NCBI GenBank assembly: GCA_003353955.1
Contig: PIVJ01000004.1
Span: forward strand, 1,608 to 65,607
Source: Bacteroidota bacterium
GTDB lineage: Bacteria > Bacteroidota > Bacteroidia > Bacteroidales > GCA-2711565
DNA length: 64,000 nt
Reading direction: 5' to 3'
Shown here one piece after another: positions 1 through 64,000 of the stretch; positions within the stretch are counted from its first letter, which is position 1; every line of letters starts with the position of its first letter. The notes under the pieces were generated by a model. The model was not told where the DNA came from, did no database searches, and saw only the letters and a list, made by a program, of their open reading frames with translations. Both the position numbers and the translations under genes were made by a program.

Positions 1-1
1 G

Positions 2-829
2 AAATTAGACGAATTTAAGAGTTCGGTTATTAATCGGCTGAGTATAGGAGTTCAATCATTTTTTGATGAAGACTTGCATTATCTTAACCGCATACATGAT
101 TCCAAACAGGCCATTAATTCTATCAGGTGGGCATTAGATAGTGGTTTTTCAAACTTAAGCATTGACCTTATTTATGGAATCCCAACCTTGAGTTTAGAAA
201 ACTGGAAAAAAAACCTAGAGCTGTTTTTCGAACTAAACATTCCCCATTTATCTTCTTATGCCCTAACCATTGAGCCCAAAACGCCATTAAAACACTTGAT
301 TGAAAAAAAGAAAATTTCGGCTATCAATGAAAAAGATTTAGTTGCTCATTTTGATCTATTATTGGAACTAACAGAAATGAATGATTTCATTCATTACGAA
401 ATTTCTAACTTTAGTAAAAAGGACTATTACTCAAAGCACAATAGTTTATATTGGCTTGGTAGAAATTATTTAGGCCTGGGGCCATCGGCACATTCATTTA
501 ACGGTTTATCACGTCAATGGAATATTTCCAATTTAACGCAGTATCTGAAACATACAAATTCGAAATCCATAATACAAGAAAGGGAAGTGCTTACTGCGGC
601 GCAAAAATATAACGAATATGTGATGACCTCAATCAGAACGTTATGGGGTTGTGACCTTGAACATATTAACAACGTTTTTGGAAAAACCTTCAGGAATCAT
701 TGCCTAAAGGCATCACAAAAACACATCTTATCAAAACAATTGCTTCTTACTAAAAACGTTTTGTATTTGACCAGTAGCGGGAAAATATTCGCTGACGGAA
801 TTACTGCCGATTTATTTATCAACTCTTAA
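2..829 (+). CDS. hemW: HemW/HemN-family radical SAM protein (haem chaperone / oxygen-independent coproporphyrinogen III oxidase-like), 5' end outside window
   Basis: Frame is open from nt 2 (..NRLSIGVQSFFDEDLHYLNRIH..), so the listed start at 74 is an internal TTG. LSSYALTIEPKTPL and a HemN_C-like tail are family hallmarks. Confidence 0.8.
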   Translation, partial: KLDEFKSSVINRLSIGVQSFFDEDLHYLNRIHDSKQAINSIRWALDSGFSNLSIDLIYGIPTLSLENWKKNLELFFELNIPHLSSYALTIEPKTPLKHLIEKKKISAINEKDLVAHFDLLLELTEMNDFIHYEISNFSKKDYYSKHNSLYWLGRNYLGLGPSAHSFNGLSRQWNISNLTQYLKHTNSKSIIQEREVLTAAQKYNEYVMTSIRTLWGCDLEHINNVFGKTFRNHCLKASQKHILSKQLLLTKNVLYLTSSGKIFADGITADLFINS

Positions 830-1900
830 ATTCTTCAATTTAAATTTCATAAAAACAGGGTTGTGATCTGAATTTTTAAATGCCAGCGGAAAAACATAAT
901 TTTCGACAATCTCAACATTGGGTGAAACAATAAAATAATCGATGGTTGATTTTTTACTCTCGCTATTAAAGGGAGTATTTAATTCCCTGTTGGTAAAACA
1001 TTCTTTGTCAAAAATCCACTTCCAATTATTCGCTATAAAATCCTCAGAAAAAACGAGCATAGAGGTTTGCAACTTGTTTAAATTGCCTTTAAATTTTTCC
1101 TCAAAATCTGGAGGCAATATATTCCAGTCACCACCTGCAATTACGTAATTTCCTTTTGCAAATTCACTTGTCATTGCCCTCTTAATAATAGTTAATTCTT
1201 TTTGTCGCAATGAAGAGTCGTTAACATAGTGTGAGTTGTGGGTGTTAATTAAAACAAGCTCTTTATTATTTTCCAATGAAAATCGAGACAAAATCAAACA
1301 CCTGTCTAATAAAAAAAGCCGTTCGGGCCATTTGGCAAGATTTGGATATGATTTTCGAACAACATCTTTGGGGTAATATTTAGAGAAAGTCATCATTCCC
1401 GCATTAACTTTACCCATTGGGTTAAATACAGGCATTGGTACAAACAGGACCTTATAATTATTTGCATAAACAGCATTGTGTTTATTGAGACTCAGGATTA
1501 ACTTTTCTGATTGGTCAATAAAATAACTTCGCTTTGAGTGCTGATCCACTTCCTGAAAAAACCAAAAGTCAATTGTTGATTGAGATTCAATAAAATCAAT
1601 ATTTTGCTGCGTATATTTTGAGCTAAGAACCTGATTTGCCCTTACCTGCTTTCCCCCATCATAAAAAAAATCCATTTCTTCTCCTAATCCACAATATCCT
1701 AAATTCCAACTGATAATTGAAAACACACTGTCTTCCTGAATTTGTCTTGCATTGGAATTTTTTATTGATAAAAAGGAAACATCAGGCGGTTTGTGATCAT
1801 TAACACTTATTAAGGTGAGAAAAGCGAGTGCTGAAAACAGCATAAAAGCAAGGATAACAACTAGGGGCTTAAACAGATAGAAGAGTATTTTTTTTAACAT
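812..1900 (-). CDS. endonuclease/exonuclease/phosphatase (EEP) family protein with N-terminal membrane anchor
   Basis: IISWNLGY, GGDWN and C-terminal SDHNPVFMKF motifs of the EEP fold. ATG at 1900 is preferred to the listed TTG at 1918. 18-nt convergent overlap with hemW. Confidence 0.75.
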   Translation of the reverse strand: MLKKILFYLFKPLVVILAFMLFSALAFLTLISVNDHKPPDVSFLSIKNSNARQIQEDSVFSIISWNLGYCGLGEEMDFFYDGGKQVRANQVLSSKYTQQNIDFIESQSTIDFWFFQEVDQHSKRSYFIDQSEKLILSLNKHNAVYANNYKVLFVPMPVFNPMGKVNAGMMTFSKYYPKDVVRKSYPNLAKWPERLFLLDRCLILSRFSLENNKELVLINTHNSHYVNDSSLRQKELTIIKRAMTSEFAKGNYVIAGGDWNILPPDFEEKFKGNLNKLQTSMLVFSEDFIANNWKWIFDKECFTNRELNTPFNSESKKSTIDYFIVSPNVEIVENYVFPLAFKNSDHNPVFMKFKLKNLRVDK

Positions 1901-1966
1901 TGGGGCTAAGGTAATCAATAAGTTAAATTTTTATAAATTTGCTGCTGTAAAATTAGCAACAACCTT

Positions 1967-3505
1967 ATGCCAATTCTGGGTTCCATCATTAAAAAAGCTT
2001 ACGAGTTAAGGAATGTTCCTTTTGAGAGAAGAAGTCATGTAGATCCATCAAAGGCACAAAAGAAGGTTCTTTTAAAGCTTTTAAAGAAGGCACAACATAC
2101 TGCTTTTGGCGAACATCATAAATTTCATAAATTATTGAAGCAAGATGATGTTGTGAAAGCTTTTACAGAAAGTGTTCCAATTTCAGATTATAATTTGATG
2201 TTTCGTAAATGGTGGTATCGGTCATTAAATGGAGAGGCTTATGTGAGTTGGCCCGGCAGAGTAAAGTATTTCGCCCTAACTTCTGGAACCTCTGAGGCCT
2301 CAAGTAAGCAAATTCCCGTAACCAGCGAGATGATCAGAGCCATTCGTAAAACGAGTATCAGGCAGCTCGTATCAACTGTTAGGTATGATTTTCCGATTGA
2401 ATTTTACCAAAAGGGAATGTTGATGATTGGAGGAAGCACGCATCTTAATTATAACGGGACTTATTACGAAGGAGATCTTTCGGGGATTCAGGCTGGAAAT
2501 ATTCCCTTTTGGTTTCAGCATTTTTATAAACCGGGAAAGCGAATTTCAAAAGAGCATGATTGGAGTACTAAACTTGAAGAAATAACAAAAAAAGCAAAAG
2601 ATTGGGATATTGGAGTAATTGTAGGTGTGCCTGCATGGATACAAGTTATTTTGGAAAGAATAATCAGGCACTATAATCTTGATACCATTCATGATATTTG
2701 GCCCAATCTTAAAATTTATGTTCATAGCGGAGTTTCATTTGAACCCTATGCCAAAAGTTTTGAAAAGCTATTCTCAAAACCCATTTTTTACAATGAATCA
2801 TATTTGGCCTCCGAGGGTTATATTGGATATCAAAACCGCATTGGTGTTAAGGGTATGCAAATGGTATTAGATAGTGGCTTGTTTTATGAATTTGTACCTT
2901 TCAATGAAGACAATTTCGACTACGAGGGTAACATTAAAAGTAATCCACAAACATTAACAATCGGAGAGGTTGAAGATGGAAAGGAATATGCATTATTACT
3001 ATCAACTTGTGCCGGAGCTTGGAGATACCTGATTGGAGATACAATTAAATTTACGTCAATAGCACTTCAAGAAATTGTTGTTACCGGACGTACGAAACAT
3101 TTTTTAAGTATTTGCGGAGAGCATTTATCGCAAGAAAACATGAACCGCGCTGTAAAAATGTTGGCTGATGATTTAAATATTAATATAAATGAATTTACAG
3201 TTTCCGGAATTCGTCACGATTCAATGTTTGCTCATAAATGGTTTTTTGGAACAAATGATGATTTAGATCCAGGTATTGCAAAAAATAAGATTGATGAAAA
3301 TCTGAAAAAATTAAATGACGATTATCGGGTTGAGCGACTTGAAGCAATTAAGGAGATCTTTGTTGAAGTTCTTCCATTAAAAACGTTCCAGCATTGGATG
3401 AAAATTCATGGTAAAGAAGGAGGAGCAAACAAATTTCCGCGAGTTTTAAAAAATGAACAGTTAATTAAATGGGAAGAATATTTGGTAACTCAATCTAATA
3501 AATAA
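1967..3505 (+). CDS. GH3 auxin-responsive-promoter family protein (acyl-adenylate-forming superfamily)
   Basis: FALTSGTSEASSKQIPVT adenylation-type motif; the 512-aa length and overall pattern are typical of bacterial GH3-family proteins common in Bacteroidota. Confidence 0.8.
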   Translation: MPILGSIIKKAYELRNVPFERRSHVDPSKAQKKVLLKLLKKAQHTAFGEHHKFHKLLKQDDVVKAFTESVPISDYNLMFRKWWYRSLNGEAYVSWPGRVKYFALTSGTSEASSKQIPVTSEMIRAIRKTSIRQLVSTVRYDFPIEFYQKGMLMIGGSTHLNYNGTYYEGDLSGIQAGNIPFWFQHFYKPGKRISKEHDWSTKLEEITKKAKDWDIGVIVGVPAWIQVILERIIRHYNLDTIHDIWPNLKIYVHSGVSFEPYAKSFEKLFSKPIFYNESYLASEGYIGYQNRIGVKGMQMVLDSGLFYEFVPFNEDNFDYEGNIKSNPQTLTIGEVEDGKEYALLLSTCAGAWRYLIGDTIKFTSIALQEIVVTGRTKHFLSICGEHLSQENMNRAVKMLADDLNININEFTVSGIRHDSMFAHKWFFGTNDDLDPGIAKNKIDENLKKLNDDYRVERLEAIKEIFVEVLPLKTFQHWMKIHGKEGGANKFPRVLKNEQLIKWEEYLVTQSNK

Positions 3506-3507
3506 CT

Positions 3508-4140
3508 ATGGGGCCTTTAATCGAAGGAATAATACTAGGCTTAACACTTGCCATTTTTTTTGGATTTGGTCCTGCCTTGTTCGCCTTGTTACAAACAACT
3601 ATTCATAGGGGGTTTTTTCCCGGACTACTATTGGCAATCGGTATTTTTTTAAGCGATTTAGTGTTGGTTGGTTTATGTTTTGTAGGGGCAATACAAATTA
3701 TTAGCAAACCTGAAAATAACTTAGTGTTTTCCATTATTAGTGGCGCCATATTGATTATTTTTGGTATTATAACCTACACCCGAAAAGTTCAGCTTGGCAA
3801 TAATAATGATTCCGAAACCAAGGTAAAAAAACCCTGGTCAGGTACTTATATTTTTAAAGGGTTTTTTCTCAATATTGCCAATCCATTTGTTTGGATATTT
3901 TGGATGGGTGTTGTAGTTGGAATCACGGCAAATTATGAGGCCAATGTCAACTCAATGTTTATATTTTTTTCAGCAACGCTTTTAACTGTGTTGTTAACAG
4001 ATATTTCGAAGTGCTTTGCCTCCTATAAAATTAAGAAATTACTTACGCCTAAAATTATGCTTTGGATTAATCGTGCTGCTGGTGTTGGATTGTTTTTATT
4101 TGGAATGTTCTTAATATCCAAAGCTTTTGTAACTTTTTAA
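3508..4140 (+). CDS. LysE/RhtB family amino-acid exporter
   Basis: 210 aa with about six hydrophobic helices. N-terminal GLTLAIFFGFGPALFALL pattern typical of the LysE family. Confidence 0.7.
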   Translation: MGPLIEGIILGLTLAIFFGFGPALFALLQTTIHRGFFPGLLLAIGIFLSDLVLVGLCFVGAIQIISKPENNLVFSIISGAILIIFGIITYTRKVQLGNNNDSETKVKKPWSGTYIFKGFFLNIANPFVWIFWMGVVVGITANYEANVNSMFIFFSATLLTVLLTDISKCFASYKIKKLLTPKIMLWINRAAGVGLFLFGMFLISKAFVTF

Positions 4141-4141
4141 A

Positions 4142-5887
4142 CTAGAGTTTGGTTCTTATATCCTTGATATTTAGTTGAAGGTTCACCTTCCCATTCCATT
4201 CATTTTCCTCTAAATGATAACAGATGTCGAAAGGTAAACCCTTGCTGATGTGCTCATAGTATTCGCCTTGCTGAAATGCAATTCCCGGAAATGGTAATCC
4301 GGATATGCTGGGATGGATTACATTTAATTTAAGATGATTGTGCCCAACAATTTTTGAAAAACCAGCATCAATAACCTCTTCAGCCTTAAATATCGGCGAC
4401 ATGTTTCCCGGACCAAAGGGAGCGAATTGTTTTAATATTCGAAAGAATTTATAATTTATTTTATTGAGATTTAATAAATCATCAATTTCAATTTCGGGTA
4501 CCATCATTTCTTCACTTATATTATCCTGAGCATATTTTTCAAACTTTTTGGTGAATGCTTCTAAATTCTCAGGCTTTAATGATAGACCTGCTGCATATTT
4601 ATGCCCACCAAAATGCTCTAATAATTCATTACAGTGATCAATTGCATCATAAACATCAAAGTTTTTAACCGAACGGGCAGAGCCGGTAATCAGTCCGCCA
4701 GATTTAGTAAAAACAATGGTAGGTCGATAATAATTTTCGGTTAATCGGGATGCAACAATGCCGATGATTCCTTTATGCCACTCGGAATTATAAACAATCG
4801 TACTCTTACTGTTAAGAAGATTCACACTGGATTTAATCATATTAAGCGCCTGTTCAGTAGCAGTGTGATCAAGTTCACGACGCTCCGTATTTAATAAGTC
4901 TATTTTTTCACCTAATTCTCTGGCATATTTTTCATTATCGGATATTAACAATTCTACAGAGTTTTTGGCATGTTTTATTCTTCCTGCTGCATTTATTCGG
5001 GGACCGACCAAAAAAACCAGATCACTGATAGTTAACTCGCGATTAAAGAATTGATTGGCATCAACATTATTTGTTTTAACAACATTGCTATATTTAAGAA
5101 TAGCTTCAACTCCCGGGCGGGGAAAATAATTAATTTGCTTTAATCCATAATATGCAAGTGTTCTGTTTTCGCCGATAACCGGAACAATATCTGCGGCAAT
5201 ACTAATGGCTACAAAATCTAATAAATCAAAAATATCAGTTGGTGATACATTGTTTTTTTCTTCAAAAGCCTGAACCAGCTTAAATCCAACCCCACAGCCA
5301 GAAAGCTCATCAAAGGGATAATCACAATCTGTTCTCTTAGGATCTAGTATCGCAACCGCAGCTGGTATTTTATCTCCGGGCCGATGGTGATCACAGATTA
5401 TAAATTCAACATTCTTTCCTTTAGCATAGTTTATTTTATCAACTGCCTTTATCCCACAATCCAAAGCGATGACCAGCGTATACTCATTTTGGCTGGCAAA
5501 ATCTATCCCTTGCTCAGAAATTCCATATCCTTCTGAATAACGATCGGGAATATAAAAACCGATATTATCATAAAACGATTTTATGTAAGTAAAAATAAGA
5601 GCTACTGAAGTAGTTCCATCAACGTCATAATCACCATAAATCAAAATTTTCTCATTGTCCGAAATAGCTTTTTCTATACGATCAACTGCTTTATCCATGT
5701 CCTTCATTAAAAAAGGATTGTGAAGGTGGGAAAGCTGGGGGCGGAAAAAATTTTTAGATTCTTCGTAGGTATAAACTCCTCTTTGAACGAGCAAATTAGC
5801 GATGTTCTTATCTATATTTAATTCCTGAGATAAATTTGCTACTTTATCTGAATCTCCCTTTTCTTTTATTACCCAGTGTTTATCCAT
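4142..5887 (-). CDS. recJ: single-stranded-DNA-specific exonuclease RecJ
   Basis: DHH-family motifs ILIYGDYDVDGTTS, ALDCG and ICDHHRP, plus DHHA1 GGHKYAAG. ATG at 5887 (MDKHWVIKEKG) is preferred to the listed TTG at 5917. Confidence 0.9.
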   Translation of the reverse strand: MDKHWVIKEKGDSDKVANLSQELNIDKNIANLLVQRGVYTYEESKNFFRPQLSHLHNPFLMKDMDKAVDRIEKAISDNEKILIYGDYDVDGTTSVALIFTYIKSFYDNIGFYIPDRYSEGYGISEQGIDFASQNEYTLVIALDCGIKAVDKINYAKGKNVEFIICDHHRPGDKIPAAVAILDPKRTDCDYPFDELSGCGVGFKLVQAFEEKNNVSPTDIFDLLDFVAISIAADIVPVIGENRTLAYYGLKQINYFPRPGVEAILKYSNVVKTNNVDANQFFNRELTISDLVFLVGPRINAAGRIKHAKNSVELLISDNEKYARELGEKIDLLNTERRELDHTATEQALNMIKSSVNLLNSKSTIVYNSEWHKGIIGIVASRLTENYYRPTIVFTKSGGLITGSARSVKNFDVYDAIDHCNELLEHFGGHKYAAGLSLKPENLEAFTKKFEKYAQDNISEEMMVPEIEIDDLLNLNKINYKFFRILKQFAPFGPGNMSPIFKAEEVIDAGFSKIVGHNHLKLNVIHPSISGLPFPGIAFQQGEYYEHISKGLPFDICYHLEENEWNGKVNLQLNIKDIRTKL

Positions 5888-5932
5888 TGATTTATTTCTG
5901 AAATATGAATGTAGCAATTTAGTCCCTGGTGT

Positions 5933-7177
5933 TTAAAAAGTAGAGCGCATAGCTTCAACGGGATTAAGTTTTGAAGCTTTAAATGCAGGAACAATTCCGG
6001 ATACCAAGCCTATTAGTCCTGATACTCCAACTCCTAAAGCAATATTGCCCTTTGTTAATACAAGCTCAAATGCAAGTCCTTGTGTATTAACCATAACTAC
6101 TAATAATAAAATAATTAATAGTCCGGCTATTCCGCCGAGAATAGATAAGAATATTGCCTCAAATAAAAACTGAAGCATAATAAAATAATTTTTTGCTCCT
6201 AATGATTTTTGAATTCCTATTTGGCTGGTTCTTTCTTTAACCGAAACAAACATAATATTTGCTATACCGAAACCCCCGACAAGTAACGAAAACCCACCGA
6301 TTATCCAACCCACAACACCAATAGCATCAAACATGCTATCAAATTGCCTCGATATTAAATCGGTTTCATTAATTGCAAAATCGTCATCAACCGATGGTTT
6401 TAGCTTATGAATAGACCTAATAATTCCACGTAATTCATCACTCATTTCTTCATTGGTAATAAAGGGTTTTCCTTTTACTATAATATTTGTAGAGATGTTT
6501 CGAAGATTAACCACTTTTCTGGCAAAATTTATTGGAATTAGTAATTTATCATCTGAAGTATCTCCAAAAATATTCTCGCCTTCTTTAATCACAATTCCAA
6601 TTACCTCCAAATTCCTACCAAAAATTTTAATCCTTCGTCCAATCGGGTCAAGGTTGTCAAATAATTTATCGGCAATATCACTACCGATAATTACCACAGC
6701 ACCTCCCCCGTTAGATTCCAGGGTAGTAAAATACCTGCCGTCTGCCAAATCAAATTTCATCACATTATTATATTCATGTGTGCTGGCAATTATAGTCGCA
6801 TTATCAATATGATTATTTTGAAATTTTACTGTGCGCCTGACACCAATCATAAAAGCTGCCGACTCAATAGTGATACTCTTTCTTTGAATTTCTGCTAATT
6901 CCTGTAATTTAGGTTCAGGTCTTTTTATATATTCCCACCAGGGACTACTTCCATCCATAACCCATGGCCATTTTGCAACAAATAACACATTATTACCCAG
7001 CGAATCTATGGTTTTATGAACGGATCTTTCCATTGAATCGAAAACAGTAAATACAGATATAACTGAAAATATCCCAATGGAAATTCCTAAAAGTGATAAA
7101 AGCGTACGGGTTTTGTTCGTTGTTATTGCCTGAATAGCAAACAAATAACTCTCCCTTATTAACCTAATGATAATCAT
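5933..7177 (-). CDS. ABC transporter permease, MacB/FtsX-like
   Basis: N-terminal TM helix, a large extracytoplasmic MacB-type domain, then three C-terminal FtsX helices (..GIQKSLGAKN..). Confidence 0.8.
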   Translation of the reverse strand: MIIIRLIRESYLFAIQAITTNKTRTLLSLLGISIGIFSVISVFTVFDSMERSVHKTIDSLGNNVLFVAKWPWVMDGSSPWWEYIKRPEPKLQELAEIQRKSITIESAAFMIGVRRTVKFQNNHIDNATIIASTHEYNNVMKFDLADGRYFTTLESNGGGAVVIIGSDIADKLFDNLDPIGRRIKIFGRNLEVIGIVIKEGENIFGDTSDDKLLIPINFARKVVNLRNISTNIIVKGKPFITNEEMSDELRGIIRSIHKLKPSVDDDFAINETDLISRQFDSMFDAIGVVGWIIGGFSLLVGGFGIANIMFVSVKERTSQIGIQKSLGAKNYFIMLQFLFEAIFLSILGGIAGLLIILLLVVMVNTQGLAFELVLTKGNIALGVGVSGLIGLVSGIVPAFKASKLNPVEAMRSTF

Positions 7178-7434
7178 ACTCTAATTTTTTATATCTCTGT
7201 AAATGCATAATTAGGGCAGTGTCCAGAAATAATCAAAGATAATATAAAAATTAGTGGAAATATTATTTCTTAAAGTGTATTGCAATTTTTAAAACAGTAT
7301 TTGTATAATTTGCGCTTAACACTTTTTAGCTGAATGATAAAGATTAGATTTATCATAAAAATATTAGATAAATAAATTGTTTATTGAATTGATTTTTAAT
7401 AAAATTGCACCTCAACTTAAAAACTCCTAACACA

Positions 7435-8949
7435 TTGAAAAAGATAAAGAATGCTTTAATTTCTGTTTACAATAAGAATGGCCTGGATGAAATAATTAAT
7501 CGTTTGCATCAGCTCAACATTAATATTTACTCAACGGGGGGAACCTTTGATTTTATACAGCGCCTTGGTGTGCCTGCCACAACTGTTGAATCTTTAACAT
7601 CTTACCCTTCAATTCTTGGGGGGAGAGTTAAAACATTACACCCAAAAGTATTTGGAGGTATTCTTGGAAGAAGAGACGAAGAGGACGATCGACAGCAAAT
7701 GACGGAGTATGAAATCCCAGAGATTGATTTGGTAATTGTGGATCTTTATCCCTTTGAAGAGACGCTTGCTTCGGGTGCCAATGAGCAAGAAATTATTGAA
7801 AAAATTGATATTGGAGGAATTTCTCTTATTCGTGCCGCTGCAAAGAATTATATAGATGTTCTTATAGTGGCCAGCTGTACGTATTACGATACCCTTTTAA
7901 GATTATTAGATACCCATGAAGGAGCAAGCGACCTGAAAGACAGAAAACACTTTGCTTCCCACGCATTTAATGTTTCTTCTCATTATGACACTGCGATTTT
8001 TAAGCACTTTAATGATGATGAATTTACAACCTTTAAACAAAGTGTTTCGGATCGGAAAAGTCTCAGATATGGGGAGAACCCACATCAAAAAGGTTATTAT
8101 TTTGGGAATTTAGATGAGGTCTTTGAACAGCTTCATGGTAAGAAAATTTCGTACAATAATTTGATTGATTTGGATGCGGCTGTTAATCTAATTAATGAAT
8201 TTGAAGAACCCACATTTGCTATTCTTAAGCATAATAATGCCTGTGGAATAGCCAGTCGGGAATCACTAATTTCCGCATGGAAAGATGCTTTGGCTAGTGA
8301 CCCAATATCTGCATTCGGTGGTGTTTTAATAACCAACCGATTGGTAGATGTTATTTGTGCAGAAGAAATAAATAAATTATTTTGTGAAATTATACTTGCA
8401 CCTAAGTATGAAAATAATGCACTGGAAATACTTAAATCTAAAAAAAATAGAATAGTTTTGCAGATGAAAGCGTTTGATTTTCCAGAAGTACAGTTTAGAT
8501 CGGCATTAAATGGCGTTTTAGTTCAGGAAAAAGACTTCAAAACAGAAATTGTTGATGATTTTAAAACGGTAACTATTGCAAGTCCATCAAAGACAGAGGT
8601 GGAAGATTTAATTTTTGCCAATAAAATTGTTAAGCATACGAAATCGAACACTATCGTTCTTGCCAAGAACAAACAACTTATAGCAACTGGGGTTGGTCAA
8701 ACATCTCGGGTAGATGCCTTAAAACAGGCCATACAAAAAGCAGAATTGTTTGGCTTTGAATTAAGAGGGGCGGTGATGGCTTCGGATGCATTTCTTCCAT
8801 TTGCTGATTCAGTAAAAATTGCATATAAAGTTGGAATTACCGCCGTTGTACAACCTGGAGGTTCGGTGAGGGATAAGGACAGCATCGAGTATTGTAACGA
8901 AAATAAAATGTCGATGGTATTTACAGGTGTGCGGCATTTTAAACATTAA
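7435..8949 (+). CDS. purH: bifunctional AICAR transformylase / IMP cyclohydrolase
   Basis: ALISVYNKNGL, STGGT, GRVKTLHPK, LRYGENPHQ and YNNLIDLDAA motifs. No in-frame ATG; the start is TTG at 7435 or the listed TTG at 7405. Confidence 0.9.
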   Translation: MKKIKNALISVYNKNGLDEIINRLHQLNINIYSTGGTFDFIQRLGVPATTVESLTSYPSILGGRVKTLHPKVFGGILGRRDEEDDRQQMTEYEIPEIDLVIVDLYPFEETLASGANEQEIIEKIDIGGISLIRAAAKNYIDVLIVASCTYYDTLLRLLDTHEGASDLKDRKHFASHAFNVSSHYDTAIFKHFNDDEFTTFKQSVSDRKSLRYGENPHQKGYYFGNLDEVFEQLHGKKISYNNLIDLDAAVNLINEFEEPTFAILKHNNACGIASRESLISAWKDALASDPISAFGGVLITNRLVDVICAEEINKLFCEIILAPKYENNALEILKSKKNRIVLQMKAFDFPEVQFRSALNGVLVQEKDFKTEIVDDFKTVTIASPSKTEVEDLIFANKIVKHTKSNTIVLAKNKQLIATGVGQTSRVDALKQAIQKAELFGFELRGAVMASDAFLPFADSVKIAYKVGITAVVQPGGSVRDKDSIEYCNENKMSMVFTGVRHFKH

Positions 8950-8991
8950 ATAAGGATTGAATTTTTCTGCATTATACAAAACAAGACAACT

Positions 8992-10014
8992 ATGGGCTTA
9001 TTTGCTTTTTTAACCAAAGAAATTGCGATTGATCTGGGTACGGCAAACACAATTATTATTTTTAATGATAAGGTTGTTGTTGACGAACCCTCAATTGTGG
9101 CACTTGAAAGAAATTCTGGAAAAATTATTGCAGTTGGGAAAAAGGCAATGATGATGCACGGAAAAACCCATGAAAACATTAAAACCGTCAGGCCCTTAAG
9201 AGATGGGGTTATTGCTGATTTTCAATCTGCAGAATACATGATCCGGGAGTTTATTAAAATGATTAATACCGGAAACTCTCTTTTTCCACCCACCCTAAAA
9301 ATGGTTATTTGTATTCCCTCGGGTATCACAGAAGTTGAAGAACGCGCAGTAAAAGATTCGGCAGAACAGGCTGGAGCTAAGGATGTTAAGCTTATTCATG
9401 AGCCAATGGCTGCCGCGATTGGAATCGGTATAGACGTATTGGAACCAACGGGCAATATGGTTATTGATATTGGAGGTGGCACCAGCGAAATAGCTGTAAT
9501 TGCTCTCGGTGGAATTGTTAACAACAAATCAATACGAATTGCCGGCGATGATTTTAATTCAGACATTGAAGAATATATGCGCAAACAACACAATATTATT
9601 ATTGGGGAACGTACCGCTGAAAGAATTAAAATTGAAGTTGGTGCTGCATTGCCAGATATTGACAACGTACCGGATGACTATGCTGTTCACGGAAGAGATA
9701 TGCTAACGGGAATTCCTAAGGAGATTATGGTAAATTCAGCAGAAATTGCTAGAACCCTTGATAAATCAATATCCAAAATTGAAGCCGCTGTATTAAATGC
9801 GTTGGAAATGACTCCGCCGGAATTATCAGCAGACATATATCGTACGGGAATTTATTTGGCCGGTGGTGGCTCGATGCTACGGGGGCTTGACAAGCGTCTT
9901 CACATAAAAACAAAACTTTCGATACACGTTGCCGAAGACCCATTAAGGGCAGTTGCCAGAGGAACAGGCATTGCTTTGAAAAATTTTGATAAATTTACCT
10001 TCCTGATTAAGTAG
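8992..10014 (+). CDS. mreB: rod shape-determining actin homologue MreB
   Basis: IDLGTANT and DIGGGTSE phosphate-binding motifs; followed by mreC and mreD. Confidence 0.95.
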   Translation: MGLFAFLTKEIAIDLGTANTIIIFNDKVVVDEPSIVALERNSGKIIAVGKKAMMMHGKTHENIKTVRPLRDGVIADFQSAEYMIREFIKMINTGNSLFPPTLKMVICIPSGITEVEERAVKDSAEQAGAKDVKLIHEPMAAAIGIGIDVLEPTGNMVIDIGGGTSEIAVIALGGIVNNKSIRIAGDDFNSDIEEYMRKQHNIIIGERTAERIKIEVGAALPDIDNVPDDYAVHGRDMLTGIPKEIMVNSAEIARTLDKSISKIEAAVLNALEMTPPELSADIYRTGIYLAGGGSMLRGLDKRLHIKTKLSIHVAEDPLRAVARGTGIALKNFDKFTFLIK

Positions 10015-10061
10015 TCGGGTGGAGGGTATTTAGCCGAATTTTTAATTCTTATTAAACTATA

Positions 10062-10868
10062 ATGCGATACTTTTTTGCTTTTCTTAAGAAGTACAATGTC
10101 TTTTTCCTGTTTGTAATACTGGAAACAATTGCATTTATTTTAATGGCCAATAGTCAAAATTATCATGGTTCTATAATAATAAAATCTACAAGTCAATTTT
10201 CAGGTTCTTTAAATTTGGCATATACCAATATGGCTGATTACTTCGGGCTAAAGAAAATTAATGAATCTTTGATGCACGAGAACGCGAATTTGAAAAACTC
10301 ACCAATCTATATTGCAATATCTGACTCAGTAAATACTAAAGAGCCATATAATTATATTGGGGCACGGGTTGTTTTAAACTCTACACATAAACCAAGTAAT
10401 TACTTAATGCTCAACAAGGGCATTAAAGATGATATTAAAATAGATATGGGTGTGGTGAGTGAAAATGGTATCGTAGGTACAGTAATCGAAGTTTCAGAAA
10501 ATTACTGTTTGGTGATGTCTGTTCTGAACGAGAATAGTAAAATAAGTGCTAAAATAAAAAAGAATAATCAGTTGGTAAACATAGTTTGGAATAAAATTGA
10601 TTATATGAGGGGAGTATTGACAGACATTCCTACCCATCTTCAATTACTTTATGGCGACTCAATTATTACTTCGGGCTATTCATTGGTTTATCCGGAAGGA
10701 ATTCTTATAGGAACAATTGAGAGTTATAATAATGTTCCGGGTAAAAGTTTAAATACTGCCATTATTAAATTTGCCAGTGATTTTAACAGCCTGATTTTTG
10801 TATATATAATCAGTAGTCTTCAAAAAGAAGAGCAATTAAAACTAATTGAGGGTATTGAAAATGAATAA
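10062..10868 (+). CDS. mreC: rod shape-determining protein MreC
   Basis: N-terminal TM helix, a coiled segment and beta-rich domains (GIVGTVIEVSENY). Sits between mreB and mreD. Confidence 0.8.
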   Translation: MRYFFAFLKKYNVFFLFVILETIAFILMANSQNYHGSIIIKSTSQFSGSLNLAYTNMADYFGLKKINESLMHENANLKNSPIYIAISDSVNTKEPYNYIGARVVLNSTHKPSNYLMLNKGIKDDIKIDMGVVSENGIVGTVIEVSENYCLVMSVLNENSKISAKIKKNNQLVNIVWNKIDYMRGVLTDIPTHLQLLYGDSIITSGYSLVYPEGILIGTIESYNNVPGKSLNTAIIKFASDFNSLIFVYIISSLQKEEQLKLIEGIENE

Positions 10869-11373
10869 TTTGATTACTAAAAATATTATTCGTTTTATAT
10901 TTCTGGTATTATTTCAGGTTTTTATACTAAATAATATTCAATTATTTGGGCATTTAAATCCTTACTTATATATTTTATTTATTTTATTACTACCCCTTGA
11001 AACTCCCAGGTGGCTATTACTAGTTTTGGCATTTATCCTTGGATTTAGCATTGATTATTTATCAAACACCATTGGATTAAACATTGCAGCGTCTGTATTT
11101 ATTGCATTTCTCAGGCCTGTTATTATTAGACTTATCTCTCAAAAGACCGAGCTGGGGTCAGGAGTTTATATAGGTATTCGGGACATGGGATTAAAGTGGT
11201 TTTTTCTATATACTGCCATCTTGGTTCTGTCACACCATTTGATATTGTTTTACCTGGAAATTTTTCGATTTACCGATTTTTTTGTTACTTTAAATCGTGC
11301 CACTTTAAGTTTTTTATTTACTATGATATTAATTTTTATAAGTCAATACTTATTTCATTCGTCGAAAAAATAG
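10861..11373 (+). CDS. mreD: rod shape-determining protein MreD
   Basis: Small polytopic membrane protein directly after mreC. ATG at 10861 overlaps the mreC stop (ATGAATAA); the listed start at 10846 is a TTG. Confidence 0.7.
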   Translation: MNNLITKNIIRFIFLVLFQVFILNNIQLFGHLNPYLYILFILLLPLETPRWLLLVLAFILGFSIDYLSNTIGLNIAASVFIAFLRPVIIRLISQKTELGSGVYIGIRDMGLKWFFLYTAILVLSHHLILFYLEIFRFTDFFVTLNRATLSFLFTMILIFISQYLFHSSKK

Positions 11374-11443
11374 CTTGTTCGTATTGTGTTTATTCAGATT
11401 TTATTAGATATTTGTAAACAATATCAATCACTAAAAATTCCTT

Positions 11444-12547
11444 ATGAAAAAACTATTGTATTTAGCACTAATTAGCTTAGTTATTACTTCCTGTTCATTC
11501 GAACCAACTAAAAGCACTTCATTCTCTGTAACTGTAGAATTGGATGGCATTGAAGAAGGAACATTTTATTTGACCAAGGGAAGAGGTAGTCAGGGTGTCC
11601 TTGTAGATTCAGCAGATGCTTCAGGCTTAGTTAAATTTACCGGAAATGTGGATTTCCCTGAAATTTATTATGTTAGCCTACAAAGTAAAAAAGGAAGTAT
11701 GCCTGTATTCATTGATGCGGCAGATATTTTAATTAGCGGCCATATCGATAGTCTTAGACAAATAATAATTACCGGTTCACCTGCTCAGGACGAATTAAAC
11801 ACTTTTAGTGAATCAACAAACGTTTTTGATGAGCAACTTAAAAAACTATATGCGGATTATCGCATTGCGTATCAAGAAAAAAACGAAGAAGTTAGAAGCC
11901 AGTTAGAAGAACAAATGGAATCGCTTCGAGAAAAAAAAGTTGATTTTACTTACAAATATATTCTTGAAAATAATACCAGTGTTGTTGCAGCATACTTAGC
12001 TTATCAAAATAATTATTATTTTGAATTATCACAACTTGAAACCATTGTTCGGGGGTTTGATCTTTCTATTGAACAATCCAGCTATGTTCAAGCATTGAAA
12101 GATAGAGTTGTTGTATTACAAACTGTTGCTATTGGTAAACCATTTATTGATTTTACCATGAACAACACAGAGGATACACCTGTAACTTTTTCATCTTTAT
12201 TAACCGGAAAATATGTATTGATTGATTTTTGGGCAGCATGGTGTGGGCCATGTCGCGGAGAAAACCCTAATGTTGTAGCCGTTTATAATGACTACAAAGA
12301 CAAGGGTTTTAATGTTGTTGGTATTTCGCTCGATAAAGATAAATCCAGATGGTTAGAAGCAATTGAAACAGATAATTTAGCCTGGAGTCACGTTTCTGAT
12401 TTACAATTTTGGGATAATACTGCGGCTAAATTATACGGTGTAAATTCTATACCCCACAGTATTCTATTAGATTCTGATGGAATAATTATCGCTAAAAACC
12501 TAAGGGGACAAGAGTTAAGAGATAAAATTACTGAGCTTTTAGACTAG
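11444..12547 (+). CDS. TlpA/ResA-like thiol:disulfide oxidoreductase lipoprotein
   Basis: Signal peptide with lipobox (ITSC). C-terminal thioredoxin fold with WAAWCGPC. Confidence 0.8.
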   Translation: MKKLLYLALISLVITSCSFEPTKSTSFSVTVELDGIEEGTFYLTKGRGSQGVLVDSADASGLVKFTGNVDFPEIYYVSLQSKKGSMPVFIDAADILISGHIDSLRQIIITGSPAQDELNTFSESTNVFDEQLKKLYADYRIAYQEKNEEVRSQLEEQMESLREKKVDFTYKYILENNTSVVAAYLAYQNNYYFELSQLETIVRGFDLSIEQSSYVQALKDRVVVLQTVAIGKPFIDFTMNNTEDTPVTFSSLLTGKYVLIDFWAAWCGPCRGENPNVVAVYNDYKDKGFNVVGISLDKDKSRWLEAIETDNLAWSHVSDLQFWDNTAAKLYGVNSIPHSILLDSDGIIIAKNLRGQELRDKITELLD

Positions 12548-12570
12548 ATAATTTGTTTATGAAATTTAAA

Positions 12571-12600
12571 ACGCTGGATTTTCGATCTGGCGTTTTTTTT
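12571..12600 (+). terminator. rho-independent terminator after the TlpA-like gene
   Basis: ACGCTGGAT-tttcg-ATCTGGCGT hairpin (two G.U pairs) followed by T8. The T-run abuts the convergent LutB-like stop. Confidence 0.6.
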
Positions 12601-13978
12601 ATTCCTGTTTTTTAATCTCCTTCCAAAGTCTATTAAATGATTTCTTTTCAACTATTGGTAATTCCCGATGGGAACCCCACGATTTTTTAAAGAATTTTTT
12701 TAATGCCAGATTTTTAGATTTTCCACCAAGCATATCCATTTTATTTCTATTAAGCATTGTTTTTTTCCACGTCCTCATTACGATCTTATCCTTAAATCCA
12801 GCATGTTTTTGTTTAACAGAGTCATTTCGATTAACCAATAATAATTCGTGCAAAGGGATTTTAACAGGGCAAACCTCTGTACAAGATCCGCATAATGAAG
12901 AGGCAAAGCTTTGGTGTTTATAATCCTTCATGCTTTTTAAAAACGGATTAATTACAGAGCCTATTGGTCCACTGTAGGTTGTATTATAAGTGTGACCCCC
13001 AATATTTTTATAGATTGGGCATGTATTTAAACAGGCACCACATCTTATACATGATAGTGCTTGCCTTTGTCTTTCTTGTTTTAATAAATTCGTTCGTTTA
13101 TTATCGAGCAATATCACATACATTTTTTCAGGGCCATCTGTTTCATCAGCTTTTTTTGGACCTGTGATAATTGAATTATAAACAGTTATTTTTTGGCCCG
13201 TTCCATATGTTGCCAATAATGGCCAAAATAAATCAAGATATCCAATACTGGGGATTAATTTTTCAACACCAACAACTACAATATGAATTTTAGGAAATGA
13301 AACAGACATGATACCATTTCCTTCATTTTCTGTTAATCCGATTCCACCAATATCGGCAACTAAAAAATTAGCTCCCGTAATTCCAATATCGGCATTTATT
13401 AATTTTTCTCGTAATAGATCTCTAACGATACTTGTTATTTTTTCGGGGGTTGCATTTTTAGGAGTATTAAATTTTTCATTAAAAAGTGCTGCCACGTCTT
13501 CTTTGGATTTATGCATCGCAGGCGTTACAATATGATACGGTTTTTCACCGGCAAGTTGAATAATATACTCACCTAAATCGGTTTCAACAGACTCAATATT
13601 CTTCTTTGTAAGAGCCTCATTTAACTCAATTTCTTCAGTGGTCATTGATTTTGATTTTACCACCTTGGTAGCACTGTGTTTCTTGGCTATTTCCAGAATT
13701 CCCTTAATTGCTTCTTTGTGATCTTGTGCCCAAATTACTTTTCCACCATTATTTCTAAAATTATCTTCAAACTGAATTAAATATTCATCAAGATCATTAA
13801 TAATTTTATACTTTAAAAAGGCAGCTCTTTCTTTAGCCTTTTCAAGTTTACTAAATTGTTTTTTACCTTCTATAACAGAATGATCGTATTTAGAAATATT
13901 GAAATTTATCTTTTTTCTGTGTTCCAGATCAAAAGCTTTAATTCCTGATTCCTTAATAAACTGATTATATATTTCCAA
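12599..13978 (-). CDS. LUD-domain iron-sulfur protein (LutB-like lactate utilisation protein B)
   Basis: Two ferredoxin-type clusters, CIRCGACLNTCP and CGSCTEVCP, follow an N-terminal LUD/DUF162-like domain. TTG start. Confidence 0.75.
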   Translation of the reverse strand: MEIYNQFIKESGIKAFDLEHRKKINFNISKYDHSVIEGKKQFSKLEKAKERAAFLKYKIINDLDEYLIQFEDNFRNNGGKVIWAQDHKEAIKGILEIAKKHSATKVVKSKSMTTEEIELNEALTKKNIESVETDLGEYIIQLAGEKPYHIVTPAMHKSKEDVAALFNEKFNTPKNATPEKITSIVRDLLREKLINADIGITGANFLVADIGGIGLTENEGNGIMSVSFPKIHIVVVGVEKLIPSIGYLDLFWPLLATYGTGQKITVYNSIITGPKKADETDGPEKMYVILLDNKRTNLLKQERQRQALSCIRCGACLNTCPIYKNIGGHTYNTTYSGPIGSVINPFLKSMKDYKHQSFASSLCGSCTEVCPVKIPLHELLLVNRNDSVKQKHAGFKDKIVMRTWKKTMLNRNKMDMLGGKSKNLALKKFFKKSWGSHRELPIVEKKSFNRLWKEIKKQE

Positions 13979-13984
13979 GTTAAT

Positions 13985-14419
13985 TTATTTTTTAGCTATT
14001 TTTTCAACTCTAACCAAATGTCTTCCACCTTCAAATTCTGTATTTAAAAAAACATTAACCATATTCAGGGCTAATTTAAAATCAACAAAACGTGCAGGTA
14101 TTGAAATAATATTAGCATTATTATGTTGACGAATTAAAGTAGATTGTTCTATATTCCAGCATAACCCGGCCCTAACATTTGGGTATTTATTTGCTGTCAT
14201 CTGAGCACCATTTCCACTACCACATAAAATAATTCCACGTTTATATTTTCCCGTATTAATAGCATATGCAAGTGGGTGAATCATATCAGGATAATCAACA
14301 CTCTCAAAAGAAAATGTACCATAATCCTTAATATCATAACCCATGCTTATTAATTTTTTCTTTAAATATTCCTTGGTTTCAAAGCCCCCATGATCAGATG
14401 CAATAGGTATAGTGCTCAT
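13985..14419 (-). CDS. rpiB: ribose-5-phosphate isomerase B
   Basis: 144 aa; IASDHGG and ILCGSGNGAQMTANK RpiB/LacAB motifs. Confidence 0.9.
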   Translation of the reverse strand: MSTIPIASDHGGFETKEYLKKKLISMGYDIKDYGTFSFESVDYPDMIHPLAYAINTGKYKRGIILCGSGNGAQMTANKYPNVRAGLCWNIEQSTLIRQHNNANIISIPARFVDFKLALNMVNVFLNTEFEGGRHLVRVEKIAKK

Positions 14420-14770
14420 TATTTTTATTATTGTTAATAAATTAATCTCCCAAATTTACTTAAAAAAATAGGTAGAGTAATTATCTTCCTAAGAATTAGA
14501 TAATTATTTTTTATCTTAATATTACTTTTTATATATTTTATTAATCATCAATATTTTATAAGTTTTTAACAATTTAATGTTTATATAAATTAACTATTGT
14601 TACTAAAAATTAATATTAAGATTTAATAATAATAAATTATTAACAGCTATCAATAATAAATTTATTTATCAATAATTATAAAAATTTATTTACTATTTAT
14701 CAACTTTTTATTTTTCAATTTTACTTATAATTTATGAACAGTTTAATAAAAAGTAATTTTGTTAATAATT

Positions 14771-14786
14771 AATTAAATATTTAATT
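14771..14786. repeat. 16-bp perfect palindrome AATTAAATATTTAATT, copy 1
   Basis: Exact self-complementary 16-mer, repeated identically at 14910-14925. Confidence 0.8.
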
Positions 14787-14909
14787 ATTAATTATTTATA
14801 ATTAATAACATTATTTAAAATATGTTAATTAAATTGTAAAAATAAATTTGTCAAGTATATTTTAAATTAGTTTTTATACCTATTAACAGTATATTATTAT
14901 TAATATAAA

Positions 14910-14925
14910 AATTAAATATTTAATT
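14910..14925. repeat. 16-bp perfect palindrome AATTAAATATTTAATT, copy 2
   Basis: Identical to 14771-14786. Lies 58 nt upstream of the nadA ATG. Confidence 0.8.
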
Positions 14926-14982
14926 AATAATAATACTAACATTATAAACTTAAAATATAAAAAATATTAATTTTGTTTTTCT

Positions 14983-15921
14983 ATGGATAATGTAAGGGAA
15001 ATTAAAAAGCTTCGGAAAGAAAAGGATGCAATTATTTTAGCACATTATTATCAGATTCCTGAAATACAGGATATAGCAGATTATGTTGGTGATAGTTTAG
15101 GATTAGCCCAAAAAGCTGAAAATACAAATGCAAAGTTAATTATTTTCGCAGGTGTACACTTTATGGCTGAAACCGCAAAAATTATTAATCCTAATATTAA
15201 AGTTTTATTACCGGATTTAGAAGCAGGTTGTTCATTAGCAGAATCATGTCCACCAGAAAAATTTAAAAAATTTAAAGAACAATATCCTGATCATTTAGTA
15301 ATATCATATATTAACTGTACAGCTGCTATAAAAACAATGTCTGATATTATTTGTACCTCTGGAAACGCTGTAAAAATTGTTGAATCATTACCAAAAAATC
15401 AAAAAATAATTTTTGCCCCTGATAAAAATTTAGGAGGTTATATTAATAATATTACAGGTAGAAAAATGGTATTATGGAATGGATTCTGTGAGGTACATGA
15501 TATTTTATCAATCGAAGCTATAATAAAATTAAAAATTAAAAATCCTGATGCAAAATTAGTGGCACATCCTGAATGTAAAGGCCAGGTTTTAGAACTTGCT
15601 GATTTTATTGGGTCAACCAATTCAATGCTTAATTTCACCAAAACAGATAAAAGTGAAAAATATATTATTGCAACCGAAAGTGGAATTTTACATCAAATGC
15701 AAAAAAATTCACCTAAAAAAGAATTTATAATTGTTCCAACTGATGAAACCTGTTCATGTAATGATTGTCCTTATATGAAACTTAATACATTAGAAAAATT
15801 GTATTTGTGTTTAAAAAATGAAGAACCGGAGATAAAATTATCTAATGAAATAATTAAGCAGGCAAAATTGCCTATCTTTAAAATGCTTAATATTTCAAAA
15901 AAACTGAACATAATCAAATAA
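14983..15921 (+). CDS. nadA: quinolinate synthase
   Basis: ILAHYYQ, GVHFMAET, HPEC and CSCNDCPYM motifs. Markedly AT-rich codon usage relative to its neighbours. Confidence 0.9.
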   Translation: MDNVREIKKLRKEKDAIILAHYYQIPEIQDIADYVGDSLGLAQKAENTNAKLIIFAGVHFMAETAKIINPNIKVLLPDLEAGCSLAESCPPEKFKKFKEQYPDHLVISYINCTAAIKTMSDIICTSGNAVKIVESLPKNQKIIFAPDKNLGGYINNITGRKMVLWNGFCEVHDILSIEAIIKLKIKNPDAKLVAHPECKGQVLELADFIGSTNSMLNFTKTDKSEKYIIATESGILHQMQKNSPKKEFIIVPTDETCSCNDCPYMKLNTLEKLYLCLKNEEPEIKLSNEIIKQAKLPIFKMLNISKKLNIIK

Positions 15922-16061
15922 ATTTTATTAAAATCAGTTAGTTTATAATGTAAGTATTAAAAAATAAAGCTTATATAAATAGACTTACACAGTGGGTTGT
16001 TAAAGGAAGAAAGGTAAATAAAAATTAATACATCTATATTAATAAAATACCTAATTAAAAA

Positions 16062-16067
16062 AGGAGG
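16062..16067 (+). promoter_or_regulatory. canonical Shine-Dalgarno AGGAGG, 5 nt before the ATG at 16073
   Basis: aaAGGAGGgtaaaATG. One of only two such sites I could find in front of any CDS in the window. Confidence 0.7.
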
Positions 16068-16072
16068 GTAAA

Positions 16073-16660
16073 ATGATTAAAAAATTAGTTTTTACTGTAT
16101 TGACTGCATTGGTAATTGTTTCGTGCGCAAATAATACCAAAAAACAAGAAACGGATGAAAAAACAATAGTTGAAACATCAGTAATAGATTTTTCAGAAAA
16201 GGCGACAGATTTAGTAGGGTCAACAGTAATGATATCAGCAACCGTTAACCATGTTTGCACTCATGGTGGTAAAAAAATGTTTCTGATTACTGAGGGTAGT
16301 GATGCGTCTGTTAAAATAGTACCCTCAGAGAAAATAGCAGCTTTTAATACTGATTTGGTAGGAAGCGAAATACAAGTAACAGGCTTTATCGAAGAGTTAA
16401 TTATTGACGAAGCATATTTGCTTGAGTGGGAAAGTGAATTATTGACGGTTAATGAATCCGATGAGGTCACAGAAATTGAAGGAGATGGACATGGTACCGG
16501 CAAAGGTGAGGTCGCTGATATGGGCGAACACATTGCCGCCAAAGCAAGTATTACAAATTATCGTAAGCAAATGAGTGAAGGCGGGGTAGATCATCTTGCG
16601 TTTTACACAATAGTTTGTGAGAAATTTGAAGTATTAAAACCAGCCGTAATAGAAGAGTAA
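16073..16660 (+). CDS. lipoprotein of unknown function
   Basis: Signal peptide plus lipobox (VIVSC), with an acidic, His/Gly-rich central region (EGDGHGTGKGEVADMGEH). No family recognised. Confidence 0.6.
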   Translation: MIKKLVFTVLTALVIVSCANNTKKQETDEKTIVETSVIDFSEKATDLVGSTVMISATVNHVCTHGGKKMFLITEGSDASVKIVPSEKIAAFNTDLVGSEIQVTGFIEELIIDEAYLLEWESELLTVNESDEVTEIEGDGHGTGKGEVADMGEHIAAKASITNYRKQMSEGGVDHLAFYTIVCEKFEVLKPAVIEE

Positions 16661-16711
16661 AATAAATTATTGGATCGGTTTTCTGCCGGTTCTTTTTAAT
16701 TCAACATTATA

Positions 16712-17263
16712 ATGAGTATAAATTGGAGAAAATGGAATCGTGTGATTCATCGCGATTTTGGTTATTTCTTTTTTGGCATGACAATTATATATTGCTTATC
16801 AGGAATTGCCATAAACCATATGAGTGATTGGAATCCGAACTATATCATAACTACTCAGGAAATACAGGTAGATTTAACAAGTAAAATCGATAAAAAATTC
16901 ATCAAAAATTTCCTTGCCAAGAATGAGATTGATAATCGATATTTAAACCACTATTTTCCGTCAGAGGATGATCTAAAGGTTTTTTTAAAAGAGGGAAGTG
17001 TTTATCTAAATCTTGAAACAGGATTAGGTTTGGTTGAATTAACGAAAAGAAGAATGTTTTTTAAGCCGATGAACTATCTTCATTATAATCCAATTAAATA
17101 TTGGACTTGGTATTCGGATATATTTTCCGGCGCATTAATTATAATCGCAATTAGCGGTTTATTTATTGTTCGAGGTAAAAAAGGAATCACGAAACGTGGT
17201 GCCTGGATGACTATAGTTGGAATACTTATGCCTATTATATTTTTGATTATATTTTATTTTTAA
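16712..17263 (+). CDS. PepSY-associated TM-helix family membrane protein
   Basis: N-terminal WRKWNRVIHRDFGYFFFGMTIIYCLSGIAINH pattern and C-terminal TM helices resemble the PepSY_TM family. Confidence 0.6.
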   Translation: MSINWRKWNRVIHRDFGYFFFGMTIIYCLSGIAINHMSDWNPNYIITTQEIQVDLTSKIDKKFIKNFLAKNEIDNRYLNHYFPSEDDLKVFLKEGSVYLNLETGLGLVELTKRRMFFKPMNYLHYNPIKYWTWYSDIFSGALIIIAISGLFIVRGKKGITKRGAWMTIVGILMPIIFLIIFYF

Positions 17264-17273
17264 AGAACTTATT

Positions 17274-17447
17274 ATGAGTGAAATAATAATTGTTGTACTG
17301 TTTCTGATCTGGTATATTGGTTCTTTAATTGTTTCAGAGATAGTTTCAAAAGACAGCAAAATAAGTACAGAGTGGATATTTTTTATTAGCATGATTTTTA
17401 GCCCCATAATTGGATTAATAGTTTCTGTTTTTGCTAAACAAAAATAA
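17274..17447 (+). CDS. possible 57-aa two-helix membrane mini-protein (below the ORF-track cut-off)
   Basis: ATG at 17274 lies 11 nt after the PepSY-TM stop. MSEIIIVVLFLIWYIGSLIV..FFISMIFSPIIGLIVSVFAKQK gives two hydrophobic helices. Its stop abuts the convergent kinase stop. Confidence 0.3.
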   Translation: MSEIIIVVLFLIWYIGSLIVSEIVSKDSKISTEWIFFISMIFSPIIGLIVSVFAKQK

Positions 17448-19220
17448 TTACCCTGAAGATCTGGGTAGTGTAAATAAAAACTCAAGCCCTCCTTTTTTAC
17501 TATTTCTTACAGAAATATTGCCCCGGAGTGACTGAATTGCATTTTTTACGATAGCTAAGCCCAATCCAGTTCCACCAGTTTTTCGTGAACGACCAGAATC
17601 AATTCTGTAAAATCGTTCAAATATGCGATTTAAGTGTTCTTCGGGTATACCGATTCCGGTGTCACTAAGTGATAAATAATAATATTTTTCATCTAAGGAA
17701 TATTGTGAAATATTAATTACAGTATCATCACCGGCATATTTTATTGAATTATCAATCAGATTGTGAAAAATGGAAATCAGTAGTTCCTGATTACCATTAA
17801 CGACTATTTGCTCACTAACATTACTCCTAATATCAATACCTTTTTCCGTAATGGGAATTTTAAAATTTTCTATTACCTCATCAATAATTTTTTTAAGAAT
17901 CATTGGTTCTAGCGTAAATTTTCCAATTGACTCCTCAATTTTATTTAGCACTAAAATATCTTCAATAAGTTCTTTTAATCTATTTGCCTGAGCAAATGCC
18001 TTATCAATAAAATAAAACTGTTTTTCTTTATCTAGTTTGTCGCCCTGTAACGTTTCCAGAAAACCCATTACAGCCGCTACAGGAGTTTTAAGCTCATGAG
18101 TAATGTTAGAGGTTATCTGCTGTTTTATAATATGACGTTTGACTAAACGAGTCGTATCCGTAATTATTATTTCAAAACTTTTGTCTGCGAAAATAATACA
18201 TTTTATATTAAAATAATGACCATTTTTGTGCAGACCATATTCTGATCGTGGTAATTTATTTCCTGAAATAAGCACCCCATCATTTATATGATCACTAATA
18301 AAATTTAATACGGGTCGAAACTCTTCAACCTTAAAAACCTTTTCAGCTGAAATACTGGATTTTTCTGATATAATATTTAAAAATTGTATAAAATGATTAT
18401 TGGTGAGTGTTTTTTCCTTCTTGGAAGAAAAGAAAGCAACTCCTTCATTTAAGGCATTTAGGTGATTATATAGTTTTTCTCTCTCCAACATAATTGTATC
18501 CTTTGTATTTTCTAGTTCTTTATACACTTTAATAATTTGTCGACTAATTACCCCTAATTCGTCATCAGGAAACTGTATCTCTTCAGGAATGTGTTCACCG
18601 GTATTTAAACGAATTACAAAGTCTTTAAGTTGATCAATCGTTTTTGCTAATTTATTTGTAAGAGCATTTAATACCAACCATAAAATAATGAAGAGTGCAG
18701 TGATAAAAAATAAAAATAATTGATCAGCTTTTAAATAATCAATTATATTGTTGTTATAGTGTACGGCGGTTCGTACAAAATATTTTCCATAAAAGCGTGC
18801 ATAATAATAATAAGCTTCATTTGTTGTTGAGGAAGTACGAATATTAGCTCCGAACTCTGAACCAACAGATTCCTGAATTTCGGGTCTGTTTAAATGATTT
18901 TCCATACCTGATACATCACTCACTTCACTGTCAAAAAGAACAAGACCCATGGCATCAGCTATTGTAATTCTGATACCTGATTGGGGAAGAATTTCCAATA
19001 AGGATTTAAGAGAAGAATAATCAGCTGAAGAAAAAATGTGATTTTTCACCAAATAATTATTCATAATTATGGTAATATTATCCAACGTATTTTCAAGCTG
19101 GCTGCGTCGAAATTCTTTTTCGCGTTGAGCCTGAAATATAAGAATCATAAGTGTAAATACTACAAATATGGACAAACGAGAGATAAAGAGACGTCTTCTA
19201 AAATTCAATTTTCTTTTCAT
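17448..19220 (-). CDS. phoR: sensor histidine kinase, PhoR-like
   Basis: H-box ITHELKTPV, N-box HNLIDNSIKY and G-box GGTGLGLAIV, with two N-terminal TM helices. Last gene of the pst-phoU-phoB cluster. Confidence 0.85.
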   Translation of the reverse strand: MKRKLNFRRRLFISRLSIFVVFTLMILIFQAQREKEFRRSQLENTLDNITIIMNNYLVKNHIFSSADYSSLKSLLEILPQSGIRITIADAMGLVLFDSEVSDVSGMENHLNRPEIQESVGSEFGANIRTSSTTNEAYYYYARFYGKYFVRTAVHYNNNIIDYLKADQLFLFFITALFIILWLVLNALTNKLAKTIDQLKDFVIRLNTGEHIPEEIQFPDDELGVISRQIIKVYKELENTKDTIMLEREKLYNHLNALNEGVAFFSSKKEKTLTNNHFIQFLNIISEKSSISAEKVFKVEEFRPVLNFISDHINDGVLISGNKLPRSEYGLHKNGHYFNIKCIIFADKSFEIIITDTTRLVKRHIIKQQITSNITHELKTPVAAVMGFLETLQGDKLDKEKQFYFIDKAFAQANRLKELIEDILVLNKIEESIGKFTLEPMILKKIIDEVIENFKIPITEKGIDIRSNVSEQIVVNGNQELLISIFHNLIDNSIKYAGDDTVINISQYSLDEKYYYLSLSDTGIGIPEEHLNRIFERFYRIDSGRSRKTGGTGLGLAIVKNAIQSLRGNISVRNSKKGGLEFLFTLPRSSG

Positions 19221-19241
19221 TAGATTGATGTTCTGTGTTTA

Positions 19242-19928
19242 TTAGTAATCGAAACTATAACCGTACCCAGTCCTACTCTTAAGGTGTTTACCATATTTGC
19301 CCATCTTTTTCCTAAGTCGGGTAATATGAACATCAATTGTGCGATCGGTAACTACAACACGGCCTTCCCAAATAGTTTTTAAAATTTCTTCTCTGGAGAA
19401 AACCTGGCCTTTGTTTGTTAATAAAAAGTTGAATATTTCAAATTCTTTACGGGTGAGTGTTATAGGCTTATTATTAATAAATAATTTTCGACCCAAAAAA
19501 CTTAATTTCAACCCTTTAATTTCTAAGTTTTGCTTAAGATCGGGGGGGGGCGATACCGAACGACTGAGAACTGCTTTTACCCTGGCTATTAATTCATGTA
19601 TTGAAAAGGGTTTTGTTATGTAATCATCCCCTCCTAAACTAAAGCCGGTTAATAAATCGTTTTCTGTTGTTTTGGCAGTAATAAAAATAATTGGGATGCT
19701 TAACTTGTGTTTTTTTCGGATGATTTTTGCAAATTTAAATCCTGATGTTTCTCCCATCATTACATCAAGTAGGATCAAATTAAAACGCTTTAAATCTTTT
19801 TTTAAGGCAGCTTCTGCAGAATATGCAGTTTCAGTTTCATAGCCTTCTCCGTCTAAATTAAATTGAATAATCTCACAAAGATCTTCTTCATCGTCAACAA
19901 TTAAAATTCGTGTTTTTTTCTCGCCCAT
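19242..19928 (-). CDS. phoB: OmpR/PhoB-family response regulator
   Basis: Receiver domain (ILIVDDEEDL, LDVMMG, ITAK) and winged-helix output (LTRKEFEIF, DVHITRLRKK). Sits next to phoU. Confidence 0.9.
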   Translation of the reverse strand: MGEKKTRILIVDDEEDLCEIIQFNLDGEGYETETAYSAEAALKKDLKRFNLILLDVMMGETSGFKFAKIIRKKHKLSIPIIFITAKTTENDLLTGFSLGGDDYITKPFSIHELIARVKAVLSRSVSPPPDLKQNLEIKGLKLSFLGRKLFINNKPITLTRKEFEIFNFLLTNKGQVFSREEILKTIWEGRVVVTDRTIDVHITRLRKKMGKYGKHLKSRTGYGYSFDY

Positions 19929-19933
19929 ATTTA

Positions 19934-20626
19934 TTAATCTTTCAAATGCTCAATGCCTGTATGTCGAATATCTGTTCCTTCGGATGCATAAATCGATGCT
20001 TCGGCAATATTTGTTGCGTGATCGGATATGCGTTCAATATCTGTAACAATTCCTTTAATATTGATATAACTTTGCATTAAAATTTTTATTTTCCCATCTT
20101 GATCTTTTAATATTGATTTTTTAATAAACGAATAATTTAATTCATCAATTATTGAATCATTTTTAATGGCCCAAATGGCGTATTCTTTATCGTTATTGGT
20201 AAATGATAAAAGGGCTTTAGTTACCATATTTGAACTCAAGATAAGCATGTTTTCAATGAGTTTCGAATTTTTACTGAAGATTTTAGGATCTTTTATTTGA
20301 CTGATATTATTATAAATACTTATTACCATGTCACCAATTCGTTCTAAATTTAGCGACATTCGATAAATAGCAAATATTTGTCTTAAATCGCTGGCCATTG
20401 GTTGATATAATACAATGGTATTAATTATACGTTCACTAATTCTTACTTCATACTGATCAAGTTTATTTTCGGTTTCTTCAAGCTTCTTCCTATAACCACC
20501 TATTGTTTCGACTGAAAAATCACCCATTATATTTTCTAGCAAATTAAGCTGTTGAAGTACCAAATTTGAAAAGTTTTCAAATTCGACTCTTATTTTTTTT
20601 AATGCGTTATTTTTTTTTGATTTCAT
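19934..20626 (-). CDS. phoU: phosphate signalling complex protein PhoU
   Basis: Two PhoU repeats (LERIGDM, IERISDHATNIAE) downstream of pstB. Confidence 0.9.
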   Translation of the reverse strand: MKSKKNNALKKIRVEFENFSNLVLQQLNLLENIMGDFSVETIGGYRKKLEETENKLDQYEVRISERIINTIVLYQPMASDLRQIFAIYRMSLNLERIGDMVISIYNNISQIKDPKIFSKNSKLIENMLILSSNMVTKALLSFTNNDKEYAIWAIKNDSIIDELNYSFIKKSILKDQDGKIKILMQSYINIKGIVTDIERISDHATNIAEASIYASEGTDIRHTGIEHLKD

Positions 20627-20647
20627 CTGTCTATAATTTAATTTTTA

Positions 20648-21430
20648 TTACCCAAATTTTCCGGTTAAGTATTCTTCGGTTTTTTTATCCGTTGGGTTCG
20701 TGAACATTTCTTTTGTTTTTCCATATTCAACTAATTCTCCTAGGTACATAAACATGGATTGATTTGAGACACGTGCAGCTTGAGCCATATTATGGGTTAC
20801 CAAAACAATGGTATATTTCTTTTTAAGATTGAGTAGTAATTCTTCAACTTTAGCTGTTGCAATCGGATCAAGTGCGGAAGTGGGCTCATCTAGTAATATA
20901 ACACTGGGCTGGAATGCTAGCGCCCTGGCTATACATAAGCGTTGCTGTTGTCCTCCAGATAAAAAAGTACCTTTTTTTTGTAGGGAGTCCTTCACCTCAT
21001 TCCAAAGTGTTACGTCCCTAAGTGATTTTTCGACTATTTCATCCCGTTCACTTTTCTTTTGTTTCATGCCATTTAATTTGTAACCCGCTATTACATTATC
21101 ATAAATACTCATCGTTGGAAATGGATTGGGTCGTTGAAATACCATACCTACTTTTCGCCTCAAGTCGATGTTTGACATTTCAACAACATCTATCCCATTT
21201 AAAAAAACAGACCCTGTAGTTACAATATCGGGATATAAGTCGTGCATACGGTTTAGCGCTCTTAGCAAGGTGCTTTTTCCACATCCGGATGGGCCCATAA
21301 TTGCTGTAATTGAATTTTTTTTTATCTCAGCATTTATTTTTTTTATAGCTAATTTTTCTCCATCGTAAGAGACAGATAAATCCTTTAGGCTTAGAACGGG
21401 ATTTTTTATATTTAAATTTATAATACTCAT
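20648..21430 (-). CDS. pstB: phosphate ABC transporter ATP-binding protein
   Basis: Walker A GPSGCGKST, signature LSGGQQQRL, Walker B ILLDEPTSALD, and the PstB-typical FQRPNPFP. Confidence 0.95.
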   Translation of the reverse strand: MSIINLNIKNPVLSLKDLSVSYDGEKLAIKKINAEIKKNSITAIMGPSGCGKSTLLRALNRMHDLYPDIVTTGSVFLNGIDVVEMSNIDLRRKVGMVFQRPNPFPTMSIYDNVIAGYKLNGMKQKKSERDEIVEKSLRDVTLWNEVKDSLQKKGTFLSGGQQQRLCIARALAFQPSVILLDEPTSALDPIATAKVEELLLNLKKKYTIVLVTHNMAQAARVSNQSMFMYLGELVEYGKTKEMFTNPTDKKTEEYLTGKFG

Positions 21431-22332
21431 TAATTTGCTTTTCTTTTTGATGCGATGTGTTTAGATAATAAATTTAAAGTTAATATAAAGCCCAATAGGA
21501 ATAAAGAGGAACTCCAAATCAAATTTACCATATTCGGATCATTATAAAATTCCCAAATTAGTAAAGGAACAGCACTTGTGGGTTTGTCGAGATGATAATT
21601 TACCACCGAAGATCCCAGGGCTGTTAACATAAGTGGCGCTGTTTCGCCAATTACTCTTGAAATTGCTAATAAAACGCCTGATGAAAGACCGCTAAAGCCG
21701 GTTGGTATCATTACCTTAAAAATTACTTTGTGGTAAGGTACACCAAGGGCAATTGCAGCCTCTTTTAAACTAATTGGAATCATTTTTAAGGTTTCCTCCG
21801 TCGAGCGTAATATTAGAGGTAGCATCATAATAGAAAGCGAAATGCTTCCTGCTAAAGCTGAATAGCCGTTGGTCAAACCTTTAACAATCCAAATATAAGC
21901 GATTAAACCTAATACAATTGATGGAACACCTTGTAAGATATCAGCAATATCGCGTACGATATTAGCATAAATTTTATTTGGGTTTTCGTATAAATACAAA
22001 CCAATTAAAATTCCAATAGGAATGGCGATTAAGGCTGCCATAATAACCATAAATAATGTACCGGTAATTCCGTTTAAAATTCCGCCAGGGATAACTTCAC
22101 CGTTGCTTATGGCGGTCATTGCTACAAAAGTATCAGGTGCTGTTTCTGTAAAAAAACTTAGGTTGATTTGTTTAGCACCCTTAATTATTAATTTAGAAAT
22201 AATCAAAATAATTGGAGAAATAGTAACAACCGAAAAGAAAATTACGAGCGTTGTAAAAATATTATTTTTTACTTTCCGTGGATTTTTTTCTACACCTACC
22301 TTGTGATTCAGAGCCAGATTTAATTTCATCAT
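21430..22332 (-). CDS. pstA: phosphate ABC transporter permease PstA
   Basis: Polytopic permease with an EAA-like loop (SLKEAAIALG). 1-nt and 4-nt overlaps with pstB and pstC. Confidence 0.9.
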   Translation of the reverse strand: MMKLNLALNHKVGVEKNPRKVKNNIFTTLVIFFSVVTISPIILIISKLIIKGAKQINLSFFTETAPDTFVAMTAISNGEVIPGGILNGITGTLFMVIMAALIAIPIGILIGLYLYENPNKIYANIVRDIADILQGVPSIVLGLIAYIWIVKGLTNGYSALAGSISLSIMMLPLILRSTEETLKMIPISLKEAAIALGVPYHKVIFKVMIPTGFSGLSSGVLLAISRVIGETAPLMLTALGSSVVNYHLDKPTSAVPLLIWEFYNDPNMVNLIWSSSLFLLGFILTLNLLSKHIASKRKAN

Positions 22333-23186
22333 TTCGATAATTTTTTAATGATGAGTTTGCCAGCTCCGTTAATAATTCCTGTGATTACAAATAATAATAA
22401 TCCAATCGCAATTAATGCACTTAGTTTTAGACCGTCAGCTTCACCAAATTGATTGGCAATTACACTGGCCATTGTATTTCCGGTATCGAATAATCCATTG
22501 GGAATTTTATTGGTATTTCCAATTAGCATGGTAATAGCCATGGTTTCACCCAATGCTCTTCCAAAGGCGAGAATAAAACTGGCAACAATACCTGATCGGG
22601 CAGACGGTATAATTACATAAAGAACAACTTCAAATCTTGTGGCACCCAAAGAATAGGCGGCCTCTTTTAAATCATTCGGAGTCAATGCAATTATTTCGGC
22701 TGTAATTGATGTGGCGTAGGGAATAATCATAATTGCCAAAATTAAACCAGAGGTAAAAATCCCAAATCCCTGACTGCTTAAACCCAAATCAACAATAAAT
22801 GGTCGCAAAACATAAAACCCCCATAAGCCGTAAACAATTGAAGGGACACCTGCTAACAAATCAACCAGTGTACCAATAATTTTAGCCACCTTTTTGTCAT
22901 GGAAATACTCACCAATAAATAAAGATGTTGAAAAAGCAAGGGGCAAACAAATTACCAATGCCAACACAGAGGTAATTATTGTACCCGCGATAAAGGGCAA
23001 CGCCCCATATTCTTCTTTTCCTTCTGAGGGGTTCCAATCCGAAGAAAAGATAAAACTAATTCCAAATTCAGAAAATACAGGTATAGCACCCCCAACTAAA
23101 GAAAATATGATTCCGGCTGTTACAAATACGATGATAAGTGAAGCAGCGAATAAAAGCCTTTTGGTTATTTTTTCACTCGTCATCAT
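22329..23186 (-). CDS. pstC: phosphate ABC transporter permease PstC
   Basis: Polytopic permease with LKEAAYSLGATRFE. Sits between pstS and pstA. Confidence 0.9.
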   Translation of the reverse strand: MMTSEKITKRLLFAASLIIVFVTAGIIFSLVGGAIPVFSEFGISFIFSSDWNPSEGKEEYGALPFIAGTIITSVLALVICLPLAFSTSLFIGEYFHDKKVAKIIGTLVDLLAGVPSIVYGLWGFYVLRPFIVDLGLSSQGFGIFTSGLILAIMIIPYATSITAEIIALTPNDLKEAAYSLGATRFEVVLYVIIPSARSGIVASFILAFGRALGETMAITMLIGNTNKIPNGLFDTGNTMASVIANQFGEADGLKLSALIAIGLLLFVITGIINGAGKLIIKKLSK

Positions 23187-23211
23187 TCTTAAATAATATT
23201 AAAATCAATAT

Positions 23212-24267
23212 TTATTTAAGCAAGGGACTTCCTTTGTAATTAACAGACTTAAGAATTTGCTTAGCGTGTTCTACTGCTTTTTCAGGGAGTGGTGCATAAT
23301 GTACCTGTTGCGCAATTGCTTGTGCATCTTCCCCAACAATCCAATGTAAAAAGTTAAGTGTTTCTTGAGCCTGTTTTAGTGAGCGACCCTTGTAGGATTG
23401 CTCCTTGTAAAGAATTAACCAGGTAAACCCACTGATTGGATATGCATTTGGATCCGATGAATTAGATAGCATAACGCGTGTGTCAACTGGAATATCTCCC
23501 TGTGCCGAAGCACTGATACTTTTCAGATTAGGCTTAATAAAATTACCTGAACTATTTTGAACTAGAGCAAAGCTGATGTTTTTCGAAAATGCAAATTCAG
23601 AACCAATATAACCAATGGAACCCTTTGTTTGCTTAATGATTCCAGCAACACCGGGATTTCCCTTGGCTCCCATTCCAACCGGCCATTTTAATGATTTTCC
23701 ACGACCAATCATAGTTTCCCAATTTGTACTTATTTTACTCATGTAATCACTAAAGATATAAGTGGTTCCACTTCCATCAGAGCGATGAATAAAAGAAATT
23801 TCCATATCTGGAAAACTAACACCTGTATTTTCAGCTGCAATGGCCGGGTTATTCCAATTTGTTATTTTACCCATAAAAATAGACTCAAGTAAACTGTTAG
23901 ATAATTTCAGATTTTCCACGCCGGGTAAATTATATGCAATAACAACAGCACCAATACAGGTTGGAATATGTACAATTTCAGCGGGTAAAGATGCAGCTTT
24001 TTCATCTGATAAAAAGGCATCAGTTGCTCCAAAATCAACAACACGATCAGTTAAGCTTCTGATACCACCTCCGGATCCAATTCCGCCATAAGTTAAAAGA
24101 ATACCACTTTCAGCAGTATATTTTTTGAATACCAGGGTATAGAATGGTAATGGAAAGGTTGCTCCGGCAGCCGTAATACTTACTTTTTCTGAGCCATTTT
24201 GGCAAGATGTTATTGTAAGTGCGATAATGAATAATAATACTACTTTTTTCATTTTAATGTTTTTCAT
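23212..24267 (-). CDS. pstS: phosphate-binding lipoprotein PstS
   Basis: Lipobox (ITSC) plus AAGATFP, GIGSGGG and RSDGSGTT phosphate-binding motifs. Confidence 0.9.
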   Translation of the reverse strand: MKNIKMKKVVLLFIIALTITSCQNGSEKVSITAAGATFPLPFYTLVFKKYTAESGILLTYGGIGSGGGIRSLTDRVVDFGATDAFLSDEKAASLPAEIVHIPTCIGAVVIAYNLPGVENLKLSNSLLESIFMGKITNWNNPAIAAENTGVSFPDMEISFIHRSDGSGTTYIFSDYMSKISTNWETMIGRGKSLKWPVGMGAKGNPGVAGIIKQTKGSIGYIGSEFAFSKNISFALVQNSSGNFIKPNLKSISASAQGDIPVDTRVMLSNSSDPNAYPISGFTWLILYKEQSYKGRSLKQAQETLNFLHWIVGEDAQAIAQQVHYAPLPEKAVEHAKQILKSVNYKGSPLLK

Positions 24268-24298
24268 TTTTTTTTAATTTTATAACTATATTTATAAT

Positions 24299-24829
24299 TC
24301 AAGACTTATATAAAAAACCGATAACACTTTTTTTTGAATCATCTTGTGGATTCCACCCCTGATAATTGGGAGATGTTTTTACTCCATTAACAGGTAAAAA
24401 TTCGAAACCGATGATAAATTGACTTCCGTTTCTTGAAAGGCTCCAATCGTTACCGAATATTTCGTTAGAGCCTCGTTTATCTTCAGAATTCTTTACATTT
24501 AATAATTGATTGAATTCTGCCCCAAAACTCCATTCTTGATCAGGATCAACAACGACAGTTTTATAACCTTCACTATTGGGTATTGACAAATCCATATCAA
24601 ACGCCTCAGAAAAACCATAGGCTACAATCATCCCAAAATCCGCGCTTGAATTATATTTGTGCTGATCTTGAAAAGAATTGTGGAAATTTAAAAAAAAATT
24701 CATAAAAGGCTTTCCGAATGCTTTCTTACTAAATGTATTCCGTTCTTGCGAAAACACGATTGACGTTAAAGAAATAGTTACCAATAATGTGAGATTGATT
24801 TTTTTTATCGACTTTTTTATATGGTGCAA
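24299..24829 (-). CDS. small secreted, probably outer-membrane beta-rich protein; first gene of the pst operon (start codon uncertain)
   Basis: Signal-peptide-like N-terminus (KKINLTLLVTISLTSIVFSQ) and alternating aromatic/polar strands. The listed start is a TTG embedded in a promoter-like TATCTTTG. Confidence 0.5.
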   Translation of the reverse strand: MHHIKKSIKKINLTLLVTISLTSIVFSQERNTFSKKAFGKPFMNFFLNFHNSFQDQHKYNSSADFGMIVAYGFSEAFDMDLSIPNSEGYKTVVVDPDQEWSFGAEFNQLLNVKNSEDKRGSNEIFGNDWSLSRNGSQFIIGFEFLPVNGVKTSPNYQGWNPQDDSKKSVIGFLYKS

Positions 24830-24843
24830 AGATAAAGTTAATT

Positions 24844-24882
24844 TGTTACTAAAATATTAAGATGGTGTTAAGTAATTGTTAC
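24844..24882 (-). promoter_or_regulatory. candidate Pho box array: four hexamers at exact 11-bp phasing
   Basis: Plus strand reads TGTTAC(24844) TATTAA(24855) TGTTAA(24866) TGTTAC(24877). On the coding strand this is GTAACA/TTAACA/TTAATA/GTAACA, followed after 9 nt by TATCTTTG (24834-24827). Confidence 0.5.
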
Positions 24883-25021
24883 AAAAAAACAGAGGTATTA
24901 CAGAAGGTACAGATCTGAAAAAGGAATATATAAATCTAAACTCTATTTTGACCGAAAATTCAATTAGTAAGTGCAACGATTTAATTAAATAAAAATAGAA
25001 CTGAAAATGTCTTAACACCAA

Positions 25022-25597
25022 TTAAAATCTGGATTCAACAGCCTTCCAATCAACAATTTCCCAAAAATCCGTTACATAAGCCGGGCGGCGATTTTGCTTA
25101 TCCAAATAATAAGCATGCTCCCAAACATCACAGGTTAACAATGGGGTTAATCCCTCGGTTAAAGGATTACCTGCATTCGCCGTTTGGATTATTTGTAATT
25201 CGTTATTTTTATTCTTTACCAACCAAGCCCAACCTGATCCAAATAAAGTAGTAGCTGATGTAAGAAATTTCTCCTTGAATTCATCAAAAGATCCAAATAC
25301 CTTTTTAATCTCTTCTCCCAATTGTCCGCCAGGTTTGCCTCCTGCGTTTGGACTAAGGCAATTCCAATAAAAAGAATGATTCCAAACCTGAGCTGCATTA
25401 TTGAAAATACCGCCATCAGCTGATAGAATAATTTCTTCAAGGCTTGTATTTTCAAATTTTGTTCCTGCAATTAGTTTGTTCAGGTTGTTTACATAAGCTA
25501 AATGGTGCTTCCCATAATGAAATTCCAGTGTTTGTTCGGAAATATACGGTTCTAAAGCTTTGATATCAAAAGGTAATGATGGTAATTCGAATGACAT
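25022..25597 (-). CDS. sodB: Fe-type superoxide dismutase
   Basis: FHYGKHH, FNNAAQVWNHSFYW (Fe-type Gln position) and DVWEHAYY. Confidence 0.9.
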   Translation of the reverse strand: MSFELPSLPFDIKALEPYISEQTLEFHYGKHHLAYVNNLNKLIAGTKFENTSLEEIILSADGGIFNNAAQVWNHSFYWNCLSPNAGGKPGGQLGEEIKKVFGSFDEFKEKFLTSATTLFGSGWAWLVKNKNNELQIIQTANAGNPLTEGLTPLLTCDVWEHAYYLDKQNRRPAYVTDFWEIVDWKAVESRF

Positions 25598-25628
25598 GAT
25601 TTTATGTTTTAGGTTAAAAATATTGGTT

Positions 25629-27245
25629 TTAGATTGAAGACATAAACGATTTTGCCTTGATAAAAATCGGATCTATTTTATGAAAAACCGGATAAAAGGC
25701 CTCATTATCAAGTAGGTTTCGTCCAATATAAGCTTTCATTATTAATTTAAGCTTGACCTTTGAATTATTAACTTCGGAGATACTTCTTTCAACTCCATTT
25801 GATTTCGCAAATTCTACAAACTCACTAAATAGCTTATCCGTAAATTCAAATGATGTATTAAAAGCCTCAAAATTTTCTAATTCTCTCAATGATTCACGAT
25901 GATCATCAGTATAATTAAATGCAAATCTATACGCCAATCCTTTATTAACTATAATATTATAAAATTCCGGATTATCCAACTCGATTGGGACAAAAATATC
26001 TGGCATTATACCTCCACCGCCATAAACAATTTTACCCCCCGGAGTAACAAATTTTAATGAGTCAATAAATTTTATACTATCAGCGCTTTGTAATTCACCA
26101 TTGGCTATTCTGTGATAAAAATCCTGATAATAATCACTAAAATTTTCTCCATAAGGTTTCTGTATCGACCGTCCTGTTGGGGTATAATATCGGGCAATCG
26201 TCATTCTCATGGCTGAGCCATCAGGAAAAGGGAGTTGCTCCTGAACCAAACCCTTGCCATACGATCGTCTTCCGATAATTGTTGCCCTGTCATTATCTTG
26301 TACTGCTCCGGCTAATATTTCGCTGGCAGATGCTGATGCCTCATCAATTAAAATAACCAATTTCTCCGATTCAAATAATCCTCCGGATTTTGAATAAATA
26401 GATTTTTTAGGTCGGCTGTTGCCTTTGGTATAAACTATTAATTTATCCATACTTAAAAAATCATCTGCAATTTGGACTGACTGTTTAATAAATCCACCTG
26501 AATTTCCCCTTAAATCTAAAATTAAATTTGTTAAACCCTCTTCTTTCAGCCGTTTTAATGCCACATTAAATTCATCATAAGTAGTAGCCGAAAATGTGTT
26601 GAGCTTCATATAGCCCACCGTATCATTTACCATATAAGCGATATCTAAACTATAGGTTGGAATAATATTTCTTTCAATCACAAAATCTATTAATTCTGGA
26701 AATCTTTTTCTAAGAACTCCAACTTTAACCTTGGTTCCTTTTGGGCCTTTAAGCTTTCGTATTGCTCCACGATTCGTTATTTTCACTCCAGCCACAAGAC
26801 TATCATCAACCATAATAATTCGGTCACCTGCTAATATCCCTGATTTCTCAGATGGACCCCCTGAAATGGCATGTATAATCGCAATGGTATCTTCAATAAT
26901 ATTAAATTGTACTCCAATTCCTTCGAAAGATCCTAAAAGCGGATCATTAACAGCATTAAATTCTTCCTTACTCGTATATGAGGTGTGTGGGTCAAGTTCT
27001 TCAATTATTGCCTTTACAGCTTTACGGGTCAAGTGTTCCCGGCTAATTGAATCAACATAATCTTGCTCAATATAATTGAGGATATCGGAAAGCTTATCGT
27101 ATTTACTATGTGGGTTAAATGGCAACAAATTTTTATCGAGTGTGATACTCGGATTAATCTCTCTTCCGATATAAATCCCTGTAATTAATACTAAGGCAAA
27201 AAGAATAGGAAGATATGTTGTTATTTTCGTAAATATTTTATTCAT
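25629..27245 (-). CDS. ctp: S41A carboxy-terminal processing peptidase
   Basis: N-terminal anchor, PDZ (GILAGDRIIMVDD), and catalytic LDLRGNSGG / SASASE / YGKG motifs. Confidence 0.9.
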   Translation of the reverse strand: MNKIFTKITTYLPILFALVLITGIYIGREINPSITLDKNLLPFNPHSKYDKLSDILNYIEQDYVDSISREHLTRKAVKAIIEELDPHTSYTSKEEFNAVNDPLLGSFEGIGVQFNIIEDTIAIIHAISGGPSEKSGILAGDRIIMVDDSLVAGVKITNRGAIRKLKGPKGTKVKVGVLRKRFPELIDFVIERNIIPTYSLDIAYMVNDTVGYMKLNTFSATTYDEFNVALKRLKEEGLTNLILDLRGNSGGFIKQSVQIADDFLSMDKLIVYTKGNSRPKKSIYSKSGGLFESEKLVILIDEASASASEILAGAVQDNDRATIIGRRSYGKGLVQEQLPFPDGSAMRMTIARYYTPTGRSIQKPYGENFSDYYQDFYHRIANGELQSADSIKFIDSLKFVTPGGKIVYGGGGIMPDIFVPIELDNPEFYNIIVNKGLAYRFAFNYTDDHRESLRELENFEAFNTSFEFTDKLFSEFVEFAKSNGVERSISEVNNSKVKLKLIMKAYIGRNLLDNEAFYPVFHKIDPIFIKAKSFMSSI

Positions 27246-27316
27246 AAATTACGTTTTAATTAAGCCAAAAAAAGCGCTTAAACTGTATTTAAAACAGAAG
27301 TGCAATTTAAGTTATG

Positions 27317-27400
27317 TACCCGGGGCCGGGGTCGAACCGGCACGAGTGTTACCTCACTGGTGTTTGAGACCAACGCGTCTACCAATTCCGCCACCCGGGC
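27317..27400 (-). tRNA. tRNA-Leu (anticodon CAA), no encoded CCA
   Basis: Reverse complement is GCCCGGGTGGCGGAATTGGTAGACGCGTTGGTCTCAAACACCAGTGAGGTAACACTCGTGCCGGTTCGACCCCGGCCCCGGGTA. It folds with a 7-bp acceptor, anticodon loop CT-CAA-AC, a long variable arm and T-loop TTCGACC. Confidence 0.9.
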
Positions 27401-27479
27401 TTTTAAATAAAATCGGTGCATTTTCAATGCAGCAAAAATACTGAAAAAAGGGTTAGACCATAATAATCTCTTAGAATAT

Positions 27480-27510
27480 TTTGTGGATAAATAATTAAGT
27501 CATAATTTTG
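27480..27510 (+). promoter_or_regulatory. Bacteroidota-type promoter for prs (TTTG-N19-TAATTTTG)
   Basis: TTTG at 27480-27483 and TAATTTTG at 27503-27510 match the -33 TTTG / -7 TAnnTTTG consensus with 19-nt spacing, 44 nt upstream of the prs ATG. Confidence 0.55.
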
Positions 27511-27553
27511 CACCCTTAACTCAATGAACTAATTCATTCTCAAGGAAATTATC

Positions 27554-28477
27554 ATGAGTATTATTTTCTCTGGAAGAACATCAAAATATCTCGCACAAAA
27601 AATTGCGGATAGTTATGGTGTCGAACTTGGCAATTCCTCAATTACAGTTTTTGATGATGGTGAATTTCAGCCTTCTTATGAAGAGAATATCAGGGGACGT
27701 GATATTTTTATCGTGCAATCAACCCAATCTCCCACCGAAAACTTATTTGAGTTATTATTAATGGTTGATGCGGCAAGACGTGCTTCTGCAAATAATATCG
27801 TGGCTGTTATCCCATATTTTGGCTTTGCCCGCCAAGATCGCAAAGACCGGCCTCGGGTAGCAATTGGTTCAAAGTTAATTGCTAATTTATTGACAGCTGC
27901 TGGGGTTCAACGTATAATTACACTCGATTTACATGCAGATCAGATTCAGGGATTTTTTGATGTACCTGTTGATCATTTATATGCTTCATCAATTTTTATT
28001 GAGTATTTAAAAAAACTTAATTTACCCAATTTAACGATGGCTTCGCCCGATACAGGTGGTACCCGGAGGGCTGCTGCTTATGCCAAAAACTTTCAAACCG
28101 GTTTTGTAATTTGTTATAAACAAAGAGCAAAGCCAAATGAAATTGGGGAAATGGCTCTTATCGGAGAAGTAAAAGGTAAAGACATTGTGATTGTAGATGA
28201 TATTATTGACACTGCCGGAACCATTACAAGGGCCGCAGATTTAATGATGAAAAATGGAGCAGCCAGTGTAAGAGCATTTTGCACACATCCGGTATTTTCT
28301 GGTAAGGCTTATGACCGTTTGGTTAATTCTCCATTTACCGAAATTGTTGTTACAGATACAATCCCACTTAAAAAAGAACACGAAAAATTTACAGTACTTT
28401 CGACTGCTAATCTTTTCGCTGAAGTTATCAGGCGATTAGAGAAAAATCAATCGATAAGTTCTTTATTTCAATTTTAA
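27554..28477 (+). CDS. prs: ribose-phosphate pyrophosphokinase
   Basis: DLHADQIQGFF and the PRPP loop VIVDDIIDTAGT. Confidence 0.95.
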   Translation: MSIIFSGRTSKYLAQKIADSYGVELGNSSITVFDDGEFQPSYEENIRGRDIFIVQSTQSPTENLFELLLMVDAARRASANNIVAVIPYFGFARQDRKDRPRVAIGSKLIANLLTAAGVQRIITLDLHADQIQGFFDVPVDHLYASSIFIEYLKKLNLPNLTMASPDTGGTRRAAAYAKNFQTGFVICYKQRAKPNEIGEMALIGEVKGKDIVIVDDIIDTAGTITRAADLMMKNGAASVRAFCTHPVFSGKAYDRLVNSPFTEIVVTDTIPLKKEHEKFTVLSTANLFAEVIRRLEKNQSISSLFQF

Positions 28478-28497
28478 TAAACTAATAACAAACAATT

Positions 28498-29160
28498 ATG
28501 AAAACAGTATCATTGAGCGGTTCTTTTAGAGAGAGCGTAGGGAAAAAAGATGCTAAAAAACAAAGAAAGCAAGGGAAAGTTCCATGTGTATTATATGGTG
28601 GAGCAAAACAAATTCATTTCGTTGCTGAGGAAAAAAGTTTTAAGAACATCATTTTTACTCCCGATGTGCACATCATTGATTTAACGATTAATGATAAGAA
28701 TTTCACGGTAATTTTGCAGGATATTCAATACCATCCTGTAAATGACAACATCCTTCATGTTGATTTCTTAGAAATAATGCCAGGAAAACAAGTAACCATT
28801 GCTATTCCGATTATTCTTAAAGGCAATGCGATTGGCGTATTAAACGGCGGTAGATTGGTTAAAAAGATTCGCAAGATCAGAGTTAATGCCTTGATTGAAG
28901 ATTTACCAGATCAAATTGTTATTGATATTTCCAAACTCAAAATTGGTGATTCGATTCGAGTAAGTGATATGGATAACGATAAATTATCATTTCTTGATAA
29001 TGCAAGTTCTATGATTGTTGCCGTATTTACAGCACGTGCAGTAGAGGTTGAAGAAGAAGAGGAAGAGGGCGAAGAAGGTGAAGAAGGTGAAGAGAGCACT
29101 GAAGGTGCAGACGGAAAAGAAGGAACACCACCACCCGCTGAAGAACAAAAATCAAAATAA
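28498..29160 (+). CDS. rplY: 50S ribosomal protein L25 / general stress protein Ctc, with acidic C-terminal tail
   Basis: N-terminal L25 fold (RKQGKVPCVLYG), a Ctc-type second domain, then a tail EVEEEEEEGEEGEEGEESTEG. Confidence 0.9.
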   Translation: MKTVSLSGSFRESVGKKDAKKQRKQGKVPCVLYGGAKQIHFVAEEKSFKNIIFTPDVHIIDLTINDKNFTVILQDIQYHPVNDNILHVDFLEIMPGKQVTIAIPIILKGNAIGVLNGGRLVKKIRKIRVNALIEDLPDQIVIDISKLKIGDSIRVSDMDNDKLSFLDNASSMIVAVFTARAVEVEEEEEEGEEGEEGEESTEGADGKEGTPPPAEEQKSK

Positions 29161-29184
29161 TATATTTGACACCAAAGATTGATA

Positions 29185-29225
29185 AAGGGTATAAAGTTAT
29201 TCATAACTTTATACCCTTCTTTTTT
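29185..29225 (+). terminator. rho-independent terminator between rplY and pth
   Basis: Near-perfect 16-nt arms, AAGGGTATAAAGTTAT / ATAACTTTATACCCTT, followed by a T-run. Confidence 0.75.
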
Positions 29226-29232
29226 ATAATAA

Positions 29233-29796
29233 ATGAAATATTTAATTGTTGGATTGGGGAATATTGGTGACGAATATGTAAATACGCGCCATAATATTGG
29301 ATTCATTGTACTTGACGCCTTGGCTCAGAAAGCCAACGTTAAGTTTGAGCTCGCACGCCTGGCCTCCGTTGCAAAAATTAAGTATAGGGGACGTACTTTA
29401 GTTTTAATTAAGCCCTCTACTTACATGAATTTAAGCGGAAAAGCTGTAAGATATTGGTTAACTCAAGAAAAAATACCTATTGAAAACTCATTAACAATTA
29501 TTGATGACATTGCCCTACCTACCGGAAACTTTCGATTGAAAATGAAAGGAGGAGATGGAAGCCACAACGGACTTACCAACATTATTGAATATTTGGAAAC
29601 AACAGAATTTCCAAGACTTAGAGTTGGAATTGGAAATGACTTTGCCCGTGGATATCAAACAGAATATTTGTTAAGCAAATGGACGAAACAAGAAGAAGAA
29701 ATACTGATTCCCAGAATTAAAATAGCTACGGATATTGTTAAAAGTTTTGTAAGTATCGGCATTGGATTAACAATGACCAAATACAACAAAAAATAA
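29233..29796 (+). CDS. pth: peptidyl-tRNA hydrolase
   Basis: GLGNIGDEY..TRHNIGF N-terminus and GGDGSHNGL motif. Confidence 0.95.
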   Translation: MKYLIVGLGNIGDEYVNTRHNIGFIVLDALAQKANVKFELARLASVAKIKYRGRTLVLIKPSTYMNLSGKAVRYWLTQEKIPIENSLTIIDDIALPTGNFRLKMKGGDGSHNGLTNIIEYLETTEFPRLRVGIGNDFARGYQTEYLLSKWTKQEEEILIPRIKIATDIVKSFVSIGIGLTMTKYNKK

Positions 29797-29805
29797 TCTA
29801 AGAAA

Positions 29806-29820
29806 AGGGATGGCATCCCT
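29806..29820. terminator. weak shared hairpin between convergent pth and glyQS
   Basis: AGGGAT-ggc-ATCCCT, flanked by A/T-rich sequence on both sides. Confidence 0.35.
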
Positions 29821-29838
29821 ATATTATAAAATTGACTA

Positions 29839-31359
29839 TTACTTTTTTAATCTCTCAGCAATTATCCCCGAAATTTTTTCAATCGCAATTCGCTCCTGTT
29901 TCATCGTATCACGGTCCCGGATGGTTACAGTTTGGTCTTCTAAAGTTTGATGATCAACGGTAATACAGTAGGGTGTTCCGATGGCATCATGACGGCGATA
30001 TCGTCTACCTATAGCGTCTTTTTCTTCATACTGACACATATGATCCACCTTCAAAACATCCATGATTTCACGAGCTTTTTTAGGCAATTCATCTTTTTTC
30101 ATCAGCGGTAAAATGGCTACTTTAACCGGTGCTAAAACTGGTGGTATTTTCATAATCACACGTTCCGATCCGTCCTCTAATTTCTCTTCAGAATAAGCAT
30201 GACTCAATATTGCCAGAAATGTACGGTCTAACCCAATTGATGTTTCCACAACATAAGGAACATAACTCTCATTAATTTCAGGATCGAAATATTGAAGTTT
30301 TTTTCCGGAAAATTTTTGATGCGCACCTAAATCAAAATCAGTTCTTGAATGAATACCTTCTAATTCTTTAAATCCGAATGGAAATTCAAATTCGATATCG
30401 GCTGCGGCATTCGCATAATGCGCAAGTTTTTCATGATTGTGAAATCGAAATTTCGATTTGGGAATTCCCAGAGAAAGATGCCATTTCATACGCGCTTCTT
30501 TCCAGTACTCATACCACTTTATTTCTTCACCAGGTTTCACAAAAAATTGCATTTCCATTTGCTCAAACTCCCGCATACGAAAAATAAACTGGCGCGCTAC
30601 GATTTCATTTCTAAAGGCCTTCCCTATTTGGGCAATACCAAATGGGAGTTTCATTCGTCCGCTTTTCTGAACATTGAGGTAGTTCACGAAAATTCCCTGG
30701 GCTGTTTCAGGGCGTAAAAAAATCTCATTTGCATCCTCACTCAGCGATCCCATTTGAGTAGAAAACATCAAATTAAATTGACGTACTTTCGTCCAGCTTC
30801 TTGAACCTGACACCGGACAAGCAATTTCAAGATCTTCAATTATTTTTTTGATCTCGGCCAAATCGTTATTATCCATAGCCGGATACAATCGATTTTTTAT
30901 ATTCTCAATCTTTTCCTTATTGACCAAAACTCTGGGATTGGTAGCTACAAACTGTTCTTGGTCAAAACTTTCCCCAAATCGCTTGACAGCTTTTTTAACT
31001 TCTTTTTCGATTTTCGTTTCTATTTTGGCGAGGTAGTCTTCAACCAATACGTCCGCACGATAACGCTTTTTTGAATCTTTATTATCGATCATTGGATCAT
31101 TAAATGCATCAACATGGCCTGAAGCTTTCCAAATAGTTGGGTGCATAAATATCGCAGAATCAAGCCCCACAATATTTTCGTGATATTGCACCATCGATTT
31201 CCACCAATACTCTTTAATATTCTTCTTTAATTCTGATCCATTTTGACCATAATCATAAACTGCACTAAGGCCATCGTATATTTCACTTGATTGAAAAACA
31301 AAGCCATACTCCTTCGCATGGGATATTATTTTTTTGAATAGATCCTCGTTATTTGCCAT
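29839..31359 (-). CDS. glyQS: glycine--tRNA ligase (dimeric class II type)
   Basis: Class II motifs (GKAFRNEIVARQFIFRMREFEQMEMQFF; GIHSRTDFDL) and a C-terminal anticodon-binding domain. Confidence 0.95.
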   Translation of the reverse strand: MANNEDLFKKIISHAKEYGFVFQSSEIYDGLSAVYDYGQNGSELKKNIKEYWWKSMVQYHENIVGLDSAIFMHPTIWKASGHVDAFNDPMIDNKDSKKRYRADVLVEDYLAKIETKIEKEVKKAVKRFGESFDQEQFVATNPRVLVNKEKIENIKNRLYPAMDNNDLAEIKKIIEDLEIACPVSGSRSWTKVRQFNLMFSTQMGSLSEDANEIFLRPETAQGIFVNYLNVQKSGRMKLPFGIAQIGKAFRNEIVARQFIFRMREFEQMEMQFFVKPGEEIKWYEYWKEARMKWHLSLGIPKSKFRFHNHEKLAHYANAAADIEFEFPFGFKELEGIHSRTDFDLGAHQKFSGKKLQYFDPEINESYVPYVVETSIGLDRTFLAILSHAYSEEKLEDGSERVIMKIPPVLAPVKVAILPLMKKDELPKKAREIMDVLKVDHMCQYEEKDAIGRRYRRHDAIGTPYCITVDHQTLEDQTVTIRDRDTMKQERIAIEKISGIIAERLKK

Positions 31360-31588
31360 GTTGCAAAAATAGTTAATTTGCTAATGTAAAAAATTGTTCG
31401 AACTAAAAAGGAATATTATCACTGTACAAAAGTATTAATGCTACAAAATTTCTGGGTCAATTAGACGCAGACAATGTATTAATTGATTTCGATGCCAGAA
31501 CTGGGCATAATCATGGAACAAAATTTAGGATGAGACAAAATTGTTTACCCGAAGTTTATGACTGAGTTACTGAGATTATTTGAATGAC

Positions 31589-31801
31589 CTAACCAGTAAA
31601 GAAATCGAAAATATTACCTAAGGTACTGGTTGTTCCTTTAAAAAGCTCAGAATACTTGCATTGGGTACAGGTAACTACCGTAAATTTTTTATTTTGAACG
31701 TCAAATATTTTGGCAAAATTACCACCCGTAGCTCTCATTTCATCCAGTTCATATTGTTTGTTACCACATTTTGGGCAAACATATTTTGAAGAGTTTATCA
31801 T
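31589..31801 (-). CDS. zinc-ribbon domain protein
   Basis: 70 aa with CPKCG and CTQCK pairs. Confidence 0.6.
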   Translation of the reverse strand: MINSSKYVCPKCGNKQYELDEMRATGGNFAKIFDVQNKKFTVVTCTQCKYSELFKGTTSTLGNIFDFFTG

Positions 31802-31844
31802 GTGATTTAAAGATTAAGATTAATAATTCAAGAATCATAAAGAT

Positions 31845-31873
31845 AAAAAAACCTCCCTATTTTCACGGGAAGG
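31845..31873 (-). terminator. rho-independent terminator after the ornithine carbamoyltransferase gene
   Basis: Minus strand reads CCTTCCC-gtgaaaata-GGGAGG followed by T7. Confidence 0.7.
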
Positions 31874-31898
31874 TTTTGTGTTTTTAATTCTAAAAAAA

Positions 31899-32900
31899 TT
31901 ATCTTCCGAGTGTGGCAACCATAACTGCTTTAATGGTGTGCAGTCGGTTCTCGGCCTCATCAAAAACAATAGAGCGTTCCGATTCAAAAACATCATCGGT
32001 TACTTCCATTCCGTCAATCCCAAATTTCTGGTAAATTTCCTCACCAACAGTGGTATCTCTATTATGGAAAGCAGGCAGGCAATGCAAGAATTTCACATCC
32101 GGATTAGCTGTTTTTTCAACCATTTCTTTATTAACCTGATAAGGCATCATTGATTTAATTCGTTCTGCCCAAACCTCATCAGGTTCACCCATAGATACCC
32201 AAACATCTGTATAAATAAAATCAACACCTTTAACAGCAGTATCAACATCTTCAGTAATGGTAATTTTGGCTTCCGTTTCTTTTGAAATTTCTCTACACGT
32301 TTTTACTAATTCCGCATCAGGATGACAAGATTTTGGAGCAGCAGCTCTGAAATCCATGCCCATTTTTGCAGCACCAACCATTAACGAATTGCCCATGTTA
32401 TTTTTAGCATCGCCAACATAACAAAATGAAATTTGAGTAAGTGGCTTGTTGGAATGCTCCATCATTGTTAAAAAATCAGCTAAAATTTGAGTTGGATGAT
32501 ATTCGTTGGTTAAACCATTCCAAACAGGAACTCCTGCAAAAGCACCCAATTCTTCAACAACTTTTTGTCCGAAACCACGATATTCAATTCCATCATACAT
32601 TCTACCTAGTACGCGTGCGGTATCTTTCATGGTTTCCTTTTTACCAATTTGTGATCCGGTTGGTCCCAAATAAGTAACCTTGGCTCCCTGATCATGCGCC
32701 GCAACTTCAAACGCACAGCGGGTGCGGGTTGAAGATTTCTCAAAAATTAATGCAATATTTTTCCCTTTCAACCTTTCTACTTCAGTTCCTGCATATTTTG
32801 CTCTTTTTAAATCTGCTGAAAGTTCAAGCAAAAACGTAATTTCTTTTGGGGTGAAATCTAATAATTTCAGAAAATTTCGATTTCTTAAATTGAAAGCCAT
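31899..32900 (-). CDS. argF: ornithine carbamoyltransferase, canonical ArgI/ArgF/ArcB type
   Basis: [21 protein letters not shown] and HCLPAFH motifs, with long runs resembling enterobacterial OTC as I remember it. Confidence 0.9.
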
Positions 32901-32905
32901 AATGT

Positions 32906-32911
32906 CCTCCT
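32906..32911 (-). promoter_or_regulatory. canonical Shine-Dalgarno AGGAGG, 5 nt before the OTC ATG
   Basis: Minus strand reads gtAGGAGGacattATG. This is the second of only two such sites in the window. Confidence 0.7.
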
Positions 32912-33030
32912 ACGGTTTTAATTATTTATTGATTATTCAAATAATATCGGCGACAAAATTAGAGAATTTAATCTAATAAATGTTCAATAATCCACAGTAT
33001 TTTCGGGGCGTGTTTCCGATTCACTTTTCA

Positions 33031-33067
33031 TGCTCGTGCTATTTGCTAAATTTTCGAGCATTGCTCG
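33031..33067. other. mutually exclusive hairpins in the OTC/DUF3109 divergent intergenic region
   Basis: TGCTCG (33031-36) and TGCTCG (33062-67) are both complementary to CGAGCA (33055-60). A CCCTCAT/ATGAGGG pair sits at 33085-91/33137-43. Confidence 0.4.
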
Positions 33068-33221
33068 GGATATACTACTACTATCCCTCATGCAAGAAAG
33101 ACTACAGGTAAAGTTGAGGATGGCGTCCCCAAAAAAATGAGGGAAATCACCCCACATTAGCAAATTATCATATTTATATTTAGCGCAGCTGAAATGTTAA
33201 CAAATTACCTATTTTTACCGG

Positions 33222-33818
33222 ATGAAAATAATTAAAAACACTCTTGTTTCTGATGATCTGCTCACGGTAAGTTTCTGTTGCAATCTGGCAGCTTGTAAAG
33301 GTGTCTGTTGTGTGGATGGGGATGCAGGTGCGCCTTTGGAAGAAGAGGAAATCTCCATACTCGAAGATTACCTGGATAAGGTAAAGCCATATATGACAGA
33401 AGACGGAATTAAGGAGGTTGAAAAACAAGGTGTTTTTGATTATGATGAAGAAGGTAGTTATGTTACTCTACTTGTAAATAATAATGAATGTGCTTTTGTT
33501 TATTTTGAAAATGGCATTTCTTTTTGTGCTATCGAAAAAGCCTGGTCTGAAAAACAATTTGATTTCCAAAAACCCATTTCCTGTCATTTATATCCGGTAC
33601 GATTAAGTCAGCTAAAGGACATAATCGCTGTAAATTACCATAAATGGGAGGTGTGTAATCCTGCGCTTGATAAAGGAAATCAATTACAAATTCCGGTTTA
33701 TAAATTCCTGAAAATCCCGTTGATTAGAAAATTTGGGGAAGATTGGTACCAAAAATTAGAAGCTGAAGTGAAACTCAAAAAACAGACAGGTCTCATTACT
33801 CCAACCTATCGTAAATAG
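33222..33818 (+). CDS. DUF3109-family Cys-rich protein
   Basis: N-terminal FCCNLAACKGVCCVDGDAGAPLEEEE pattern characteristic of DUF3109. Confidence 0.7.
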   Translation: MKIIKNTLVSDDLLTVSFCCNLAACKGVCCVDGDAGAPLEEEEISILEDYLDKVKPYMTEDGIKEVEKQGVFDYDEEGSYVTLLVNNNECAFVYFENGISFCAIEKAWSEKQFDFQKPISCHLYPVRLSQLKDIIAVNYHKWEVCNPALDKGNQLQIPVYKFLKIPLIRKFGEDWYQKLEAEVKLKKQTGLITPTYRK

Positions 33819-34540
33819 ACAGAAGGTGATTTGTTTAATTTTACTGATGGGCTAACTTCATCTTCAGTTTTAAGTGGGTTATTAAAAGTATAACTTCCTT
33901 CCCATTCCAATATTTCATCTTCATACCCCAATATACGCACAAGAATATCAACTGAATCTTCATCTGCAATTCTCAAGCTTTCCAATCGAAAAGATACAAT
34001 TCCACTCATTAAAATATTGGAAAAATCATTATTCGCATTATGCCTGAATTCCAGAATTAGTTTGCCATCTTCTGTGTGTGTATCCTCAAATAGTTTAACC
34101 AAATTAATGTAGTGAATACTATATCCACCATAGTATATAAAATCAAAATTTAAATGATTATTAGCAATCCATATATTATTCTCGTTAATATAAATCGGGT
34201 CGTTGCCAATACTGTCTTGAATGCTTTCTGTAAGCTGAAGAACATCTTTGGTTAAAATATCGACAATATTAAAGATATCTACATTCAATGAATTATCATC
34301 AATTTTGTCGGTTATTGAGTAATATACAACAACACGATCTTCATCTTTAAAGTTGTTATTTTCAACAATTTTGCTTGGAAAAAGCTGATCTCCATTATCC
34401 AGCAATATACTAAACTCATCAGCTAACTCCACAGCTTTTACGATACTTCCAGCTCCAATCCACTGCGGTAAAACCTCTTCTTTATCACATCCTGATAAAA
34501 TGGCAATTATAAAAAATGCCACTACAATTATCTTTTTCAT
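33806..34540 (-). CDS. lipoprotein of unknown function (possibly NigD-like)
   Basis: Lipobox ILSGC; the size and beta-rich two-domain pattern are reminiscent of Bacteroidales NigD-like lipoproteins, but this is not verified. Confidence 0.5.
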   Translation of the reverse strand: MKKIIVVAFFIIAILSGCDKEEVLPQWIGAGSIVKAVELADEFSILLDNGDQLFPSKIVENNNFKDEDRVVVYYSITDKIDDNSLNVDIFNIVDILTKDVLQLTESIQDSIGNDPIYINENNIWIANNHLNFDFIYYGGYSIHYINLVKLFEDTHTEDGKLILEFRHNANNDFSNILMSGIVSFRLESLRIADEDSVDILVRILGYEDEILEWEGSYTFNNPLKTEDEVSPSVKLNKSPSVYLR

Positions 34541-34621
34541 TTTATTTTTATTTAGTGTATGTGTTTATAGATGCTTAAATGGGTTTAATGGTTGCGTAAA
34601 TATTATAAAAATATTTAATAA

Positions 34622-37600
34622 TTATTTGCCGGTGTTCATCAATTCTTTAATTGCAGCTTCTAACTGCTGATCACGGCCATTATCAACAAAACCCGGCATA
34701 TTTTTTACCATGATTTCAGGAATGGTTTGATTATTTTCCAACCATTCACCTTTGCTATTTTTTGTACTCAAAGGTATAGATCCCCATCTAACGGTTCTAT
34801 TTTGAAGGCTCTCCCAACCGGCCCAACTGCAAGTTCCGGGAACAGGCATTCCTACCAATTTACCAATTCCTAAATCCTGATATCCACAGGCAAAACAATG
34901 TCCATCACTATAATTAGATTCGTTAACCATTGCAAGCGAAGGATTCGTCCATCTCCAGCCAGGCTCATATCCCATAGATCTGCTTTCAATAGTATAATCA
35001 AGGAATTTTTTACCGGTAAGAAACATGGCTAAATCAGATACCAAATCTCCACCACCATTATTTCGTGTGTCAATAATTAATGCTTCACGGTCATGATATT
35101 TGCCCATCACTTTTTCGTAAGTATCTCGATATGGACCATCGCCCATTCCCGGAATATGTACATACGCTAATTTCCCTCCACTCACTCGATCAACTTCATC
35201 TGCATTGGCTTTTACCCAACGTTTATATAATAGGCTACCCTCTTGACGTAATGTAATGGGTTTAACAGTAACATATTGATTTGAGCTGGTTGAAGGATTG
35301 AAAATATATAGTGAGGTGAAAGCATTTGCTTTTCTGTTTAGTAATTTCGCAAAATCAATATCTGCCGTTATATTTACTCCATCAATTTGTTTGATGATCA
35401 TTCCTTTATTCACTTTGAGGTGTTCTTTATCCAGCGGTCCACCGTTGATGATTTCGGCAATTTTAATTCCATCTCCCTTAAAGTTATAATCAATAAGAAT
35501 ACCTAAGGCCGCAGTTTGATCTCCAAGTGGATCTCTTGAACTGTATCTGGCACCTGAGTGTGAAACATTCAATTCACCCAACATTTCTGAAAGCAGTTCA
35601 GCAAATTCAAAGTCGTTGCTAATGGATGCCAATTTGGGTTCATATTCAGTTCTAAGCTTATCCCAAGGCGCGCCATGATAATCGGAAATATAAAACATGG
35701 TTTTGTTTCGTTTCCAAACATGATCGAACATATGTTGACGCTCGGCGCTTACATCTAATTCCAATTCACCTTTTATAGCAATCGGACTTGCCTTTTTCAA
35801 TTTCAAATCGATTTTAGAAATTTTTCCATTTGCCAATAAAAACAGATTTTTCATTTCTTTGTCCCAAGTCAACTCTCCTGATCTGCCACCTATTTTTAGA
35901 AGCATTTTTGTAGCCTTGGTACGTAGATTAGTACTCCAAAGATTAATGCCTTTTTCGAAAGTTGCCAAGTAATAAAGGGTCTCAGCATCTTTAGAAAGTA
36001 CTGCATCACTCAAACTAGAGGAGTGAATGGTTAAACGGATTTTTCTTTCCCTTAAATTATCCCAGTCAATTTTAACTATTGTTGAATCTTTTTTAGGTTT
36101 AACAACCTTCTTCTTATTCTTCTTTTTCTTATCTGTATCCGCTTTTACCTTTTCAGGCTTTTTGTTTATTTCTTCCCATAAAGCATACTCATCTTTGGTC
36201 ATATTGAATTTATCCCAGGCATTTTGTGTTAAAAACATGCTATACACATCTTTTTGACGCCCACCACTATTTGCTTGCGAGCGTAAGCCCTGACGATCGC
36301 TAAACCAAAGTAATTGTTTTCCACCGTTTACCCATTTCGGAGATTGATCACCATAGCCACTCTCGGTTAAATTTATCATTTTTTGTTTGCCATCGGCTGC
36401 TAATAAAACAACCTCGACATTAGCTAATACAGGGGTGTATTCTGCAAATAACCACTTACTATCCGGGCTCCATTCAAAATACTGACCTCCATCTCGCATA
36501 TAATACAGTTCATCTTTAGTGAGTAAAGTGCGGATTTGTTTTGAAGCTAAATTAAATATTTTTAAAAAGGTTTTATTTTCTATAAAAGCAATTTCTTCTC
36601 CATTAGGAGAATATTTAGGTTGATAATTATCATTTTCATTATGTATTAAAGCTTCTTCATTTAGCAGAGTCGCAGCATAAAAATAAGGCTCCTTGCTATT
36701 TACCTTTTTGGTTTGGTAAATACTCCATAATGCATTTCGTTCACTCGCATAAATAAGGGATTTTCCATCAGGGGAAAAGCTAACGAATCGCTCTTGTGCA
36801 GAAGTGTTGGTTATTCGTTTGGTTAGTTTACCTTCGGCTGATGAAACAAAAACTTCACCACGAACAATGTAAGCCACTTCTTTTCCATTTGGCGAAACAG
36901 CCATTTCACTAACATTTCCACTTATTGGAATAATTAATTGATTATTTATTTTTCCTTCAGTACGTATGTTAACCGCTAATTTAGTAGCCTCACCATTTTC
37001 AGTTTGAGTATATAAATCACCATGATACGTAAAGCATAATATTCCCTCATCCGAAATACTCAAATAACGAACCGGATGAAAATCAAATTTTGTGATCTGT
37101 TTTGTCTGTTCAGGATTTTTTAGGCTAAGTTTGTGTACATTAAAAGTGCCACTCTCTTCACTTAAATAAAATATGCTTTTTTCGTCAGGGCTATATACCG
37201 GATTCCGGTCTTCTCCATTAAAAGAACTAATCATTTTATGATGATTTGTTGCTACATCAAATTTCCAAATATCGCGAGTTACTGATGACGTGTGATGTTT
37301 CCTAAAAGCATTTTCTCCACCTGGCTTATCGTGATAAATCATCTGATTGCCACTTTTACTAATTTGTATATCTTCACCAGGAATGGTCCAAAGCTGATCA
37401 ACGTGGCCACCTTTTACGGCAACCTGATAAACTTCGGGTTGCGATCCTGTATTAAACTGACGACTTTTAGCTGCATCCATTCGTTGTCCGCCAAAAACAA
37501 TATCTTTATCATTTCTAGTAAAAGAATACGGATATTCATTATTGGAATGGTAAGTGAGCCGAGTTGCCTCTCCTCCCAAAGCACTCATTACAAAAACATC

Positions 37601-37864
37601 AAAATTTCCATATCGGTTAGAAGCAAAGCTAATTATTGTACCATCATGACTCCAAACAGGCATAAAATCATGAGATTGATGAAATGTAAGCACTTTTGCT
37701 TCACCTCCTTCAGAAGGAATGAGATACAAATCGCCCTTATAGCTGAAAACTATTTGCTCTCCACTTGGAGATATAGAAGCATATCGTATCCAATTAGAAT
37801 TGGTATTTGCATGCAAGGTTCCGCTTGATATAATTGCTATTAGAATAATAAATACTTTTTTCAT
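34622..37864 (-). CDS. tricorn-protease-like S41 peptidase (beta-propellers + PDZ + S41 domain)
   Basis: 1080 aa with repeated TolB/WD40-like PD40 units (SPDGK, SPNGE), a PDZ (GDGIKIAEIINGGP) and an S41 core (IIDTRNNGGG). Confidence 0.85.
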   Translation of the reverse strand: MKKVFIILIAIISSGTLHANTNSNWIRYASISPSGEQIVFSYKGDLYLIPSEGGEAKVLTFHQSHDFMPVWSHDGTIISFASNRYGNFDVFVMSALGGEATRLTYHSNNEYPYSFTRNDKDIVFGGQRMDAAKSRQFNTGSQPEVYQVAVKGGHVDQLWTIPGEDIQISKSGNQMIYHDKPGGENAFRKHHTSSVTRDIWKFDVATNHHKMISSFNGEDRNPVYSPDEKSIFYLSEESGTFNVHKLSLKNPEQTKQITKFDFHPVRYLSISDEGILCFTYHGDLYTQTENGEATKLAVNIRTEGKINNQLIIPISGNVSEMAVSPNGKEVAYIVRGEVFVSSAEGKLTKRITNTSAQERFVSFSPDGKSLIYASERNALWSIYQTKKVNSKEPYFYAATLLNEEALIHNENDNYQPKYSPNGEEIAFIENKTFLKIFNLASKQIRTLLTKDELYYMRDGGQYFEWSPDSKWLFAEYTPVLANVEVVLLAADGKQKMINLTESGYGDQSPKWVNGGKQLLWFSDRQGLRSQANSGGRQKDVYSMFLTQNAWDKFNMTKDEYALWEEINKKPEKVKADTDKKKKNKKKVVKPKKDSTIVKIDWDNLRERKIRLTIHSSSLSDAVLSKDAETLYYLATFEKGINLWSTNLRTKATKMLLKIGGRSGELTWDKEMKNLFLLANGKISKIDLKLKKASPIAIKGELELDVSAERQHMFDHVWKRNKTMFYISDYHGAPWDKLRTEYEPKLASISNDFEFAELLSEMLGELNVSHSGARYSSRDPLGDQTAALGILIDYNFKGDGIKIAEIINGGPLDKEHLKVNKGMIIKQIDGVNITADIDFAKLLNRKANAFTSLYIFNPSTSSNQYVTVKPITLRQEGSLLYKRWVKANADEVDRVSGGKLAYVHIPGMGDGPYRDTYEKVMGKYHDREALIIDTRNNGGGDLVSDLAMFLTGKKFLDYTIESRSMGYEPGWRWTNPSLAMVNESNYSDGHCFACGYQDLGIGKLVGMPVPGTCSWAGWESLQNRTVRWGSIPLSTKNSKGEWLENNQTIPEIMVKNMPGFVDNGRDQQLEAAIKELMNTGK

Positions 37865-38092
37865 GATGTAGTATTTTCGTTTAAAATTGTGGCTGTTAAA
37901 ATGGGATTGACTTAAGCGAATTAAGACTGTTCTTTTTTAAAATAGTAATGATAAATTTATATAAAAGTATGGAATCAAATGGTTTTATAAAGATCATGAT
38001 AATCTTTTATACATGATGAATAACATTTCAGATGAACGTCCAAATTTTCAATATTAACAGGAGTTTTAATTATTCTAAATGGATGCTTACCA

Positions 38093-38608
38093 TTATTCAA
38101 TTGGAGCATCTGTCCTTACTGCTGCCATTGATTCCAATTCTTTATCGATATGGAAATATCCGGCTTTATCATTTCCAACCAAATGTATTTTATCAAGGAT
38201 GGTGCTCATGGTGCTTTCTTCTTCTATTTGCTCTGTAATAAACCATTGAAGAAAGCTCCCGGAGGTATAATCTCTTTTATTCAATGTAACTTCATACACT
38301 TCATTTATGGAGGCTGTAATAAACTGCTCATGAGCGAAAACTTGCTCAAAAACATCAGTCAAACTTTTGAATTCAAAAGGTGGCTTATCAATTTGTTGCA
38401 TTATTGATTGTCCGCCTCTATCACTTAAATAATGAACAAATTTCAACATGTGCATTCGTTCTTCTTCTGTTTGGGCATACAAGAACTTGGCTGCTCCACT
38501 GAAGCCGTTTACCTCACACCAGGTTGCCATTTGCAGGTATAATCTGGATGAATACTCTTCTTTTTTTATTTGCTCATTTATTGCGTTTTCAACATCTTTG
38601 TTAATCAT
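38093..38608 (-). CDS. ftnA: non-haem ferritin
   Basis: Ferroxidase-centre pattern EEYSSRLYLQM..EERMHMLKF..EQ; 171 aa. Confidence 0.9.
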   Translation of the reverse strand: MINKDVENAINEQIKKEEYSSRLYLQMATWCEVNGFSGAAKFLYAQTEEERMHMLKFVHYLSDRGGQSIMQQIDKPPFEFKSLTDVFEQVFAHEQFITASINEVYEVTLNKRDYTSGSFLQWFITEQIEEESTMSTILDKIHLVGNDKAGYFHIDKELESMAAVRTDAPIE

Positions 38609-38649
38609 GGTTAACTGTTTTAATTTTTCTGTTTCTTATTAATGAAACT

Positions 38650-38708
38650 CCCCGCCGCAAGCGGACGGGGCATCATGATGGATTCTATTTTATTTCGCCC
38701 AAGGGGCG
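38650..38708. other. pair of GC-rich hairpins between the atpG stop and the ferritin start
   Basis: CCCCGCCGC-aa-GCGGaCGGGG (38650-38670) and CGCCC-aag-GGGCG (38696-38708) sit in an otherwise AT-rich spacer. No U-tract follows either one on the minus strand. Confidence 0.6.
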
Positions 38709-38716
38709 GGGAACAC

Positions 38717-38764
38717 CACTTCGCCTAATTAATTTTGTTTCACAAAATCTAATTCTCACTGATT
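38717..38764 (-). repeat. 48-nt repeat, copy A (just after the atpG stop)
   Basis: Reverse complement aatcagtgagaattagattttgtgaaacaaaattaattaggcgaagtg matches 44564-44611 at 46/48 positions. Confidence 0.9.
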
Positions 38765-38769
38765 AAATC

Positions 38770-39654
38770 CTATCCTTTTAATGCCTCTGCACCACTTACA
38801 ATTTCTAATATTTCATTGGTGATGGCGGCTTGTCGGGCTTTGTTATATTTTAATTTCAAGTCTTTCAGCAGTTCTTCTGCATTATCAGTTGCTTTATGCA
38901 TAGCTGTCATGCGCGCACCATGTTCAGATGCAAATGAATCCAACAGGGCTTTATAAAGTTGGATTTTTAATGATTTAGGAATTAACTCAGTTACAATTTG
39001 TTGTTTGTTAGGTTCGAAAATATAATCTGCCTGAATTGTTGAATCTTCCTTTTTGTCTTCTTCTGGTACTATTGGCAAAAATGGTTCTGTAATTAATCGT
39101 TGAACCGCTGCATTTTTAAATTGATTATAAACCAGAACGATTTTATCAAAGGTTTTGTCTTCAAAATTCTTCATTAATTGCTCCGCCAGTGGAACGACAT
39201 TTTCAAAGGTTAATTCGGAAAAAACATCCATTTCGTTGCCTGCAACCTTCAGTTCTCTTTTGGCATAAAATTCAATAACTTTTTTACCAAAACAATAAAC
39301 TGAAACATTGCCTGCATTTGATTGTTTTTGATAGCTTGATTGAATTAATTTATTTGCTTCTTTTATTACATTTGCATTGAATGCACCGCATAATCCCCTA
39401 TTAGATGCAATTATCACAATCAATATTTTTTCAGGATTACGAACATCGGAATAAATACCTTCTTCGCTATTATCAATACTTTTACTTAGGTTTTGAAGAA
39501 TTTCAGTAAGTTTTAAGGCATAGGGTCTTAATTTAAGAATGGCATTTTGAGCTCTTCTCAATTTAGATGCAGAAACCATTTTCATCGCACTTGTAATTTG
39601 CTTAGTGGAGTTAACTGAATCTATTCTATTCCGAACTTCTTTTAAACTTGGCAT
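38770..39654 (-). CDS. atpG: F-type ATP synthase gamma subunit
   Basis: MPSLKEVRNRIDSVNSTKQIT.AMKMVSA N-terminus and ITNEILEIVSGAEAL C-terminus. Confidence 0.95.
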   Translation of the reverse strand: MPSLKEVRNRIDSVNSTKQITSAMKMVSASKLRRAQNAILKLRPYALKLTEILQNLSKSIDNSEEGIYSDVRNPEKILIVIIASNRGLCGAFNANVIKEANKLIQSSYQKQSNAGNVSVYCFGKKVIEFYAKRELKVAGNEMDVFSELTFENVVPLAEQLMKNFEDKTFDKIVLVYNQFKNAAVQRLITEPFLPIVPEEDKKEDSTIQADYIFEPNKQQIVTELIPKSLKIQLYKALLDSFASEHGARMTAMHKATDNAEELLKDLKLKYNKARQAAITNEILEIVSGAEALKG

Positions 39655-39674
39655 TTATTATTTATTTAATCGAT

Positions 39675-41261
39675 TTATTTTTCTTCGTATTTATGAGAAA
39701 AATCGGCAGCAACAGTTTCTAATATTTTTATATCCTCATCCAATAACTTACCTTCTCTTAAATTAGCAAGTACATCCTGATGTTTAGCTTCCAGATAGTG
39801 CAGATATTCAATTTCAAAATCAATAATACTCTTTGCCGGAACATTTTTTAGTAATCCCTTAGTTCCACAATAAATAATCGCTACTTGTTTTTCAACGGTC
39901 ATCGGAGAATATTGGGGTTGTTTAAGGATTTCTACGTTTCTCTGCCCTTTTCCTAACACAGCCATGGTTGCTGCATCTAATTCAGATCCAAATTTTGCAA
40001 ATGCTTCCAATTCACGATATTGAGCTTGATCCAATTTAAGAGTTCCTGCAATTTTTTTCATGGATTTGATTTGTGCATTTCCCCCAACACGGGATACTGA
40101 AATACCTACATTAATTGCCGGTCTGATGCCTGCATTAAACAAGTTCGATTCAAGAAAAATCTGACCATCCGTAATGGAAATTACGTTGGTTGGAATATAT
40201 GCAGAAACGTCACCTGCTTGAGTTTCAATAATCGGTAGTGCAGTTAAAGAGCCACCTCCTTTTACTTTGCCTTGAAGAGAATCAGGTAAATCGTTCATTT
40301 GCCTGGCAATTTCATCTGAGTTGATAACCTTCGCTGCTCTTTCTAATAATCGCGAGTGTAAATAAAATACATCCCCGGGATAGGCTTCACGTCCCGGGGG
40401 CCGTCTTAATAATAAGGATACTTCACGATAAGCAACCGCTTGTTTTGATAAATCATCATAAATTACCAGAGCTGGCCGACCTGTATCTCTGAAATATTCA
40501 CCAATAGCTGCACCTGTAAAGGGTGCATAAAACTGCATGGAAGCCGGATCAGAAGCGGTGGCTGTAACAATGACAGTATAAGGTAAAGCACCATGATCGT
40601 CGAGTATTTTATAGATATTAGCAACGGTTGAACCTTTTTGTCCGATAGCAACATAAATACAATATACCGGCTCGCCTTTATCGTAAAATTCTTTTTGGTT
40701 AATGATGGTATCAATAGCAATTGCCGTTTTTCCGGTTTGACGGTCACCAATAATTAATTCACGTTGGCCTCTCCCAATTGGAATCATTGCGTCAATCGGT
40801 TTAATTCCGGTTTGAAGTGGTTCATTAACCGGCTGGCGATATATTACACCCGGGGCTTTTCTTTCCAGTGGCATATTAAAGAGTTCGCCTTTAATTTCAC
40901 CTTTTCCATCAATAGGTTCACCCAAGGTATTAATTACCCTGCCCAGCATTCCTTCACTTACATTAACCGAGGCAATTTCCCCTGTTCGTTTAACCTTATC
41001 GCCCTCATTTATTTCATTGGTTTCGCCCAATAAAACAGCTCCAACATTATCTTCTTCAAGATTAAGAGCGATTCCTTTAAGTCCACCTTTTTCAAACTCG
41101 ATTAATTCACCAGACCCAATATTGTTAAGTCCGTAAATACGAGCAATTCCGTCACCGATCTGAAGAACGGTTCCAACTTCTTCAAGCTCTGCTTCGTTTT
41201 TAAATCCGGCAAGTTGTTGGCGTAATATTGCAGATACTTCTGCGGGTTTAATTTCGGCCAT
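39675..41261 (-). CDS. atpA: F-type ATP synthase alpha subunit
   Basis: Walker A GDRQTGKT, with the alpha-specific [13 protein letters not shown]. Confidence 0.95.
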
Positions 41262-41281
41262 TATGTTGTTCTTTTCTTAGT

Positions 41282-41839
41282 TTAAAATTCACGAATATAC
41301 AGATTGGTATCGAATTCTTTTTTCAATTCCTTAATCTGTTTTTGAACACTTGCATTATACTGAAAATCTTTATAGGCGAGTACAAATCCTCCGATTAGTT
41401 CTTCCTTGACACTTTCAATTAATTCAATTTCACCTTTGGTTTGATCTTCTAAAAGTTCAACTATTTCCTCGCTAATGTTTTGATCAATCTTAACAGCAGT
41501 TGATAAAACAGCGGTGGTGATGTTTTTATATTCTTTGTATTGTTCAATAAATTGCTTTGCAATGGGTTCAATAAATGCTTCTCTGTTTTTACGGGTAATT
41601 AAATATAGAAAATAGAGTGACATTTGTTGAAAGTGTTTTTCGAAAATAAGAGATATTATTTTTTCTTTCTTGTCTGTATAAATGATTGGGCTGTGAAGCA
41701 TTAACCTAAAATCCTTGTTTTGTTCGCAAACAAACACTACCAAGTCCATATCGGTTTTTACCGATTCTAAAAGATCTTGCTCCAGCGCTAAATCAAACAA
41801 TGCTTTCGCGTAACGGTTTGCTATTCTGGTTTGCTTCAT
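41282..41839 (-). CDS. atpH: F-type ATP synthase delta (OSCP) subunit
   Basis: ANRYAKALFDLA N-terminus. Sits between atpF and atpA. Confidence 0.85.
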   Translation of the reverse strand: MKQTRIANRYAKALFDLALEQDLLESVKTDMDLVVFVCEQNKDFRLMLHSPIIYTDKKEKIISLIFEKHFQQMSLYFLYLITRKNREAFIEPIAKQFIEQYKEYKNITTAVLSTAVKIDQNISEEIVELLEDQTKGEIELIESVKEELIGGFVLAYKDFQYNASVQKQIKELKKEFDTNLYIREF

Positions 41840-41861
41840 TTACGATACAGTTTGGTGAAGA

Positions 41862-42356
41862 TTAGTTGATGTTAACTTCATCCATTAATTTTTTGATATA
41901 ATCTTCTTGCTTTTTATCTTCCGAAAGTTCTTGCTTTAAAATTTTCTCAGCAATATCAATTGATAAAGAAGCTATTTGGTTTTTTAAATCGGTGATAGCT
42001 GCCATTTTTTCATTTTGGATGCTCTCCTTGGCACTCTCAACAATTCGGTTTGCCTCTTCATTTGCCTTGAGTTTTGATTCTTCAATAACTGAATCTCTAA
42101 CTTTTCGTGCATCTTTTAGAATGGCATTTCTTTCTTCTTTAGCCTCTTTAAGTAGTTTCTCATTATCGAAATGCAATTGCTTCATTTCTTCCCTGGCTTT
42201 GTTGGCTTGGTTTAAAGCATCATCTATGGTAGCTTCTCTGTCTTTCAGTGACTGCATAATCGGCTTCCATGCAAATTTTTTCAGAATGAATAAAACAATT
42301 CCGAATGACAAAGTCATCCAAAAGATTAATCCAATTCCGGGGCTTACTAATTCCAT
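41862..42356 (-). CDS. atpF: F-type ATP synthase b subunit
   Basis: Single N-terminal TM helix followed by a long charged coiled coil. Confidence 0.85.
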   Translation of the reverse strand: MELVSPGIGLIFWMTLSFGIVLFILKKFAWKPIMQSLKDREATIDDALNQANKAREEMKQLHFDNEKLLKEAKEERNAILKDARKVRDSVIEESKLKANEEANRIVESAKESIQNEKMAAITDLKNQIASLSIDIAEKILKQELSEDKKQEDYIKKLMDEVNIN

Positions 42357-42428
42357 AATTTGTTATTTAATTAAATAAAATTCTATGCTGCTCAACCAAT
42401 CGTTGAGCAGCATAGAATTAGTCTTTTT

Positions 42429-42701
<273 letters not shown>

Positions 42702-42737
42702 TTATATATTTAATTAGTGATTAATGAATATTTAAAT

Positions 42738-43841
42738 TTAATGATGTTCTTCGGTTGCCATTCCAAAATAAAGTGCTGACAATAATGTAAAAACATAGGC
42801 CTGAATAAAAGCTACTAAAAGTTCCAGAAGACCCATAAAGATTGCGAATGCTACAGACACAACAGATATTCCATAACCCAAACCAACACTCATATTTCCA
42901 AAAATAAATATCAAACTCATAAACCCAAGAATGATAATGTGTCCTGCAGTAATGTTTGCAAATAGTCGAACCATTAACACAAATGGTTTTGTAAAAATTC
43001 CAATGATTTCAACGATTGGCATTAATGGAACCGGGAATTTTAACCACCATGGTACACCGGGGGTATTTACAATATGAACCCAGTAATTTTTATTTGCGTT
43101 AATGGTTGTGATTACAAAAGTAAATAGTGCCAAAACCAGAGTCACTGAAACGTTTCCGGTAACATTTGCGCCCCCAGGAAAGAAAGGAATTAATCCCAAA
43201 AGGTTATTAATTAAAATGAAAAAGAATACGGTTAATAAAAATGGCATAAACTTTTCATGTTTTTTTTCTCCGATTGAGGACTTCGCAATATCATCACGGA
43301 TGAAAATAATCAATGGTTCAATAAATGATTGGAGTCCTTTTGGTGTCTTACCCAAACGCTTTTTATAGGATTTTGCAACCGAAATAAAAATAATACAAAT
43401 GAAAATCAGGCTTAAGAATATGGCGGTTACATTTTTAGTAATTGATAGATCGAGGGGTAATTGTTGCTCAGTATGCGCATCGCGATTTACTTTTATAATT
43501 TTATTTTTGTTTGGGCCGTCGTGTGCAATTTCAAATCCTTTGTAGCTTTCGTGCCCATGATGAAATTTAGCCGAACTAAAAACAAACAATTTTCCCTCAT
43601 CAACTAAAATTACCGGTAATGGGATGGCTATGGGTTTTTCTCCAACATCCATGATGTGCCAATAATACGAATCAACAATATGCCCAATAATGGCTTCACC
43701 GGCATTGTATTCGCTTTTCTCGGGCTCGGCATGTTCAGTGTTGGCGTTAGATGCAAGAATGCTTGTATTTACTACTATAAGAAAAGAAAGAATTAAATTC
43801 CTCATCATCCTCATTTGTTTTGACCTATCCGTATTGATCAT
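42738..43841 (-). CDS. atpB: F-type ATP synthase a subunit with long N-terminal extension
   Basis: Conserved LMVRLFANITAGH (essential Arg). A 367-aa form is typical of Bacteroidota. Confidence 0.9.
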   Translation of the reverse strand: MINTDRSKQMRMMRNLILSFLIVVNTSILASNANTEHAEPEKSEYNAGEAIIGHIVDSYYWHIMDVGEKPIAIPLPVILVDEGKLFVFSSAKFHHGHESYKGFEIAHDGPNKNKIIKVNRDAHTEQQLPLDLSITKNVTAIFLSLIFICIIFISVAKSYKKRLGKTPKGLQSFIEPLIIFIRDDIAKSSIGEKKHEKFMPFLLTVFFFILINNLLGLIPFFPGGANVTGNVSVTLVLALFTFVITTINANKNYWVHIVNTPGVPWWLKFPVPLMPIVEIIGIFTKPFVLMVRLFANITAGHIIILGFMSLIFIFGNMSVGLGYGISVVSVAFAIFMGLLELLVAFIQAYVFTLLSALYFGMATEEHH

Positions 43842-44060
43842 CTACTACTTAAATGTTTTAAAACCGGCTGCAATTTTACGAATATTTGGCGAATTATTAA
43901 AGGTTTTTTATCAATTTAATTAGAAACATTCCTGTTAAATAATTCAGCATACATATTTTTATCTGAGCTTGATTAATATTATAACTTCTGGAAGTTTGAA
44001 TATTTAATATTTTTCCGTACATTTAAAGCATAACCACATAAACTACTAAAAGGAAAAGAG

Positions 44061-44564
44061 ATGAAAAAAGGTATCTTATTTATTATTTTTTATGCACTTA
44101 TTTTTGCAGGCTGTAATTACCAAAAATCCGAAACTATCGATTTAAAAGCTGAACACTTACAAGTCGAAACCGTATTAGAACAATTTGTTATTGCTAACGA
44201 AAATCAGGATTTCGAATTAGTTGAGAAAATCTGGGCTTCAGACGAGAATATTGTTTTGATCGGAACTGATTCGGATGAACGGCTAGTAGGCTGGACTATG
44301 ATTGAACGATCAGTTAAACATCAGTTCAGTGAGTTTCAGGAAACTTTTATAACAGTGAGTGATCAATTAATCAGGCTTAATGGAAAGTGTAATTCTGCTT
44401 GTTTTAGCGAATTACTGGCTTATAATTTCATTTATAAGGGAGAAGCCAAGAGTTTCACTGGTATGAGATTTACCGGGGTATTGGAGAAGATTGATGGGAA
44501 TTGGGTATTGGTTCAAGGACATCTATCAATACCAGCTGAAGTAGAAATGAATGAAGTGTATTGA
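44061..44564 (+). CDS. SnoaL-like / NTF2-fold lipoprotein (DUF4440-like)
   Basis: Lipobox FAGC and an NTF2-like pattern (VLEQFVIANENQDFELVEKIWASDENIVLIGT..W.LVQGHLS). Confidence 0.65.
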   Translation: MKKGILFIIFYALIFAGCNYQKSETIDLKAEHLQVETVLEQFVIANENQDFELVEKIWASDENIVLIGTDSDERLVGWTMIERSVKHQFSEFQETFITVSDQLIRLNGKCNSACFSELLAYNFIYKGEAKSFTGMRFTGVLEKIDGNWVLVQGHLSIPAEVEMNEVY

Positions 44565-44611
44565 ATCAGTGAGACTTTGATTTTGTGAAACAAAATTAAT
44601 TAGGCGAAGTG
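44564..44611 (+). repeat. 48-nt repeat, copy B (starts in the stop codon of the SnoaL-like gene)
   Basis: aatcagtgagactttgattttgtgaaacaaaattaattaggcgaagtg. Contains the hairpin TTTTGT-gaa-ACAAAA (44581-44595). Confidence 0.9.
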
Positions 44612-45100
44612 ATTCTTCGACTTCTCGTTAGGATCTTGTGGGTTATATCCCCTCCTTATAGAGTTCCAAGAAATTATTTGTCCTTACATTTGCTAATGTC
44701 TACAAAAATATTAGGCTAATAATCTTAGTAAAGTTACCACTAGTGTCCGAAAGTTAAGGCGACAAATTGATCGTAAGTCCTATATTTACTACTTCCTTTA
44801 TCTGTTTTGTAAGTATTTGGTGCAACTTTCAAGAAGCCACCGAGGTACTAAATCTAATATTTGCCGAATTACTGGCTTATTATTATTTTTGTTTCGCCTG
44901 AAGAGTCCCATATTTAAAATGTTTTGTTGTGAAAACAAAAATATAAGATTCTGAGGGCTTTTTAAAATTAGTGTAAAGTTACAAACATAAAAATATTTAT
45001 GAAGCCAATTTTAAGCAATCTAGGATTAAGCTCTCAACAGAAATGGATTACTTTTATGGTCTTGTTTCTTTTGTATCTTAGTATGTAATAAAGATCCATT

Positions 45101-45723
45101 ATGAAAACACAGTTAAAGAAAAATGAAAAATTAGTTTTACTTATTAAGAAACATTGGTTAGTCCTATTAAATCCAATTATCTGGACATTAACCTTATTAG
45201 CAATAGCTTCTATTGGTTCAGAATCTCCTTATGAAACTTTTTTCTAATCTTAGCAAGCCTAACTATTCTCTGGTTCATTTACAGATTAATAGACAAAAAA
45301 AGTAATTTATGGGCAGTAACAAATTTGAGAATAATTGATGAGCATGGAGTATTTTCGAGTAATTCAAAAGAAACACCTTTGGATAAAATCAACAACGTAT
45401 CATTTAGCCAGTCTCTTTTAGGGAGAATATTTAATTATGGTCATGTTCAAATTCAATCTGCCGCAGAATCTGGTTCTACTGTTCACGAAATGATAGAGAG
45501 ACCGAAGCTATTAAAGGATACAATTACTCAATACCAAGAATTATATAAATAAGAACAAATTAAAGAGCAAGCTCAAAGTTTAGCAAATGCAGTGGGTGGA
45601 CAAGAACATCCTGAGAAAGTTGATATTTCAGAAGAATTAACCAAACTTCACGAACTAAAAGAAAAAGGAATCATAACCGAAGAGGATTTTATTAAAAGGA
45701 AAAATAGAATATTGAATGATTAA
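45101..45723 (+). pseudogene. disrupted bPH_2 (YdbT-like PH domain) / SHOCT-domain membrane protein gene
   Basis: N-terminal frame (45101-45247) and PH-domain frame (open 45235-45552) differ by 1 nt at a T6 run (45238-45243). An in-frame TAA (45550) separates an ATG-less SHOCT-like tail (ELTKLHELKEKGIITEEDFIKRKNRIL) that ends at 45723. Confidence 0.6.
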
Positions 45724-45741
45724 CACCTGCAACTAACAACG

Positions 45742-45866
45742 GCAAATAGGCAATAGCGGGTTCTGTGTCTCATGATAACCGCAGGTTTCAATTGAAAACC
45801 CTGTCCTTCAGACAGACCATTTCGACATGAAATCCGCTACTTCCCATCGCCATATACGCTATTTGC
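45742..45866. other. nested-stem element in ORF-free DNA downstream of pgk
   Basis: GCAAATAG (45742-49) pairs with CTATTTGC (45859-66), and TAGCGG (45754-59) pairs with CCGCTA (45834-39). These enclose hairpins at 45782-45803 and CTGTC-cttca-GACAG (45801-45815). Confidence 0.35.
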
Positions 45867-45994
45867 ATTTAGCCCTTTCAATAAATATTAATTTTTCGTA
45901 ACGCAAATATCTTTCTTTTATGGAGAGAAAAGTCAGCCATCATTTATTTAGAGCGCTGATAAATAATTATTAGCGATAACTGTCTGATGATTTC

Positions 45995-47191
45995 TTAAAA
46001 TGATCTTTCTATCGCAGCTATTCCGGGAAGAATTTTTCCTTCAATAAACTCAAGCATTGCCCCTCCTCCGGTAGAAATATAACCTACCTGATTTTTAAGC
46101 CCATATTTATTTATTGCAGCCACAGAATCTCCTCCCCCAATCAAAGAAAAACAACCTTCTTTTGTTGCCTTTGCAACAGACCGGGCAACACTTTTAGTTC
46201 CATTTTCAAAATTCGACATCTCAAAAACACCCATTGGCCCATTCCATAAAATTGTATGAGATTGACTTATAACAGTATTATATTTCTGAATAGCGTCGGG
46301 TCCTATATCCAAGCCCATCCATCGATCTGGAATATCATATGATGAAACAATCTTTCTATTGGCCTCATTTGAAAATTCATCGGCGATAACAGCATCCAAT
46401 GGCAAGTATAAATTAACATTCTTATCTTTGGCATAATTTATTGTGTCCATAGCTAAATCAAATAATTTTTCTTCAACCAACGAACTGCCAATATTCCCCC
46501 CCAATGCCTTGATAAAAGTAAACATCATACCCCCACCAATGATTAGATTATCAACCTTGTCAAGCAGGGTATTGATTATTTCAATTTTTCCGGAAACCTT
46601 AGCCCCACCCAAAATTGCCGTAAAAGGACGATCGGGATTACGAAAAACTTTGTTGATGTTTTGGATTTCATTTTCCATGATGTATCCAAACATTTTATTC
46701 TCCGGGAAAAAATCAGCAATAATGGCTGTTGAAGCGTGGGCACGATGAGCAGTACCAAAAGCGTCATTAATATAAACATCGCCCAGTAACGCAAGTTGTT
46801 CAGCAAACCTCCTGTTACCAGCTGTTTCTTCTTTATAGAATCTAAGATTCTCCAATAACAAAACATCCCCTTTTTTGAGTTCTGATGATATCTTTTTTGC
46901 TCTTTCCCCGATGCAGTCATCGGCAAATTGAACATCTCTTTTAAGCTTTTCGGACAAATATGAGCACAGGTGTTTTAAAGAAAACTTATTCTCAGGGCCA
47001 CTCTTGGGCCGTCCCAAATGCGACATTAAAATAACAGAACCCCCGTGCTTTAATACCCTTTCTATGGTTGGAATTGTAGCATCAATACGGGTACTATCGG
47101 TAATTTCAAAATTACCATTTAAGGGTACATTATAGTCAACTCTAATCAAAACTTTTTTGTGTTTAAAGTTAAACTGATCAATTGAATTCAT
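45995..47191 (-). CDS. pgk: phosphoglycerate kinase
   Basis: RVDYNVPL, SHLGRPK and GGGDS motifs. Confidence 0.95.
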   Translation of the reverse strand: MNSIDQFNFKHKKVLIRVDYNVPLNGNFEITDSTRIDATIPTIERVLKHGGSVILMSHLGRPKSGPENKFSLKHLCSYLSEKLKRDVQFADDCIGERAKKISSELKKGDVLLLENLRFYKEETAGNRRFAEQLALLGDVYINDAFGTAHRAHASTAIIADFFPENKMFGYIMENEIQNINKVFRNPDRPFTAILGGAKVSGKIEIINTLLDKVDNLIIGGGMMFTFIKALGGNIGSSLVEEKLFDLAMDTINYAKDKNVNLYLPLDAVIADEFSNEANRKIVSSYDIPDRWMGLDIGPDAIQKYNTVISQSHTILWNGPMGVFEMSNFENGTKSVARSVAKATKEGCFSLIGGGDSVAAINKYGLKNQVGYISTGGGAMLEFIEGKILPGIAAIERSF

Positions 47192-47274
47192 ATAACTTAT
47201 TTAATTAGACGATTAAGCCCAAAATTACTATTTCTAGATAAAATAAGTAAATTTGCTCGATAAAAATTAATTGT

Positions 47275-48432
47275 ATGGAAGATTTTCAAGGAAACCTCAG
47301 TACCAAGTTAGCCAATGTCGGAACTTCCATTTTTGCTGTAATGGGCCAACTTGCCAATGAATATAAGGCTATAAATTTATCACAAGGCTTTCCGGACTTT
47401 CCGGTATCCAAGGAATTAATCGATCGGATAAATCATTATATGAAAGAAGGACATAATCAATATGCACCCATGACCGGGGTTCCCAGCTTGCGAAATCAAA
47501 TTGCAAGAAAAGTTAAAGACATTTATGGGGTTGATTATAGTCCTGATTCAGAAATCAACATTACTGCCGGTGCTACCCAGGCCATTAATACGGTGATTCT
47601 CGCTTTGATTAAGGATAATGATGAAGCAATAATCTTTGAACCCGCCTATGATAGTTACGCTCCATCCATTCGGTTAAATGGTGGAATGGTAAAGTATGCA
47701 CAATTACGATTACCGGATTATTCTATCGATTGGAATGAATTATCCAAAATGATAACTCACCGAACAAAGCTTATCATTGTAAACACCCCCCATAATCCTA
47801 GCGGAAGCATTCTAAGTGCCGAAGACATGAAAAGACTGGAGGCACTTACAAACAATACCGACATCCTTATTCTAAGCGATGAAGTTTATGAACACCTCAT
47901 TTACGATGGACTTACACATGAGAGTGCTTGCAAATTCCCAGGATTAGCAAGTAGGAGTTTTGTCATTGGCTCCTTTGGTAAAACATTTCACGCAACAGGT
48001 TGGAAAATTGGGTTTGTTTTGGCTCCTAAAAAACTTATGACCGAATTTAGAAAGGCACACCAGTTTGTGGTTTATGCCGTTAATACACCCATTCAGTTTG
48101 CACTGGCCGACTTCTTGGAAAACAAAAAAAATTACAGTAAACTTCATAAATTCTATCAGCAAAAAAGAAACTATTTTGTTCAGAAGATGCAACAATCAAG
48201 GTTTGAAATTGTCCCCTCATTTGGCACCTATTTTCAGGTATTGGATTATAGCAATATTTCTGATGAAACAGAAATGGATTTTGCAACTCGTCTAATTAAA
48301 GAACATGGTATCGCGTCAATCCCTATTTCTCCATTTTATCACAATGGTTTTGAATCAAAAAGATTAAGATTTTGTTTTGCGAAGAAAAAAGAAACCCTTG
48401 ATAAAGCTGCAAAAATATTATGCAAAATTTGA
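47275..48432 (+). CDS. PLP-dependent aminotransferase, YbdL / glutamine-transaminase-like
   Basis: Class I fold with NTPHNPSG and PLP-lysine context SFGKTFHATGWKIGF. Confidence 0.85.
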   Translation: MEDFQGNLSTKLANVGTSIFAVMGQLANEYKAINLSQGFPDFPVSKELIDRINHYMKEGHNQYAPMTGVPSLRNQIARKVKDIYGVDYSPDSEINITAGATQAINTVILALIKDNDEAIIFEPAYDSYAPSIRLNGGMVKYAQLRLPDYSIDWNELSKMITHRTKLIIVNTPHNPSGSILSAEDMKRLEALTNNTDILILSDEVYEHLIYDGLTHESACKFPGLASRSFVIGSFGKTFHATGWKIGFVLAPKKLMTEFRKAHQFVVYAVNTPIQFALADFLENKKNYSKLHKFYQQKRNYFVQKMQQSRFEIVPSFGTYFQVLDYSNISDETEMDFATRLIKEHGIASIPISPFYHNGFESKRLRFCFAKKKETLDKAAKILCKI

Positions 48433-49211
48433 AAGTAACCATCATACAATCTGATTTATTTTGGGAAGATACCCATGGAAATCTGGCGAAGTTTGATAAT
48501 CATATTAATAGCATGGGTGAACTAACGGATTTAATTGTTTTACCTGAAGTTTTTAATACAGGATTTCCAGTTGATCCGTATAAATTTGCCGAAACACTTG
48601 ATGGCTCAACTATGAATTGGCTCAAAGAAAAAGCCATTGAAAAAAACTGTACCATAACTGGAAGCCTCTTGATAAAAGACAAAGGGAATTTTTATAATAC
48701 GTTGATTTGGATGAGTCCCAATGGTCACTATTCAAACTATGCAAAAAGGCATGTATTTCATTTGGGTGATGAAGCTGAAAACATCAAGCCCGGAAGCGAA
48801 AGTATAACCCCAAGCCTTAAAGCTTGGAACATTCGTCCGTTAATTTGTTACGACCTCCGCTTTCCGGTATGGAGTAAGAATACCTATCAAAACAATCGTT
48901 TTGAGTACGACTTACTTATTTACGTGGCTAACTGGCCGGCTGCCAGAAACTATCCCTGGAAACAATTATTAATAGCCCGTGCTATCGAAAATCAGGCTTT
49001 TGTGATCGGGGTGAATCGAATAGGAATTGACGGGTTAGATAACAAATACTCAGGAGATACCATGGTGATTGACCCCAAAGGTCGAATCATATCTGATGTT
49101 GAATCTGATGTGGAATCCGTTCAGACCTTTGAATTGTCCTATACAACATTAAAAAATTTCAGGGATAAATTTAATGTTGGGTCTGACTGGGATCAATTTA
49201 CGATTCAATAA
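48420..49211 (+). CDS. nitrilase-superfamily amidohydrolase, omega-amidase (YafV/Nit2-like)
   Basis: Glu-Lys-Cys triad contexts LPEVFNTGF, YAKRHVF and LICYDLRFP. 13-nt overlap with the upstream aminotransferase. Confidence 0.85.
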   Translation: MQNLKVTIIQSDLFWEDTHGNLAKFDNHINSMGELTDLIVLPEVFNTGFPVDPYKFAETLDGSTMNWLKEKAIEKNCTITGSLLIKDKGNFYNTLIWMSPNGHYSNYAKRHVFHLGDEAENIKPGSESITPSLKAWNIRPLICYDLRFPVWSKNTYQNNRFEYDLLIYVANWPAARNYPWKQLLIARAIENQAFVIGVNRIGIDGLDNKYSGDTMVIDPKGRIISDVESDVESVQTFELSYTTLKNFRDKFNVGSDWDQFTIQ

Positions 49212-49405
49212 AATAGGTTAAATACCGAAAGCATTTATAAATTATGGATCACATCTTGTTCGGATTTCTTTGTAAAAAATAAATTTTAGCAGCCAAAGGG
49301 AGCCTCAATTTGAAATTTTAAATATTGTCTGTGTATATTTACATCAAAATATTATTTCGGTTTAATGATAATATTTTAAATTCGCAGCCTTAATAATCCG
49401 CAGTA

Positions 49406-50746
49406 ATGAATATTGTAATAGCAGGAGATGGTGAAGTAGGTTTGTATCTGGCTAAAGAACTTGCCGATGAAAATCATAATATTACCATTGTCGACCCCCA
49501 TGAAGATTTATTGAAAATGGTAGAATCACATACCGATTTAATGACAATTACCGGTGATTCAACTTCCATTTCAGTACTTAACCGCGCCAATATTAAAAAG
49601 ACAGATTTATTGATTTCAGTGGTTCATAATGAGAAAACAAATATTATCACGGCAATATTGGCTAAAAAGCTCGGAGCAAAAAAAACAATAGCCAGGGTTA
49701 ACAGTCTTGAAAATATAACCAAAGAAAACCGAGAGATTTATGAAAGTTTAGGGATTGATGCCTTGATCTGCCCTGAAGAAATAGCTGCCGAAGAAATTGT
49801 AAATTTATTATACCAAACCGCTGCTACAGAAATTATTAATTTCAATGGCGGAAGGCTTTCTTTATTTCTGATAAAGTTAGAGGACAATGCACCGGTTATG
49901 TATAAAACTTTAAATGAAATTACAACAGCACATCCTCATTTAAATTTTAGGGCAGTTGCTATTCATCGAAATTCCACCACCATTATCCCCAAGGGAGATG
50001 ATCAGTTTTTACCGAATGATTTATCCTATATAATTACAAAATCTGAAGGCGTTGAAGAGTTATTAAAACTGAGTGGAAAATCACTATTTGAAATTAAAAA
50101 TGTAATGGTTGTTGGTGGAGGGCGTGTAGGAAGAACCGCATGTAAACTATTGGAAAACGAAATTAATATTAAACTATTCGAGTCTGATAAAGAGAAATGC
50201 TTTAACCTTACCGATTATTTGAATGAAACACTTGTTATAAATGGTGATGCACGCGATATACAATTGTTGGAAGATGAAGATATTCGTGGAGTGGATGCTT
50301 TTATTGCCGTAACCAATAATTCAGAAACCAATATTTTAACCTGCTTACATGCTCGTAAATTTGGCGTAAAAAAAACAATTGCCTTAGTTGAAAACATAGA
50401 TTATATCGACATATCTCAAAATATAGGAATTGATACCATCATTAATAAAAAGTTAATTACTGCAAGCTATATTGTAAGATTTACGATGGGCTCTGAGATA
50501 GCATCCCTGAAATGTTTAAGTGGTGTTGATGCAGAGGTAATTGAGCTGGTTGCAAAACCTGCCTCAGCGATTACACAAAATCGAATAAAGGATTTGAAAA
50601 TTCCTGAAGGAGCCCTGATCGGGGGCGTATGTAGAGGTGAAGAAAGTTTTATTGCCACAGGCAATTTTCAAATCATTGAAGGTGATAAGGTTGTTGTATT
50701 TAGCTTGCCACAGGCCATCCATAAGATTGATGTTTTGTTTAACTGA
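49406..50746 (+). CDS. trkA: Trk system potassium uptake protein TrkA
   Basis: Two RCK/NAD-binding repeats (IAGDGEVG, VGGGRVG). Confidence 0.9.
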   Translation: MNIVIAGDGEVGLYLAKELADENHNITIVDPHEDLLKMVESHTDLMTITGDSTSISVLNRANIKKTDLLISVVHNEKTNIITAILAKKLGAKKTIARVNSLENITKENREIYESLGIDALICPEEIAAEEIVNLLYQTAATEIINFNGGRLSLFLIKLEDNAPVMYKTLNEITTAHPHLNFRAVAIHRNSTTIIPKGDDQFLPNDLSYIITKSEGVEELLKLSGKSLFEIKNVMVVGGGRVGRTACKLLENEINIKLFESDKEKCFNLTDYLNETLVINGDARDIQLLEDEDIRGVDAFIAVTNNSETNILTCLHARKFGVKKTIALVENIDYIDISQNIGIDTIINKKLITASYIVRFTMGSEIASLKCLSGVDAEVIELVAKPASAITQNRIKDLKIPEGALIGGVCRGEESFIATGNFQIIEGDKVVVFSLPQAIHKIDVLFN

Positions 50747-50816
50747 TTAATTTAATTGCTTTTGTGAATCTTAAAGCGAAATTTGTAATTTCGATCTATT
50801 ATTTTATTCCTGCTAC

Positions 50817-52280
50817 ATGTCAAAACGGGCTGATATTAATTACAAACTGGTATTACGAATTATAGGCTTCCTATTAATGGTTGAAGGAGGCTTTATGTTT
50901 TTGGGCATCCCATTTTCACTTTATTATTGTGGAAATACCTGCTTGTCATTGTTGTATTCAGGGCTTATTACTTGTGGAGCAGGAACCCTTCTTTTTGTAA
51001 CCTTTAAACAGAACTCAAATAAAAACATTGGCAAGAGAGAAGGTTATATTATTGTAACTTTTACATGGGTTGTTACTTCATTTTTTGGAATATTACCTTT
51101 CATATTAAGTGGAGTTATCCCGGATTTTACAGATGCATTTTTTGAAACAATCTCCGGATTTACAACAACGGGAGCAAGTATTTTAACCGATATTGAATCT
51201 GTTCCGAAAGGAATATTGTTTTGGCGGAGCACTACACATTGGATTGGTGGAATGGGTATTATTGTATTATCTGTTGCCATCTTACCGGTTCTCGGAATTG
51301 GTGGAATACAACTATTTGTTGCGGAAATGCCAGGCCCTACTCCGGATAAACTCCATCCCCGAATTACCCAAACCGCAAAACGATTGTGGGGAATTTATGT
51401 GCTTTTTACCTTTATTGAGGCAGGCTTGCTTATGCTTGGTGGAATGAATTTATTTGACGCCCTTTGTCATGCCTTTGGCACCATGGCAACAGGAGGTTTC
51501 TCAACACAAAATGATAGCATTGCAGGATTTTCCCCCTACATTCAATATGTGATAATTTTCTTTATGATCATTGCCGGAACAAATTTTACCCTGCACTATT
51601 TTGTATTGCACGGAAGATTAAAGAAGGTATGGCAAAATGAAGAATATCGTTACTACATTTATCTAATCGGGCTGGCCACAGTTATAATAACAGCCTCAAT
51701 AATTATCATTACGAATAAAGAATTTGAGCAATCATTTAGAGATTCACTATTTATGGTAGTATCCATTATTACTACCACCGGCTATGTAACTTCCGATTAC
51801 CTCCTTTGGCCGGGTATGTTGTGGTTTATTATATTCTTATTGATGTTTGTTGGAGGGAGTGCGGGTTCTACAGGCGGTGGAATGAAAGTTATCAGGCAGT
51901 TATTATTATTAAAAAATAGCGGTCAGGAATTAAAACGCTTATTACACCCACAAGCAATAATACCTGTTAGATTTAATCGTAAATCAGTATCGAGAGATAT
52001 TATCTTTAAGGTAATGGCCTTTTTCCTAATTTACATGATTGTTTTTGCGGCAGGCACCTTAGTTATGTCAATTTTAGGACTTGATTTTCAATCTGCAATT
52101 GGAGCAACTGCAGCATCTTTAGGTAATATTGGCCCTGGTATTGGTAGTGTGGGACCAGTTGAAAATTACGCAAATATCCCTGATTTTGGCAAATGGTTTC
52201 TTTCCTTTTTAATGTTATTGGGACGACTCGAATTATTTACAGTATTGATAATTTTTACCCCTGTTTTTTGGAAGAAATAA
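50817..52280 (+). CDS. trkH: Trk/Ktr potassium transporter membrane subunit TrkH
   Basis: Polytopic, with repeated selectivity-filter-like TTTG/TGGF/STGGG segments. Confidence 0.9.
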   Translation: MSKRADINYKLVLRIIGFLLMVEGGFMFLGIPFSLYYCGNTCLSLLYSGLITCGAGTLLFVTFKQNSNKNIGKREGYIIVTFTWVVTSFFGILPFILSGVIPDFTDAFFETISGFTTTGASILTDIESVPKGILFWRSTTHWIGGMGIIVLSVAILPVLGIGGIQLFVAEMPGPTPDKLHPRITQTAKRLWGIYVLFTFIEAGLLMLGGMNLFDALCHAFGTMATGGFSTQNDSIAGFSPYIQYVIIFFMIIAGTNFTLHYFVLHGRLKKVWQNEEYRYYIYLIGLATVIITASIIIITNKEFEQSFRDSLFMVVSIITTTGYVTSDYLLWPGMLWFIIFLLMFVGGSAGSTGGGMKVIRQLLLLKNSGQELKRLLHPQAIIPVRFNRKSVSRDIIFKVMAFFLIYMIVFAAGTLVMSILGLDFQSAIGATAASLGNIGPGIGSVGPVENYANIPDFGKWFLSFLMLLGRLELFTVLIIFTPVFWKK

Positions 52281-52366
52281 TTTTCCATTCTTCCTATTTC
52301 AAAATCATATTCAAAAAATACCCTATTTTTGATTTCATTCATTTCCCCTAATTTAAATCAAATATT

Positions 52367-53332
52367 TTGAGTTATTCTTTTAAAGTAACAAATAAGCAAT
52401 GGCTGGTAATCGTAAACCCTAATTCAGGAAAAAGAAAAGGTGAAAAAGATTGGGTTATCATTCATGACCTATTAAAGGCAAATAATTTCACCTTCAAAAG
52501 TATGTTTACCAAATATCGGGGGCATGCTACTGAAATTACAATCCAGATGCTCAAAGCCGGATATAAAAATATTATTGTGATTGGTGGTGATGGTACACTT
52601 AACGAAGTTATTAATGGTGTGTTAAGCCAAATAGAAACGCCAAGCAAAGATGTAAAAATTGGTATAATCCCAATTGGTACAGGCAATGATCTGGGGCGTA
52701 TGTATAATATTCCGGTCGATTATGAGAAATCAATTCAAATTATTAAGGAGGGAAAATCGTTCATTCAGGATGCCGGATTGGTAAGTTATTTGAAAAAGGA
52801 AAAGGAATACTCGAGATATTTTATAAATATGGCCGGGATGGGTTATGATGCGTTGGTGGCAAAAAAAACAAATCTCATGAAAGAAAAAGGTGGGGGTGGT
52901 CCCTTCGCATATCTGATAAATCTCTTTCTGGGATTAATCCAATATCAACATCCCTATCTTTCGATCGACATTGATGATAAAAACCTATTTCAGGGAAAAG
53001 CTTTTAGCCTAAGTATCGGTATTTGCAAATTTAATGGGGGTGGAATGATGCAATTACCTTTCGCCGTTCCAAACAATGGATTATTTGATATTACCTTAAT
53101 TCAAAAGGTATCAAAACTAAAAGTGATTGCTAATATTAAAAATCTATTTGATGGCTCATTTGTTAATATGCCGGAAGTAGAAACATTTACCGGTAAGAGA
53201 ATTAACATTCAGTCAAAACCGGCAAAAACAGCTTATCTCGAAACTGATGGAGAATCTCTTGGACACTCACCCTTTATATTCACTATCTTACCCAAGAGTA
53301 TTCAGATAATATCAGGGAATCCGGACTACTAA
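52367..53332 (+). CDS. diacylglycerol-kinase-family lipid kinase (YegS/BmrU type)
   Basis: VIVNPNSGKRKG, GGDGTLNEV and GTGNDL motifs. TTG start. Confidence 0.85.
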   Translation: MSYSFKVTNKQWLVIVNPNSGKRKGEKDWVIIHDLLKANNFTFKSMFTKYRGHATEITIQMLKAGYKNIIVIGGDGTLNEVINGVLSQIETPSKDVKIGIIPIGTGNDLGRMYNIPVDYEKSIQIIKEGKSFIQDAGLVSYLKKEKEYSRYFINMAGMGYDALVAKKTNLMKEKGGGGPFAYLINLFLGLIQYQHPYLSIDIDDKNLFQGKAFSLSIGICKFNGGGMMQLPFAVPNNGLFDITLIQKVSKLKVIANIKNLFDGSFVNMPEVETFTGKRINIQSKPAKTAYLETDGESLGHSPFIFTILPKSIQIISGNPDY

Positions 53333-53333
53333 T

Positions 53334-55109
53334 TTAATCAGCTGGTTTTTCTTTCCATTGCCCGTATAATTTAATTAGAGAGATCAGTTCTTTCACGGCA
53401 TCTTGTTCAACTACTCCATGATTTATAAGCTTACGTCCTTTATATAAGCTTACCTTACCATCTCCCGATCCAACATACCCGTAATGTGCGTCTGCCATTT
53501 CTCCCGGGCCGTTAACAATACAGCCCATTACTGCAATTTTTAATCCAATTAAATGACTGGTTGCGATTTTGACTTCTTCAAAGGCTTTCTGAATATTAAA
53601 CTTGGTTCTTCCGCAAGATGGGCAGGCAATATATTCAGTTGCTGTTATTCGGGATCCACTCGACTGTAATACCCTAAAACACAAATCTGTTGTTTGATCT
53701 GAAAAAGTTGGATTATTTATCCAAAGCCCATCAATTAAACCATCTACCAATAACGACCCAACATCGGCAGATAATAGAATTAGATAATCATCAAAATTCG
53801 AACTGCGATAATCCCTTTTTAAAACTATAGGATTTTTAACGCCACATTCAATGATTTCTGAAATGCATTTTTTAATTGCTGAAATATTTTGATCTGCAAC
53901 AGATTTAAGCATGATCACATCGTTTGACTTAAGTTCTTTCAGCATATCCTTTTTAAAATCATTATCAGCAGAAATAATAAATTCAATAAAAGCGATTGTT
54001 TCTGAGGTACTAAGTTTTCTCTTTTCGGCATTAATTAAAGCGTAACTTTTTTCATCTTCTTGCAAGCGATTCTTAAATTGATCGAAAACAAAATCAGCTT
54101 TTGGATTTGCATTGGTTGAAATAACAACCGGGGGCTTATCGCCACCAATTCCAACTAATTCAGTTGTTTCTCTTTTTCTGTACTCAAAAGGATTGATGTT
54201 TGAAAAGTAGGGGTTTTTAGTTCTAATTGCCCTATTGGCAGGTGTTAGGGTTTTCACAATAGAGTTGGCAAAATAAATTTCATTCTCGGGCTCTTCTGTT
54301 AGGGAAACGCGGATCGTATCGCCAATTCCCTCCTTGAGTAACGTACCAATTCCGGCAGATGATTTTATCCTTCCATCAAGCCCATTTCCAGCTTCGGTTA
54401 CACCTAAATGGAGCGGATAATCCATTTGTTCTTCCAGCATACGATTTACCAATAATCGATAAGCCGGAACCATAATTTTAAAATTACTCGATTTCATGGA
54501 AAGTACCAGGTTGTGAAACTGTAAGCCTTCACAGATTTTTAGAAACTCCATTGCTGATTCAACCATTCCAAGTGGTGTATTCCCATATTTATTAATCATG
54601 CGTCTGGATAATGAACCATGATTAACCCCAACTCTAATTACTGTTCCGTACTCTTTACAAATTTTAATTAAAGGAGAAATCTTTTCGGAAATCTTTTCAG
54701 TTTCCAGCCTATTCTCTTTCTCGGTAAGTTTAATATTGTTACCGGATTTTACACCCGTATAATTACCGGGATTTATTCTTATCTTTTCAACAATTCTTGC
54801 GGCTTTTTCGGCAGCTTTGGGATTAAAATGAATATCGGCAATTAGGGGCGTATTATACCCCTGACTTTTTAAAGCATTTTTTATTACAGATAAAGTTTCA
54901 ACCTCCTTTAGTCCCGGACTGGTAATACGGACTAATTCGGCACCTGCCTCGATCATTCTTACCGCTTGAGAAACCGTTGCTTTTGTGTCAAGTGTATTGG
55001 TTGTAGTCATCGACTGAATACGAATGGGATTTAATCCCCCCAGAGTGAGATGACCAACTTGAATCGTTCGGGAAATAAAAGGCTGATTAAATAACTTATC
55101 ATCTTGCAT
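53334..55109 (-). CDS. ispG: 4-hydroxy-3-methylbut-2-en-1-yl diphosphate synthase, long (insert-containing) form
   Basis: TIM-barrel N-domain, an approximately 250-aa insert, and a C-terminal Fe-S domain with CPSCGRT and MGCIVNGPGE. Confidence 0.9.
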   Translation of the reverse strand: MQDDKLFNQPFISRTIQVGHLTLGGLNPIRIQSMTTTNTLDTKATVSQAVRMIEAGAELVRITSPGLKEVETLSVIKNALKSQGYNTPLIADIHFNPKAAEKAARIVEKIRINPGNYTGVKSGNNIKLTEKENRLETEKISEKISPLIKICKEYGTVIRVGVNHGSLSRRMINKYGNTPLGMVESAMEFLKICEGLQFHNLVLSMKSSNFKIMVPAYRLLVNRMLEEQMDYPLHLGVTEAGNGLDGRIKSSAGIGTLLKEGIGDTIRVSLTEEPENEIYFANSIVKTLTPANRAIRTKNPYFSNINPFEYRKRETTELVGIGGDKPPVVISTNANPKADFVFDQFKNRLQEDEKSYALINAEKRKLSTSETIAFIEFIISADNDFKKDMLKELKSNDVIMLKSVADQNISAIKKCISEIIECGVKNPIVLKRDYRSSNFDDYLILLSADVGSLLVDGLIDGLWINNPTFSDQTTDLCFRVLQSSGSRITATEYIACPSCGRTKFNIQKAFEEVKIATSHLIGLKIAVMGCIVNGPGEMADAHYGYVGSGDGKVSLYKGRKLINHGVVEQDAVKELISLIKLYGQWKEKPAD

Positions 55110-55164
55110 GGTAGTGTCAACTGTTTTTACAAAGGTAGTAAATTATGGATGGCATTGTTTGCTA

Positions 55165-55860
55165 TTAGCCGGTTTGACTAACCTTTTGTAAGGCTGGAAA
55201 ATCAAGAATTTCAAAATCATTCCCTTCACATTTTATAACTTTCGATACTTTAAATTCTTTAATGACACGAATAGCACTCTCTTTAGACATTGCGGCTAAA
55301 TCTGCAATATCCTGACGGCTGATGTTTACAGTAAATTTATCATTTTCATAAACCTCTTTTGATAAATAAATCAGGACATCAGCAATTCTTCCAGGCATTT
55401 GCTTTTGGGTGAGATTAATTAGTTTTTCAAAATATCGAATACCTCGCTGGTTAACCCATTTTATGAATTCAATTGAAAAAACGCTATTTTGCTTAACTAC
55501 CTCCATAATAGCTTCCACCTCAATAAAACATGCAGTAACATCACTAATAGCATTAACTGAATAGTAATGGCGAAAATCATTGAACATACCAGGCCCTGCA
55601 AGCATTTCGGTTGGGCGCAATATTTTGAGTAGCAAATTCTTTTTGTTGACACCCTCAATATAAACTTTTGCAAAACCAGTAGTAACACAAGCAATATGTG
55701 TTAAGGCTCCGCCCTGCTTAAAAATAGTTTCTCCTCGATTGAATTTTACCTCATGTCGATGTTCGTTGATATAGTTAGTTTCTTCATCGGTTAAAAATTG
55801 AAAAAGATTCTGTTTCTTAGAACAATTCTGACAAAATACTGCATTAACAAATAAAGGCAT
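55165..55860 (-). CDS. Crp/Fnr-family transcriptional regulator with N-terminal CxxC
   Basis: cNMP-binding-like beta-roll and a C-terminal HTH (SRQDIADLAAMSKESAIRVIKEF). Cys at positions 10, 13, 58 and 111. Divergent from the cytochrome locus. Confidence 0.85.
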   Translation of the reverse strand: MPLFVNAVFCQNCSKKQNLFQFLTDEETNYINEHRHEVKFNRGETIFKQGGALTHIACVTTGFAKVYIEGVNKKNLLLKILRPTEMLAGPGMFNDFRHYYSVNAISDVTACFIEVEAIMEVVKQNSVFSIEFIKWVNQRGIRYFEKLINLTQKQMPGRIADVLIYLSKEVYENDKFTVNISRQDIADLAAMSKESAIRVIKEFKVSKVIKCEGNDFEILDFPALQKVSQTG

Positions 55861-56006
55861 AGTGTATATGTGTTAGCTATCTAGCTTAGCGTGTGTTATG
55901 TATAATGCTACTAAACAAGTAGTGTTCCTAGAAGTATATGTTCTTATAAACCAAAAATTTAATTACTAATTTATAATATGTGTACAATTGCTAAATTGTC
56001 GATTCA

Positions 56007-56020
56007 TTGACAAATATCTA
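56007..56020. promoter_or_regulatory. FNR/CRP-type half-palindrome TTGAcaaataTCTA
   Basis: One mismatch to TTGA-N6-TCAA. Lies 21 bp (two helical turns) from the stronger site. Confidence 0.35.
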
Positions 56021-56027
56021 AATAAGA

Positions 56028-56041
56028 TTGATAAATGTCAA
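56028..56041. promoter_or_regulatory. FNR/CRP-type box TTGATaaatGTCAA
   Basis: Perfect TTGA-N6-TCAA core and 9/10 match to TTGAT-N4-ATCAA. Lies in the 316-bp divergent region between the regulator and the first cytochrome gene. Confidence 0.5.
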
Positions 56042-56176
56042 GTAAGTTAAGGATTTATTTCAATCTCAGTCTGGAGAGATATCATGGCCTGCTAATAACG
56101 AGGTTTTCACAAAAATGTGTATATTGTAATAGAATTAACAAACGCTAATAATTACTCTAACTTAAAACTACGACAA

Positions 56177-57253
56177 ATGAAAAAATTTACATTTTTAACT
56201 TTATTGACTGCGGTTTTTCTGTTTTCAATCGTTACGATGTCTAGTTGTACCAAAGAAGGAGCAGCCGGAACAGACGGTGTTGATGGACCAGCCGGTCCTC
56301 AGGGTATAGCCGGGGAAGCAGGGATTGATGGAACAGACGGTACTGCTGGATGTATTTTATGTCACACTGGTGGAGAAGAACAAGGTATGTTTGCTCAAAC
56401 TAACCAATGGGAGGCTTCAGTTCATGCTACTGGTGGTAATTTTGAAAGAAATACTAGCGATTGTGGAACTTGTCATACCAGTCAGGGGTTTCTTGCTAAC
56501 TTAGCAGGAACGTATGACGAGAATGTGGAAAATCCAAATCCAATTAACTGCTACACATGCCACAACATTCACAAAACATTTACTCCTGCTGACCTTGGAC
56601 TTACTGCTTCAGCAGGTGTTGAGTTAATGATTAATGGTGATGTCATTGATTTTGGAAAAGGTAATTTATGCGCCGTATGTCACCAACCAAGACTACCCGA
56701 TCCAATGCCAGTTGTTGGTGGTGGAGATTTTACAATTAGTTCTTCGTATTGGGGAGGTCACCATGGCCCTCAAACAACTACATTTGCTGGTACTGGGCTA
56801 TTCGAATTTAGTGGTACGGCATCACTTGGAACAAATGCGCACTATTTAACTATTGAAGATGGATGTATTACTTGCCATATGGCAGAAGCTGATGGCGTTG
56901 CCACAGGAGGGCATACTTTTAACGTAGCTGAACAAGATGCAGACGGTGTTTCCGGAGATCTCTCTCTGGCAGGTTGTATGGAATGTCACACTGACGAAGA
57001 TGTACTTGAAGCAGACATTGAAACATTACAGGATGATGTTCATCATTTATTAGCTGAACTTGCATTATTATTAAATGAGGAAGGAATTCTTGCTGTTGGT
57101 GATCATCAACCAACTCCAGGAACTTACAGTTCTGATGTTGCAGCTGCATTCTTAAACTGGGCTATGCTTGAAGAAGACAGAAGTTTTGGAGTACATAACC
57201 CTAAATATGTGATTGGTGTTTTGGAAAATACAATTGCAGAGCTTACGCCGTAA
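56177..57253 (+). CDS. lipoprotein hexahaem c-type cytochrome with N-terminal collagen-like (Gly-X-Y)10 segment
   Basis: ATG at 56177 gives MKKFTFLTLL..VTMSSC (lipobox). Haem motifs are CILCH, CGTCH, CYTCH, CAVCH, CITCH and CMECH. The C-terminal EDRSFGVHNPKY helix region resembles NrfA/HAO-class multihaem folds. Confidence 0.85.
   Translation: MKKFTFLTLLTAVFLFSIVTMSSCTKEGAAGTDGVDGPAGPQGIAGEAGIDGTDGTAGCILCHTGGEEQGMFAQTNQWEASVHATGGNFERNTSDCGTCHTSQGFLANLAGTYDENVENPNPINCYTCHNIHKTFTPADLGLTASAGVELMINGDVIDFGKGNLCAVCHQPRLPDPMPVVGGGDFTISSSYWGGHHGPQTTTFAGTGLFEFSGTASLGTNAHYLTIEDGCITCHMAEADGVATGGHTFNVAEQDADGVSGDLSLAGCMECHTDEDVLEADIETLQDDVHHLLAELALLLNEEGILAVGDHQPTPGTYSSDVAAAFLNWAMLEEDRSFGVHNPKYVIGVLENTIAELTP
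56258..56350 (+). repeat. collagen-like triplet repeat (coding)
   Basis: GAA GTD GVD GPA GPQ GIA GEA GID GTD GTA G: ten uninterrupted Gly-X-Y triplets ending directly at the first CxxCH. Confidence 0.85.
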
Positions 57254-57272
57254 TTTTGGTAGTTTACGATAT

Positions 57273-57307
57273 AAAAAAGGCTTCAATAATTTTAGGAGCC
57301 TTTTTTT
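57273..57307 (+). terminator. rho-independent terminator after the hexahaem gene
   Basis: AAAAGGCT..AGCCTTTT stem followed by T7. Confidence 0.6.
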
Positions 57308-57424
57308 GATTAAAATAATACTTAAAACAAATACGATGAAACGAACCCCAAAAATGCTTTCTTACACAAGGGTGATGATTAATTGGCGAGTTTCATATGA
57401 CCTTTTAAAATAAATTATAGACAC

Positions 57425-57835
57425 ATGAAAAAGACAATCTATATCTTGGGTCTGGCACTGATAGGAGTGATGTTTATTACAGGTTGCGAATATGAATTTA
57501 TTGCTCGCCCTTTGGTCATCATTGATCCAGTTGATCCAGATGATCCAGTTGACCCCAGTTTGATAAGTTTCGCTGGAGAAATCATACCTATTTTTACAAC
57601 TGGTAACCGGTGTACAAGTTGTCATGGAACAGGAGGGCAAGCACCCGTTTTAACAGCTACTCTGGCTTACAGCCAAATTATTTCACAGGGGCTTGTTAAT
57701 ACGGCAGATCCTTCTTCAAGCAAGCTCTATACGTATCCTAAAATAGGAGCTGGCACACATGTTTGGAAAACTTATTCTACCGATCAAGCCGCAGAGATAC
57801 TCCAATGGATAACAGAGGGCGCTAAAAACAATTAA
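57425..57835 (+). CDS. lipoprotein monohaem cytochrome c, PSCyt1 (Planctomycete cytochrome C)-like domain
   Basis: Lipobox ITGC, a DPVDPDDPVDP linker, then IIPIFTTGNRCTSCHG...ILQWITEGA, which follows the PSCyt1 pattern. Confidence 0.75.
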   Translation: MKKTIYILGLALIGVMFITGCEYEFIARPLVIIDPVDPDDPVDPSLISFAGEIIPIFTTGNRCTSCHGTGGQAPVLTATLAYSQIISQGLVNTADPSSSKLYTYPKIGAGTHVWKTYSTDQAAEILQWITEGAKNN

Positions 57836-57852
57836 TTAAAAAATCAGAAAAG

Positions 57853-58725
57853 ATGAAAAAACGTAACATAATTTTCGCATTCTTAATGTGTACAGGATTT
57901 TTATTCGCACAGGAAGAAGAGGCAAAACCTGAAAAAAAACCGGTTAGATCGCCCTTCGAAAGCGGTGTTTTAATCAATAATCAAACTGGAGTAATCCCAG
58001 ATGTCCGTACCCTTGAAATGATCATCGAGCATAACTTTGGCACCATTCAAAATGGAATTACTGATTTATATGGATTATACGCGCCATCAAACATCCGAAT
58101 TGGATTTAACTATAGTGTTACTGACAATATTATGATTGGATTTGGCACCACTAAATTTAGAAAACTTACTGACTTTAGATTTAAGTGGAGCTTTATAAAG
58201 CAATCCAGAGAAGGCGGTAGTCCGATTGCTGTTACTTATTATGGTAATATGGGTATTGACGGAAGAAATAAAGATGCTTTTGGTCTTCTATATATGTTTG
58301 AAGGTACTGATCGATTTTCATATTTCAACCAAATTATTATTGCCCGTAAATTTTGTGATGCTTTCTCATTTCAGGTAGCACCAAGTATTACTCATATTAA
58401 TAAGGTTGAGTTAACCGAAGAACATGATAGAGTTGCAATATCGTTTAGTGGTAGGTTAAAATTCAGCTATCAAGGATCAATTATTTTTAATTATGACGCA
58501 CCACTTAGTATTGAGGGAATTCAGGAGCACACAGAACTGGATTTTGAGTCCAAGCCAAGTTTGGCTTTTGGAGTAGAATTTGCCACTGGCACACACGCTT
58601 TCCAGATTTTTATGGGTACAGCGAACACACTTAGTCAGCAGTACAATATGATGACGAATGCTAATGACTGGAAAAATGGAGCCTTCTTTATCGGATTCAA
58701 CATTACCAGATTGTGGAATTTTTAA
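57853..58725 (+). CDS. outer-membrane beta-barrel protein, uncharacterised family
   Basis: Signal peptide (..FLFAQEE), alternating amphipathic beta-strand pattern and a C-terminal aromatic ..ITRLWNF. Starts 17 nt after the monohaem gene. Confidence 0.7.
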   Translation: MKKRNIIFAFLMCTGFLFAQEEEAKPEKKPVRSPFESGVLINNQTGVIPDVRTLEMIIEHNFGTIQNGITDLYGLYAPSNIRIGFNYSVTDNIMIGFGTTKFRKLTDFRFKWSFIKQSREGGSPIAVTYYGNMGIDGRNKDAFGLLYMFEGTDRFSYFNQIIIARKFCDAFSFQVAPSITHINKVELTEEHDRVAISFSGRLKFSYQGSIIFNYDAPLSIEGIQEHTELDFESKPSLAFGVEFATGTHAFQIFMGTANTLSQQYNMMTNANDWKNGAFFIGFNITRLWNF

Positions 58726-58884
58726 AGTATAATTAAAGAAGAAAAATATGATTACTGGAAGGGCACTTCTGATAAAGGGATTCAATCAAGTAATAGATGA
58801 TTATATATGAACTCTTAAATAATAGCAATTAAATTATTGGGTATTCTTTTTTAAGAACATTCTTTTTAATAAATAAATATCAGG

Positions 58885-59856
58885 ATGAAAGAAAAACTAA
58901 AAACCATTATTAAAATGGGGTTGTTTTTGATTCCTCTATTATTTTTTTACCTAGTGCTCATAGCGCAAAATCAAGAAGCTACCAGCACATTTGAATATGC
59001 TGAAGATAATCAGCAATGTCTAAAATGTCACGGACATACCTACTACAACTACTATAACGACTGGCTTGAGAGAATGATCAGGGAACGAATGAACCCTTAT
59101 TTTATCGTAGATTCGGCGGAGTATTATGAAGCCAATCACCGAAACTTCGCATGCATAGATTGCCACACATCAGAATACGAAAATTTTCCACACAATGGAG
59201 AGTTGCGCATGGAACCAAAATATGCTTGTATGGATTGCCATGGGGGTGATGATACATACGCCAAATTTAATTTTGAACAAATTGAATCTGAATTCTATAA
59301 TAGTATACATTCCTCAAAACATTCTGATGATTTTACCTGCTGGATGTGTCATAACCCACACTCCTATAAAATCAGTGCAAGAACTAACAGACACTTAAAT
59401 AAAACTATTCAGTACGACAATAACATTTGTTTAAGTTGTCATGCGGATATATCAAAATATCAGCTATTGACAACCCTGGAAAATCCAAATATTTTGGAAA
59501 CCCATAGTTGGCTTCCGAATCAAGTATTGCATTTTCAAAGTGTACGTTGCATTGAGTGTCATACCGAAATCAATAATTATATTTTGGTAGCTCATAATGT
59601 TCAAGCAAAAGATAAGGCGGTACAGCGTTGTGTTGAATGCCATTCTCAAAATTCAATATTGAAAGAAACCCTTTATAAGTATCAAAATGAAGGCTTCTCA
59701 TATAGTGAAAACAGAGATCGTAGTTTGGAGATTCCTAAATTAATCGGTGGTAATCGCCGATATATGTTGAACCTCGCCAGTGTAATTATCTTTATATTAG
59801 TTTTGGGAGGCATAAGCATTCATGCCGTTTTGCGTATCATTTTAAAACCAAGGTAG
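58885..59856 (+). CDS. membrane-anchored heptahaem c-type cytochrome
   Basis: Haem motifs CLKCH, CIDCH, CMDCH, CWMCH, CLSCH, CIECH and CVECH, with N-terminal and C-terminal hydrophobic helices. Confidence 0.85.
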   Translation: MKEKLKTIIKMGLFLIPLLFFYLVLIAQNQEATSTFEYAEDNQQCLKCHGHTYYNYYNDWLERMIRERMNPYFIVDSAEYYEANHRNFACIDCHTSEYENFPHNGELRMEPKYACMDCHGGDDTYAKFNFEQIESEFYNSIHSSKHSDDFTCWMCHNPHSYKISARTNRHLNKTIQYDNNICLSCHADISKYQLLTTLENPNILETHSWLPNQVLHFQSVRCIECHTEINNYILVAHNVQAKDKAVQRCVECHSQNSILKETLYKYQNEGFSYSENRDRSLEIPKLIGGNRRYMLNLASVIIFILVLGGISIHAVLRIILKPR

Positions 59857-59857
59857 T

Positions 59858-60478
59858 ATGTCTGAGAAATTATATTTATATCCACAATGGATCCGGGTTT
59901 GGCATGGTATAAATGCTATATTATGCTTGATATTGATTTTAACCGGACTGAGTATGCAATATTCCAATCCGGATACGGTCGTAATTATTCGATTTGATAT
60001 TGCTGTTAACCTTCATAATATTTCTGGCGTTATGTTATCCCTGAGTTATTTTTTATTCCTTATTGGAAATATGATAAGGCCAAATGGAAGGCATTACAAA
60101 ATTGTTGTAAAAGGGTTTTTGAAAGACCTGATGAAACAATTCATCTATTATGCTTATGGTTTATTCAAGGGCGAAAAAACACCTTTCCCAATAACAAAAG
60201 AGTCTAAATTTAATCCACTTCAAAGATTCACCTATATCATACTCATGTATTTTTTAGTACCTGCCGTAATATTAAGTGGGTGGGTGTTGATTTTTCCTGA
60301 CTTTATACAGAACAATTTATTTGGACAAGAGAGTATTCATTTGTTTGATTTATTTCATTTAATGACAGGTTTTGTTATTTCAGTATTCATGATTATTCAT
60401 GTTTATTTCTGTACATTGGGAAAAACTGCACTGAGAAATTTTAGAAGCATCATAAACGGATATCACGAATCACAGTAA
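59858..60478 (+). CDS. cytochrome b membrane subunit (cytochrome b561 / FdnI / PhsC-like)
   Basis: WIRVWHGINAILCLILILTGL opening helix and conserved His in later helices. The ATG is 1 nt after the heptahaem stop. Confidence 0.75.
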   Translation: MSEKLYLYPQWIRVWHGINAILCLILILTGLSMQYSNPDTVVIIRFDIAVNLHNISGVMLSLSYFLFLIGNMIRPNGRHYKIVVKGFLKDLMKQFIYYAYGLFKGEKTPFPITKESKFNPLQRFTYIILMYFLVPAVILSGWVLIFPDFIQNNLFGQESIHLFDLFHLMTGFVISVFMIIHVYFCTLGKTALRNFRSIINGYHESQ

Positions 60479-60522
60479 ATCAAATTATTAAACTACGATA
60501 TATTAACTGTTTGGAATTGAAG

Positions 60523-63318
60523 ATGAAGACACGTGATCATTTTAAACTATTGGCATTTCTAGCCATTTATTTGATGCAAGGAATTAATACCTTAAATGCA
60601 CAGTCAAACGAAGATTGCATGATGTGCCATGAGGATCCTGATATGGTTATGGTAAGAAATGGGAAAGAAATTTCCGTATTTGTTAACTCTGATGTGTTAA
60701 GAAAATCCATTCATACAGACGCTGATTGTATAATGTGTCATGAAGATGTGAACACTGAAGAATATCTACACTCCGATGACAGCAAAAAACTTCAAAATGT
60801 AAACTGTGGCAATTGTCATACAAGTGCCGATATGGGATTTAACAAAGGTATCCATGGTTTGGCATTAAAGCAAAATGGGCCCTTTGCACCTAATTGTAAG
60901 GATTGTCATGGTAGTCATGATATTTTGTCGGGTAGGCAGCCTGAATCACGTACTTATAAAATGAACATCCCCTTATTATGTGGCAGTTGCCATAAAGAGG
61001 GAGCGCCGGTTGACAGAATGTATAATTTAACAGAGCAAAATATTCTTGAAAATTATAGTCAGGGTATCCATGGCAAGGGATTATATGAGAGTGGTTTGTT
61101 TGTTACCGCAACCTGTAACGACTGTCATGGGAATCACTTTATTTTACCTGCTTCTAGCAATTACTCCACTGTTTCTACCAATAGAATCGCAAGCACTTGT
61201 ATGAAGTGTCATGTGAGAATTGAAAAAACACATAAAAAGGTAATAAAAAGCGAACTATGGAAATCAGAGCCAGACGCAATACCCTCATGTACCGAATGTC
61301 ATCCACCACACAAAGTAGAATACCAGAAGATTAATGAAACCGTTTCAAATCAATCCTGCTTAAAATGTCACAATAAAGATATTTCGGCAGGCGAATATCT
61401 TTTAAAACAAACTGGTGATACCATTCGTTTCGACTTATCACATTTATCAAATTCTGTCCATTTTAATATTCAGTGTACTAAATGTCATACCGATGTATCG
61501 CCCAAATTACAGAGGCCATGTGAAACCGTTGAGCGTGTTGATTGTTCTAATTGCCACGTTGAAGTTTCAAATCAATATTTTGATAGCGGACATGGCCACG
61601 CATTTCTTGAAAATCTTAAGAATGCGCCCTATTGTACAAATTGTCATGATACGCATGCTACGAAATCAAAATTTGATCAAACTTCACCAACTTATAGAGG
61701 TAACATACCACAGCTTTGTGGTTCGTGTCATAAAGAAGACGGGCAAGCTAATATGCAAACGCAACTAAAAGAGGTAACTGCTTTTTCTGACTACTCGCAA
61801 AGTACACATGGAAAAGGATTGACTGATAAAGGCCTACTAATAAGTGCAGTTTGTACTGATTGTCATACAACGCATCATGAGTTAAAGGAGTCAGATCCTT
61901 TATCATCTGTGAATTCTCAGAATATGGCAGCTACTTGTGCGCAATGCCATACCAGTATTTATAACGACTATGTTTCGAGCGAACATTCTATTGCTGATAG
62001 TGATGGAATACTGATATATCCCACATGCTCAACATGCCATTCAGCACATCTTATTAGTGATATTCAAGGGGATCAATTTATGAATGAAATTACCAATCAA
62101 TGTGGTAGTTGCCATACAAAATTATCCGAGACCTATCAGGAAACGTATCACGGTAAAGCTTATTTATTGGGTGATATGGATGCGGCAAGATGTTCTGATT
62201 GCCATGGGGCTCATAAAATTTTAAAAGTTGATAATCCTGATTCTGAAGTTGGCTATAAAAATATTGTTCAAACCTGTAAACAATGTCATAGTAATGCAAC
62301 ACTTGCTTTTACGGGCTACTTAACGCACGCTACACATAATGACAATAAGGTTTTACATTGGGCATTTTGGGCAATGACCTCATTACTTATTTTTGTGTTT
62401 GGTTCTTTCGGACTCCACACACTGTTCTGGTTACCACAATCACTTAAGCAGAGAAAGAAAAAGAAACATGAGGCAGCTATCCCAGGCTCGAAAAAGTATT
62501 ATCGCCGATTTAATAAAAGGCAGCGATTTACACATCTAATGATTATTATAAGCTTTATTCTATTAGCTATAACTGGGATGACCTTAAAATTCGCACATAT
62601 GGATTGGGCAAATTGGATTGCCAAACTACTTGGGGGAGTTCATTCAGCAGGTAATATTCATAGAGTTGCTGCTGTTATTACCTTTGCATATTTTACTTTT
62701 CATTTGTTGACTTTGTTTCAACTTAAAAGTAAAGCCGGTGTGAGTACCAAGGAATTTCTGTTTGGGAAAAACTCTTTGATGTTCAGCATACAAGATATAA
62801 GAGATTTTACAGCTTCAATGAAGTGGTTTTTTGGCAAAGGACCTCGTCCCCACTATGGTCGTTGGACTTATTGGGAAAAATTTGATTATATGGCAGTATT
62901 TTGGGGAGTTGCTGTAATTGGGTTCTCCGGCTTAATATTATGGTTCCCTGAATTTTTCACATTGTTTTTCCCGGGATGGGTAATAAACGTAGCTCAAATT
63001 ATTCACAGTGATGAAGCATTATTGGCAACCGGATTTATATTCACAATTCATTTCTTTAATACACACCTAAGACCCGAATCTTTCCCAATGGACACTGTTA
63101 TTTTTACAGGACATGTTCCATTGGATGAATACAAAGAAGATAGAAAAGCCGAATATGATGAGCTTGTGAAATCAGGTAAATTAGATGATGTAGTAGTTGA
63201 AAAAGAATTTAGCAAAGCTTGGTTGAAAACGATAAAATTCTTTGGCTACTTATTCCTATCACTTGGTATAGCTATTGTTATTTTGATAATCTATTCTTTA
63301 CTTGTGGGCAAATATTAA
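60523..63318 (+). CDS. 19-haem c-type cytochrome fused to a C-terminal cytochrome b membrane domain
   Basis: Signal peptide from the ATG at 60523 and 19 CxxCH motifs counted up to about nt 62300. From about 62341 come TM helices with RFTHLMIIISFILLAITGM and IHSDEALLATGFIFTIHFFNTH, paralogous to 59858-60478. Confidence 0.85.
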   Translation: MKTRDHFKLLAFLAIYLMQGINTLNAQSNEDCMMCHEDPDMVMVRNGKEISVFVNSDVLRKSIHTDADCIMCHEDVNTEEYLHSDDSKKLQNVNCGNCHTSADMGFNKGIHGLALKQNGPFAPNCKDCHGSHDILSGRQPESRTYKMNIPLLCGSCHKEGAPVDRMYNLTEQNILENYSQGIHGKGLYESGLFVTATCNDCHGNHFILPASSNYSTVSTNRIASTCMKCHVRIEKTHKKVIKSELWKSEPDAIPSCTECHPPHKVEYQKINETVSNQSCLKCHNKDISAGEYLLKQTGDTIRFDLSHLSNSVHFNIQCTKCHTDVSPKLQRPCETVERVDCSNCHVEVSNQYFDSGHGHAFLENLKNAPYCTNCHDTHATKSKFDQTSPTYRGNIPQLCGSCHKEDGQANMQTQLKEVTAFSDYSQSTHGKGLTDKGLLISAVCTDCHTTHHELKESDPLSSVNSQNMAATCAQCHTSIYNDYVSSEHSIADSDGILIYPTCSTCHSAHLISDIQGDQFMNEITNQCGSCHTKLSETYQETYHGKAYLLGDMDAARCSDCHGAHKILKVDNPDSEVGYKNIVQTCKQCHSNATLAFTGYLTHATHNDNKVLHWAFWAMTSLLIFVFGSFGLHTLFWLPQSLKQRKKKKHEAAIPGSKKYYRRFNKRQRFTHLMIIISFILLAITGMTLKFAHMDWANWIAKLLGGVHSAGNIHRVAAVITFAYFTFHLLTLFQLKSKAGVSTKEFLFGKNSLMFSIQDIRDFTASMKWFFGKGPRPHYGRWTYWEKFDYMAVFWGVAVIGFSGLILWFPEFFTLFFPGWVINVAQIIHSDEALLATGFIFTIHFFNTHLRPESFPMDTVIFTGHVPLDEYKEDRKAEYDELVKSGKLDDVVVEKEFSKAWLKTIKFFGYLFLSLGIAIVILIIYSLLVGKY

Positions 63319-63438
63319 ATCTAAATAAACTAAGAAATAGATTGTTTTAATAATTGGTACTAAATTTGAAGTTAAATATAATAAATAAAAAGATCGAAAC
63401 ATTTTTTAATAAACACAATTAAATAAAGCTAAAAAACC

Positions 63439-63927
63439 ATGATAATCAGAGGTTTAATAATCGTTTGTCTTGTTGTATTTCTAGGAAGTAATAACTTGGC
63501 AGCTCAAGATTTTGAGTATGTTGGATCTAAAAAATGTAAGATGTGTCATAATAAAGCTCCTAAGGGCGCACAGTACAAACAATGGGCTGAGTCATCACAC
63601 GCTAAGGCAATGGAGTCTCTGAGTGCGGAAGAAGCAAAAGATCCCACATGTTTAAAGTGTCATTCAACAGTTGGTCATGTTGATCCGGATCTTGTTGCAA
63701 CCTTAAAAGTTACAGAAGGTGTTTCATGTGAGTCTTGCCATGGGCCAGGTAGTAAATACTCTCCAAAGTCAGTTATGAGAGATCGTGCTAAATCTATTGC
63801 AAAAGGATTAATTCTTCCTATAGAAGAAGTTTGTATAACATGTCATAATGATGAGAGTCCACACTTTAAAGGTTTTGATTTTGCAGAATATGTTGAAAAA
63901 GTTTCACATCCTGACCCATCAAAATAA
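63439..63927 (+). CDS. periplasmic tetrahaem cytochrome c (cytochrome c554/NrfB-like small multihaem)
   Basis: Signal peptide; haem motifs CKMCH, CLKCH, CESCH and CITCH; W..S.H after the first haem motif. Confidence 0.8.
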   Translation: MIIRGLIIVCLVVFLGSNNLAAQDFEYVGSKKCKMCHNKAPKGAQYKQWAESSHAKAMESLSAEEAKDPTCLKCHSTVGHVDPDLVATLKVTEGVSCESCHGPGSKYSPKSVMRDRAKSIAKGLILPIEEVCITCHNDESPHFKGFDFAEYVEKVSHPDPSK

Positions 63928-63949
63928 CATAATACATTAAAAAATCAAA

Positions 63950-63982
63950 CCTCCCGCATCACTGACGCAGGAGGTTTTTTTT
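63950..63982 (+). terminator. rho-independent terminator closing the cytochrome locus
   Basis: CCTCCCGC-atcactga-cGCAGGAGG followed by T8. Confidence 0.75.
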
Positions 63983-64000
63983 ATTGTGTGTTTTTAAAGT

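Follow-up and report, generated by a model that had tools for sequence, protein, structure and literature searches.

Seven genes of a Bacteroidota contig (here A to G, 56177-63927, all on the + strand) on balance probably encode an anaerobically regulated respiratory branch of the Geobacter type, in which menaquinol would be oxidised and the electrons sent outward to cytochromes anchored in the outer membrane. A fermentative Bacteroidales bacterium would thereby gain an electron sink, the acceptors being Fe(III), Mn(IV), humic-type compounds or the like located beyond the cytoplasmic membrane. The inner-membrane assignments are supported by a CbcBA signature in D-E, collinearity of F with CbcL and an ImcH signature in a neighbouring gene, and the outer-membrane parts by lipoboxes, a collagen-like stalk and a barrel with a C-terminal aromatic residue. 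Isolated strains of Labilibaculum, a Bacteroidota genus with 35-37 % G+C, are able to reduce Mn(IV) as well as Fe(III) in citrate and oxide form, the responsible genes not being identified, and the operon would be the best candidate so far for Fe and Mn reduction by the Bacteroidota fermenters of sediments. An initial annotation had proposed a quinol-to-surface conduit, and this stands for the quinol-coupled modules of the inner membrane but not for an outer-membrane step of the Mtr kind.

Layout, regulation and conservation of the locus

The ORF list agrees with the seven same-strand genes first described, and a script count returns the same CxxCH numbers of 6, 1, 0, 7, 0, 19 and 4 for A to G, a total of 37. 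A scan of the seven genes for CxxCK, CX3CH and CX4CH found none, the lack of CxxCK having been claimed already. Of the 76 cysteines in the five cytochromes 74 sit within haem motifs, shuffled versions of the same proteins carry a mean of 0.16 motifs (maximum 3), and no CxxCH occurs in any other ORF of the window, the whole 64-kb stretch of DNA analysed. Pfam and NCBIfam profile searches found no Mo, Fe-S or haem-copper domain in the seven genes, in keeping with the earlier view of electron wiring that has no catalytic subunit or haem-copper oxidase, is rooted in quinol-coupled b/c modules and links these to an outer-membrane barrel and lipoprotein cytochromes. The proposed Bacteroidota host also holds, one homologue of B having 99 % identity to a protein from an NCBI 'Bacteroidetes bacterium' MAG.

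Both hairpins proposed as terminators are supported by their folding energies against shuffles. The first follows gene A on the + strand (57273-57306), has a 12-bp stem and a U-run (dG -14.9 kcal/mol, z -4.3, a stability that none of 200 shuffles attains) and may be an internal terminator or attenuator, which a consensus terminator scan missed because the loop is of 10 nt. The second (63947-63977; dG -14.4 kcal/mol, z -2.9) closes the operon after G, with U8 following on the + strand and a T-run on the − strand, so that it reads as a terminator there too and is bidirectional. Predicted sub-operons A, B-C, D-E-F and G fit the gene spacings and the A-B hairpin.

The description as a seven-gene locus proved too small, the conserved unit also including a Crp/Fnr-family regulator upstream (55165-55860, − strand, divergently transcribed, 231 aa) and, in close relatives, an ImcH-type gene and ResB/CcsA that lie just past base 64000 and so beyond the window end. 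A convergent ImcH-type gene of 499 aa follows G after 69-82 bp in the relatives L001 and L002, its end lying just past the position of the second hairpin, and ResB/CcsA genes, which by homology would attach the haems, adjoin. About 20 species genomes of Bacteroidota share the order Crp-A-B-C-D-E-F-(ImcH)-G; those of Prolixibacteraceae, Draconibacterium and Maribellus have ImcH inside the operon, placed between F and G and read in the same direction. B-C-F remains as a core in loci whose surroundings lack D, E and G. A permanent linkage to a reductase or oxidase was looked for, and none is constantly linked in the roughly 20 syntenic loci.

The regulator has an FNR-like cysteine set (C10, C13, C58 and C111, the four being kept in 15-20 of 21 homologues) and weak NCBIfam matches to CRP, FnrL and Fnr, all below cut-off. 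A homologue stands beside 19 of the fetched loci; a sigma54 two-component pair was seen only in an Ignavibacteria-type locus (L084). We infer an Fe-S oxygen-sensor role for the regulator, which would turn the operon on without oxygen.

Inner-membrane modules and the probable periplasmic carrier

Judged from published coordinates, signatures and survey tables, D-E, F and the ImcH-type neighbour are predicted to be of the Geobacter inner-membrane electron-export module types CbcBA, CbcL/MtoC and ImcH. On the strength of these homologies they would be three alternative quinol:cytochrome c oxidoreductases feeding the periplasm. The initial annotation had held the architectures to be unlike those of the Geobacter systems, a view that the features of all three modules contradict.

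D (58885-59856, + strand) is a CbcA-type heptahaem cytochrome with 7 CxxCH, an N-terminal signal or anchor and a C-terminal TM helix. Its hydrophobic ends, seen before, are TM helices at residues 8-26 and 297-315, the latter carrying His313. Seven motifs are present in 24/24 homologues, seven further His and H313 are conserved in 25/25, and D is collinear with PDB entry 28pb_A (E = 3e-8). E (59858-60478, + strand), with a start codon 1 bp after the stop codon of D, is a CbcB-type 4-TM dihaem cytochrome b of the HydC/FdnI/PhsC class; its b-type module and that at the C-terminus of F, both proposed earlier, match Ni_hydr_CYTB (E = 1.4e-24 for E). The histidines H16, H53, H167 and H181 of E are kept in 25-26 of 26 homologues. 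Geobacter CbcBA (GSU0593-0594) is likewise made up of a heptahaem protein, whose C-terminal TM helix contributes a b-haem histidine, and a dihaem b subunit with 4 TM helices. The best NCBIfam match of E is PhsC (1.1e-49, below cut-off), and CbcB is typically annotated 'thiosulfate reductase-like' (Joshi et al.); cbcBA-homologous clusters have been reported in Marinilabiliales, Prolixibacter and Labilibaculum (Joshi et al.).

F (60523-63318, + strand, 931 aa) joins a 19-haem periplasmic c domain to a HydC/FdnI-like 6-TM dihaem b domain, with Ni_hydr_CYTB at residues 662-841, and is of the CbcL/MtrH/MtoC family. Geobacter CbcL (GSU0274) is built alike, a multihaem c domain being fused to a 6-TM b domain, and the two are collinear in their TM offsets (0/59/102/177/213/297 in F, 0/66/114/192/226/304 in CbcL) and in the 28 aa from the last haem to TM1. 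The TM histidines 632, 671, 713, 727, 843 and 848 of F are invariant. By its sequence F belongs to an already catalogued subfamily, the 19-haem 'CbcL/MtrH/MtoC homologs' of Bacteroidetes and Ignavibacteria listed in Table S2 of Zhong & Shi 2018: PKP08298.1 (Bacteroidetes) and OGU58019.1 (Ignavibacteria) are of the same length class (913-952 aa), have six TM helices and share with F the spacing of the 19 CX2CH motifs to within 1-3 residues. The 19 haems arise through internal repeat of a 30/28/45/28 spacing module. More than 100 full-length homologues have 59-90 % identity to F, and F by itself occurs in at least 597 species genomes of the FCB-group phyla.

The ImcH-type neighbour has 3 N-terminal TM helices, a NapC/NirT-like region and 7 haem motifs, 6 CxxCH and 1 CX3CH. 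Its signature was scored in L001, L002 and 31 other loci, since in the source DNA the gene would begin past base 64000, and E/D(-10), K(+36), Q(+42) and Y/F/I(+51), which correspond to ImcH E127, K173, Q179 and Y188, stand around haem 1 in 32 of 33 copies. Geobacter ImcH (GSU3259) has the same three helices, seven haems and E/K/Q/Y signature. The His spacing of 24/49/110/117/20/41 is that of the Draconibacterium ImcH homologue, the G. sulfurreducens values being 24/49/106/117/20/38. In Geobacter the ImcH, CbcL and CbcBA types serve different acceptor-potential windows, and neither there nor in the present locus are Fe-S, flavin or Mo subunits needed.

G (63439-63927, + strand), small and secreted, is a c554-type tetrahaem cytochrome with 4 CxxCH and a type-I signal peptide. 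It matches PF13435 (49.2 bits, cut-off 20.8, E = 1e-12), PDB 1BVB cytochrome c554 (E = 1.6e-7 over residues 24-145) and 6i5b_A (E = 3e-13), adjoins F in 39/84 loci and is likely a periplasmic shuttle. Homology points to a crossing of the periplasm via G and the long haem domain of F, whose 19-haem chain may, at its estimated length, cover a large part of the distance to the outer membrane.

The outer-membrane trio and the probable destination of the electrons

A (56177-57253, + strand) is a hexahaem lipoprotein c-type cytochrome with 6 CxxCH; like B it has the lipobox expected of the lipoprotein that it was first taken for, followed by a conserved C-[TV]-K-E-G-P. The collagen-like character ascribed to A is seen as a run of 11 consecutive GXY triplets that separates the first haem from the lipidated Cys24. 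Pfam gives an MtrC/MtrF domain II/IV match (E = 4.5e-11) and a Collagen match below cut-off. A GXY run of at least 6 triplets is found in 19/23 homologues, always directly before haem 1, and only 5 of 5000 shuffles reach 6. No solved structure related to A by sequence was found, nor, in the literature searched, the combination of a collagen-like run, a lipoprotein anchor and a multihaem cytochrome.

B (57425-57835, + strand) lies 17 bp upstream of C and is a monohaem lipoprotein in which the lipid Cys is followed by a conserved C-x-Y-[DE]-F motif, a Pro/Asp-rich linker and a domain with the single CxxCH; homologues in the family alignment keep the C-terminus ...WITEGAKNN. No Pfam match at E <= 0.01 was obtained, and the AF2 model is poor (pLDDT 54, most of residues 16-55 below 50). 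B is paired with C in every C-bearing locus that is not cut by a contig end. C (57853-58725, + strand), which starts with a signal peptide and ends in an aromatic residue, was rightly called a barrel ending ...ITRLWNF, and it matches PF19089 (DUF5777) over positions 1-247 of 247 (252 bits, cut-off 23.1, E = 6.6e-75). The AF2 model has 12 strands (pLDDT 84.9, pTM 0.80), which by geometry corresponds to a Calpha diameter of about 23 Å, the value for a 26-strand barrel being about 47 Å. Among the Foldseek matches listed for C are only small 12-14-strand barrels (OmpG, Tsx, FapF, COG4313, KdgM-like; TM about 0.5), and no MtrB-type barrel stands among the 50 listed. DUF5777 has 1877 representatives at 50 % clustering, the best 150 of which include no cytochrome::DUF5777 fusion. 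The lipoprotein and DUF5777 pair is also found alone, among housekeeping genes and without multihaem neighbours, and therefore its function may not be EET-specific.

The A-B-C trio is new and not Mtr-like. As modelled, C would be too narrow to sheath a cytochrome, so that the outer-membrane step could not work like MtrAB, and with a 12-strand barrel and a one-haem partner there is no known mechanism to carry electrons across the outer membrane of about 30 Å. F may hand its electrons to B, tethered by its flexible linker to C; B would most likely cap the periplasmic mouth of C and meet small or chelated acceptors entering the pore, an arrangement that could be seen as Cyc2 logic in reverse. If it is moved to the surface in the manner of many Bacteroidota lipoproteins, A could be the distal cytochrome that faces the acceptor, on a stalk of 60-100 Å if triple-helical and possibly trimeric.

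An unlikely but serious competitor keeps the same inner-membrane chain and places everything inside the outer membrane, with A and B on the inner leaflet, facing the periplasm, and C serving only for docking or the passage of solutes; soluble acceptors, for instance chelated Fe(III), small quinones or metalloid oxyanions, would diffuse in to be reduced in the periplasm, and no electrons would cross the outer membrane. C does resemble substrate channels (Tsx, KdgM/VhGalP, COG4313, OmpG) and cannot hold a cytochrome, and B has its single haem. Surface-exported lipoproteins of Bacteroidota are marked by an acidic signal after the Cys, and those lacking a clear export signal face the periplasm by default; the post-Cys sequences of A and B resemble the signal only in part. 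However, collagen-like stalks are typical of surface-projecting proteins and the conserved one of A has no obvious periplasmic use, Labilibaculum reduces solid Fe and Mn oxides, and the tight co-inheritance of B-C-F suggests more than a generic channel. At the other extreme B-C could be a new minimal two-component trans-outer-membrane electron device into which the 19-haem wire of F, spanning the periplasm, would plug directly, with A as a trimeric surface 'antenna', which seems rather doubtful. Such a device would have no relation to MtrAB or Cyc2 and would be common, with about 1,900 clusters at 50 % identity; if true, electrons would pass the outer membrane by a third type of architecture, which in FCB-group bacteria would be the predominant one.

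It is improbable that the locus is a general periplasmic electron hub, like CymA, NapC or the bc complex, for enzymes encoded elsewhere (nitrite reductase, cbb3 oxidase, peroxidases or NrfD-type complexes) and not for extracellular acceptors. The lack of a catalytic subunit, the c554-type soluble carrier G, the place of ImcH in the NapC/NirT/NrfH class and a cyt c7-FeS-NrfD module near the locus in L001 and L086 would suit a hub, but EET in Geobacter has been shown to require the three oxidases CbcBA, CbcL and ImcH, the trio is here inherited together with two lipoprotein cytochromes and a barrel of the outer membrane, and the NrfD module is not conserved across the syntenic loci. Inward flow, with B-C a split Cyc2-like Fe(II) oxidase and an MtoC-like F passing electrons to the quinone pool or an oxidase, could draw on the Fe(II)-oxidiser members of the CbcL/MtrH/MtoC family and on the Cyc2-like pairing of a monohaem protein with a small barrel, but is very improbable: reports of ImcH homologues come only from Fe(III) reducers, CbcBA operates at the low-potential limit of reduction, the defining features of Cyc2 are lacking in B-C, the regulator looks to be of the anaerobic FNR type and the carriers are fermentative or facultative anaerobes.

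Comparison with known systems

The outward branch that we favour differs from the Geobacter set in having its genes clustered in one operon, or in an operon and an adjacent gene, those for ImcH, CbcL and CbcBA being dispersed in the Geobacter genome. CbcL sensu stricto has nine haems in about 619 aa and F has 19 in 931 aa; regulation of CbcBA is of the sigma54/BccR type and that of the present locus of the Crp/Fnr type; and neither the PpcA-type trihaems nor the Omb/Ext porin-cytochrome genes of Geobacter have counterparts adjoining the locus. Zhong & Shi 2018 listed the 19-haem sequences only, and the operon, the B-C-F linkage and the outer-membrane genes are not described there.

At the outer membrane Shewanella MtrCAB and Geobacter OmaB-OmbB-OmcB and ExtABCD likewise have a barrel gene beside cytochrome genes that include a lipoprotein multihaem, and A resembles MtrC/MtrF by its domain II/IV match, although with 6 haems and a collagen-like stalk. 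The Mtr or porin-cytochrome logic initially proposed for this step nevertheless finds no support, since those barrels have about 20-26 strands and are paired with an 8-10-haem insert gene, whereas C, with 12, allows no sheath-and-wire geometry and has the monohaem B, not a decahaem, as its partner.

Cyc2 is closer in that one haem is paired with a small outer-membrane barrel, the substrate must enter the pore and the cytochrome plausibly plugs the periplasmic mouth. It is however one continuous chain, at least 365 aa long, in which an N-terminal monohaem domain is fused to a 16-strand porin, whereas B and C are separate genes and C has 12 strands. The Cyc2 consensus AXPXFAR[Q/K][T/Y] and PXL is absent, B having only a partial I-x-P-I-F...CxxCH...P-x-L with other spacing. 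Unlike Cyc2, B is also a lipoprotein and has a genomic context pointing to reduction, not oxidation.

For the stalk of A the likeness is to the collagen-like surface proteins Scl1/2, BclA and Lcl, which have a GXY spacer rich in T, D, N and P, set as in A between anchor and functional domain; the A family differs in having only 7-12 triplets, a lipoprotein anchor and a multihaem cytochrome as the part carried.

The haem genes and the inner-membrane oxidases

Seven plus-strand ORFs (A to G, 56177-63927) lie where the initial annotation had put them, and its CxxCH counts for A to G, of 6, 1, 0, 7, 0, 19 and 4, are identical to those of a script, which totals 37. Across the five cytochromes 74 of 76 cysteines belong to haem motifs, shuffling of the same proteins gives a mean of 0.16 and a maximum of 3 CxxCH, and no ORF outside the locus in the whole 64-kb window carries one. 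CxxCK had been claimed absent and neither it nor CX3CH or CX4CH was found in the seven genes; a catalytic subunit had also been claimed absent, and Pfam and NCBIfam return no Mo, Fe-S or haem-copper domains there, only multihaem-cytochrome domains, Ni_hydr_CYTB (E and the C-terminus of F) and DUF5777 (C). A hairpin with a 12-bp stem (dG −14.9 kcal/mol, z −4.3) lies 3' of A, and the clean terminator described at the end of the locus is seen as a hairpin at 63947-63977 (dG −14.4, z −2.9) followed by U8, which works as a terminator reading on the minus strand too. A genomic island was ruled out, since the remainder of the window consists of housekeeping DNA whose G+C is similar. Within that DNA the stretch 14001-16000 has a G+C of 23 % against about 35 % elsewhere and covers a spacer (14420-14982) and the start of the NadA (quinolinate synthase) gene, a LutB-like lactate-utilisation protein (LUD domain and 4Fe-4S) with an adjoining 144-aa ORF is encoded at 12599-14419 on the minus strand, and one tRNA gene (27317-27400, minus strand) is the sole Rfam match at the gathering threshold.

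Similarity to Geobacter architectures had been denied, wrongly so for four proteins, since D, E, F and a 499-aa gene past the window end fit the descriptions of CbcBA, CbcL and ImcH. With orthology judged from published coordinates and signatures, the inner-membrane genes are of the Geobacter quinol oxidase type. In the account of Joshi et al., CbcA has seven haems and a C-terminal TM helix from which a histidine is contributed to a b haem; CbcB, a b-type subunit with four TM helices and two haems, usually goes under the annotation 'thiosulfate reductase-like'; and Prolixibacter, Marinilabiliales and Labilibaculum have homologous clusters. D (58885-59856) likewise has seven CxxCH and a C-terminal TM helix bearing H313, which is kept in 25/25 homologues, and its seven further conserved histidines suffice for every one of the seven haems to be bis-His ligated. 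E begins 1 bp after the D stop codon and resembles CbcB in its four TM helices and conserved H16, H53, H167 and H181, with PhsC as its top NCBIfam match (1.1e-49).

F (60523-63318) belongs with the CbcL/MtrH/MtoC homologues surveyed in 15 phyla, with 3-23 haem motifs, by Zhong & Shi (2018), whose Table S2 includes 19-motif, 6-TM proteins of Bacteroidetes and Ignavibacteria with which the motif spacing of F agrees to 1-3 residues. The distance from last haem to TM1 is 28 aa in both F and CbcL (GSU0274), and the six TM offsets are collinear. A haem spacing module of 30/28/45/28 occurs twice in residues 1-590 of F (60523-62290) and its counterpart once in CbcL (haems 5-9, 29/28/43/28), so the haem domain of F looks internally expanded, and the spacing suggests that it arose by duplication of a CbcL-like module. 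Exactly 19 motifs are retained in 74 of 90 F-like ORFs.

ImcH as published has three TM helices, seven haems and a NapC/NirT-like region, with H137 and Q179 as ligands of haem 1 and E127, K173 and Y188 conserved. Each ORF of the 499-aa family has three TM helices, six CxxCH and one CX3CH, and in 32 of 33, counting from the histidine of the first haem, positions −10, +36, +42 and +51 are occupied by E/D, K, Q and Y/F/I. The histidine spacing of the 499-aa protein, 24/49/110/117/20/41, is that of the ImcH homologue listed for the cultured Draconibacterium sediminis (Table S3) and is near that of GSU3259 (ImcH), 24/49/106/117/20/38. The same protein was considered as NrfA, a hidden catalytic partner, and this was rejected on its having neither a Cytochrom_C552 match nor CxxCK.

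G (63439-63927) is a secreted tetrahaem protein of the cytochrome c554 type (PF13435, 1e-12; 1BVB, 1.6e-7). PDB sequence searches with F, E and A gave no match; the only match of D is 28pb_A (an unnamed 'Cytochrome c', 278 aa, E = 3e-8), and G finds 6i5b_A ('Uncharacterized protein', 526 aa, E = 3e-13), these being the nearest solved sequence relatives and both functionally unnamed. The divergent Crp/Fnr-family regulator (55165-55860, minus strand) keeps C10, C13, C58 and C111 in 15-20 of 21 homologues, a pattern resembling the Fe-S ligands of FNR and consistent with a role in oxygen sensing.

The barrel, its lipoprotein partner and the stalked cytochrome

C matches DUF5777 (E = 6.6e-75) and is modelled confidently as a 12-strand barrel (pLDDT 84.9, pTM 0.80). 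By standard barrel geometry its Calpha diameter would be about 23 A; the 16-strand Cyc2 barrel would measure about 31 A and the 26-strand MtrB barrel about 47 A. On this model C cannot sheath a cytochrome. The structures that Foldseek matches to C are all small monomeric barrels (OmpG, Tsx, FapF, COG4313, KdgM-type; TM about 0.5); none of the 50 matches listed is an MtrB-type barrel, and the Mtr-like outer-membrane logic first proposed is thus abandoned, C being too narrow for it. The DUF5777 family comprises 1,877 representatives at 50 % clustering, almost all of about 290 aa; two (P0393 and P0414) have N-terminal extensions lacking CxxCH and one (P0309) is a double barrel. No mention of 'DUF5777' was found in the literature searched.

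B, 17 bp upstream of C, is a monohaem lipoprotein in which a conserved C-x-Y-[DE]-F after the lipid Cys is followed by a variable Pro/Asp-rich linker and then by one CxxCH, with a single further conserved His, no Met and an invariant C-terminus ...WITEGAKNN; its structure model (pLDDT 54) is unusable. B and C occur together in every C-bearing locus not broken by a contig end. At L012, L014 and L026 the pair sits directly upstream of F in a neighbourhood without D, E and G, and at two of these (L012 5085-7481 and L026 14037-16517) a 16-haem F paralogue of about 800 aa lies downstream of the 19-haem F. In a KSB1 locus (L086 82-8970, GCA_042576465.1) a B-like protein of 127 aa (CNYSPCH, 36 % identical to B), with CX4CH in place of CxxCH, precedes a DUF5777 barrel and then, with F absent, a class I cytochrome c, CbcA-like and CbcB-like genes, a 4Fe-4S protein, NrfD, ResB and CcsA. 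Elsewhere (L090 4591-5876 and L091 2578-3863) a 126-aa lipoprotein with CX4CH (CNSSSCH) directly adjoins the barrel; the L090 pair stands between the TGT gene and that for DNA polymerase III tau, away from any multihaem cytochrome, so the lipoprotein-barrel pair is an autonomous module. A B::C fusion was sought in 31 homologues of B and in the 150 best DUF5777 representatives and not found, and the pair shows none of the defining features of Cyc2, namely the fusion, 16 strands and AXPXFAR[QK][TY]. A distant DUF5777 barrel (L085 3110-5865) adjoins a dihaem 338-aa cytochrome c and a 295-aa lipoprotein whose two repeats, ending Y-H-C-S-V-H-x-P-M-T-G, look like a tandem cupredoxin (blue-copper) motif.

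In the hexahaem lipoprotein A, 11 GXY triplets occupy the span from the lipid Cys to haem 1. At least 6 triplets occur in 19 of 23 homologues despite identities of just 24-65 %, a number reached by 5 of 5000 shuffles, and if triple-helical the 7-12 triplets would make a stalk of 60-100 A. Neither a collagen-like multihaem cytochrome nor this operon in Bacteroidota is described in the literature searched.

Extent and distribution of the unit

The unit is larger than the seven genes initially claimed, as it takes in the Crp/Fnr gene and, in relatives, the 499-aa ImcH-type gene and ResB/CcsA. Full-length F homologues number more than 100 (59-90 % identity), mostly in Bacteroidales, Marinilabiliales and other Bacteroidota MAGs, and it is from these that genomic context was taken, an exact-sequence look-up of G having found no record. 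In a 4.05-Mb genome (L002) synteny with the window runs from TrkA to G, and this genome shows, beyond base 64000, the convergent 499-aa cytochrome and then ResB and CcsA (system II haem attachment), an arrangement shared by the closest relative (L001, F 90 % identical). ResB/CcsA are directly followed in L001 by a set (9199-11601) comprising a small cytochrome c7, a 4Fe-4S protein and a membrane subunit of NrfD type, which may be a fourth quinol-interacting module; the set is missing from L002. By BLAST of window proteins against ORFs of 84 fetched loci, the Crp/Fnr-A-B-C-D-E-F-G block is found again in about 20 species genomes, and a strain in culture, Maribellus sp. YY47 (L028), has the operon. 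The 499-aa gene lies between F and G and is co-directional with them in Prolixibacteraceae, Draconibacterium and Maribellus, and is therefore an operon member.

Outside Bacteroidota F is accompanied, without A to E, by the 499-aa gene (33/84 loci) and G (39/84). In a genome scan at least 597 species genomes had F-type genes; they are drawn from Bacteroidota, Ignavibacteriota, Calditrichota, Latescibacterota, KSB1, Zixibacteria, Aminicenantes/Acidobacteriota and Gemmatimonadota. In an Ignavibacteria-type 'Chlorobi' CHB1 (L084 3666-22406) the F-G-ImcH core lies inside a larger island with a PAS histidine kinase and sigma54 response regulator, a second c::b fusion (742 aa), a Rieske/cytochrome b pair, a 528-aa multihaem cytochrome, an MtrC-like cytochrome and an A-like collagen-stalk cytochrome. 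At L003 (93-8838, GCA_020444515.1) and in L004, the neighbour of an F orthologue (61 % identical) is an unlike cluster: cytochromes with 11, 4, 5 and 14 haems, of which the 14-haem one is fused to OmpA, proteins with NHL repeats, and a protein of 667 aa without Pfam match which could be a larger porin.

Electron flow and its relation to known systems

By homology, menaquinol would be oxidised by three alternative oxidases (CbcBA-, CbcL- and ImcH-type), electrons passing into periplasmic haem chains whose haems are attached through the adjacent ResB/CcsA. Induction would be anaerobic, via the FNR-like regulator, and the 19-haem domain of F together with G may convey electrons to the outer membrane, where B, tethered at barrel C, could meet acceptors entering the narrow pore in a reversal of Cyc2 logic, and A, if exported to the surface, would be the distal cytochrome. 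The flow is probably outward, because the only reported sources of ImcH homologues are Fe(III) reducers, because CbcBA operates at the low-potential limit of reduction (Joshi et al.), and because the related cultured Bacteroidota Labilibaculum (35-37 % G+C) reduces Fe(III) citrate, Fe(III) oxides and Mn(IV), the last with lactate as an electron donor; its authors tied no genes to Fe(III)/Mn(IV) reduction.

Taken as a whole, Geobacter-type outward electron export is the reading we lean towards with modest confidence. Confidence is much greater in the inner-membrane assignment than in the outer-membrane step, which is without known mechanism, and a chain confined to the periplasm, with A and B facing inward and C merely a solute channel, is judged rather unlikely. 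That the locus is a general electron hub supplying reductases encoded elsewhere seems improbable: cytochrome c7-FeS-NrfD modules lie near it in some relatives but are not conserved. Inward Fe(II) oxidation, for which MtoC kinship and the Cyc2-like pairing speak, is very improbable given ImcH and CbcBA, the absence of the Cyc2 features and a regulator of anaerobic type.

Fermentative Bacteroidota are abundant in anoxic sediments and some of their isolates reduce Fe(III) and Mn(IV); the operon is a concrete conserved candidate for this reduction, and the system is testable in cultured carriers. The locus is also a first functional context for DUF5777 (about 1,900 clusters at 50 % identity). As the 12-strand barrel shows, porin-cytochrome logic is not inferable from gene content alone, a caution for metagenome surveys that score any cytochrome-adjacent barrel as a conduit. 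The outer-membrane part is new and not Mtr-like, its components undescribed. Much of the apparent strangeness of the locus dissolves into known Geobacter families, the inner-membrane proteins being new members of families already catalogued in Bacteroidota by surveys; new are the linkage of B-C and F as a recurring core and the union of all three oxidase types in one operon. The three potential-specific Geobacter quinol oxidase types co-travel far outside Desulfuromonadota, and so the branched, potential-tuned model of EET becomes testable in a second phylum.

Follow-up and report, generated by a model that had tools for sequence, protein, structure and literature searches.

A hexahaem lipoprotein cytochrome with a collagen-like Gly-X-Y stalk and its conserved gene cluster in uncultured Bacteroidota

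Organization of the hexahaem gene

The analysed window, a 64-kb stretch of DNA from a Bacteroidota bacterium, contains on its forward strand an open reading frame (56177-57253) for a lipoprotein precursor of 358 aa. Translation starts at the ATG at 56177, as it does in all homologues (MKK/MKR...), and not at the upstream GTG at 56117. The N-terminal part of the translated precursor reads MKKFTFLTLLTAVFLFSIVTMSS-C24-TKE-(GAA GTD GVD GPA GPQ GIA GEA GID GTD GTA)-G-CILCH, in which ten unbroken Gly-X-Y triplets occupy aa 28-57 (nt 56258-56347). The anatomy described in an earlier sequence-only reading of the window, namely lipobox Cys24 followed by T-K-E, ten Gly-X-Y triplets and six CxxCH motifs, matches the translation; only the end given there for the triplet run has to be adjusted, since position 56350 takes in Gly58 and the triplets proper stop at 56347. 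An exact-sequence look-up of the window's protein returned no match, so its relatives were used instead. The distinguished parts of the gene are:

56177-56248 (+): lipoprotein signal peptide, ending at lipobox Cys24 (translation); all homologues have S, G or A just before the Cys at the equivalent site
56249-56257 (+): T-K-E spacer after the lipidated Cys; C-TKE-G in 98/121 family members; the K-(D/E)2 surface-export signal is matched in its first two residues only
56258-56350 (+): collagen-like run of ten Gly-X-Y triplets plus Gly58; register kept, number variable; X enriched in Thr, Pro, Ile and Glu and Y in Asp, Ala and Asn
56351-56365 (+): haem motif 1, CILCH, aa 59-63, directly abutting the triplet run (translation); invariant in alignment A1
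56462-56476 (+): haem motif 2, CGTCH, aa 96-100 (translation, alignment)
56549-56563 (+): haem motif 3, CYTCH, aa 125-129 (translation, alignment)
56669-56683 (+): haem motif 4, CAVCH, aa 165-169 (translation, alignment)
56759-56764 (+): conserved His195-His196 pair (WGGHHGPQ); H195 in 77/77 sequences, H196 in 68/77
56864-56878 (+): haem motif 5, CITCH, aa 230-234 (translation, alignment); aligns with the OcwA CVDCH motif
56975-56989 (+): haem motif 6, CMECH, aa 267-271 (translation, alignment, family profile)
56996-57244 (+): three long predicted C-terminal helices (AF2, aa 274-302, 319-334 and 342-356, pLDDT >90), including EDRSFGVHNPKY (aa 333-344, nt 57173-57208); aligns with the OcwA/NrfA helix bundle and xDxSxGxHN motif

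Gene cluster and its putative regulation

The hexahaem gene is the first of a conserved cluster preceded by an FNR-type box. The neighbouring features are:

55165-55860 (-): divergent CRP/FNR-family regulator, 231 aa (Pfam cNMP_binding 1e-13, HTH_Crp_2 1e-12); upstream in most related loci
56028-56041 (+): FNR/CRP-type box TTGATAAATGTCAA of the pattern TTGAT-N4-ATCAA, 149 nt upstream of the start codon
57273-57306 (+): terminator-like hairpin after the stop codon, with a 12-bp stem, a 10-nt loop and flanking A and U tracts (dG -14.9 kcal/mol, z -3.1)
57425-57835 (+): monohaem (CTSCH) lipoprotein, 136 aa; C-EYEF follows the lipobox, and the linker is rich in Pro and Asp; directly downstream in 65/72 loci
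57853-58725 (+): DUF5777 outer-membrane beta-barrel (Pfam 6.6e-75), predicted to have 12 strands (AF2 pLDDT 87.7)
58885-59856 (+): seven-haem cytochrome with membrane helices at both termini (Pfam, translation); conserved downstream
59858-60478 (+): membrane cytochrome b (Ni_hydr_CYTB / PhsC-like), a putative quinol-oxidising subunit (Pfam 1.4e-24; NCBIfam thiosulfate-reductase cytochrome b 1e-49, below cut-off)
60511-63318 (+): 935-aa fusion protein, 19 CxxCH motifs followed by a cytochrome b domain at the C terminus; some related loci have it
63439-63927 (+): four-haem c554-like soluble cytochrome (Pfam Cytochrome_C554 1e-12)

The pattern TTGAT-N4-ATCAA, with at most one mismatch, occurs 105-182 nt upstream of the orthologous start in 57/74 related loci, against a background of 0.06 per 320 nt. 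A scan for sigma-70 promoters was uninformative (49 sites versus 41 expected); such a scan is also ill suited to Bacteroidota. The hairpin that follows the hexahaem gene was missed by the consensus terminator scan because its loop has 10 nt, and none of 200 shuffled sequences folded as well. It agrees with the proposal that the gene has a terminator of its own. The further suggestion that the gene is expressed separately seems doubtful: the order hexahaem gene, monohaem lipoprotein gene, DUF5777 gene is fixed in 65/72 loci, so the hairpin more likely attenuates transcription than isolates the gene. The seven-haem cytochrome and cytochrome b genes are added to this order in 52 of 61 loci, and System II cytochrome maturation genes lie close by in loci of the relatives. 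The association is not strict, as the relatives L014 and L041 have no barrel or monohaem genes beside the hexahaem gene, and pairs of monohaem and DUF5777 genes also occur without it (e.g. L001, 18685-20007).

The monohaem lipoprotein gave only sub-threshold Pfam cytochrome c matches. The length of its tether correlates with that of the hexahaem stalk (Spearman 0.63, n=61; 0.47 when the window's clade is left out). PDB sequence searches with this protein and with the DUF5777 barrel returned nothing useful. The structure of DUF5777 was predicted from database homologues, and its fold resembles 12-14-strand channels (COG4313, FapF and OmpG). The barrel has four invariant His residues, which were considered for haem binding; to judge from the sequence, His60 may lie on the hydrophobic face of its strand.

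The collagen-like segment

The Gly-X-Y segment matches the Pfam Collagen model (PF01391) over aa 28-58 (E 5e-5). Its score, 23.3 bits, is below the gathering threshold of 27.2 bits because the run is short; precomputed PF01391 matches exist for homologues with 11 triplets, and weak NCBIfam matches of the protein were to SclB and Lcl. In all six frames of the window this is the sole Gly-X-Y run of at least five triplets. Across 1.14 Mb of related loci, such a run was found in no gene except tandem paralogues of the hexahaem family. A chance or low-complexity origin was rejected on the basis of this singularity in the window, of a search for tandem repeats in the underlying DNA, which found none, and of synonymous Gly-codon variation among relatives.

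Conservation of the register in orthologues had been put forward as the test of a collagen-like stalk, and the run passes it: it is present and in register in 120/120 best homologues (down to 42% identity), and 1004 triplets in 121 sequences (5-11 triplets each) contain 0 interruptions. Indels are of whole triplets; between close relatives they measure exactly 9 nt and fall at differing positions. As no DNA tandem repeat accompanies them, the periodicity appears to be maintained at the protein level. In the same 1004 triplets the X position is Pro in 23%, Thr in 27% and Asp in 0% of cases, and the Y position Asp in 40%, Ala in 30%, Asn in 14% and Pro in 4%. The family thus shows the composition of bacterial collagens, with imino acids in X and polar or charged residues in Y. 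The stalk of the window's protein carries five acidic and zero basic residues.

The number of triplets varies widely. Among 146 family representatives, 116 have at least four; the run spans 2 to 16 triplets in the wider family, nine relatives having only 2-3, and six lipoprotein-like relatives carry an acidic non-periodic linker in its place. The stalk is therefore tunable in length, in disagreement with the earlier idea that it holds the haems at a fixed distance from the membrane, and the haem domain is not strictly dependent on a triple helix.

Similar triplets, of the GKD/GQN/GxD type, occur in the collagen-like segments known from bacteria (Scl1/2, BclA, Lcl, Bucl8), which are surface structures. 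The segment described here resembles them in its uninterrupted Gly-X-Y pattern, in Pro at X and polar or charged Y, in a triplet number that varies between strains, and in the display of a globular domain on a stalk. It differs from them in that their stalks comprise tens of triplets, their heads are adhesins or C1q-like domains, and their anchoring is of the LPXTG or another type. To our knowledge none of them has a redox domain, and the literature searched gave no counter-example of a redox domain on a bacterial collagen-like protein. PgcA of Geobacter sulfurreducens (PMC5732950) is likewise a multihaem lipoprotein of an extracellular electron-transfer pathway with haem units on low-complexity repeat tethers, but the tethers are Pro-Thr repeats without Gly periodicity, and the protein has three haems, is released by proteolysis and belongs to an unrelated fold family.

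The haem domain

Profile comparison and structure prediction place the hexahaem domain in the OcwA/NrfA family, in line with the NrfA/HAO flavour noticed in the sequence-only reading. A family profile over aa 210-348 matched OcwA (6i5b) at 8e-14 and NrfA at 1.3e-6, and OcwA was the best PDB match of the AF2 model in Foldseek (E 1.4e-5, TM 0.51; model pLDDT 85). As in that family, a C-terminal pair of haem motifs is followed by a predicted three-helix bundle with xDxSxGxHN. The Pfam MtrC-MtrF_II-IV domain model matches aa 55-172 (4.5e-11).

OcwA of Thermincola potens, a nonahaem cell-surface terminal reductase (PMC6703420), is thus the nearest relative by both profile and fold. The two proteins have in common the last two haem motifs, the C-terminal three-helix bundle, xDxSxGxHN and a His-His motif. 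OcwA ends an extracellular electron-transfer chain, and the same place is proposed here for the hexahaem protein. Unlike the latter, OcwA carries nine haems, lacks a lipoprotein anchor, is devoid of Gly-X-Y triplets and belongs to a Gram-positive cell wall; significant sequence alignment between the two is limited to aa 221-348. The pentahaem NrfA and octahaem nitrite reductases (1oah, 2ot4, 8rv0) share the C-terminal haem pair and helical bundle (profile E 1e-6 to 3e-3) and gave weaker fold matches; their N-terminal half differs, and the lipid anchor and collagen-like stalk are features of the hexahaem protein. One homologue has been automatically annotated as nitrite reductase c552. This identity was rejected for the hexahaem protein, which has no CxxCK active-site haem and scores 16.3 bits with Pfam Cytochrom_C552 (PF02335), below the cut-off of 24.1 bits.

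Six His residues outside the haem motifs (83, 132, 195, 222, 246 and 340) are invariant in the alignment and could serve the six haems, all of which would then be bis-His. In OcwA, His-His motifs lie above the two five-coordinate haems, and the enzyme reduces nitrite and hydroxylamine (PMC6703420). The His195-His196 pair resembles this distal motif over substrate-binding haems, so the protein could also act as an enzyme on small soluble substrates; the AF2 model is haem-free, and the six invariant His equally allow bis-His ligation throughout.

Triple helix or extended spacer

We consider that the stalk most likely forms a homotrimeric triple helix, which with ten triplets of 0.86 nm would be ~8.6 nm long in the window's protein. 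Three clustered N-terminal lipid anchors together with the haem domain could nucleate the helix; short collagen peptides are stabilised by N-terminal acylation. HAO and MccA, members of the same cytochrome superfamily, are trimers. A trimer would display 18 haems, with the three haem-1 groups placed beside its axis.

The same segment might instead be an extended monomeric spacer that forms no triple helix, on a cytochrome that is a monomer or dimer. Runs of 5-11 triplets that are poor in imino acids and strongly negative in net charge would be of marginal stability alone, the length falls to 2-3 triplets in some relatives and the run gives way to non-periodic acidic linkers in six, and the AF2 monomer has pLDDT of ~50 over aa 24-67. 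OcwA is a monomer/dimer mixture in solution (PMC6703420), which also speaks against a trimer by analogy. The neighbouring monohaem lipoprotein manages with an ordinary Pro/Asp-rich tether of similar length, and PgcA with simple Pro-Thr repeats. However, a flexible linker gives no reason for the strict recurrence of Gly at each third position in all of the triplets examined, nor for Pro in X, Asp/Asn in Y and indels of whole triplets only, nor for the restriction of such runs to this family and its tandem paralogues in the related loci. For these reasons we regard the spacer reading as rather unlikely and retain the triple helix.

Membrane location and direction of electron flow

The signal peptide and lipobox identify the product as a lipoprotein, which is probably anchored in the outer membrane. 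In Bacteroidota, lipoproteins are exported to the surface by a signal just after the Cys, K-(D/E)2 or Q-A-(D/E)2, with an S-D-D-D-D type in Bacteroides; K-E alone was a 'very weak' signal in a reporter study, with surface display in only 16% of cells (PMC5080379). Positions +2 to +5 of the hexahaem protein are T-K-E-G, and the triplets contribute additional Asp at +9 and +12. With this incomplete signal (K-E-G, not K-(D/E)2), surface exposure is only slightly favoured.

An electron route across the outer membrane is not evident, as a 12-strand barrel would be too narrow to enclose a cytochrome in the way MtrB does. The cluster shares with the MtrCAB and Pcc/Ext conduits the combination of a barrel, lipoprotein and periplasmic multihaem cytochromes and an inner-membrane quinol-oxidising cytochrome. 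In those systems, however, a barrel of 20-26 strands encloses a decahaem cytochrome, whereas DUF5777 has a predicted 12 strands and 12-14-strand channels as its nearest folds; a conduit of the Mtr/Pcc type was therefore rejected. By analogy with RcsF, which threads through OmpA/C/F, the lipoprotein tethers may thread the small DUF5777 barrel.

The protein might instead face the periplasm from the inner leaflet of the outer membrane and act as a small-substrate enzyme or tethered relay rather than as a surface reductase. As an enzyme it would receive nitrite, hydroxylamine, a sulfur oxyanion, chelated Fe(III) or a redox shuttle through the DUF5777 channel. The incomplete export signal, the likeness of the barrel to small-solute channels (COG4313, NanC/KdgM, OmpG) unable to house a cytochrome, and the His-His pair with the nitrite and hydroxylamine activity of OcwA all point this way, as do the mostly periplasmic enzymes among NrfA-family relatives and the c552 annotation of one homologue. 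They are countered by the missing CxxCK haem, by a similarity to NrfA that is confined to the C-terminal part with a sub-threshold Cytochrom_C552 score, and by six invariant His that would let every haem be bis-His. Moreover, bacterial collagen-like stalks are in general surface structures, a 120-kDa trimer held 4-9 nm beneath the outer membrane would hit the peptidoglycan layer, and some relatives (L014, L041) have no channel or monohaem gene beside the hexahaem gene. We therefore hold a periplasmic orientation to be unlikely, though a serious competitor to surface exposure.

Electrons might also flow inwards, from Fe(II), minerals or partner cells; the module would then work like a split Cyc2, with the hexahaem lipoprotein as collector. 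Cyc2 is a single polypeptide in which an N-terminal monohaem domain is fused to a barrel of ~16 strands. A monohaem cytochrome adjoining a small outer-membrane barrel recalls this arrangement, and the pair exists without the hexahaem gene in some loci; here the two are encoded by separate genes (57425-57835 and 57853-58725), and the barrel has 12 predicted strands. The FNR-type box and the partners resembling a cytochrome b/multihaem quinol dehydrogenase fit outward anaerobic respiration, and no oxidase or reverse-electron-flow genes were found in the cluster. Inward flow thus seems very improbable.

Proposed role

The explanation that we favour, to which we give roughly even odds (about 0.5), is that of a trimeric, collagen-stalked cytochrome of the OcwA/NrfA family in an anaerobic, probably extracellular, electron-transfer chain. 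The hexahaem protein would be anchored in the outer membrane, with the short collagen-type segment keeping the six-haem domain off the membrane and the number of triplets setting the haem-to-membrane distance. It would be the first gene product of a cluster that is probably under FNR/CRP control, in which electrons would pass from the quinol pool through the cytochrome b and the seven-haem membrane cytochrome, and over the periplasm, to an outer-membrane module composed of the hexahaem lipoprotein, the co-tethered monohaem lipoprotein and the 12-strand barrel. By analogy with OcwA, the hexahaem protein could be the terminal or penultimate reductase there, for acceptors that are extracellular or permeate poorly, for instance Fe(III)/Mn(IV) minerals, humics and shuttles.

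More tentatively, the separate proposals may hold jointly, and a lipid-anchored homotrimeric collagen helix may carry an 18-haem head on the surface of anaerobic Bacteroidales, as the outer terminus of a kind of extracellular electron transfer not recognised before. The protein would then be the first collagen-like redox protein, in a system of collagen-stalked hexahaem protein, monohaem lipoprotein, DUF5777 barrel and cytochrome b/multihaem quinol oxidase, and the stalk length might be tuned in each lineage to clear the surface layer of the cell.

Novelty and distribution

The collagen-stalked hexahaem design appears to be undescribed. A search of the literature on collagen-like proteins with multihaem or c-type cytochromes, on DUF5777, on OcwA in Bacteroidota and on multihaem cytochromes and barrels of Bacteroidales found no description of the protein or the cluster and no collagen-like c-type cytochrome, which upholds the initial impression that no characterised cytochrome is built in this way. 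It may represent a new bacterial way to position respiratory haems away from the membrane. Should the stalk prove to be a triple helix, collagen would here serve a protein of respiratory electron transfer as a rigid spacer whose length can be tuned, and an assembly of 18 haems would take on its three-fold symmetry. Such a short rigid tether, with a genetically adjustable length, might also be a useful engineering part for the display of redox proteins.

Because standard searches for porin-cytochrome conduits look for barrels of known porin families with at least 14-16 strands, they would miss the DUF5777 cluster; the capacity for metal or shuttle respiration in abundant fermenter-type lineages may be underestimated as a result. 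Mechanistic study of extracellular electron transfer in the carrier groups is scarce, and the hexahaem gene marks a conserved cytochrome cluster in them. The cluster was found in at least 334 species-level genomes, mostly of uncultured Bacteroidales, Lentimicrobiaceae, Marinilabiliales and Ignavibacteria-like bacteria. All of the carriers found are uncultured MAGs, and their habitats are anoxic sediments, aquifers and reactors.

Structure of the hexahaem lipoprotein gene

The open reading frame at 56177-57253 (+) encodes a 358-aa protein that starts with a signal peptide typical of lipoproteins (up to ...VTMSS-C24). The ATG at 56177 was preferred to the upstream GTG at 56117 as the start codon, because MKK/MKR begins every homologue at that point. 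Cys24 is directly followed by T-K-E and then by ten uninterrupted Gly-X-Y triplets (aa 28-57; nt 56258-56347), after which Gly58 leads at once into the first haem motif, CILCH. The protein has six CxxCH motifs in total (aa 59, 96, 125, 165, 230 and 267), and EDRSFGVHNPKY lies near the C-terminus (aa 333-344). The translation thus contains every element named in the sequence-only reading, i.e. the lipobox Cys24, C-TKE, the ten triplets, CILCH and the six CxxCH.

No other Gly-X-Y run of at least five triplets was found in the six frames of the 64-kb window (34% G+C), and TRF detected no tandem DNA repeat at this one. The match to the Pfam Collagen model (aa 28-58, E 5e-5) reaches 23.3 bits against a cut-off of 27.2 bits, because the run is short. 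The terminator postulated behind the gene corresponds to a hairpin 3′ of the stop codon (57273-57306), with a 12-bp stem flanked by A and U tracts (dG -14.9 kcal/mol, z -3.1; equal folding in 0 of 200 shuffles). A consensus terminator scan did not pick it up because of its 10-nt loop.

Conservation of the Gly-X-Y segment

A database search yielded 584 relatives at E <= 1e-3, and architecture was compared in the best 120 of these (identity down to 42%). All 120 share the order lipobox Cys, short spacer, Gly-X-Y run, first CxxCH, and the C-TKE spacer occurs in 98 of 121 family sequences. Their runs comprise 5-11 triplets and stop one residue (rarely four) ahead of the haem Cys. The register, whose conservation had been proposed as a check, is kept in 120 of 120, with no interruption among 1004 triplets.

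The X position is occupied by Thr (27%), Pro (23%), Ile (11%), Ala (10%), Glu (10%) and Lys (7%), with essentially no Asp, and the Y position by Asp (40%), Ala (30%), Asn (14%) and only 4% Pro; judged by these frequencies, the composition is position-specific like that of real collagens. The last four triplets, on the haem-domain side, are the best conserved (consensus GEDGI[D/N]GxDGTA), and variation in triplet number is seen in the membrane-proximal part. Among the closest relatives of the window, the runs are set apart by indels of exactly 9 nt at two separate positions and their Gly codons vary synonymously; the periodicity is therefore kept at the protein level, by selection, rather than through slippage in a DNA repeat.

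An exhaustive profile search over 1.84 billion representative proteins gave 660 family representatives at E <= 1e-30. Among the best 146 new ones, 116 carry at least four triplets (up to 16), nine carry two or three, six are lipoproteins with a short acidic non-periodic linker, seven are triplet-less modules within multihaem proteins of 700-1950 aa, and eight are fragments. The Gly-X-Y run is thus a conserved family hallmark. It is tunable in length rather than fixed, and a minority of relatives lack it; the "fixed distance" first suggested for the haems gives way to one set by lineage.

The haem domain belongs to the OcwA/NrfA structural family

The AF2 model (77-sequence alignment), which contains no haems, is confident for aa 68-358 (pLDDT 85, pTM 0.79); the stalk has a pLDDT of ~50, as expected with a single chain. 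The best solved relative by profile is OcwA of Thermincola potens (PDB 6i5b; E 8e-14, aa 221-348), the aligned stretch taking in haem motifs 5 and 6, the xDxSxGxHN motif and the helical bundle. OcwA is also the best fold match (Foldseek E 1.4e-5, TM 0.51); pentahaem NrfA and octahaem nitrite reductases are weaker. The C-terminal half places the protein in the OcwA/NrfA structural family, in line with the NrfA/HAO-class flavour perceived earlier. Identity with NrfA itself was rejected, as there is no CxxCK haem and the score lies under the Cytochrom_C552 cut-off.

In a Gram-positive metal reducer, OcwA is the nonahaem terminal reductase of the cell surface, and soluble shuttles, nitrite and hydroxylamine are further substrates; it has a three-helix bundle at its C-terminus and two five-coordinate haems under His-His motifs, and runs as a mixture of monomer and dimer (PMC6703420). 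Six invariant non-motif His residues of the hexahaem protein (83, 132, 195, 222, 246 and 340) would be enough for six bis-His haems. His195 is followed by His196 in 68 of 77 sequences, a pair that recalls the distal pair of OcwA; one haem may be open to substrates. No NCBIfam model scored over its cut-off, and relatives are named "collagen-like protein", "hypothetical protein" or, wrongly, "nitrite reductase c552".

A putative triple-helical stalk

In this protein, a collagen-composed segment, strictly periodic and variable in length, joins an OcwA-type six-haem domain to a lipid anchor. We know of no rationale for such strict periodicity and X/Y asymmetry except triple-helix packing, and for this reason the stalk is probably a homotrimeric triple helix; we hold a helix of this type to be fairly likely. 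The stalk shares the defining sequence features of bacterial collagen-like proteins, and trimer formation, their defining property, is predicted for it. A monomeric extended spacer would fit the short, variable run and the triplet-less relatives, but it leaves the perfect register unexplained and we regard it as unlikely.

The triple helix would measure ~8.6 nm in the window protein and ~4-9.5 nm over the 5-11 triplets of close homologues. A helix so short and acidic would require help, which could come from the clustering of three lipidated N-termini and from a head that associates with itself. Short collagen peptides are stabilised by acylation, and two members of the same cytochrome superfamily, HAO and MccA, are trimers. 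Trimerization would gather three haem-1 groups at the helix end, forming an 18-haem unit. By analogy with OcwA and from gene context, we infer that the protein works much as OcwA does, acting as the last or penultimate carrier of an anaerobic respiratory chain whose acceptors are extracellular or poorly permeant. To this model of a collagen-stalked cytochrome as a whole we assign a probability of about 0.5.

Gene cluster and regulation

The hexahaem gene heads a conserved cluster with an FNR box 5′. The other genes of the cluster encode a cytochrome b and its multihaem partner, putatively oxidising quinol, as well as soluble cytochromes, another tethered cytochrome and a small barrel predicted for the outer membrane.

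Features surrounding the hexahaem gene in the window
55165-55860 (-), divergent CRP/FNR-family regulator
56028-56041, FNR/CRP-type palindrome between regulator and hexahaem gene
57425-57835 (+), monohaem lipoprotein downstream of the hexahaem gene, 136 aa, one CxxCH (CTSCH)
57853-58725 (+), DUF5777 protein (Pfam 6.6e-75)
58885-59856 (+), 7-haem cytochrome with membrane helices at both ends
59858-60478 (+), cytochrome b of Ni_hydr_CYTB/PhsC type
60511-63318 (+), 935-aa fusion of 19 CxxCH and a C-terminal cytochrome b (Ni_hydr_CYTB) domain
63439-63927 (+), 4-haem c554-like protein

The cytochrome b and multihaem arrangement is that of the CbcL-type quinol oxidoreductases of Geobacter. The 935-aa fusion, a much larger version of the split pair just upstream (58885-60478), occurs in only a subset of related loci.

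Hexahaem relatives were found in 334 genomes (one per species). The best 80 are MAGs throughout, from Bacteroidales, Lentimicrobiaceae, Marinilabiliales, Draconibacterium, Chlorobiota (Ignavibacteria-like), Neomarinimicrobiota and Gemmatimonadota. Of the 72 loci with enough flanking DNA, 65 retain the genes for the hexahaem protein, the monohaem lipoprotein and DUF5777 in this order, and the 7-haem cytochrome and cytochrome b come next in 52 of 61. ResB/CcsA genes (System II cytochrome c maturation) often adjoin the cluster, and in a few non-Bacteroidales loci the hexahaem gene stands on its own. A divergent CRP/FNR-family regulator is usually encoded upstream, and 57 of 74 related loci have a TTGAT-N4-ATCAA box (at most one mismatch; background 0.06 per 320 nt) 105-182 nt 5′ of the start codon, which points to anaerobic induction.

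The upstream context at 47275-55109 (aminotransferase, CN-hydrolase, TrkA, TrkH, YegS-type lipid kinase, IspG) is the same in two related loci, L001 and L002. Hexahaem proteins of relatives sharing it are only 50-69% identical, and the cluster in this Bacteroidales lineage therefore looks vertically inherited, not recently transferred.

The monohaem lipoprotein and the DUF5777 barrel

The monohaem lipoprotein carries no annotation and matched no Pfam or NCBIfam family over cut-off; it has a conserved C-EY[D/E]F past the lipobox and a tether rich in Pro/Asp. In six related loci (e.g. L045, L049 and L052) its CxxCH is replaced by CxxxxCH (CNAGVCH or CNMSGCH). In 61 loci, the length of the tether from Cys to haem (30-45 residues; 57485-57613 in the window) was compared with the Cys-to-haem-1 distance of the hexahaem protein (20-38 residues; 56246-56353). 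The two are correlated (Spearman 0.63, p = 4e-8), also without the clade of the window (Spearman 0.47, p = 4e-4), both statistics ignoring phylogeny. This suggests that the two haem domains stand at matched heights on the same membrane face.

The DUF5777 protein was modelled as a 12-strand barrel (AF2, pLDDT 87.7), resembling 12-14-strand channels (COG4313, FapF, OmpG, NanC/KdgM). As modelled, it is far too narrow to surround a cytochrome in the way of MtrB and also too narrow for a triple helix, and could pass small solutes or one extended chain. Its invariant residues include four His (H60, H181, H191, H248) and several Arg, Lys and Asp, and at least 1717 relatives were found at E <= 1e-10. 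Locus L001 carries a second pair (18685-20007 (-)), a 138-aa small protein and DUF5777, adjoining ResB/CcsA and without an adjacent hexahaem gene; the monohaem protein and barrel may therefore be a module in their own right.

Membrane topology and relation to known systems

Stalk structure and topology are independent questions, and the alternatives overlap partly with the collagen-stalk model. Exposure at the cell surface is about as likely as not. All bacterial collagen-like stalks known to us so far are surface structures; the stalk would raise the haems above the lipopolysaccharide layer, and a periplasmic 120-kDa trimer would run into peptidoglycan. The conserved K-E and downstream Asp resemble a surface-export signal, but this is incomplete, K-E alone being very weak in a reporter study (PMC5080379), and with a 12-strand barrel and single-haem partner no electron path across the outer membrane is visible. 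An enzyme or relay that faces the periplasm and receives its substrate through the barrel would fit the weak signal, the small barrel and the His-His pair; we consider it possible, though doubtful. It seems improbable that electrons flow inward, as through a split Cyc2.

The cluster is neither an Mtr/Pcc/Ext conduit nor Cyc2, since its 12-strand barrel is too small for either. It would escape published porin-cytochrome surveys of genomes, which accept only barrels that have at least 14-16 strands and are homologous to porins already known (PMC7399161). Among cytochromes with repeat tethers, PgcA of Geobacter comes closest; in this lipoprotein the haems are linked by Pro-Thr repeats (PMC5732950). 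No paper on a collagen-like c-type cytochrome or DUF5777 was found in the full-text literature searched, which leaves out most subscription journals and makes absence no proof. The parts (OcwA-type cytochrome, lipoprotein anchor, bacterial collagen repeat) are known and the combination appears undescribed; it would surprise specialists in extracellular electron transfer or bacterial collagens. Its host cluster, widespread and unstudied, offers a concrete, testable handle on the respiration of uncultured anaerobic Bacteroidales.

Related architectures

Across 1.14 Mb of related loci, comparable runs occur elsewhere only in tandem paralogues of the hexahaem family. Some genomes encode a second collagen-stalked cytochrome of this kind (383-476 aa, 5-6 haem motifs, 8-10 triplets), with runs at 2838-2927, 3541-3612 and 3853-3942 of loci L023, L046 and L076, respectively, raising the possibility of heterotrimers. 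The hexahaem module is doubled behind the stalk in 13-haem lipoproteins of 721-797 aa (family proteins P0139 and P0184), and is repeated up to four times in stalkless giant proteins with 16-24 haems (P0141, P0202, P0234, P0240 and P0265; 1288-1946 aa).

Follow-up and report, generated by a model that had tools for sequence, protein, structure and literature searches.

In the window, that is, the stretch of 64,000 nucleotides of Bacteroidota bacterium DNA that was analysed, a gene for a monohaem c-type cytochrome lipoprotein of 136 aa, here called cytA (57425..57835, forward strand), lies directly upstream of a gene for a 290 aa beta-barrel protein of the DUF5777 family (57853..58725, forward strand), and the two genes show close and very widespread co-conservation. 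The reading that we put forward, to which we give slightly less than an even chance, is that the pair is a conserved two-part outer-membrane redox module of Bacteroidota-type genomes with a role in electron export. The two parts of such a module would be a lipid-anchored class-I monohaem cytochrome and a dedicated, 12-stranded DUF5777 barrel.

The cytochrome lipoprotein

The spacer between cytA and the barrel gene is exactly 17 nt long (57836..57852, forward strand), as an earlier note on this DNA had read it, and 78 related loci have a median of 18 nt at this place. All of the lipoprotein features that the same note had listed for the first gene (the lipobox ITGC, C-EYE, the linker DPVDPDDPVDP and a single CTSCH) are present in the ORF. 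The N-terminus reads MKKTIYILGLALIGVMFITG, followed by the lipid-bearing Cys21 at 57485-57487 and then EYEF. The signal peptide and lipobox (MFITG/C) agree with the bacterial lipoprotein pattern [LVI][ASTVI][GAS]C, and lipidation is predicted. The linker belongs to a Pro/Asp-rich stretch at residues ~27-47 and is modelled by AlphaFold2 with low confidence (pLDDT <50 at residues 29-36). The sole haem motif, CTSCH, occupies residues 63-67 (57611-57625), the candidate distal ligand is His112 (57758-57760), and the C-terminal helix reads ILQWITEGAKNN. The AlphaFold2 model of the whole protein (pLDDT 80) has four helices, predicted at residues 49-61, 64-67, 81-87 and 119-130. Family alignments show C21, C66 and W128 to be invariant, C21 across 122 relatives, while H67 is invariant in 21 sequences and at least 90% conserved in 122, and H112 is at least 90% conserved. 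A C-x-Y-(D/E)-F motif that begins at the lipid Cys is conserved as well.

When the cytA family profile was compared with solved structures, the best match was FoxE (PDB 5MAB; E=2.4e-7), followed by cytochromes c6/c551/c552 at about 1e-5 to 1e-3. CytA itself matched no Pfam family above cut-off, and its model yielded no match in Foldseek. A CXXCH near the N-terminal helix, a ligand loop, a C-terminal helix and the profile similarity together identify cytA, as judged from its sequence, as a class-I c-type cytochrome of a FoxE-like branch. Both haem domains of FoxE, from Rhodobacter ferrooxidans SW2, align with the cytA family, within an alignment that carries the pattern IxPxF...CxxCH...MP...WIxxGA(K/P)N. 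FoxE, however, is a soluble protein of the periplasm that carries two His/Met haems and is encoded in foxEYZ without a barrel, whereas cytA is a monohaem lipoprotein in which Met-Pro has been lost and a conserved His is found instead.

The earlier note had assigned the haem domain to the PSCyt1 pattern, and this was only partly upheld: the motifs IxPIF..CxxCH..WIxxGA are present, but cytA gives no match to PSCyt1 (PF07635) even at E<=10 and does not reach its 22-bit gathering score. Seven of 46 cytA family members match PSCyt1 at E<=0.01, the best at E=7.9e-5, and the relatives whose scores were listed have 13.9-17.6 bits, again under the Pfam cut-off. PSCyt1 has the motif pattern in common with cytA, but normally heads large multidomain planctomycete proteins. 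With a resemblance that is remote and below threshold, we rejected cytA as a member of PSCyt1.

CytA has no Met-Pro loop to supply a distal Met ligand. The Met-Pro motif is absent from 78 of the 80 cytochromes of the cytA clade and present in 61 of the 68 of a distant clade; in the cytA clade the conserved His112 sits at a position neighbouring the usual Met-Pro. The haem of cytA is likely bis-His, as the replacement of Met-Pro by this conserved His predicts a low-potential haem of that kind, one that would suit an anaerobic chain.

The DUF5777 barrel

The second gene encodes a protein with a signal peptide, cleaved ahead of the invariant Gln20 (...LFA/QEEE), and with a C-terminal beta-signal, ...RLWNF, the last residues being ...GFNITRLWNF; both the signal peptide and the terminal Phe had been recognised before. 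Its match to Pfam PF19089 (DUF5777, 'membrane bound beta barrel') extends over the complete profile (1-247/247) with E=6.6e-75 and 252 bits, above the gathering score of 23.1 bits, and relatives are named 'DUF5777 family beta-barrel protein' by NCBI. The AlphaFold2 model (mean pLDDT 88, pTM 0.82) forms a barrel of 12 strands, which supplies the strand count that the earlier note had called for. All significant Foldseek matches of this model are outer-membrane barrels, the best being OmpG, FapF, NanC, COG4313, Tsx and LpxR, at TM ~0.4-0.5 and ~10% identity. By its predicted fold, then, the protein is confidently modelled as an integral outer-membrane beta-barrel, as had been proposed from its amphipathic strands.

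Residues along the strands alternate between an aromatic/hydrophobic belt and a polar or charged, highly conserved lumen. Conservation is strong on both faces of the barrel, and an N-terminal segment (residues 30-45) combines high conservation with a confident AlphaFold2 model. Three histidines, H60, H181 and H248, are invariant throughout the DUF5777 family and fall on the lipid-facing register of their strands, the orientation of residues being read from simple strand alternation alone and not from the coordinates of the model. The lipid-facing register of these histidines is left unexplained by the electron-export model. N183 and H191/D192 are further invariant residues of the barrel.

No CxxCH haem motif occurs among 150 diverse representatives of DUF5777 barrels, and no domain architecture in which barrel and cytochrome are fused was found among the best 120 matches for each of the two proteins. 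The longer DUF5777 proteins comprise a tandem barrel (P0165), a protein whose N-terminal extension is LysM-like by eye (P0292) and whose precomputed Pfam annotation is DUF5777 only, and others with N-terminal extensions that carry no haem sites. A full-text literature search for DUF5777 returned no papers, and the literature on porin-cytochrome systems in Bacteroidetes, on Prolixibacter and on PSCyt1 contained nothing on the cytA/barrel pair.

Co-conservation of the pair

The belief voiced in the earlier note, that the pair recurs in Bacteroidota genomes as hypothetical proteins, is borne out. Barrel relatives are encoded in 573 species-level genome stretches. Wherever a locus is informative, meaning that it includes upstream DNA, cytA is found directly upstream of the barrel gene (78 of 78 loci, each from a distinct species of the Bacteroidales, Prolixibacteraceae or Lentimicrobiaceae), and a KSB1 MAG has the two genes in the same order. 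Linkage to multihaem genes, for which a check had also been suggested, holds in most of 80 loci. The adjacency of cytA and the barrel gene survives rearrangement of the neighbourhood, namely relocation of the hexahaem gene and insertion of further genes downstream. Pairing of the two genes is far beyond chance. Carriers in culture include Draconibacterium aestuarii Z1-6, Tangfeifania diversioriginum DSM 27063 and Ancylomarina sp. DW003.

A distant clade of barrels extends this picture. There, 35 of the 40 loci with enough upstream DNA have at least one cytA-like gene upstream on the same strand, and the cytochromes are ~20-29% identical to cytA of the window. The motif C-x-Y-D-(F), starting at the lipid Cys, is conserved in the cytochromes of both clades. 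The module occurs in the distant clade without multihaem cytochromes, which argues against mineral respiration as such being the core function of the pair; its neighbours there are YceI (lipid/isoprenoid-binding), Rieske and CHRD proteins. This absence of multihaem cytochromes counts against the electron-export model.

The surrounding cytochrome island

The island has a conserved order: Fnr, hexahaem lipoprotein, cytA, barrel, (140 aa cytochrome c), heptahaem cytochrome and cytochrome b. Among 80 loci the barrel gene is present in all 80 and cytA in 78. At its upstream end in the window lies a divergent gene for a Crp/Fnr-family transcription regulator (55165..55860, reverse strand; Pfam cNMP_binding and HTH_Crp_2), found in 62 of the 80 loci. 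The gene that follows (56177..57253, forward strand) encodes a hexahaem c-type cytochrome lipoprotein with six CxxCH motifs, a MtrC/MtrF domain II/IV (E=6.8e-11) and a Collagen repeat (E=5.9e-5). Its likely start is MKKFTF..., the mechanical ORF beginning at 56117, and it has the lipobox MSSC and then a collagen-like Gly-X-Y linker. It occurs in 73 of 80 related loci, either upstream of cytA or shifted downstream of the cytochrome b gene, and a search of its sequence against the PDB gave nothing useful.

Just 3' of the hexahaem gene is a 12-bp hairpin, AAAAAAGGCUUC...GGAGCCUUUUUU (57273..57306, forward strand; ViennaRNA MFE -13.2 kcal/mol), which looks like a terminator or attenuator between this gene and cytA. 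The hairpin has too few G-C pairs and is for that reason missing from the list of the consensus terminator scan; the promoter and terminator scan, whose rules are those of sigma-70 and unsuited to Bacteroidota, gave nothing usable. A TAnnTTTG motif with an upstream TTTG is found at 57251, on the hexahaem stop codon, and is not decisive. Four public runs contain the region, none of them identifiably RNA. The terminator-like hairpin between the hexahaem gene and cytA counts against the electron-export model.

Downstream of the barrel gene are four further cytochrome genes, all on the forward strand. The first encodes a heptahaem c-type cytochrome, CbcA-like and with a C-terminal TM helix (58885..59856; seven CxxCH; Pfam Cytochrome_C7 and c3_2; 76 of 80 loci). 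The second encodes a dihaem b-type cytochrome resembling the quinol oxidase subunit CbcB (59858..60478; Ni_hydr_CYTB, PF01292, E=1.4e-24; 71 of 80 loci), which is of the 'thiosulfate reductase cytochrome b' type by a match to NCBIfam NF011582 at E=1.1e-49 that falls under the cut-off. They are followed by a CbcL-like fusion of 935 aa between a 19-haem c-type cytochrome and a cytochrome b (60511..63318; 19 CxxCH; Pfam multihaem families; Ni_hydr_CYTB at residues 666-847; 20 of 80 loci), and by a tetrahaem c554-like periplasmic cytochrome (63439..63927; four CxxCH; Pfam Cytochrome_C554, E=1e-12). A seven-haem cytochrome with a C-terminal TM anchor next to a thiosulfate-reductase-like dihaem cytochrome b is the cbcBA architecture, and the neighbour genes share the architectures of CbcBA and CbcL of Geobacter sulfurreducens, it being architecture and not sequence that was compared. 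CbcBA homologues have been reported in Prolixibacter, Marinilabiliales and Labilibaculum, and cbcBA was proposed as a marker of extracellular electron transfer (bioRxiv 10.1101/2021.04.15.440034).

The pair is thus clustered with a multihaem lipoprotein and periplasmic cytochromes, the hexahaem, heptahaem, 19-haem and tetrahaem genes being adjacent. No other outer-membrane barrel or larger porin is encoded in the islands inspected, and within the window the Fnr-linked anaerobic-respiration island has no outer-membrane component besides the module.

A possible role in electron export

The gene context, with an Fnr-type regulator, CbcBA-like and CbcL-like modules and a hexahaem lipoprotein, argues for electron export rather than Fe(II) oxidation. 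In the mechanism that we envisage, menaquinol electrons would leave via the heptahaem/cytochrome b pair that resembles CbcBA and via the CbcL-like 19-haem fusion, and would cross the periplasm on c-type cytochromes. They would be received by the monohaem lipoprotein, haem-loaded, located at the outer membrane and held in contact with the barrel, and from there would flow on either to the hexahaem lipoprotein or to an acceptor that is extracellular or accessible from the pore. By analogy with metal-reducing relatives, this acceptor could be Mn(IV) or Fe(III); Labilibaculum, for instance, reduces Mn and Fe oxides, the responsible genes being unidentified (PMC5760507).

What the barrel could do in such a chain is constrained by its size. 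A barrel of no more than 12 strands can neither enclose a cytochrome in the manner of MtrB nor be plugged as proposed for Cyc2, and a cytochrome domain of ~85 residues could not plug or fill it; we rejected the barrel as a sheath or plug site on account of its narrow lumen. It would rather be a partner at which the cytochrome docks or is anchored, or form a narrow, specific channel beside the haem. The island resembles MtrCAB of Shewanella and PCC/Ext of Geobacter in that a barrel, lipoprotein c-type cytochromes and inner-membrane quinol dehydrogenases are clustered, and it sits in relatives of metal-reducing bacteria. In those systems, however, porins of 20-26 strands enclose a multihaem cytochrome, whereas here 12 strands are combined with a one-haem partner, and the barrel is not a PCC-type porin of about 20-26 strands.

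Alternative readings

A somewhat unlikely alternative is that the barrel is a dedicated export or anchoring device that displays the haem domain on the cell surface, where it would meet the acceptor or the hexahaem lipoprotein. This could come about through a Slam-like translocon, a SusC/SusD-like pair, or an autotransporter- or RcsF-like threading of the linker through the 12-strand lumen. A barrel with 12 strands has the dimensions of those that house one polypeptide, the Foldseek matches include FapF and autotransporter barrels, and cytA has an extended, low-confidence linker of 12-27 residues; but residues 30-45 of the barrel may fill the lumen and leave no room for a threaded chain. Both clades keep the motif after the lipid Cys, a degree of conservation beyond what a tether needs. 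The strict one-to-one adjacency resembles that of Slam-substrate and SusCD pairs, in which a lipoprotein gene is likewise paired with an adjacent barrel gene and the products work together. Yet the barrel resembles neither Slam (DUF560) nor TpsB or autotransporter barrels in sequence or family, and has no family relationship to SusC; Slam has 14 strands and a periplasmic domain, SusC has 22 strands, and in these pairs redox proteins occur on neither side. Moreover, Bacteroidota expose lipoproteins by a general signal-dependent route for which no private barrel is needed, and the faces and lumen of the barrel are conserved more than an anchor requires.

One haem cannot bridge the outer membrane, and the barrel is too small for the porin-cytochrome mechanisms that have been described, so that an essential part of the electron path is missing from the scheme given above, which counts against the electron-export model. 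That the pair forms a minimal trans-outer-membrane electron conduit of an undescribed kind, in which the barrel has its own redox or metal site (His60, His181 and His248) or a threaded linker, we consider unlikely. If this were true, the conduit would be the Bacteroidota answer to the Mtr/PCC porin-cytochrome complexes, and the His/Met, YceI-linked module would serve other lineages for a different acceptor.

We hold it to be quite unlikely that the module acts at the outer membrane on a lipid or hydrophobic redox molecule, with YceI-type carriers ferrying an isoprenoid quinone or similar compound. The barrel would then be a channel for a hydrophobic substrate, or an outer-membrane enzyme with outward-facing catalytic His/Asn/Asp, and the small cytochrome (or Rieske protein) would supply or remove electrons. 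Of 40 distant-clade loci, 20 have a YceI gene, confirmed by Pfam, upstream of the barrel gene, with direct adjacency in 16, and a YceI-linked second copy of the module is found in Bacteroidales genomes too (for example, locus L056); nevertheless, the second copy excepted, YceI is absent from the island in the window and from the 80 primary loci. The cytochrome is replaced by Rieske or CHRD proteins in some loci. Foldseek also matches COG4313, TodX, FadL and CymD, which are hydrophobic-substrate channels, and the lipid A deacylase LpxR, although these similarities are generic (TM about <=0.5, ~10% identity). The catalytic residues of OMPLA, PagL and PagP lie on the lipid-facing side, as the invariant H60, H181/N183 and H248 do in a register that comes from simple strand alternation and not from coordinates. 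To our knowledge, there is no outer-membrane redox enzyme of this kind.

The earlier note had taken the pair for a possible split version of Cyc2, and in its fullest form this reading has Fe2+ entering the barrel and being oxidised by the haem at the periplasmic mouth, with electrons passing inward. The functional logic of one haem beside a small barrel is indeed that of Cyc2 (PMC8406198), among solved structures the Fe(II) oxidase FoxE comes closest to the cytochrome, and the lumen of the barrel is polar and charged. Like Cyc2, the pair combines a single-CXXCH cytochrome with a small outer-membrane barrel as a minimal alternative to large porin-cytochrome complexes, and cytA too has P-x-L after the haem motif, though this is a common cytochrome feature. 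Cyc2, however, is defined as a fused polypeptide of at least 365 aa with PXFAR[Q/K][T/Y] ahead of CXXCH and a porin of 16 strands (Keffer et al. 2021, PMC8406198), and of these features only the single CXXCH, the one CTSCH of cytA, is found here. The pair consists of two polypeptides, one of them a lipoprotein, and no fused cytochrome-DUF5777 form was encountered among the barrel relatives inspected. PXFAR[Q/K][T/Y] occurs in none of 8591 ORFs and proteins from the two families and from their loci, the window having IIPIFTTGNR-CTSCH instead; the barrel has 12 strands as against 16, and no sequence relationship to Cyc2 was detected. We rejected Cyc2 membership on the grounds of two separate genes (136 and 290 aa), the lack of the PXFAR motif and the strand number. 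The context is one of quinol oxidation and electron export, the island holding quinol-oxidising modules of the Geobacter electron-export type beside a gene for an Fnr-type regulator. Cyc2 activity goes with a haem potential near +200 mV, and the replacement of Met-Pro by a conserved His points to a lower one; at neutral pH, a bis-His haem as predicted here would lie too low to take electrons from Fe2+. The cultured carriers live as heterotrophs by fermentation or metal reduction and are not known to oxidise iron. In our judgement, the pair is very unlikely to be a split equivalent of Cyc2.

That the two genes are merely neighbours with unrelated functions is exceedingly improbable, given an adjacency without exception in 78 informative loci that is kept when neighbours are rearranged and recurs in a clade only ~20-29% identical.

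Significance of the pair

Anoxic sediments, bioreactors and corrosion sites harbour Bacteroidota in abundance, and the phylum includes reducers of Mn and Fe oxides. Under the electron-export reading, the pair would open the route by which they reach extracellular acceptors to knockout and expression of two genes in available isolates. So far only inner-membrane cbcBA-like genes have been noted in the phylum (bioRxiv 10.1101/2021.04.15.440034), and the pair is a new candidate on the side of the outer membrane. It would give a role to DUF5777 and to an unnamed cytochrome family, and could provide a marker for metagenome surveys of electron transfer. The switch from Met to His between the versions of the module would be a natural experiment in the tuning of haem potential. 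The pair is thus a candidate for how Bacteroidota-type bacteria move electrons at the outer membrane.

Results

The gene pair and its conservation

The two genes lie on the forward strand, 17 nt apart. The first, cytA (57425-57835, +), encodes a 136-aa lipoprotein with a single CTSCH; its N-terminus, MKKTIYILGLALIGVMFITG|C, holds the lipobox ITGC, and the lipid Cys opens the run C-EYEF, followed by a Pro/Asp-rich stretch, DPVDPDDPVDP. The second (57853-58725, +) encodes a 290-aa protein whose signal peptide ends LFA|QEEE and whose last residues are GFNITRLWNF. Gln is the usual first mature residue of signal-peptidase-I substrates in Bacteroidetes (the 'Q-rule'), and Gln20 of the barrel is invariant across 111 relatives. 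An earlier note had described the two same-strand reading frames, the lipobox, the linker, the single CTSCH and the gap, and we find all of them in the window. An A/U-flanked 12-bp hairpin (57273-57306, -13.2 kcal/mol) stands directly 3' of the preceding hexahaem gene, on whose stop codon falls a Bacteroidetes-type TAATTTTG motif (57251). The hairpin may delimit separate transcription units, and transcription of the pair may begin at a start of its own or be subject to an attenuator. Positions 56100-60500 are almost fully contained in four small public runs (X1-X4) of 2018, from one sample, organism A.

With each species represented by a single genome, a scan found at least 573 stretches that encode relatives of the barrel. 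Our primary set, the 80 best loci, comprises Bacteroidales, Prolixibacteraceae and Lentimicrobiaceae, with isolates of Draconibacterium, Tangfeifania and Ancylomarina. In 78 of them the barrel gene is directly preceded by a cytA homologue, the other two loci starting at the barrel gene itself; the spacer has a median of 18 nt in related loci, and the order is unchanged in a MAG labelled KSB1. A distant barrel clade, sampled from metagenomes and 33-45% identical within itself, has cytochromes only about 20-29% identical to that of the window. Of its 40 loci that extend 2.6 kb or more upstream, 35 have at least one cytA-like gene there on the same strand, directly adjoining the barrel gene in 16 of those 35. 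The pair thus recurs and is co-conserved, as the earlier note had supposed. A YceI gene is present in 20 of the 40 distant-clade loci, next to the barrel gene in 16, and at a few a Rieske or CHRD protein takes the cytochrome's place. Gene order therefore suggests that, across a wide evolutionary span, the barrel has small exported redox proteins as its partners.

At some distant-clade loci (L106, 4141-5975; L112, 679-1104), Tat-type Rieske [2Fe-2S] and CHRD-domain proteins occupy the usual cytochrome position, upstream of YceI and the barrel. In some Bacteroidales genomes the module recurs nearby as a second, divergent copy (L027, 19232-20488; L051, 18354-20576; L056, 18416-20788); in L056 the order of this copy is cytochrome (with a Met-Pro motif), YceI, barrel, so two module types coexist within one genome. 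At a few distant-clade loci (L081, 3592-4458; L098, 1553-2452) the module adjoins proteins combining a type IX secretion sorting domain with one CxxCH, which could be its cell-surface partners; that of L081 also has a weak Reeler-like match.

The barrel

The second gene product is a full-length match to Pfam DUF5777 ('membrane bound beta barrel', E=6.6e-75), a name that its relatives also carry at NCBI. Its AlphaFold2 model, from a 111-sequence alignment, has twelve strands (mean pLDDT 88, pTM 0.82), and Foldseek against the PDB retrieved outer-membrane barrels only, of 12-14 strands, plus larger porins. These include OmpG, FapF, NanC, COG4313, Tsx, KdgM and LpxR; with query-normalised TM-scores of at most 0.53 and about 10% identity, none is a specific solved relative. 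Prediction therefore bears out the integral outer-membrane barrel that had been proposed. One register of the strands is hydrophobic or aromatic, the other polar with highly conserved charged residues (E55, R82, D107, K111, K166, R201, E242). Strong conservation extends to the segment before strand 1 (P30, V31, P34, F35, I41, Q44, T45) and to several each of the periplasmic turns and extracellular loops. H60, H181 and H248, near-universal among 248 family sequences from three sets, fall on the lipid-facing register by simple strand alternation rather than from coordinates. One relative (P0165, 615 aa) has two DUF5777 domains in tandem, with YceI encoded ahead of it; another (P0292, L081 5001-6275) has an N-terminal extension that is LysM-like by eye, precomputed Pfam giving DUF5777 only.

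The cytochrome

The cytA product falls below every Pfam cut-off (Cytochrome_CBB3, E=0.025), and its NCBIfam match, to the Leptospira lipoprotein family LIC11213, is sub-threshold (E=1.3e-6); its relatives are annotated 'hypothetical protein'. The PSCyt1 pattern reported in the earlier note is real as a motif, but membership does not follow: this protein has no PSCyt1 match even at E<=10 and only 7 of 46 family members have one at E<=0.01, so the relationship is remote. Among 122 relatives C21, Y23, P55, C66 and W128 are invariant, and H67, H112 and the C-terminal WITEGAKNN nearly so. The AlphaFold2 model consists of a low-confidence linker and a four-helix class-I-like domain, for which Foldseek returned no match. 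A profile built from both clades matches FoxE best (PDB 5MAB, E=2.4e-7, both FoxE haem domains aligning), followed by cytochromes c6, c551 and c552 and PccH. FoxE, the Fe(II) oxidoreductase of Rhodobacter ferrooxidans, is dihaem, whereas cytA encodes a single haem motif.

The haems of FoxE are His/Met-ligated (PMC10654088). Of 68 distant-clade cytochromes, 61 have a Met-Pro motif; 78 of 80 in the window's clade lack it, and there the conserved H112 lies beside that position. This suggests that haem ligation in the window's clade has changed to bis-His, with a lower potential. Variants of the haem motif occur in the family (L006, 9524-9898, and 22 other loci; L110, 4561-4935): CX4CH in 23 of the 80 Bacteroidales cytochromes and 18 of the 68 distant-clade ones, and CX3CH in a few family members.

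The surrounding island

The conserved gene order runs from a Crp/Fnr regulator through a hexahaem lipoprotein whose linker is collagen-like, cytA, the barrel and a monohaem cytochrome c of 140 aa to a heptahaem cytochrome that ends in a TM helix and, last, cytochrome b. The hexahaem lipoprotein (56177-57253) is placed differently with respect to the pair from locus to locus; after its lipid Cys come collagen-like Gly-X-Y repeats, about 30 residues long (GAAGTDGVDGPAGPQGIAGEAGIDGTDGTAG), an unusual cytochrome tether. Most relatives have the gene for the soluble 140-aa cytochrome (ending ...NYIRTLKK) at the place corresponding to 58726-58884; it is absent from the window and from L001, the window's closest relative. 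The heptahaem cytochrome and 'thiosulfate-reductase-like' cytochrome b (58885-60478) have the architecture described for Geobacter CbcBA. They are followed by a 935-aa fusion of 19 CxxCH motifs and a cytochrome b domain (60511-63318), CbcL-like but larger, which 20 of 80 related loci encode. Some relatives' islands add a 500-aa hexahaem membrane cytochrome, and the islands inspected hold no other outer-membrane barrel gene.

Discussion

The authors who described CbcBA report that its architecture exists in Bacteroidetes without being annotated as such; they name homologues, annotated thiosulfate-reductase-like, in Prolixibacter, Marinilabiliales and Labilibaculum, and propose such genes as markers of extracellular electron transfer (Joshi, Chan, Bond; bioRxiv 10.1101/2021.04.15.440034). 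Labilibaculum reduces Mn and Fe oxides, the responsible genes being unidentified (PMC5760507). Our best reading, tentative and at somewhat less than even chances, is that the pair forms an outer-membrane redox module for an anaerobic chain that exports electrons. Judging from the model, twelve strands are too few, and the barrel can neither enclose nor be plugged by a haem domain of about 85 residues, so the models of the porin-cytochrome complex Mtr and the fused cytochrome-porin Cyc2 do not transfer. The barrel would instead have to dock or anchor the cytochrome, or offer a narrow specific passage beside the haem.

It is unlikely, though worth weighing, that the barrel is a private export or anchoring device of Slam-, SusCD- or autotransporter-like kind. 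The YceI link hints that the module works with hydrophobic redox molecules, a reading that appears more doubtful still. The Fe(II)-oxidase idea of the earlier note is highly improbable: the FoxE relationship is the sole point left in its favour, and the Cyc2 tests of fused form, PXFAR[Q/K][T/Y] motif and 16-strand porin all fail, no fused protein being seen among the inspected relatives of barrel and cytochrome.

The original observation is therefore confirmed and its interpretation supported in part. The cytA-barrel module is a very widespread, uncharacterised variant of porin-cytochrome-type systems, and cultured carriers allow it to be tested directly.
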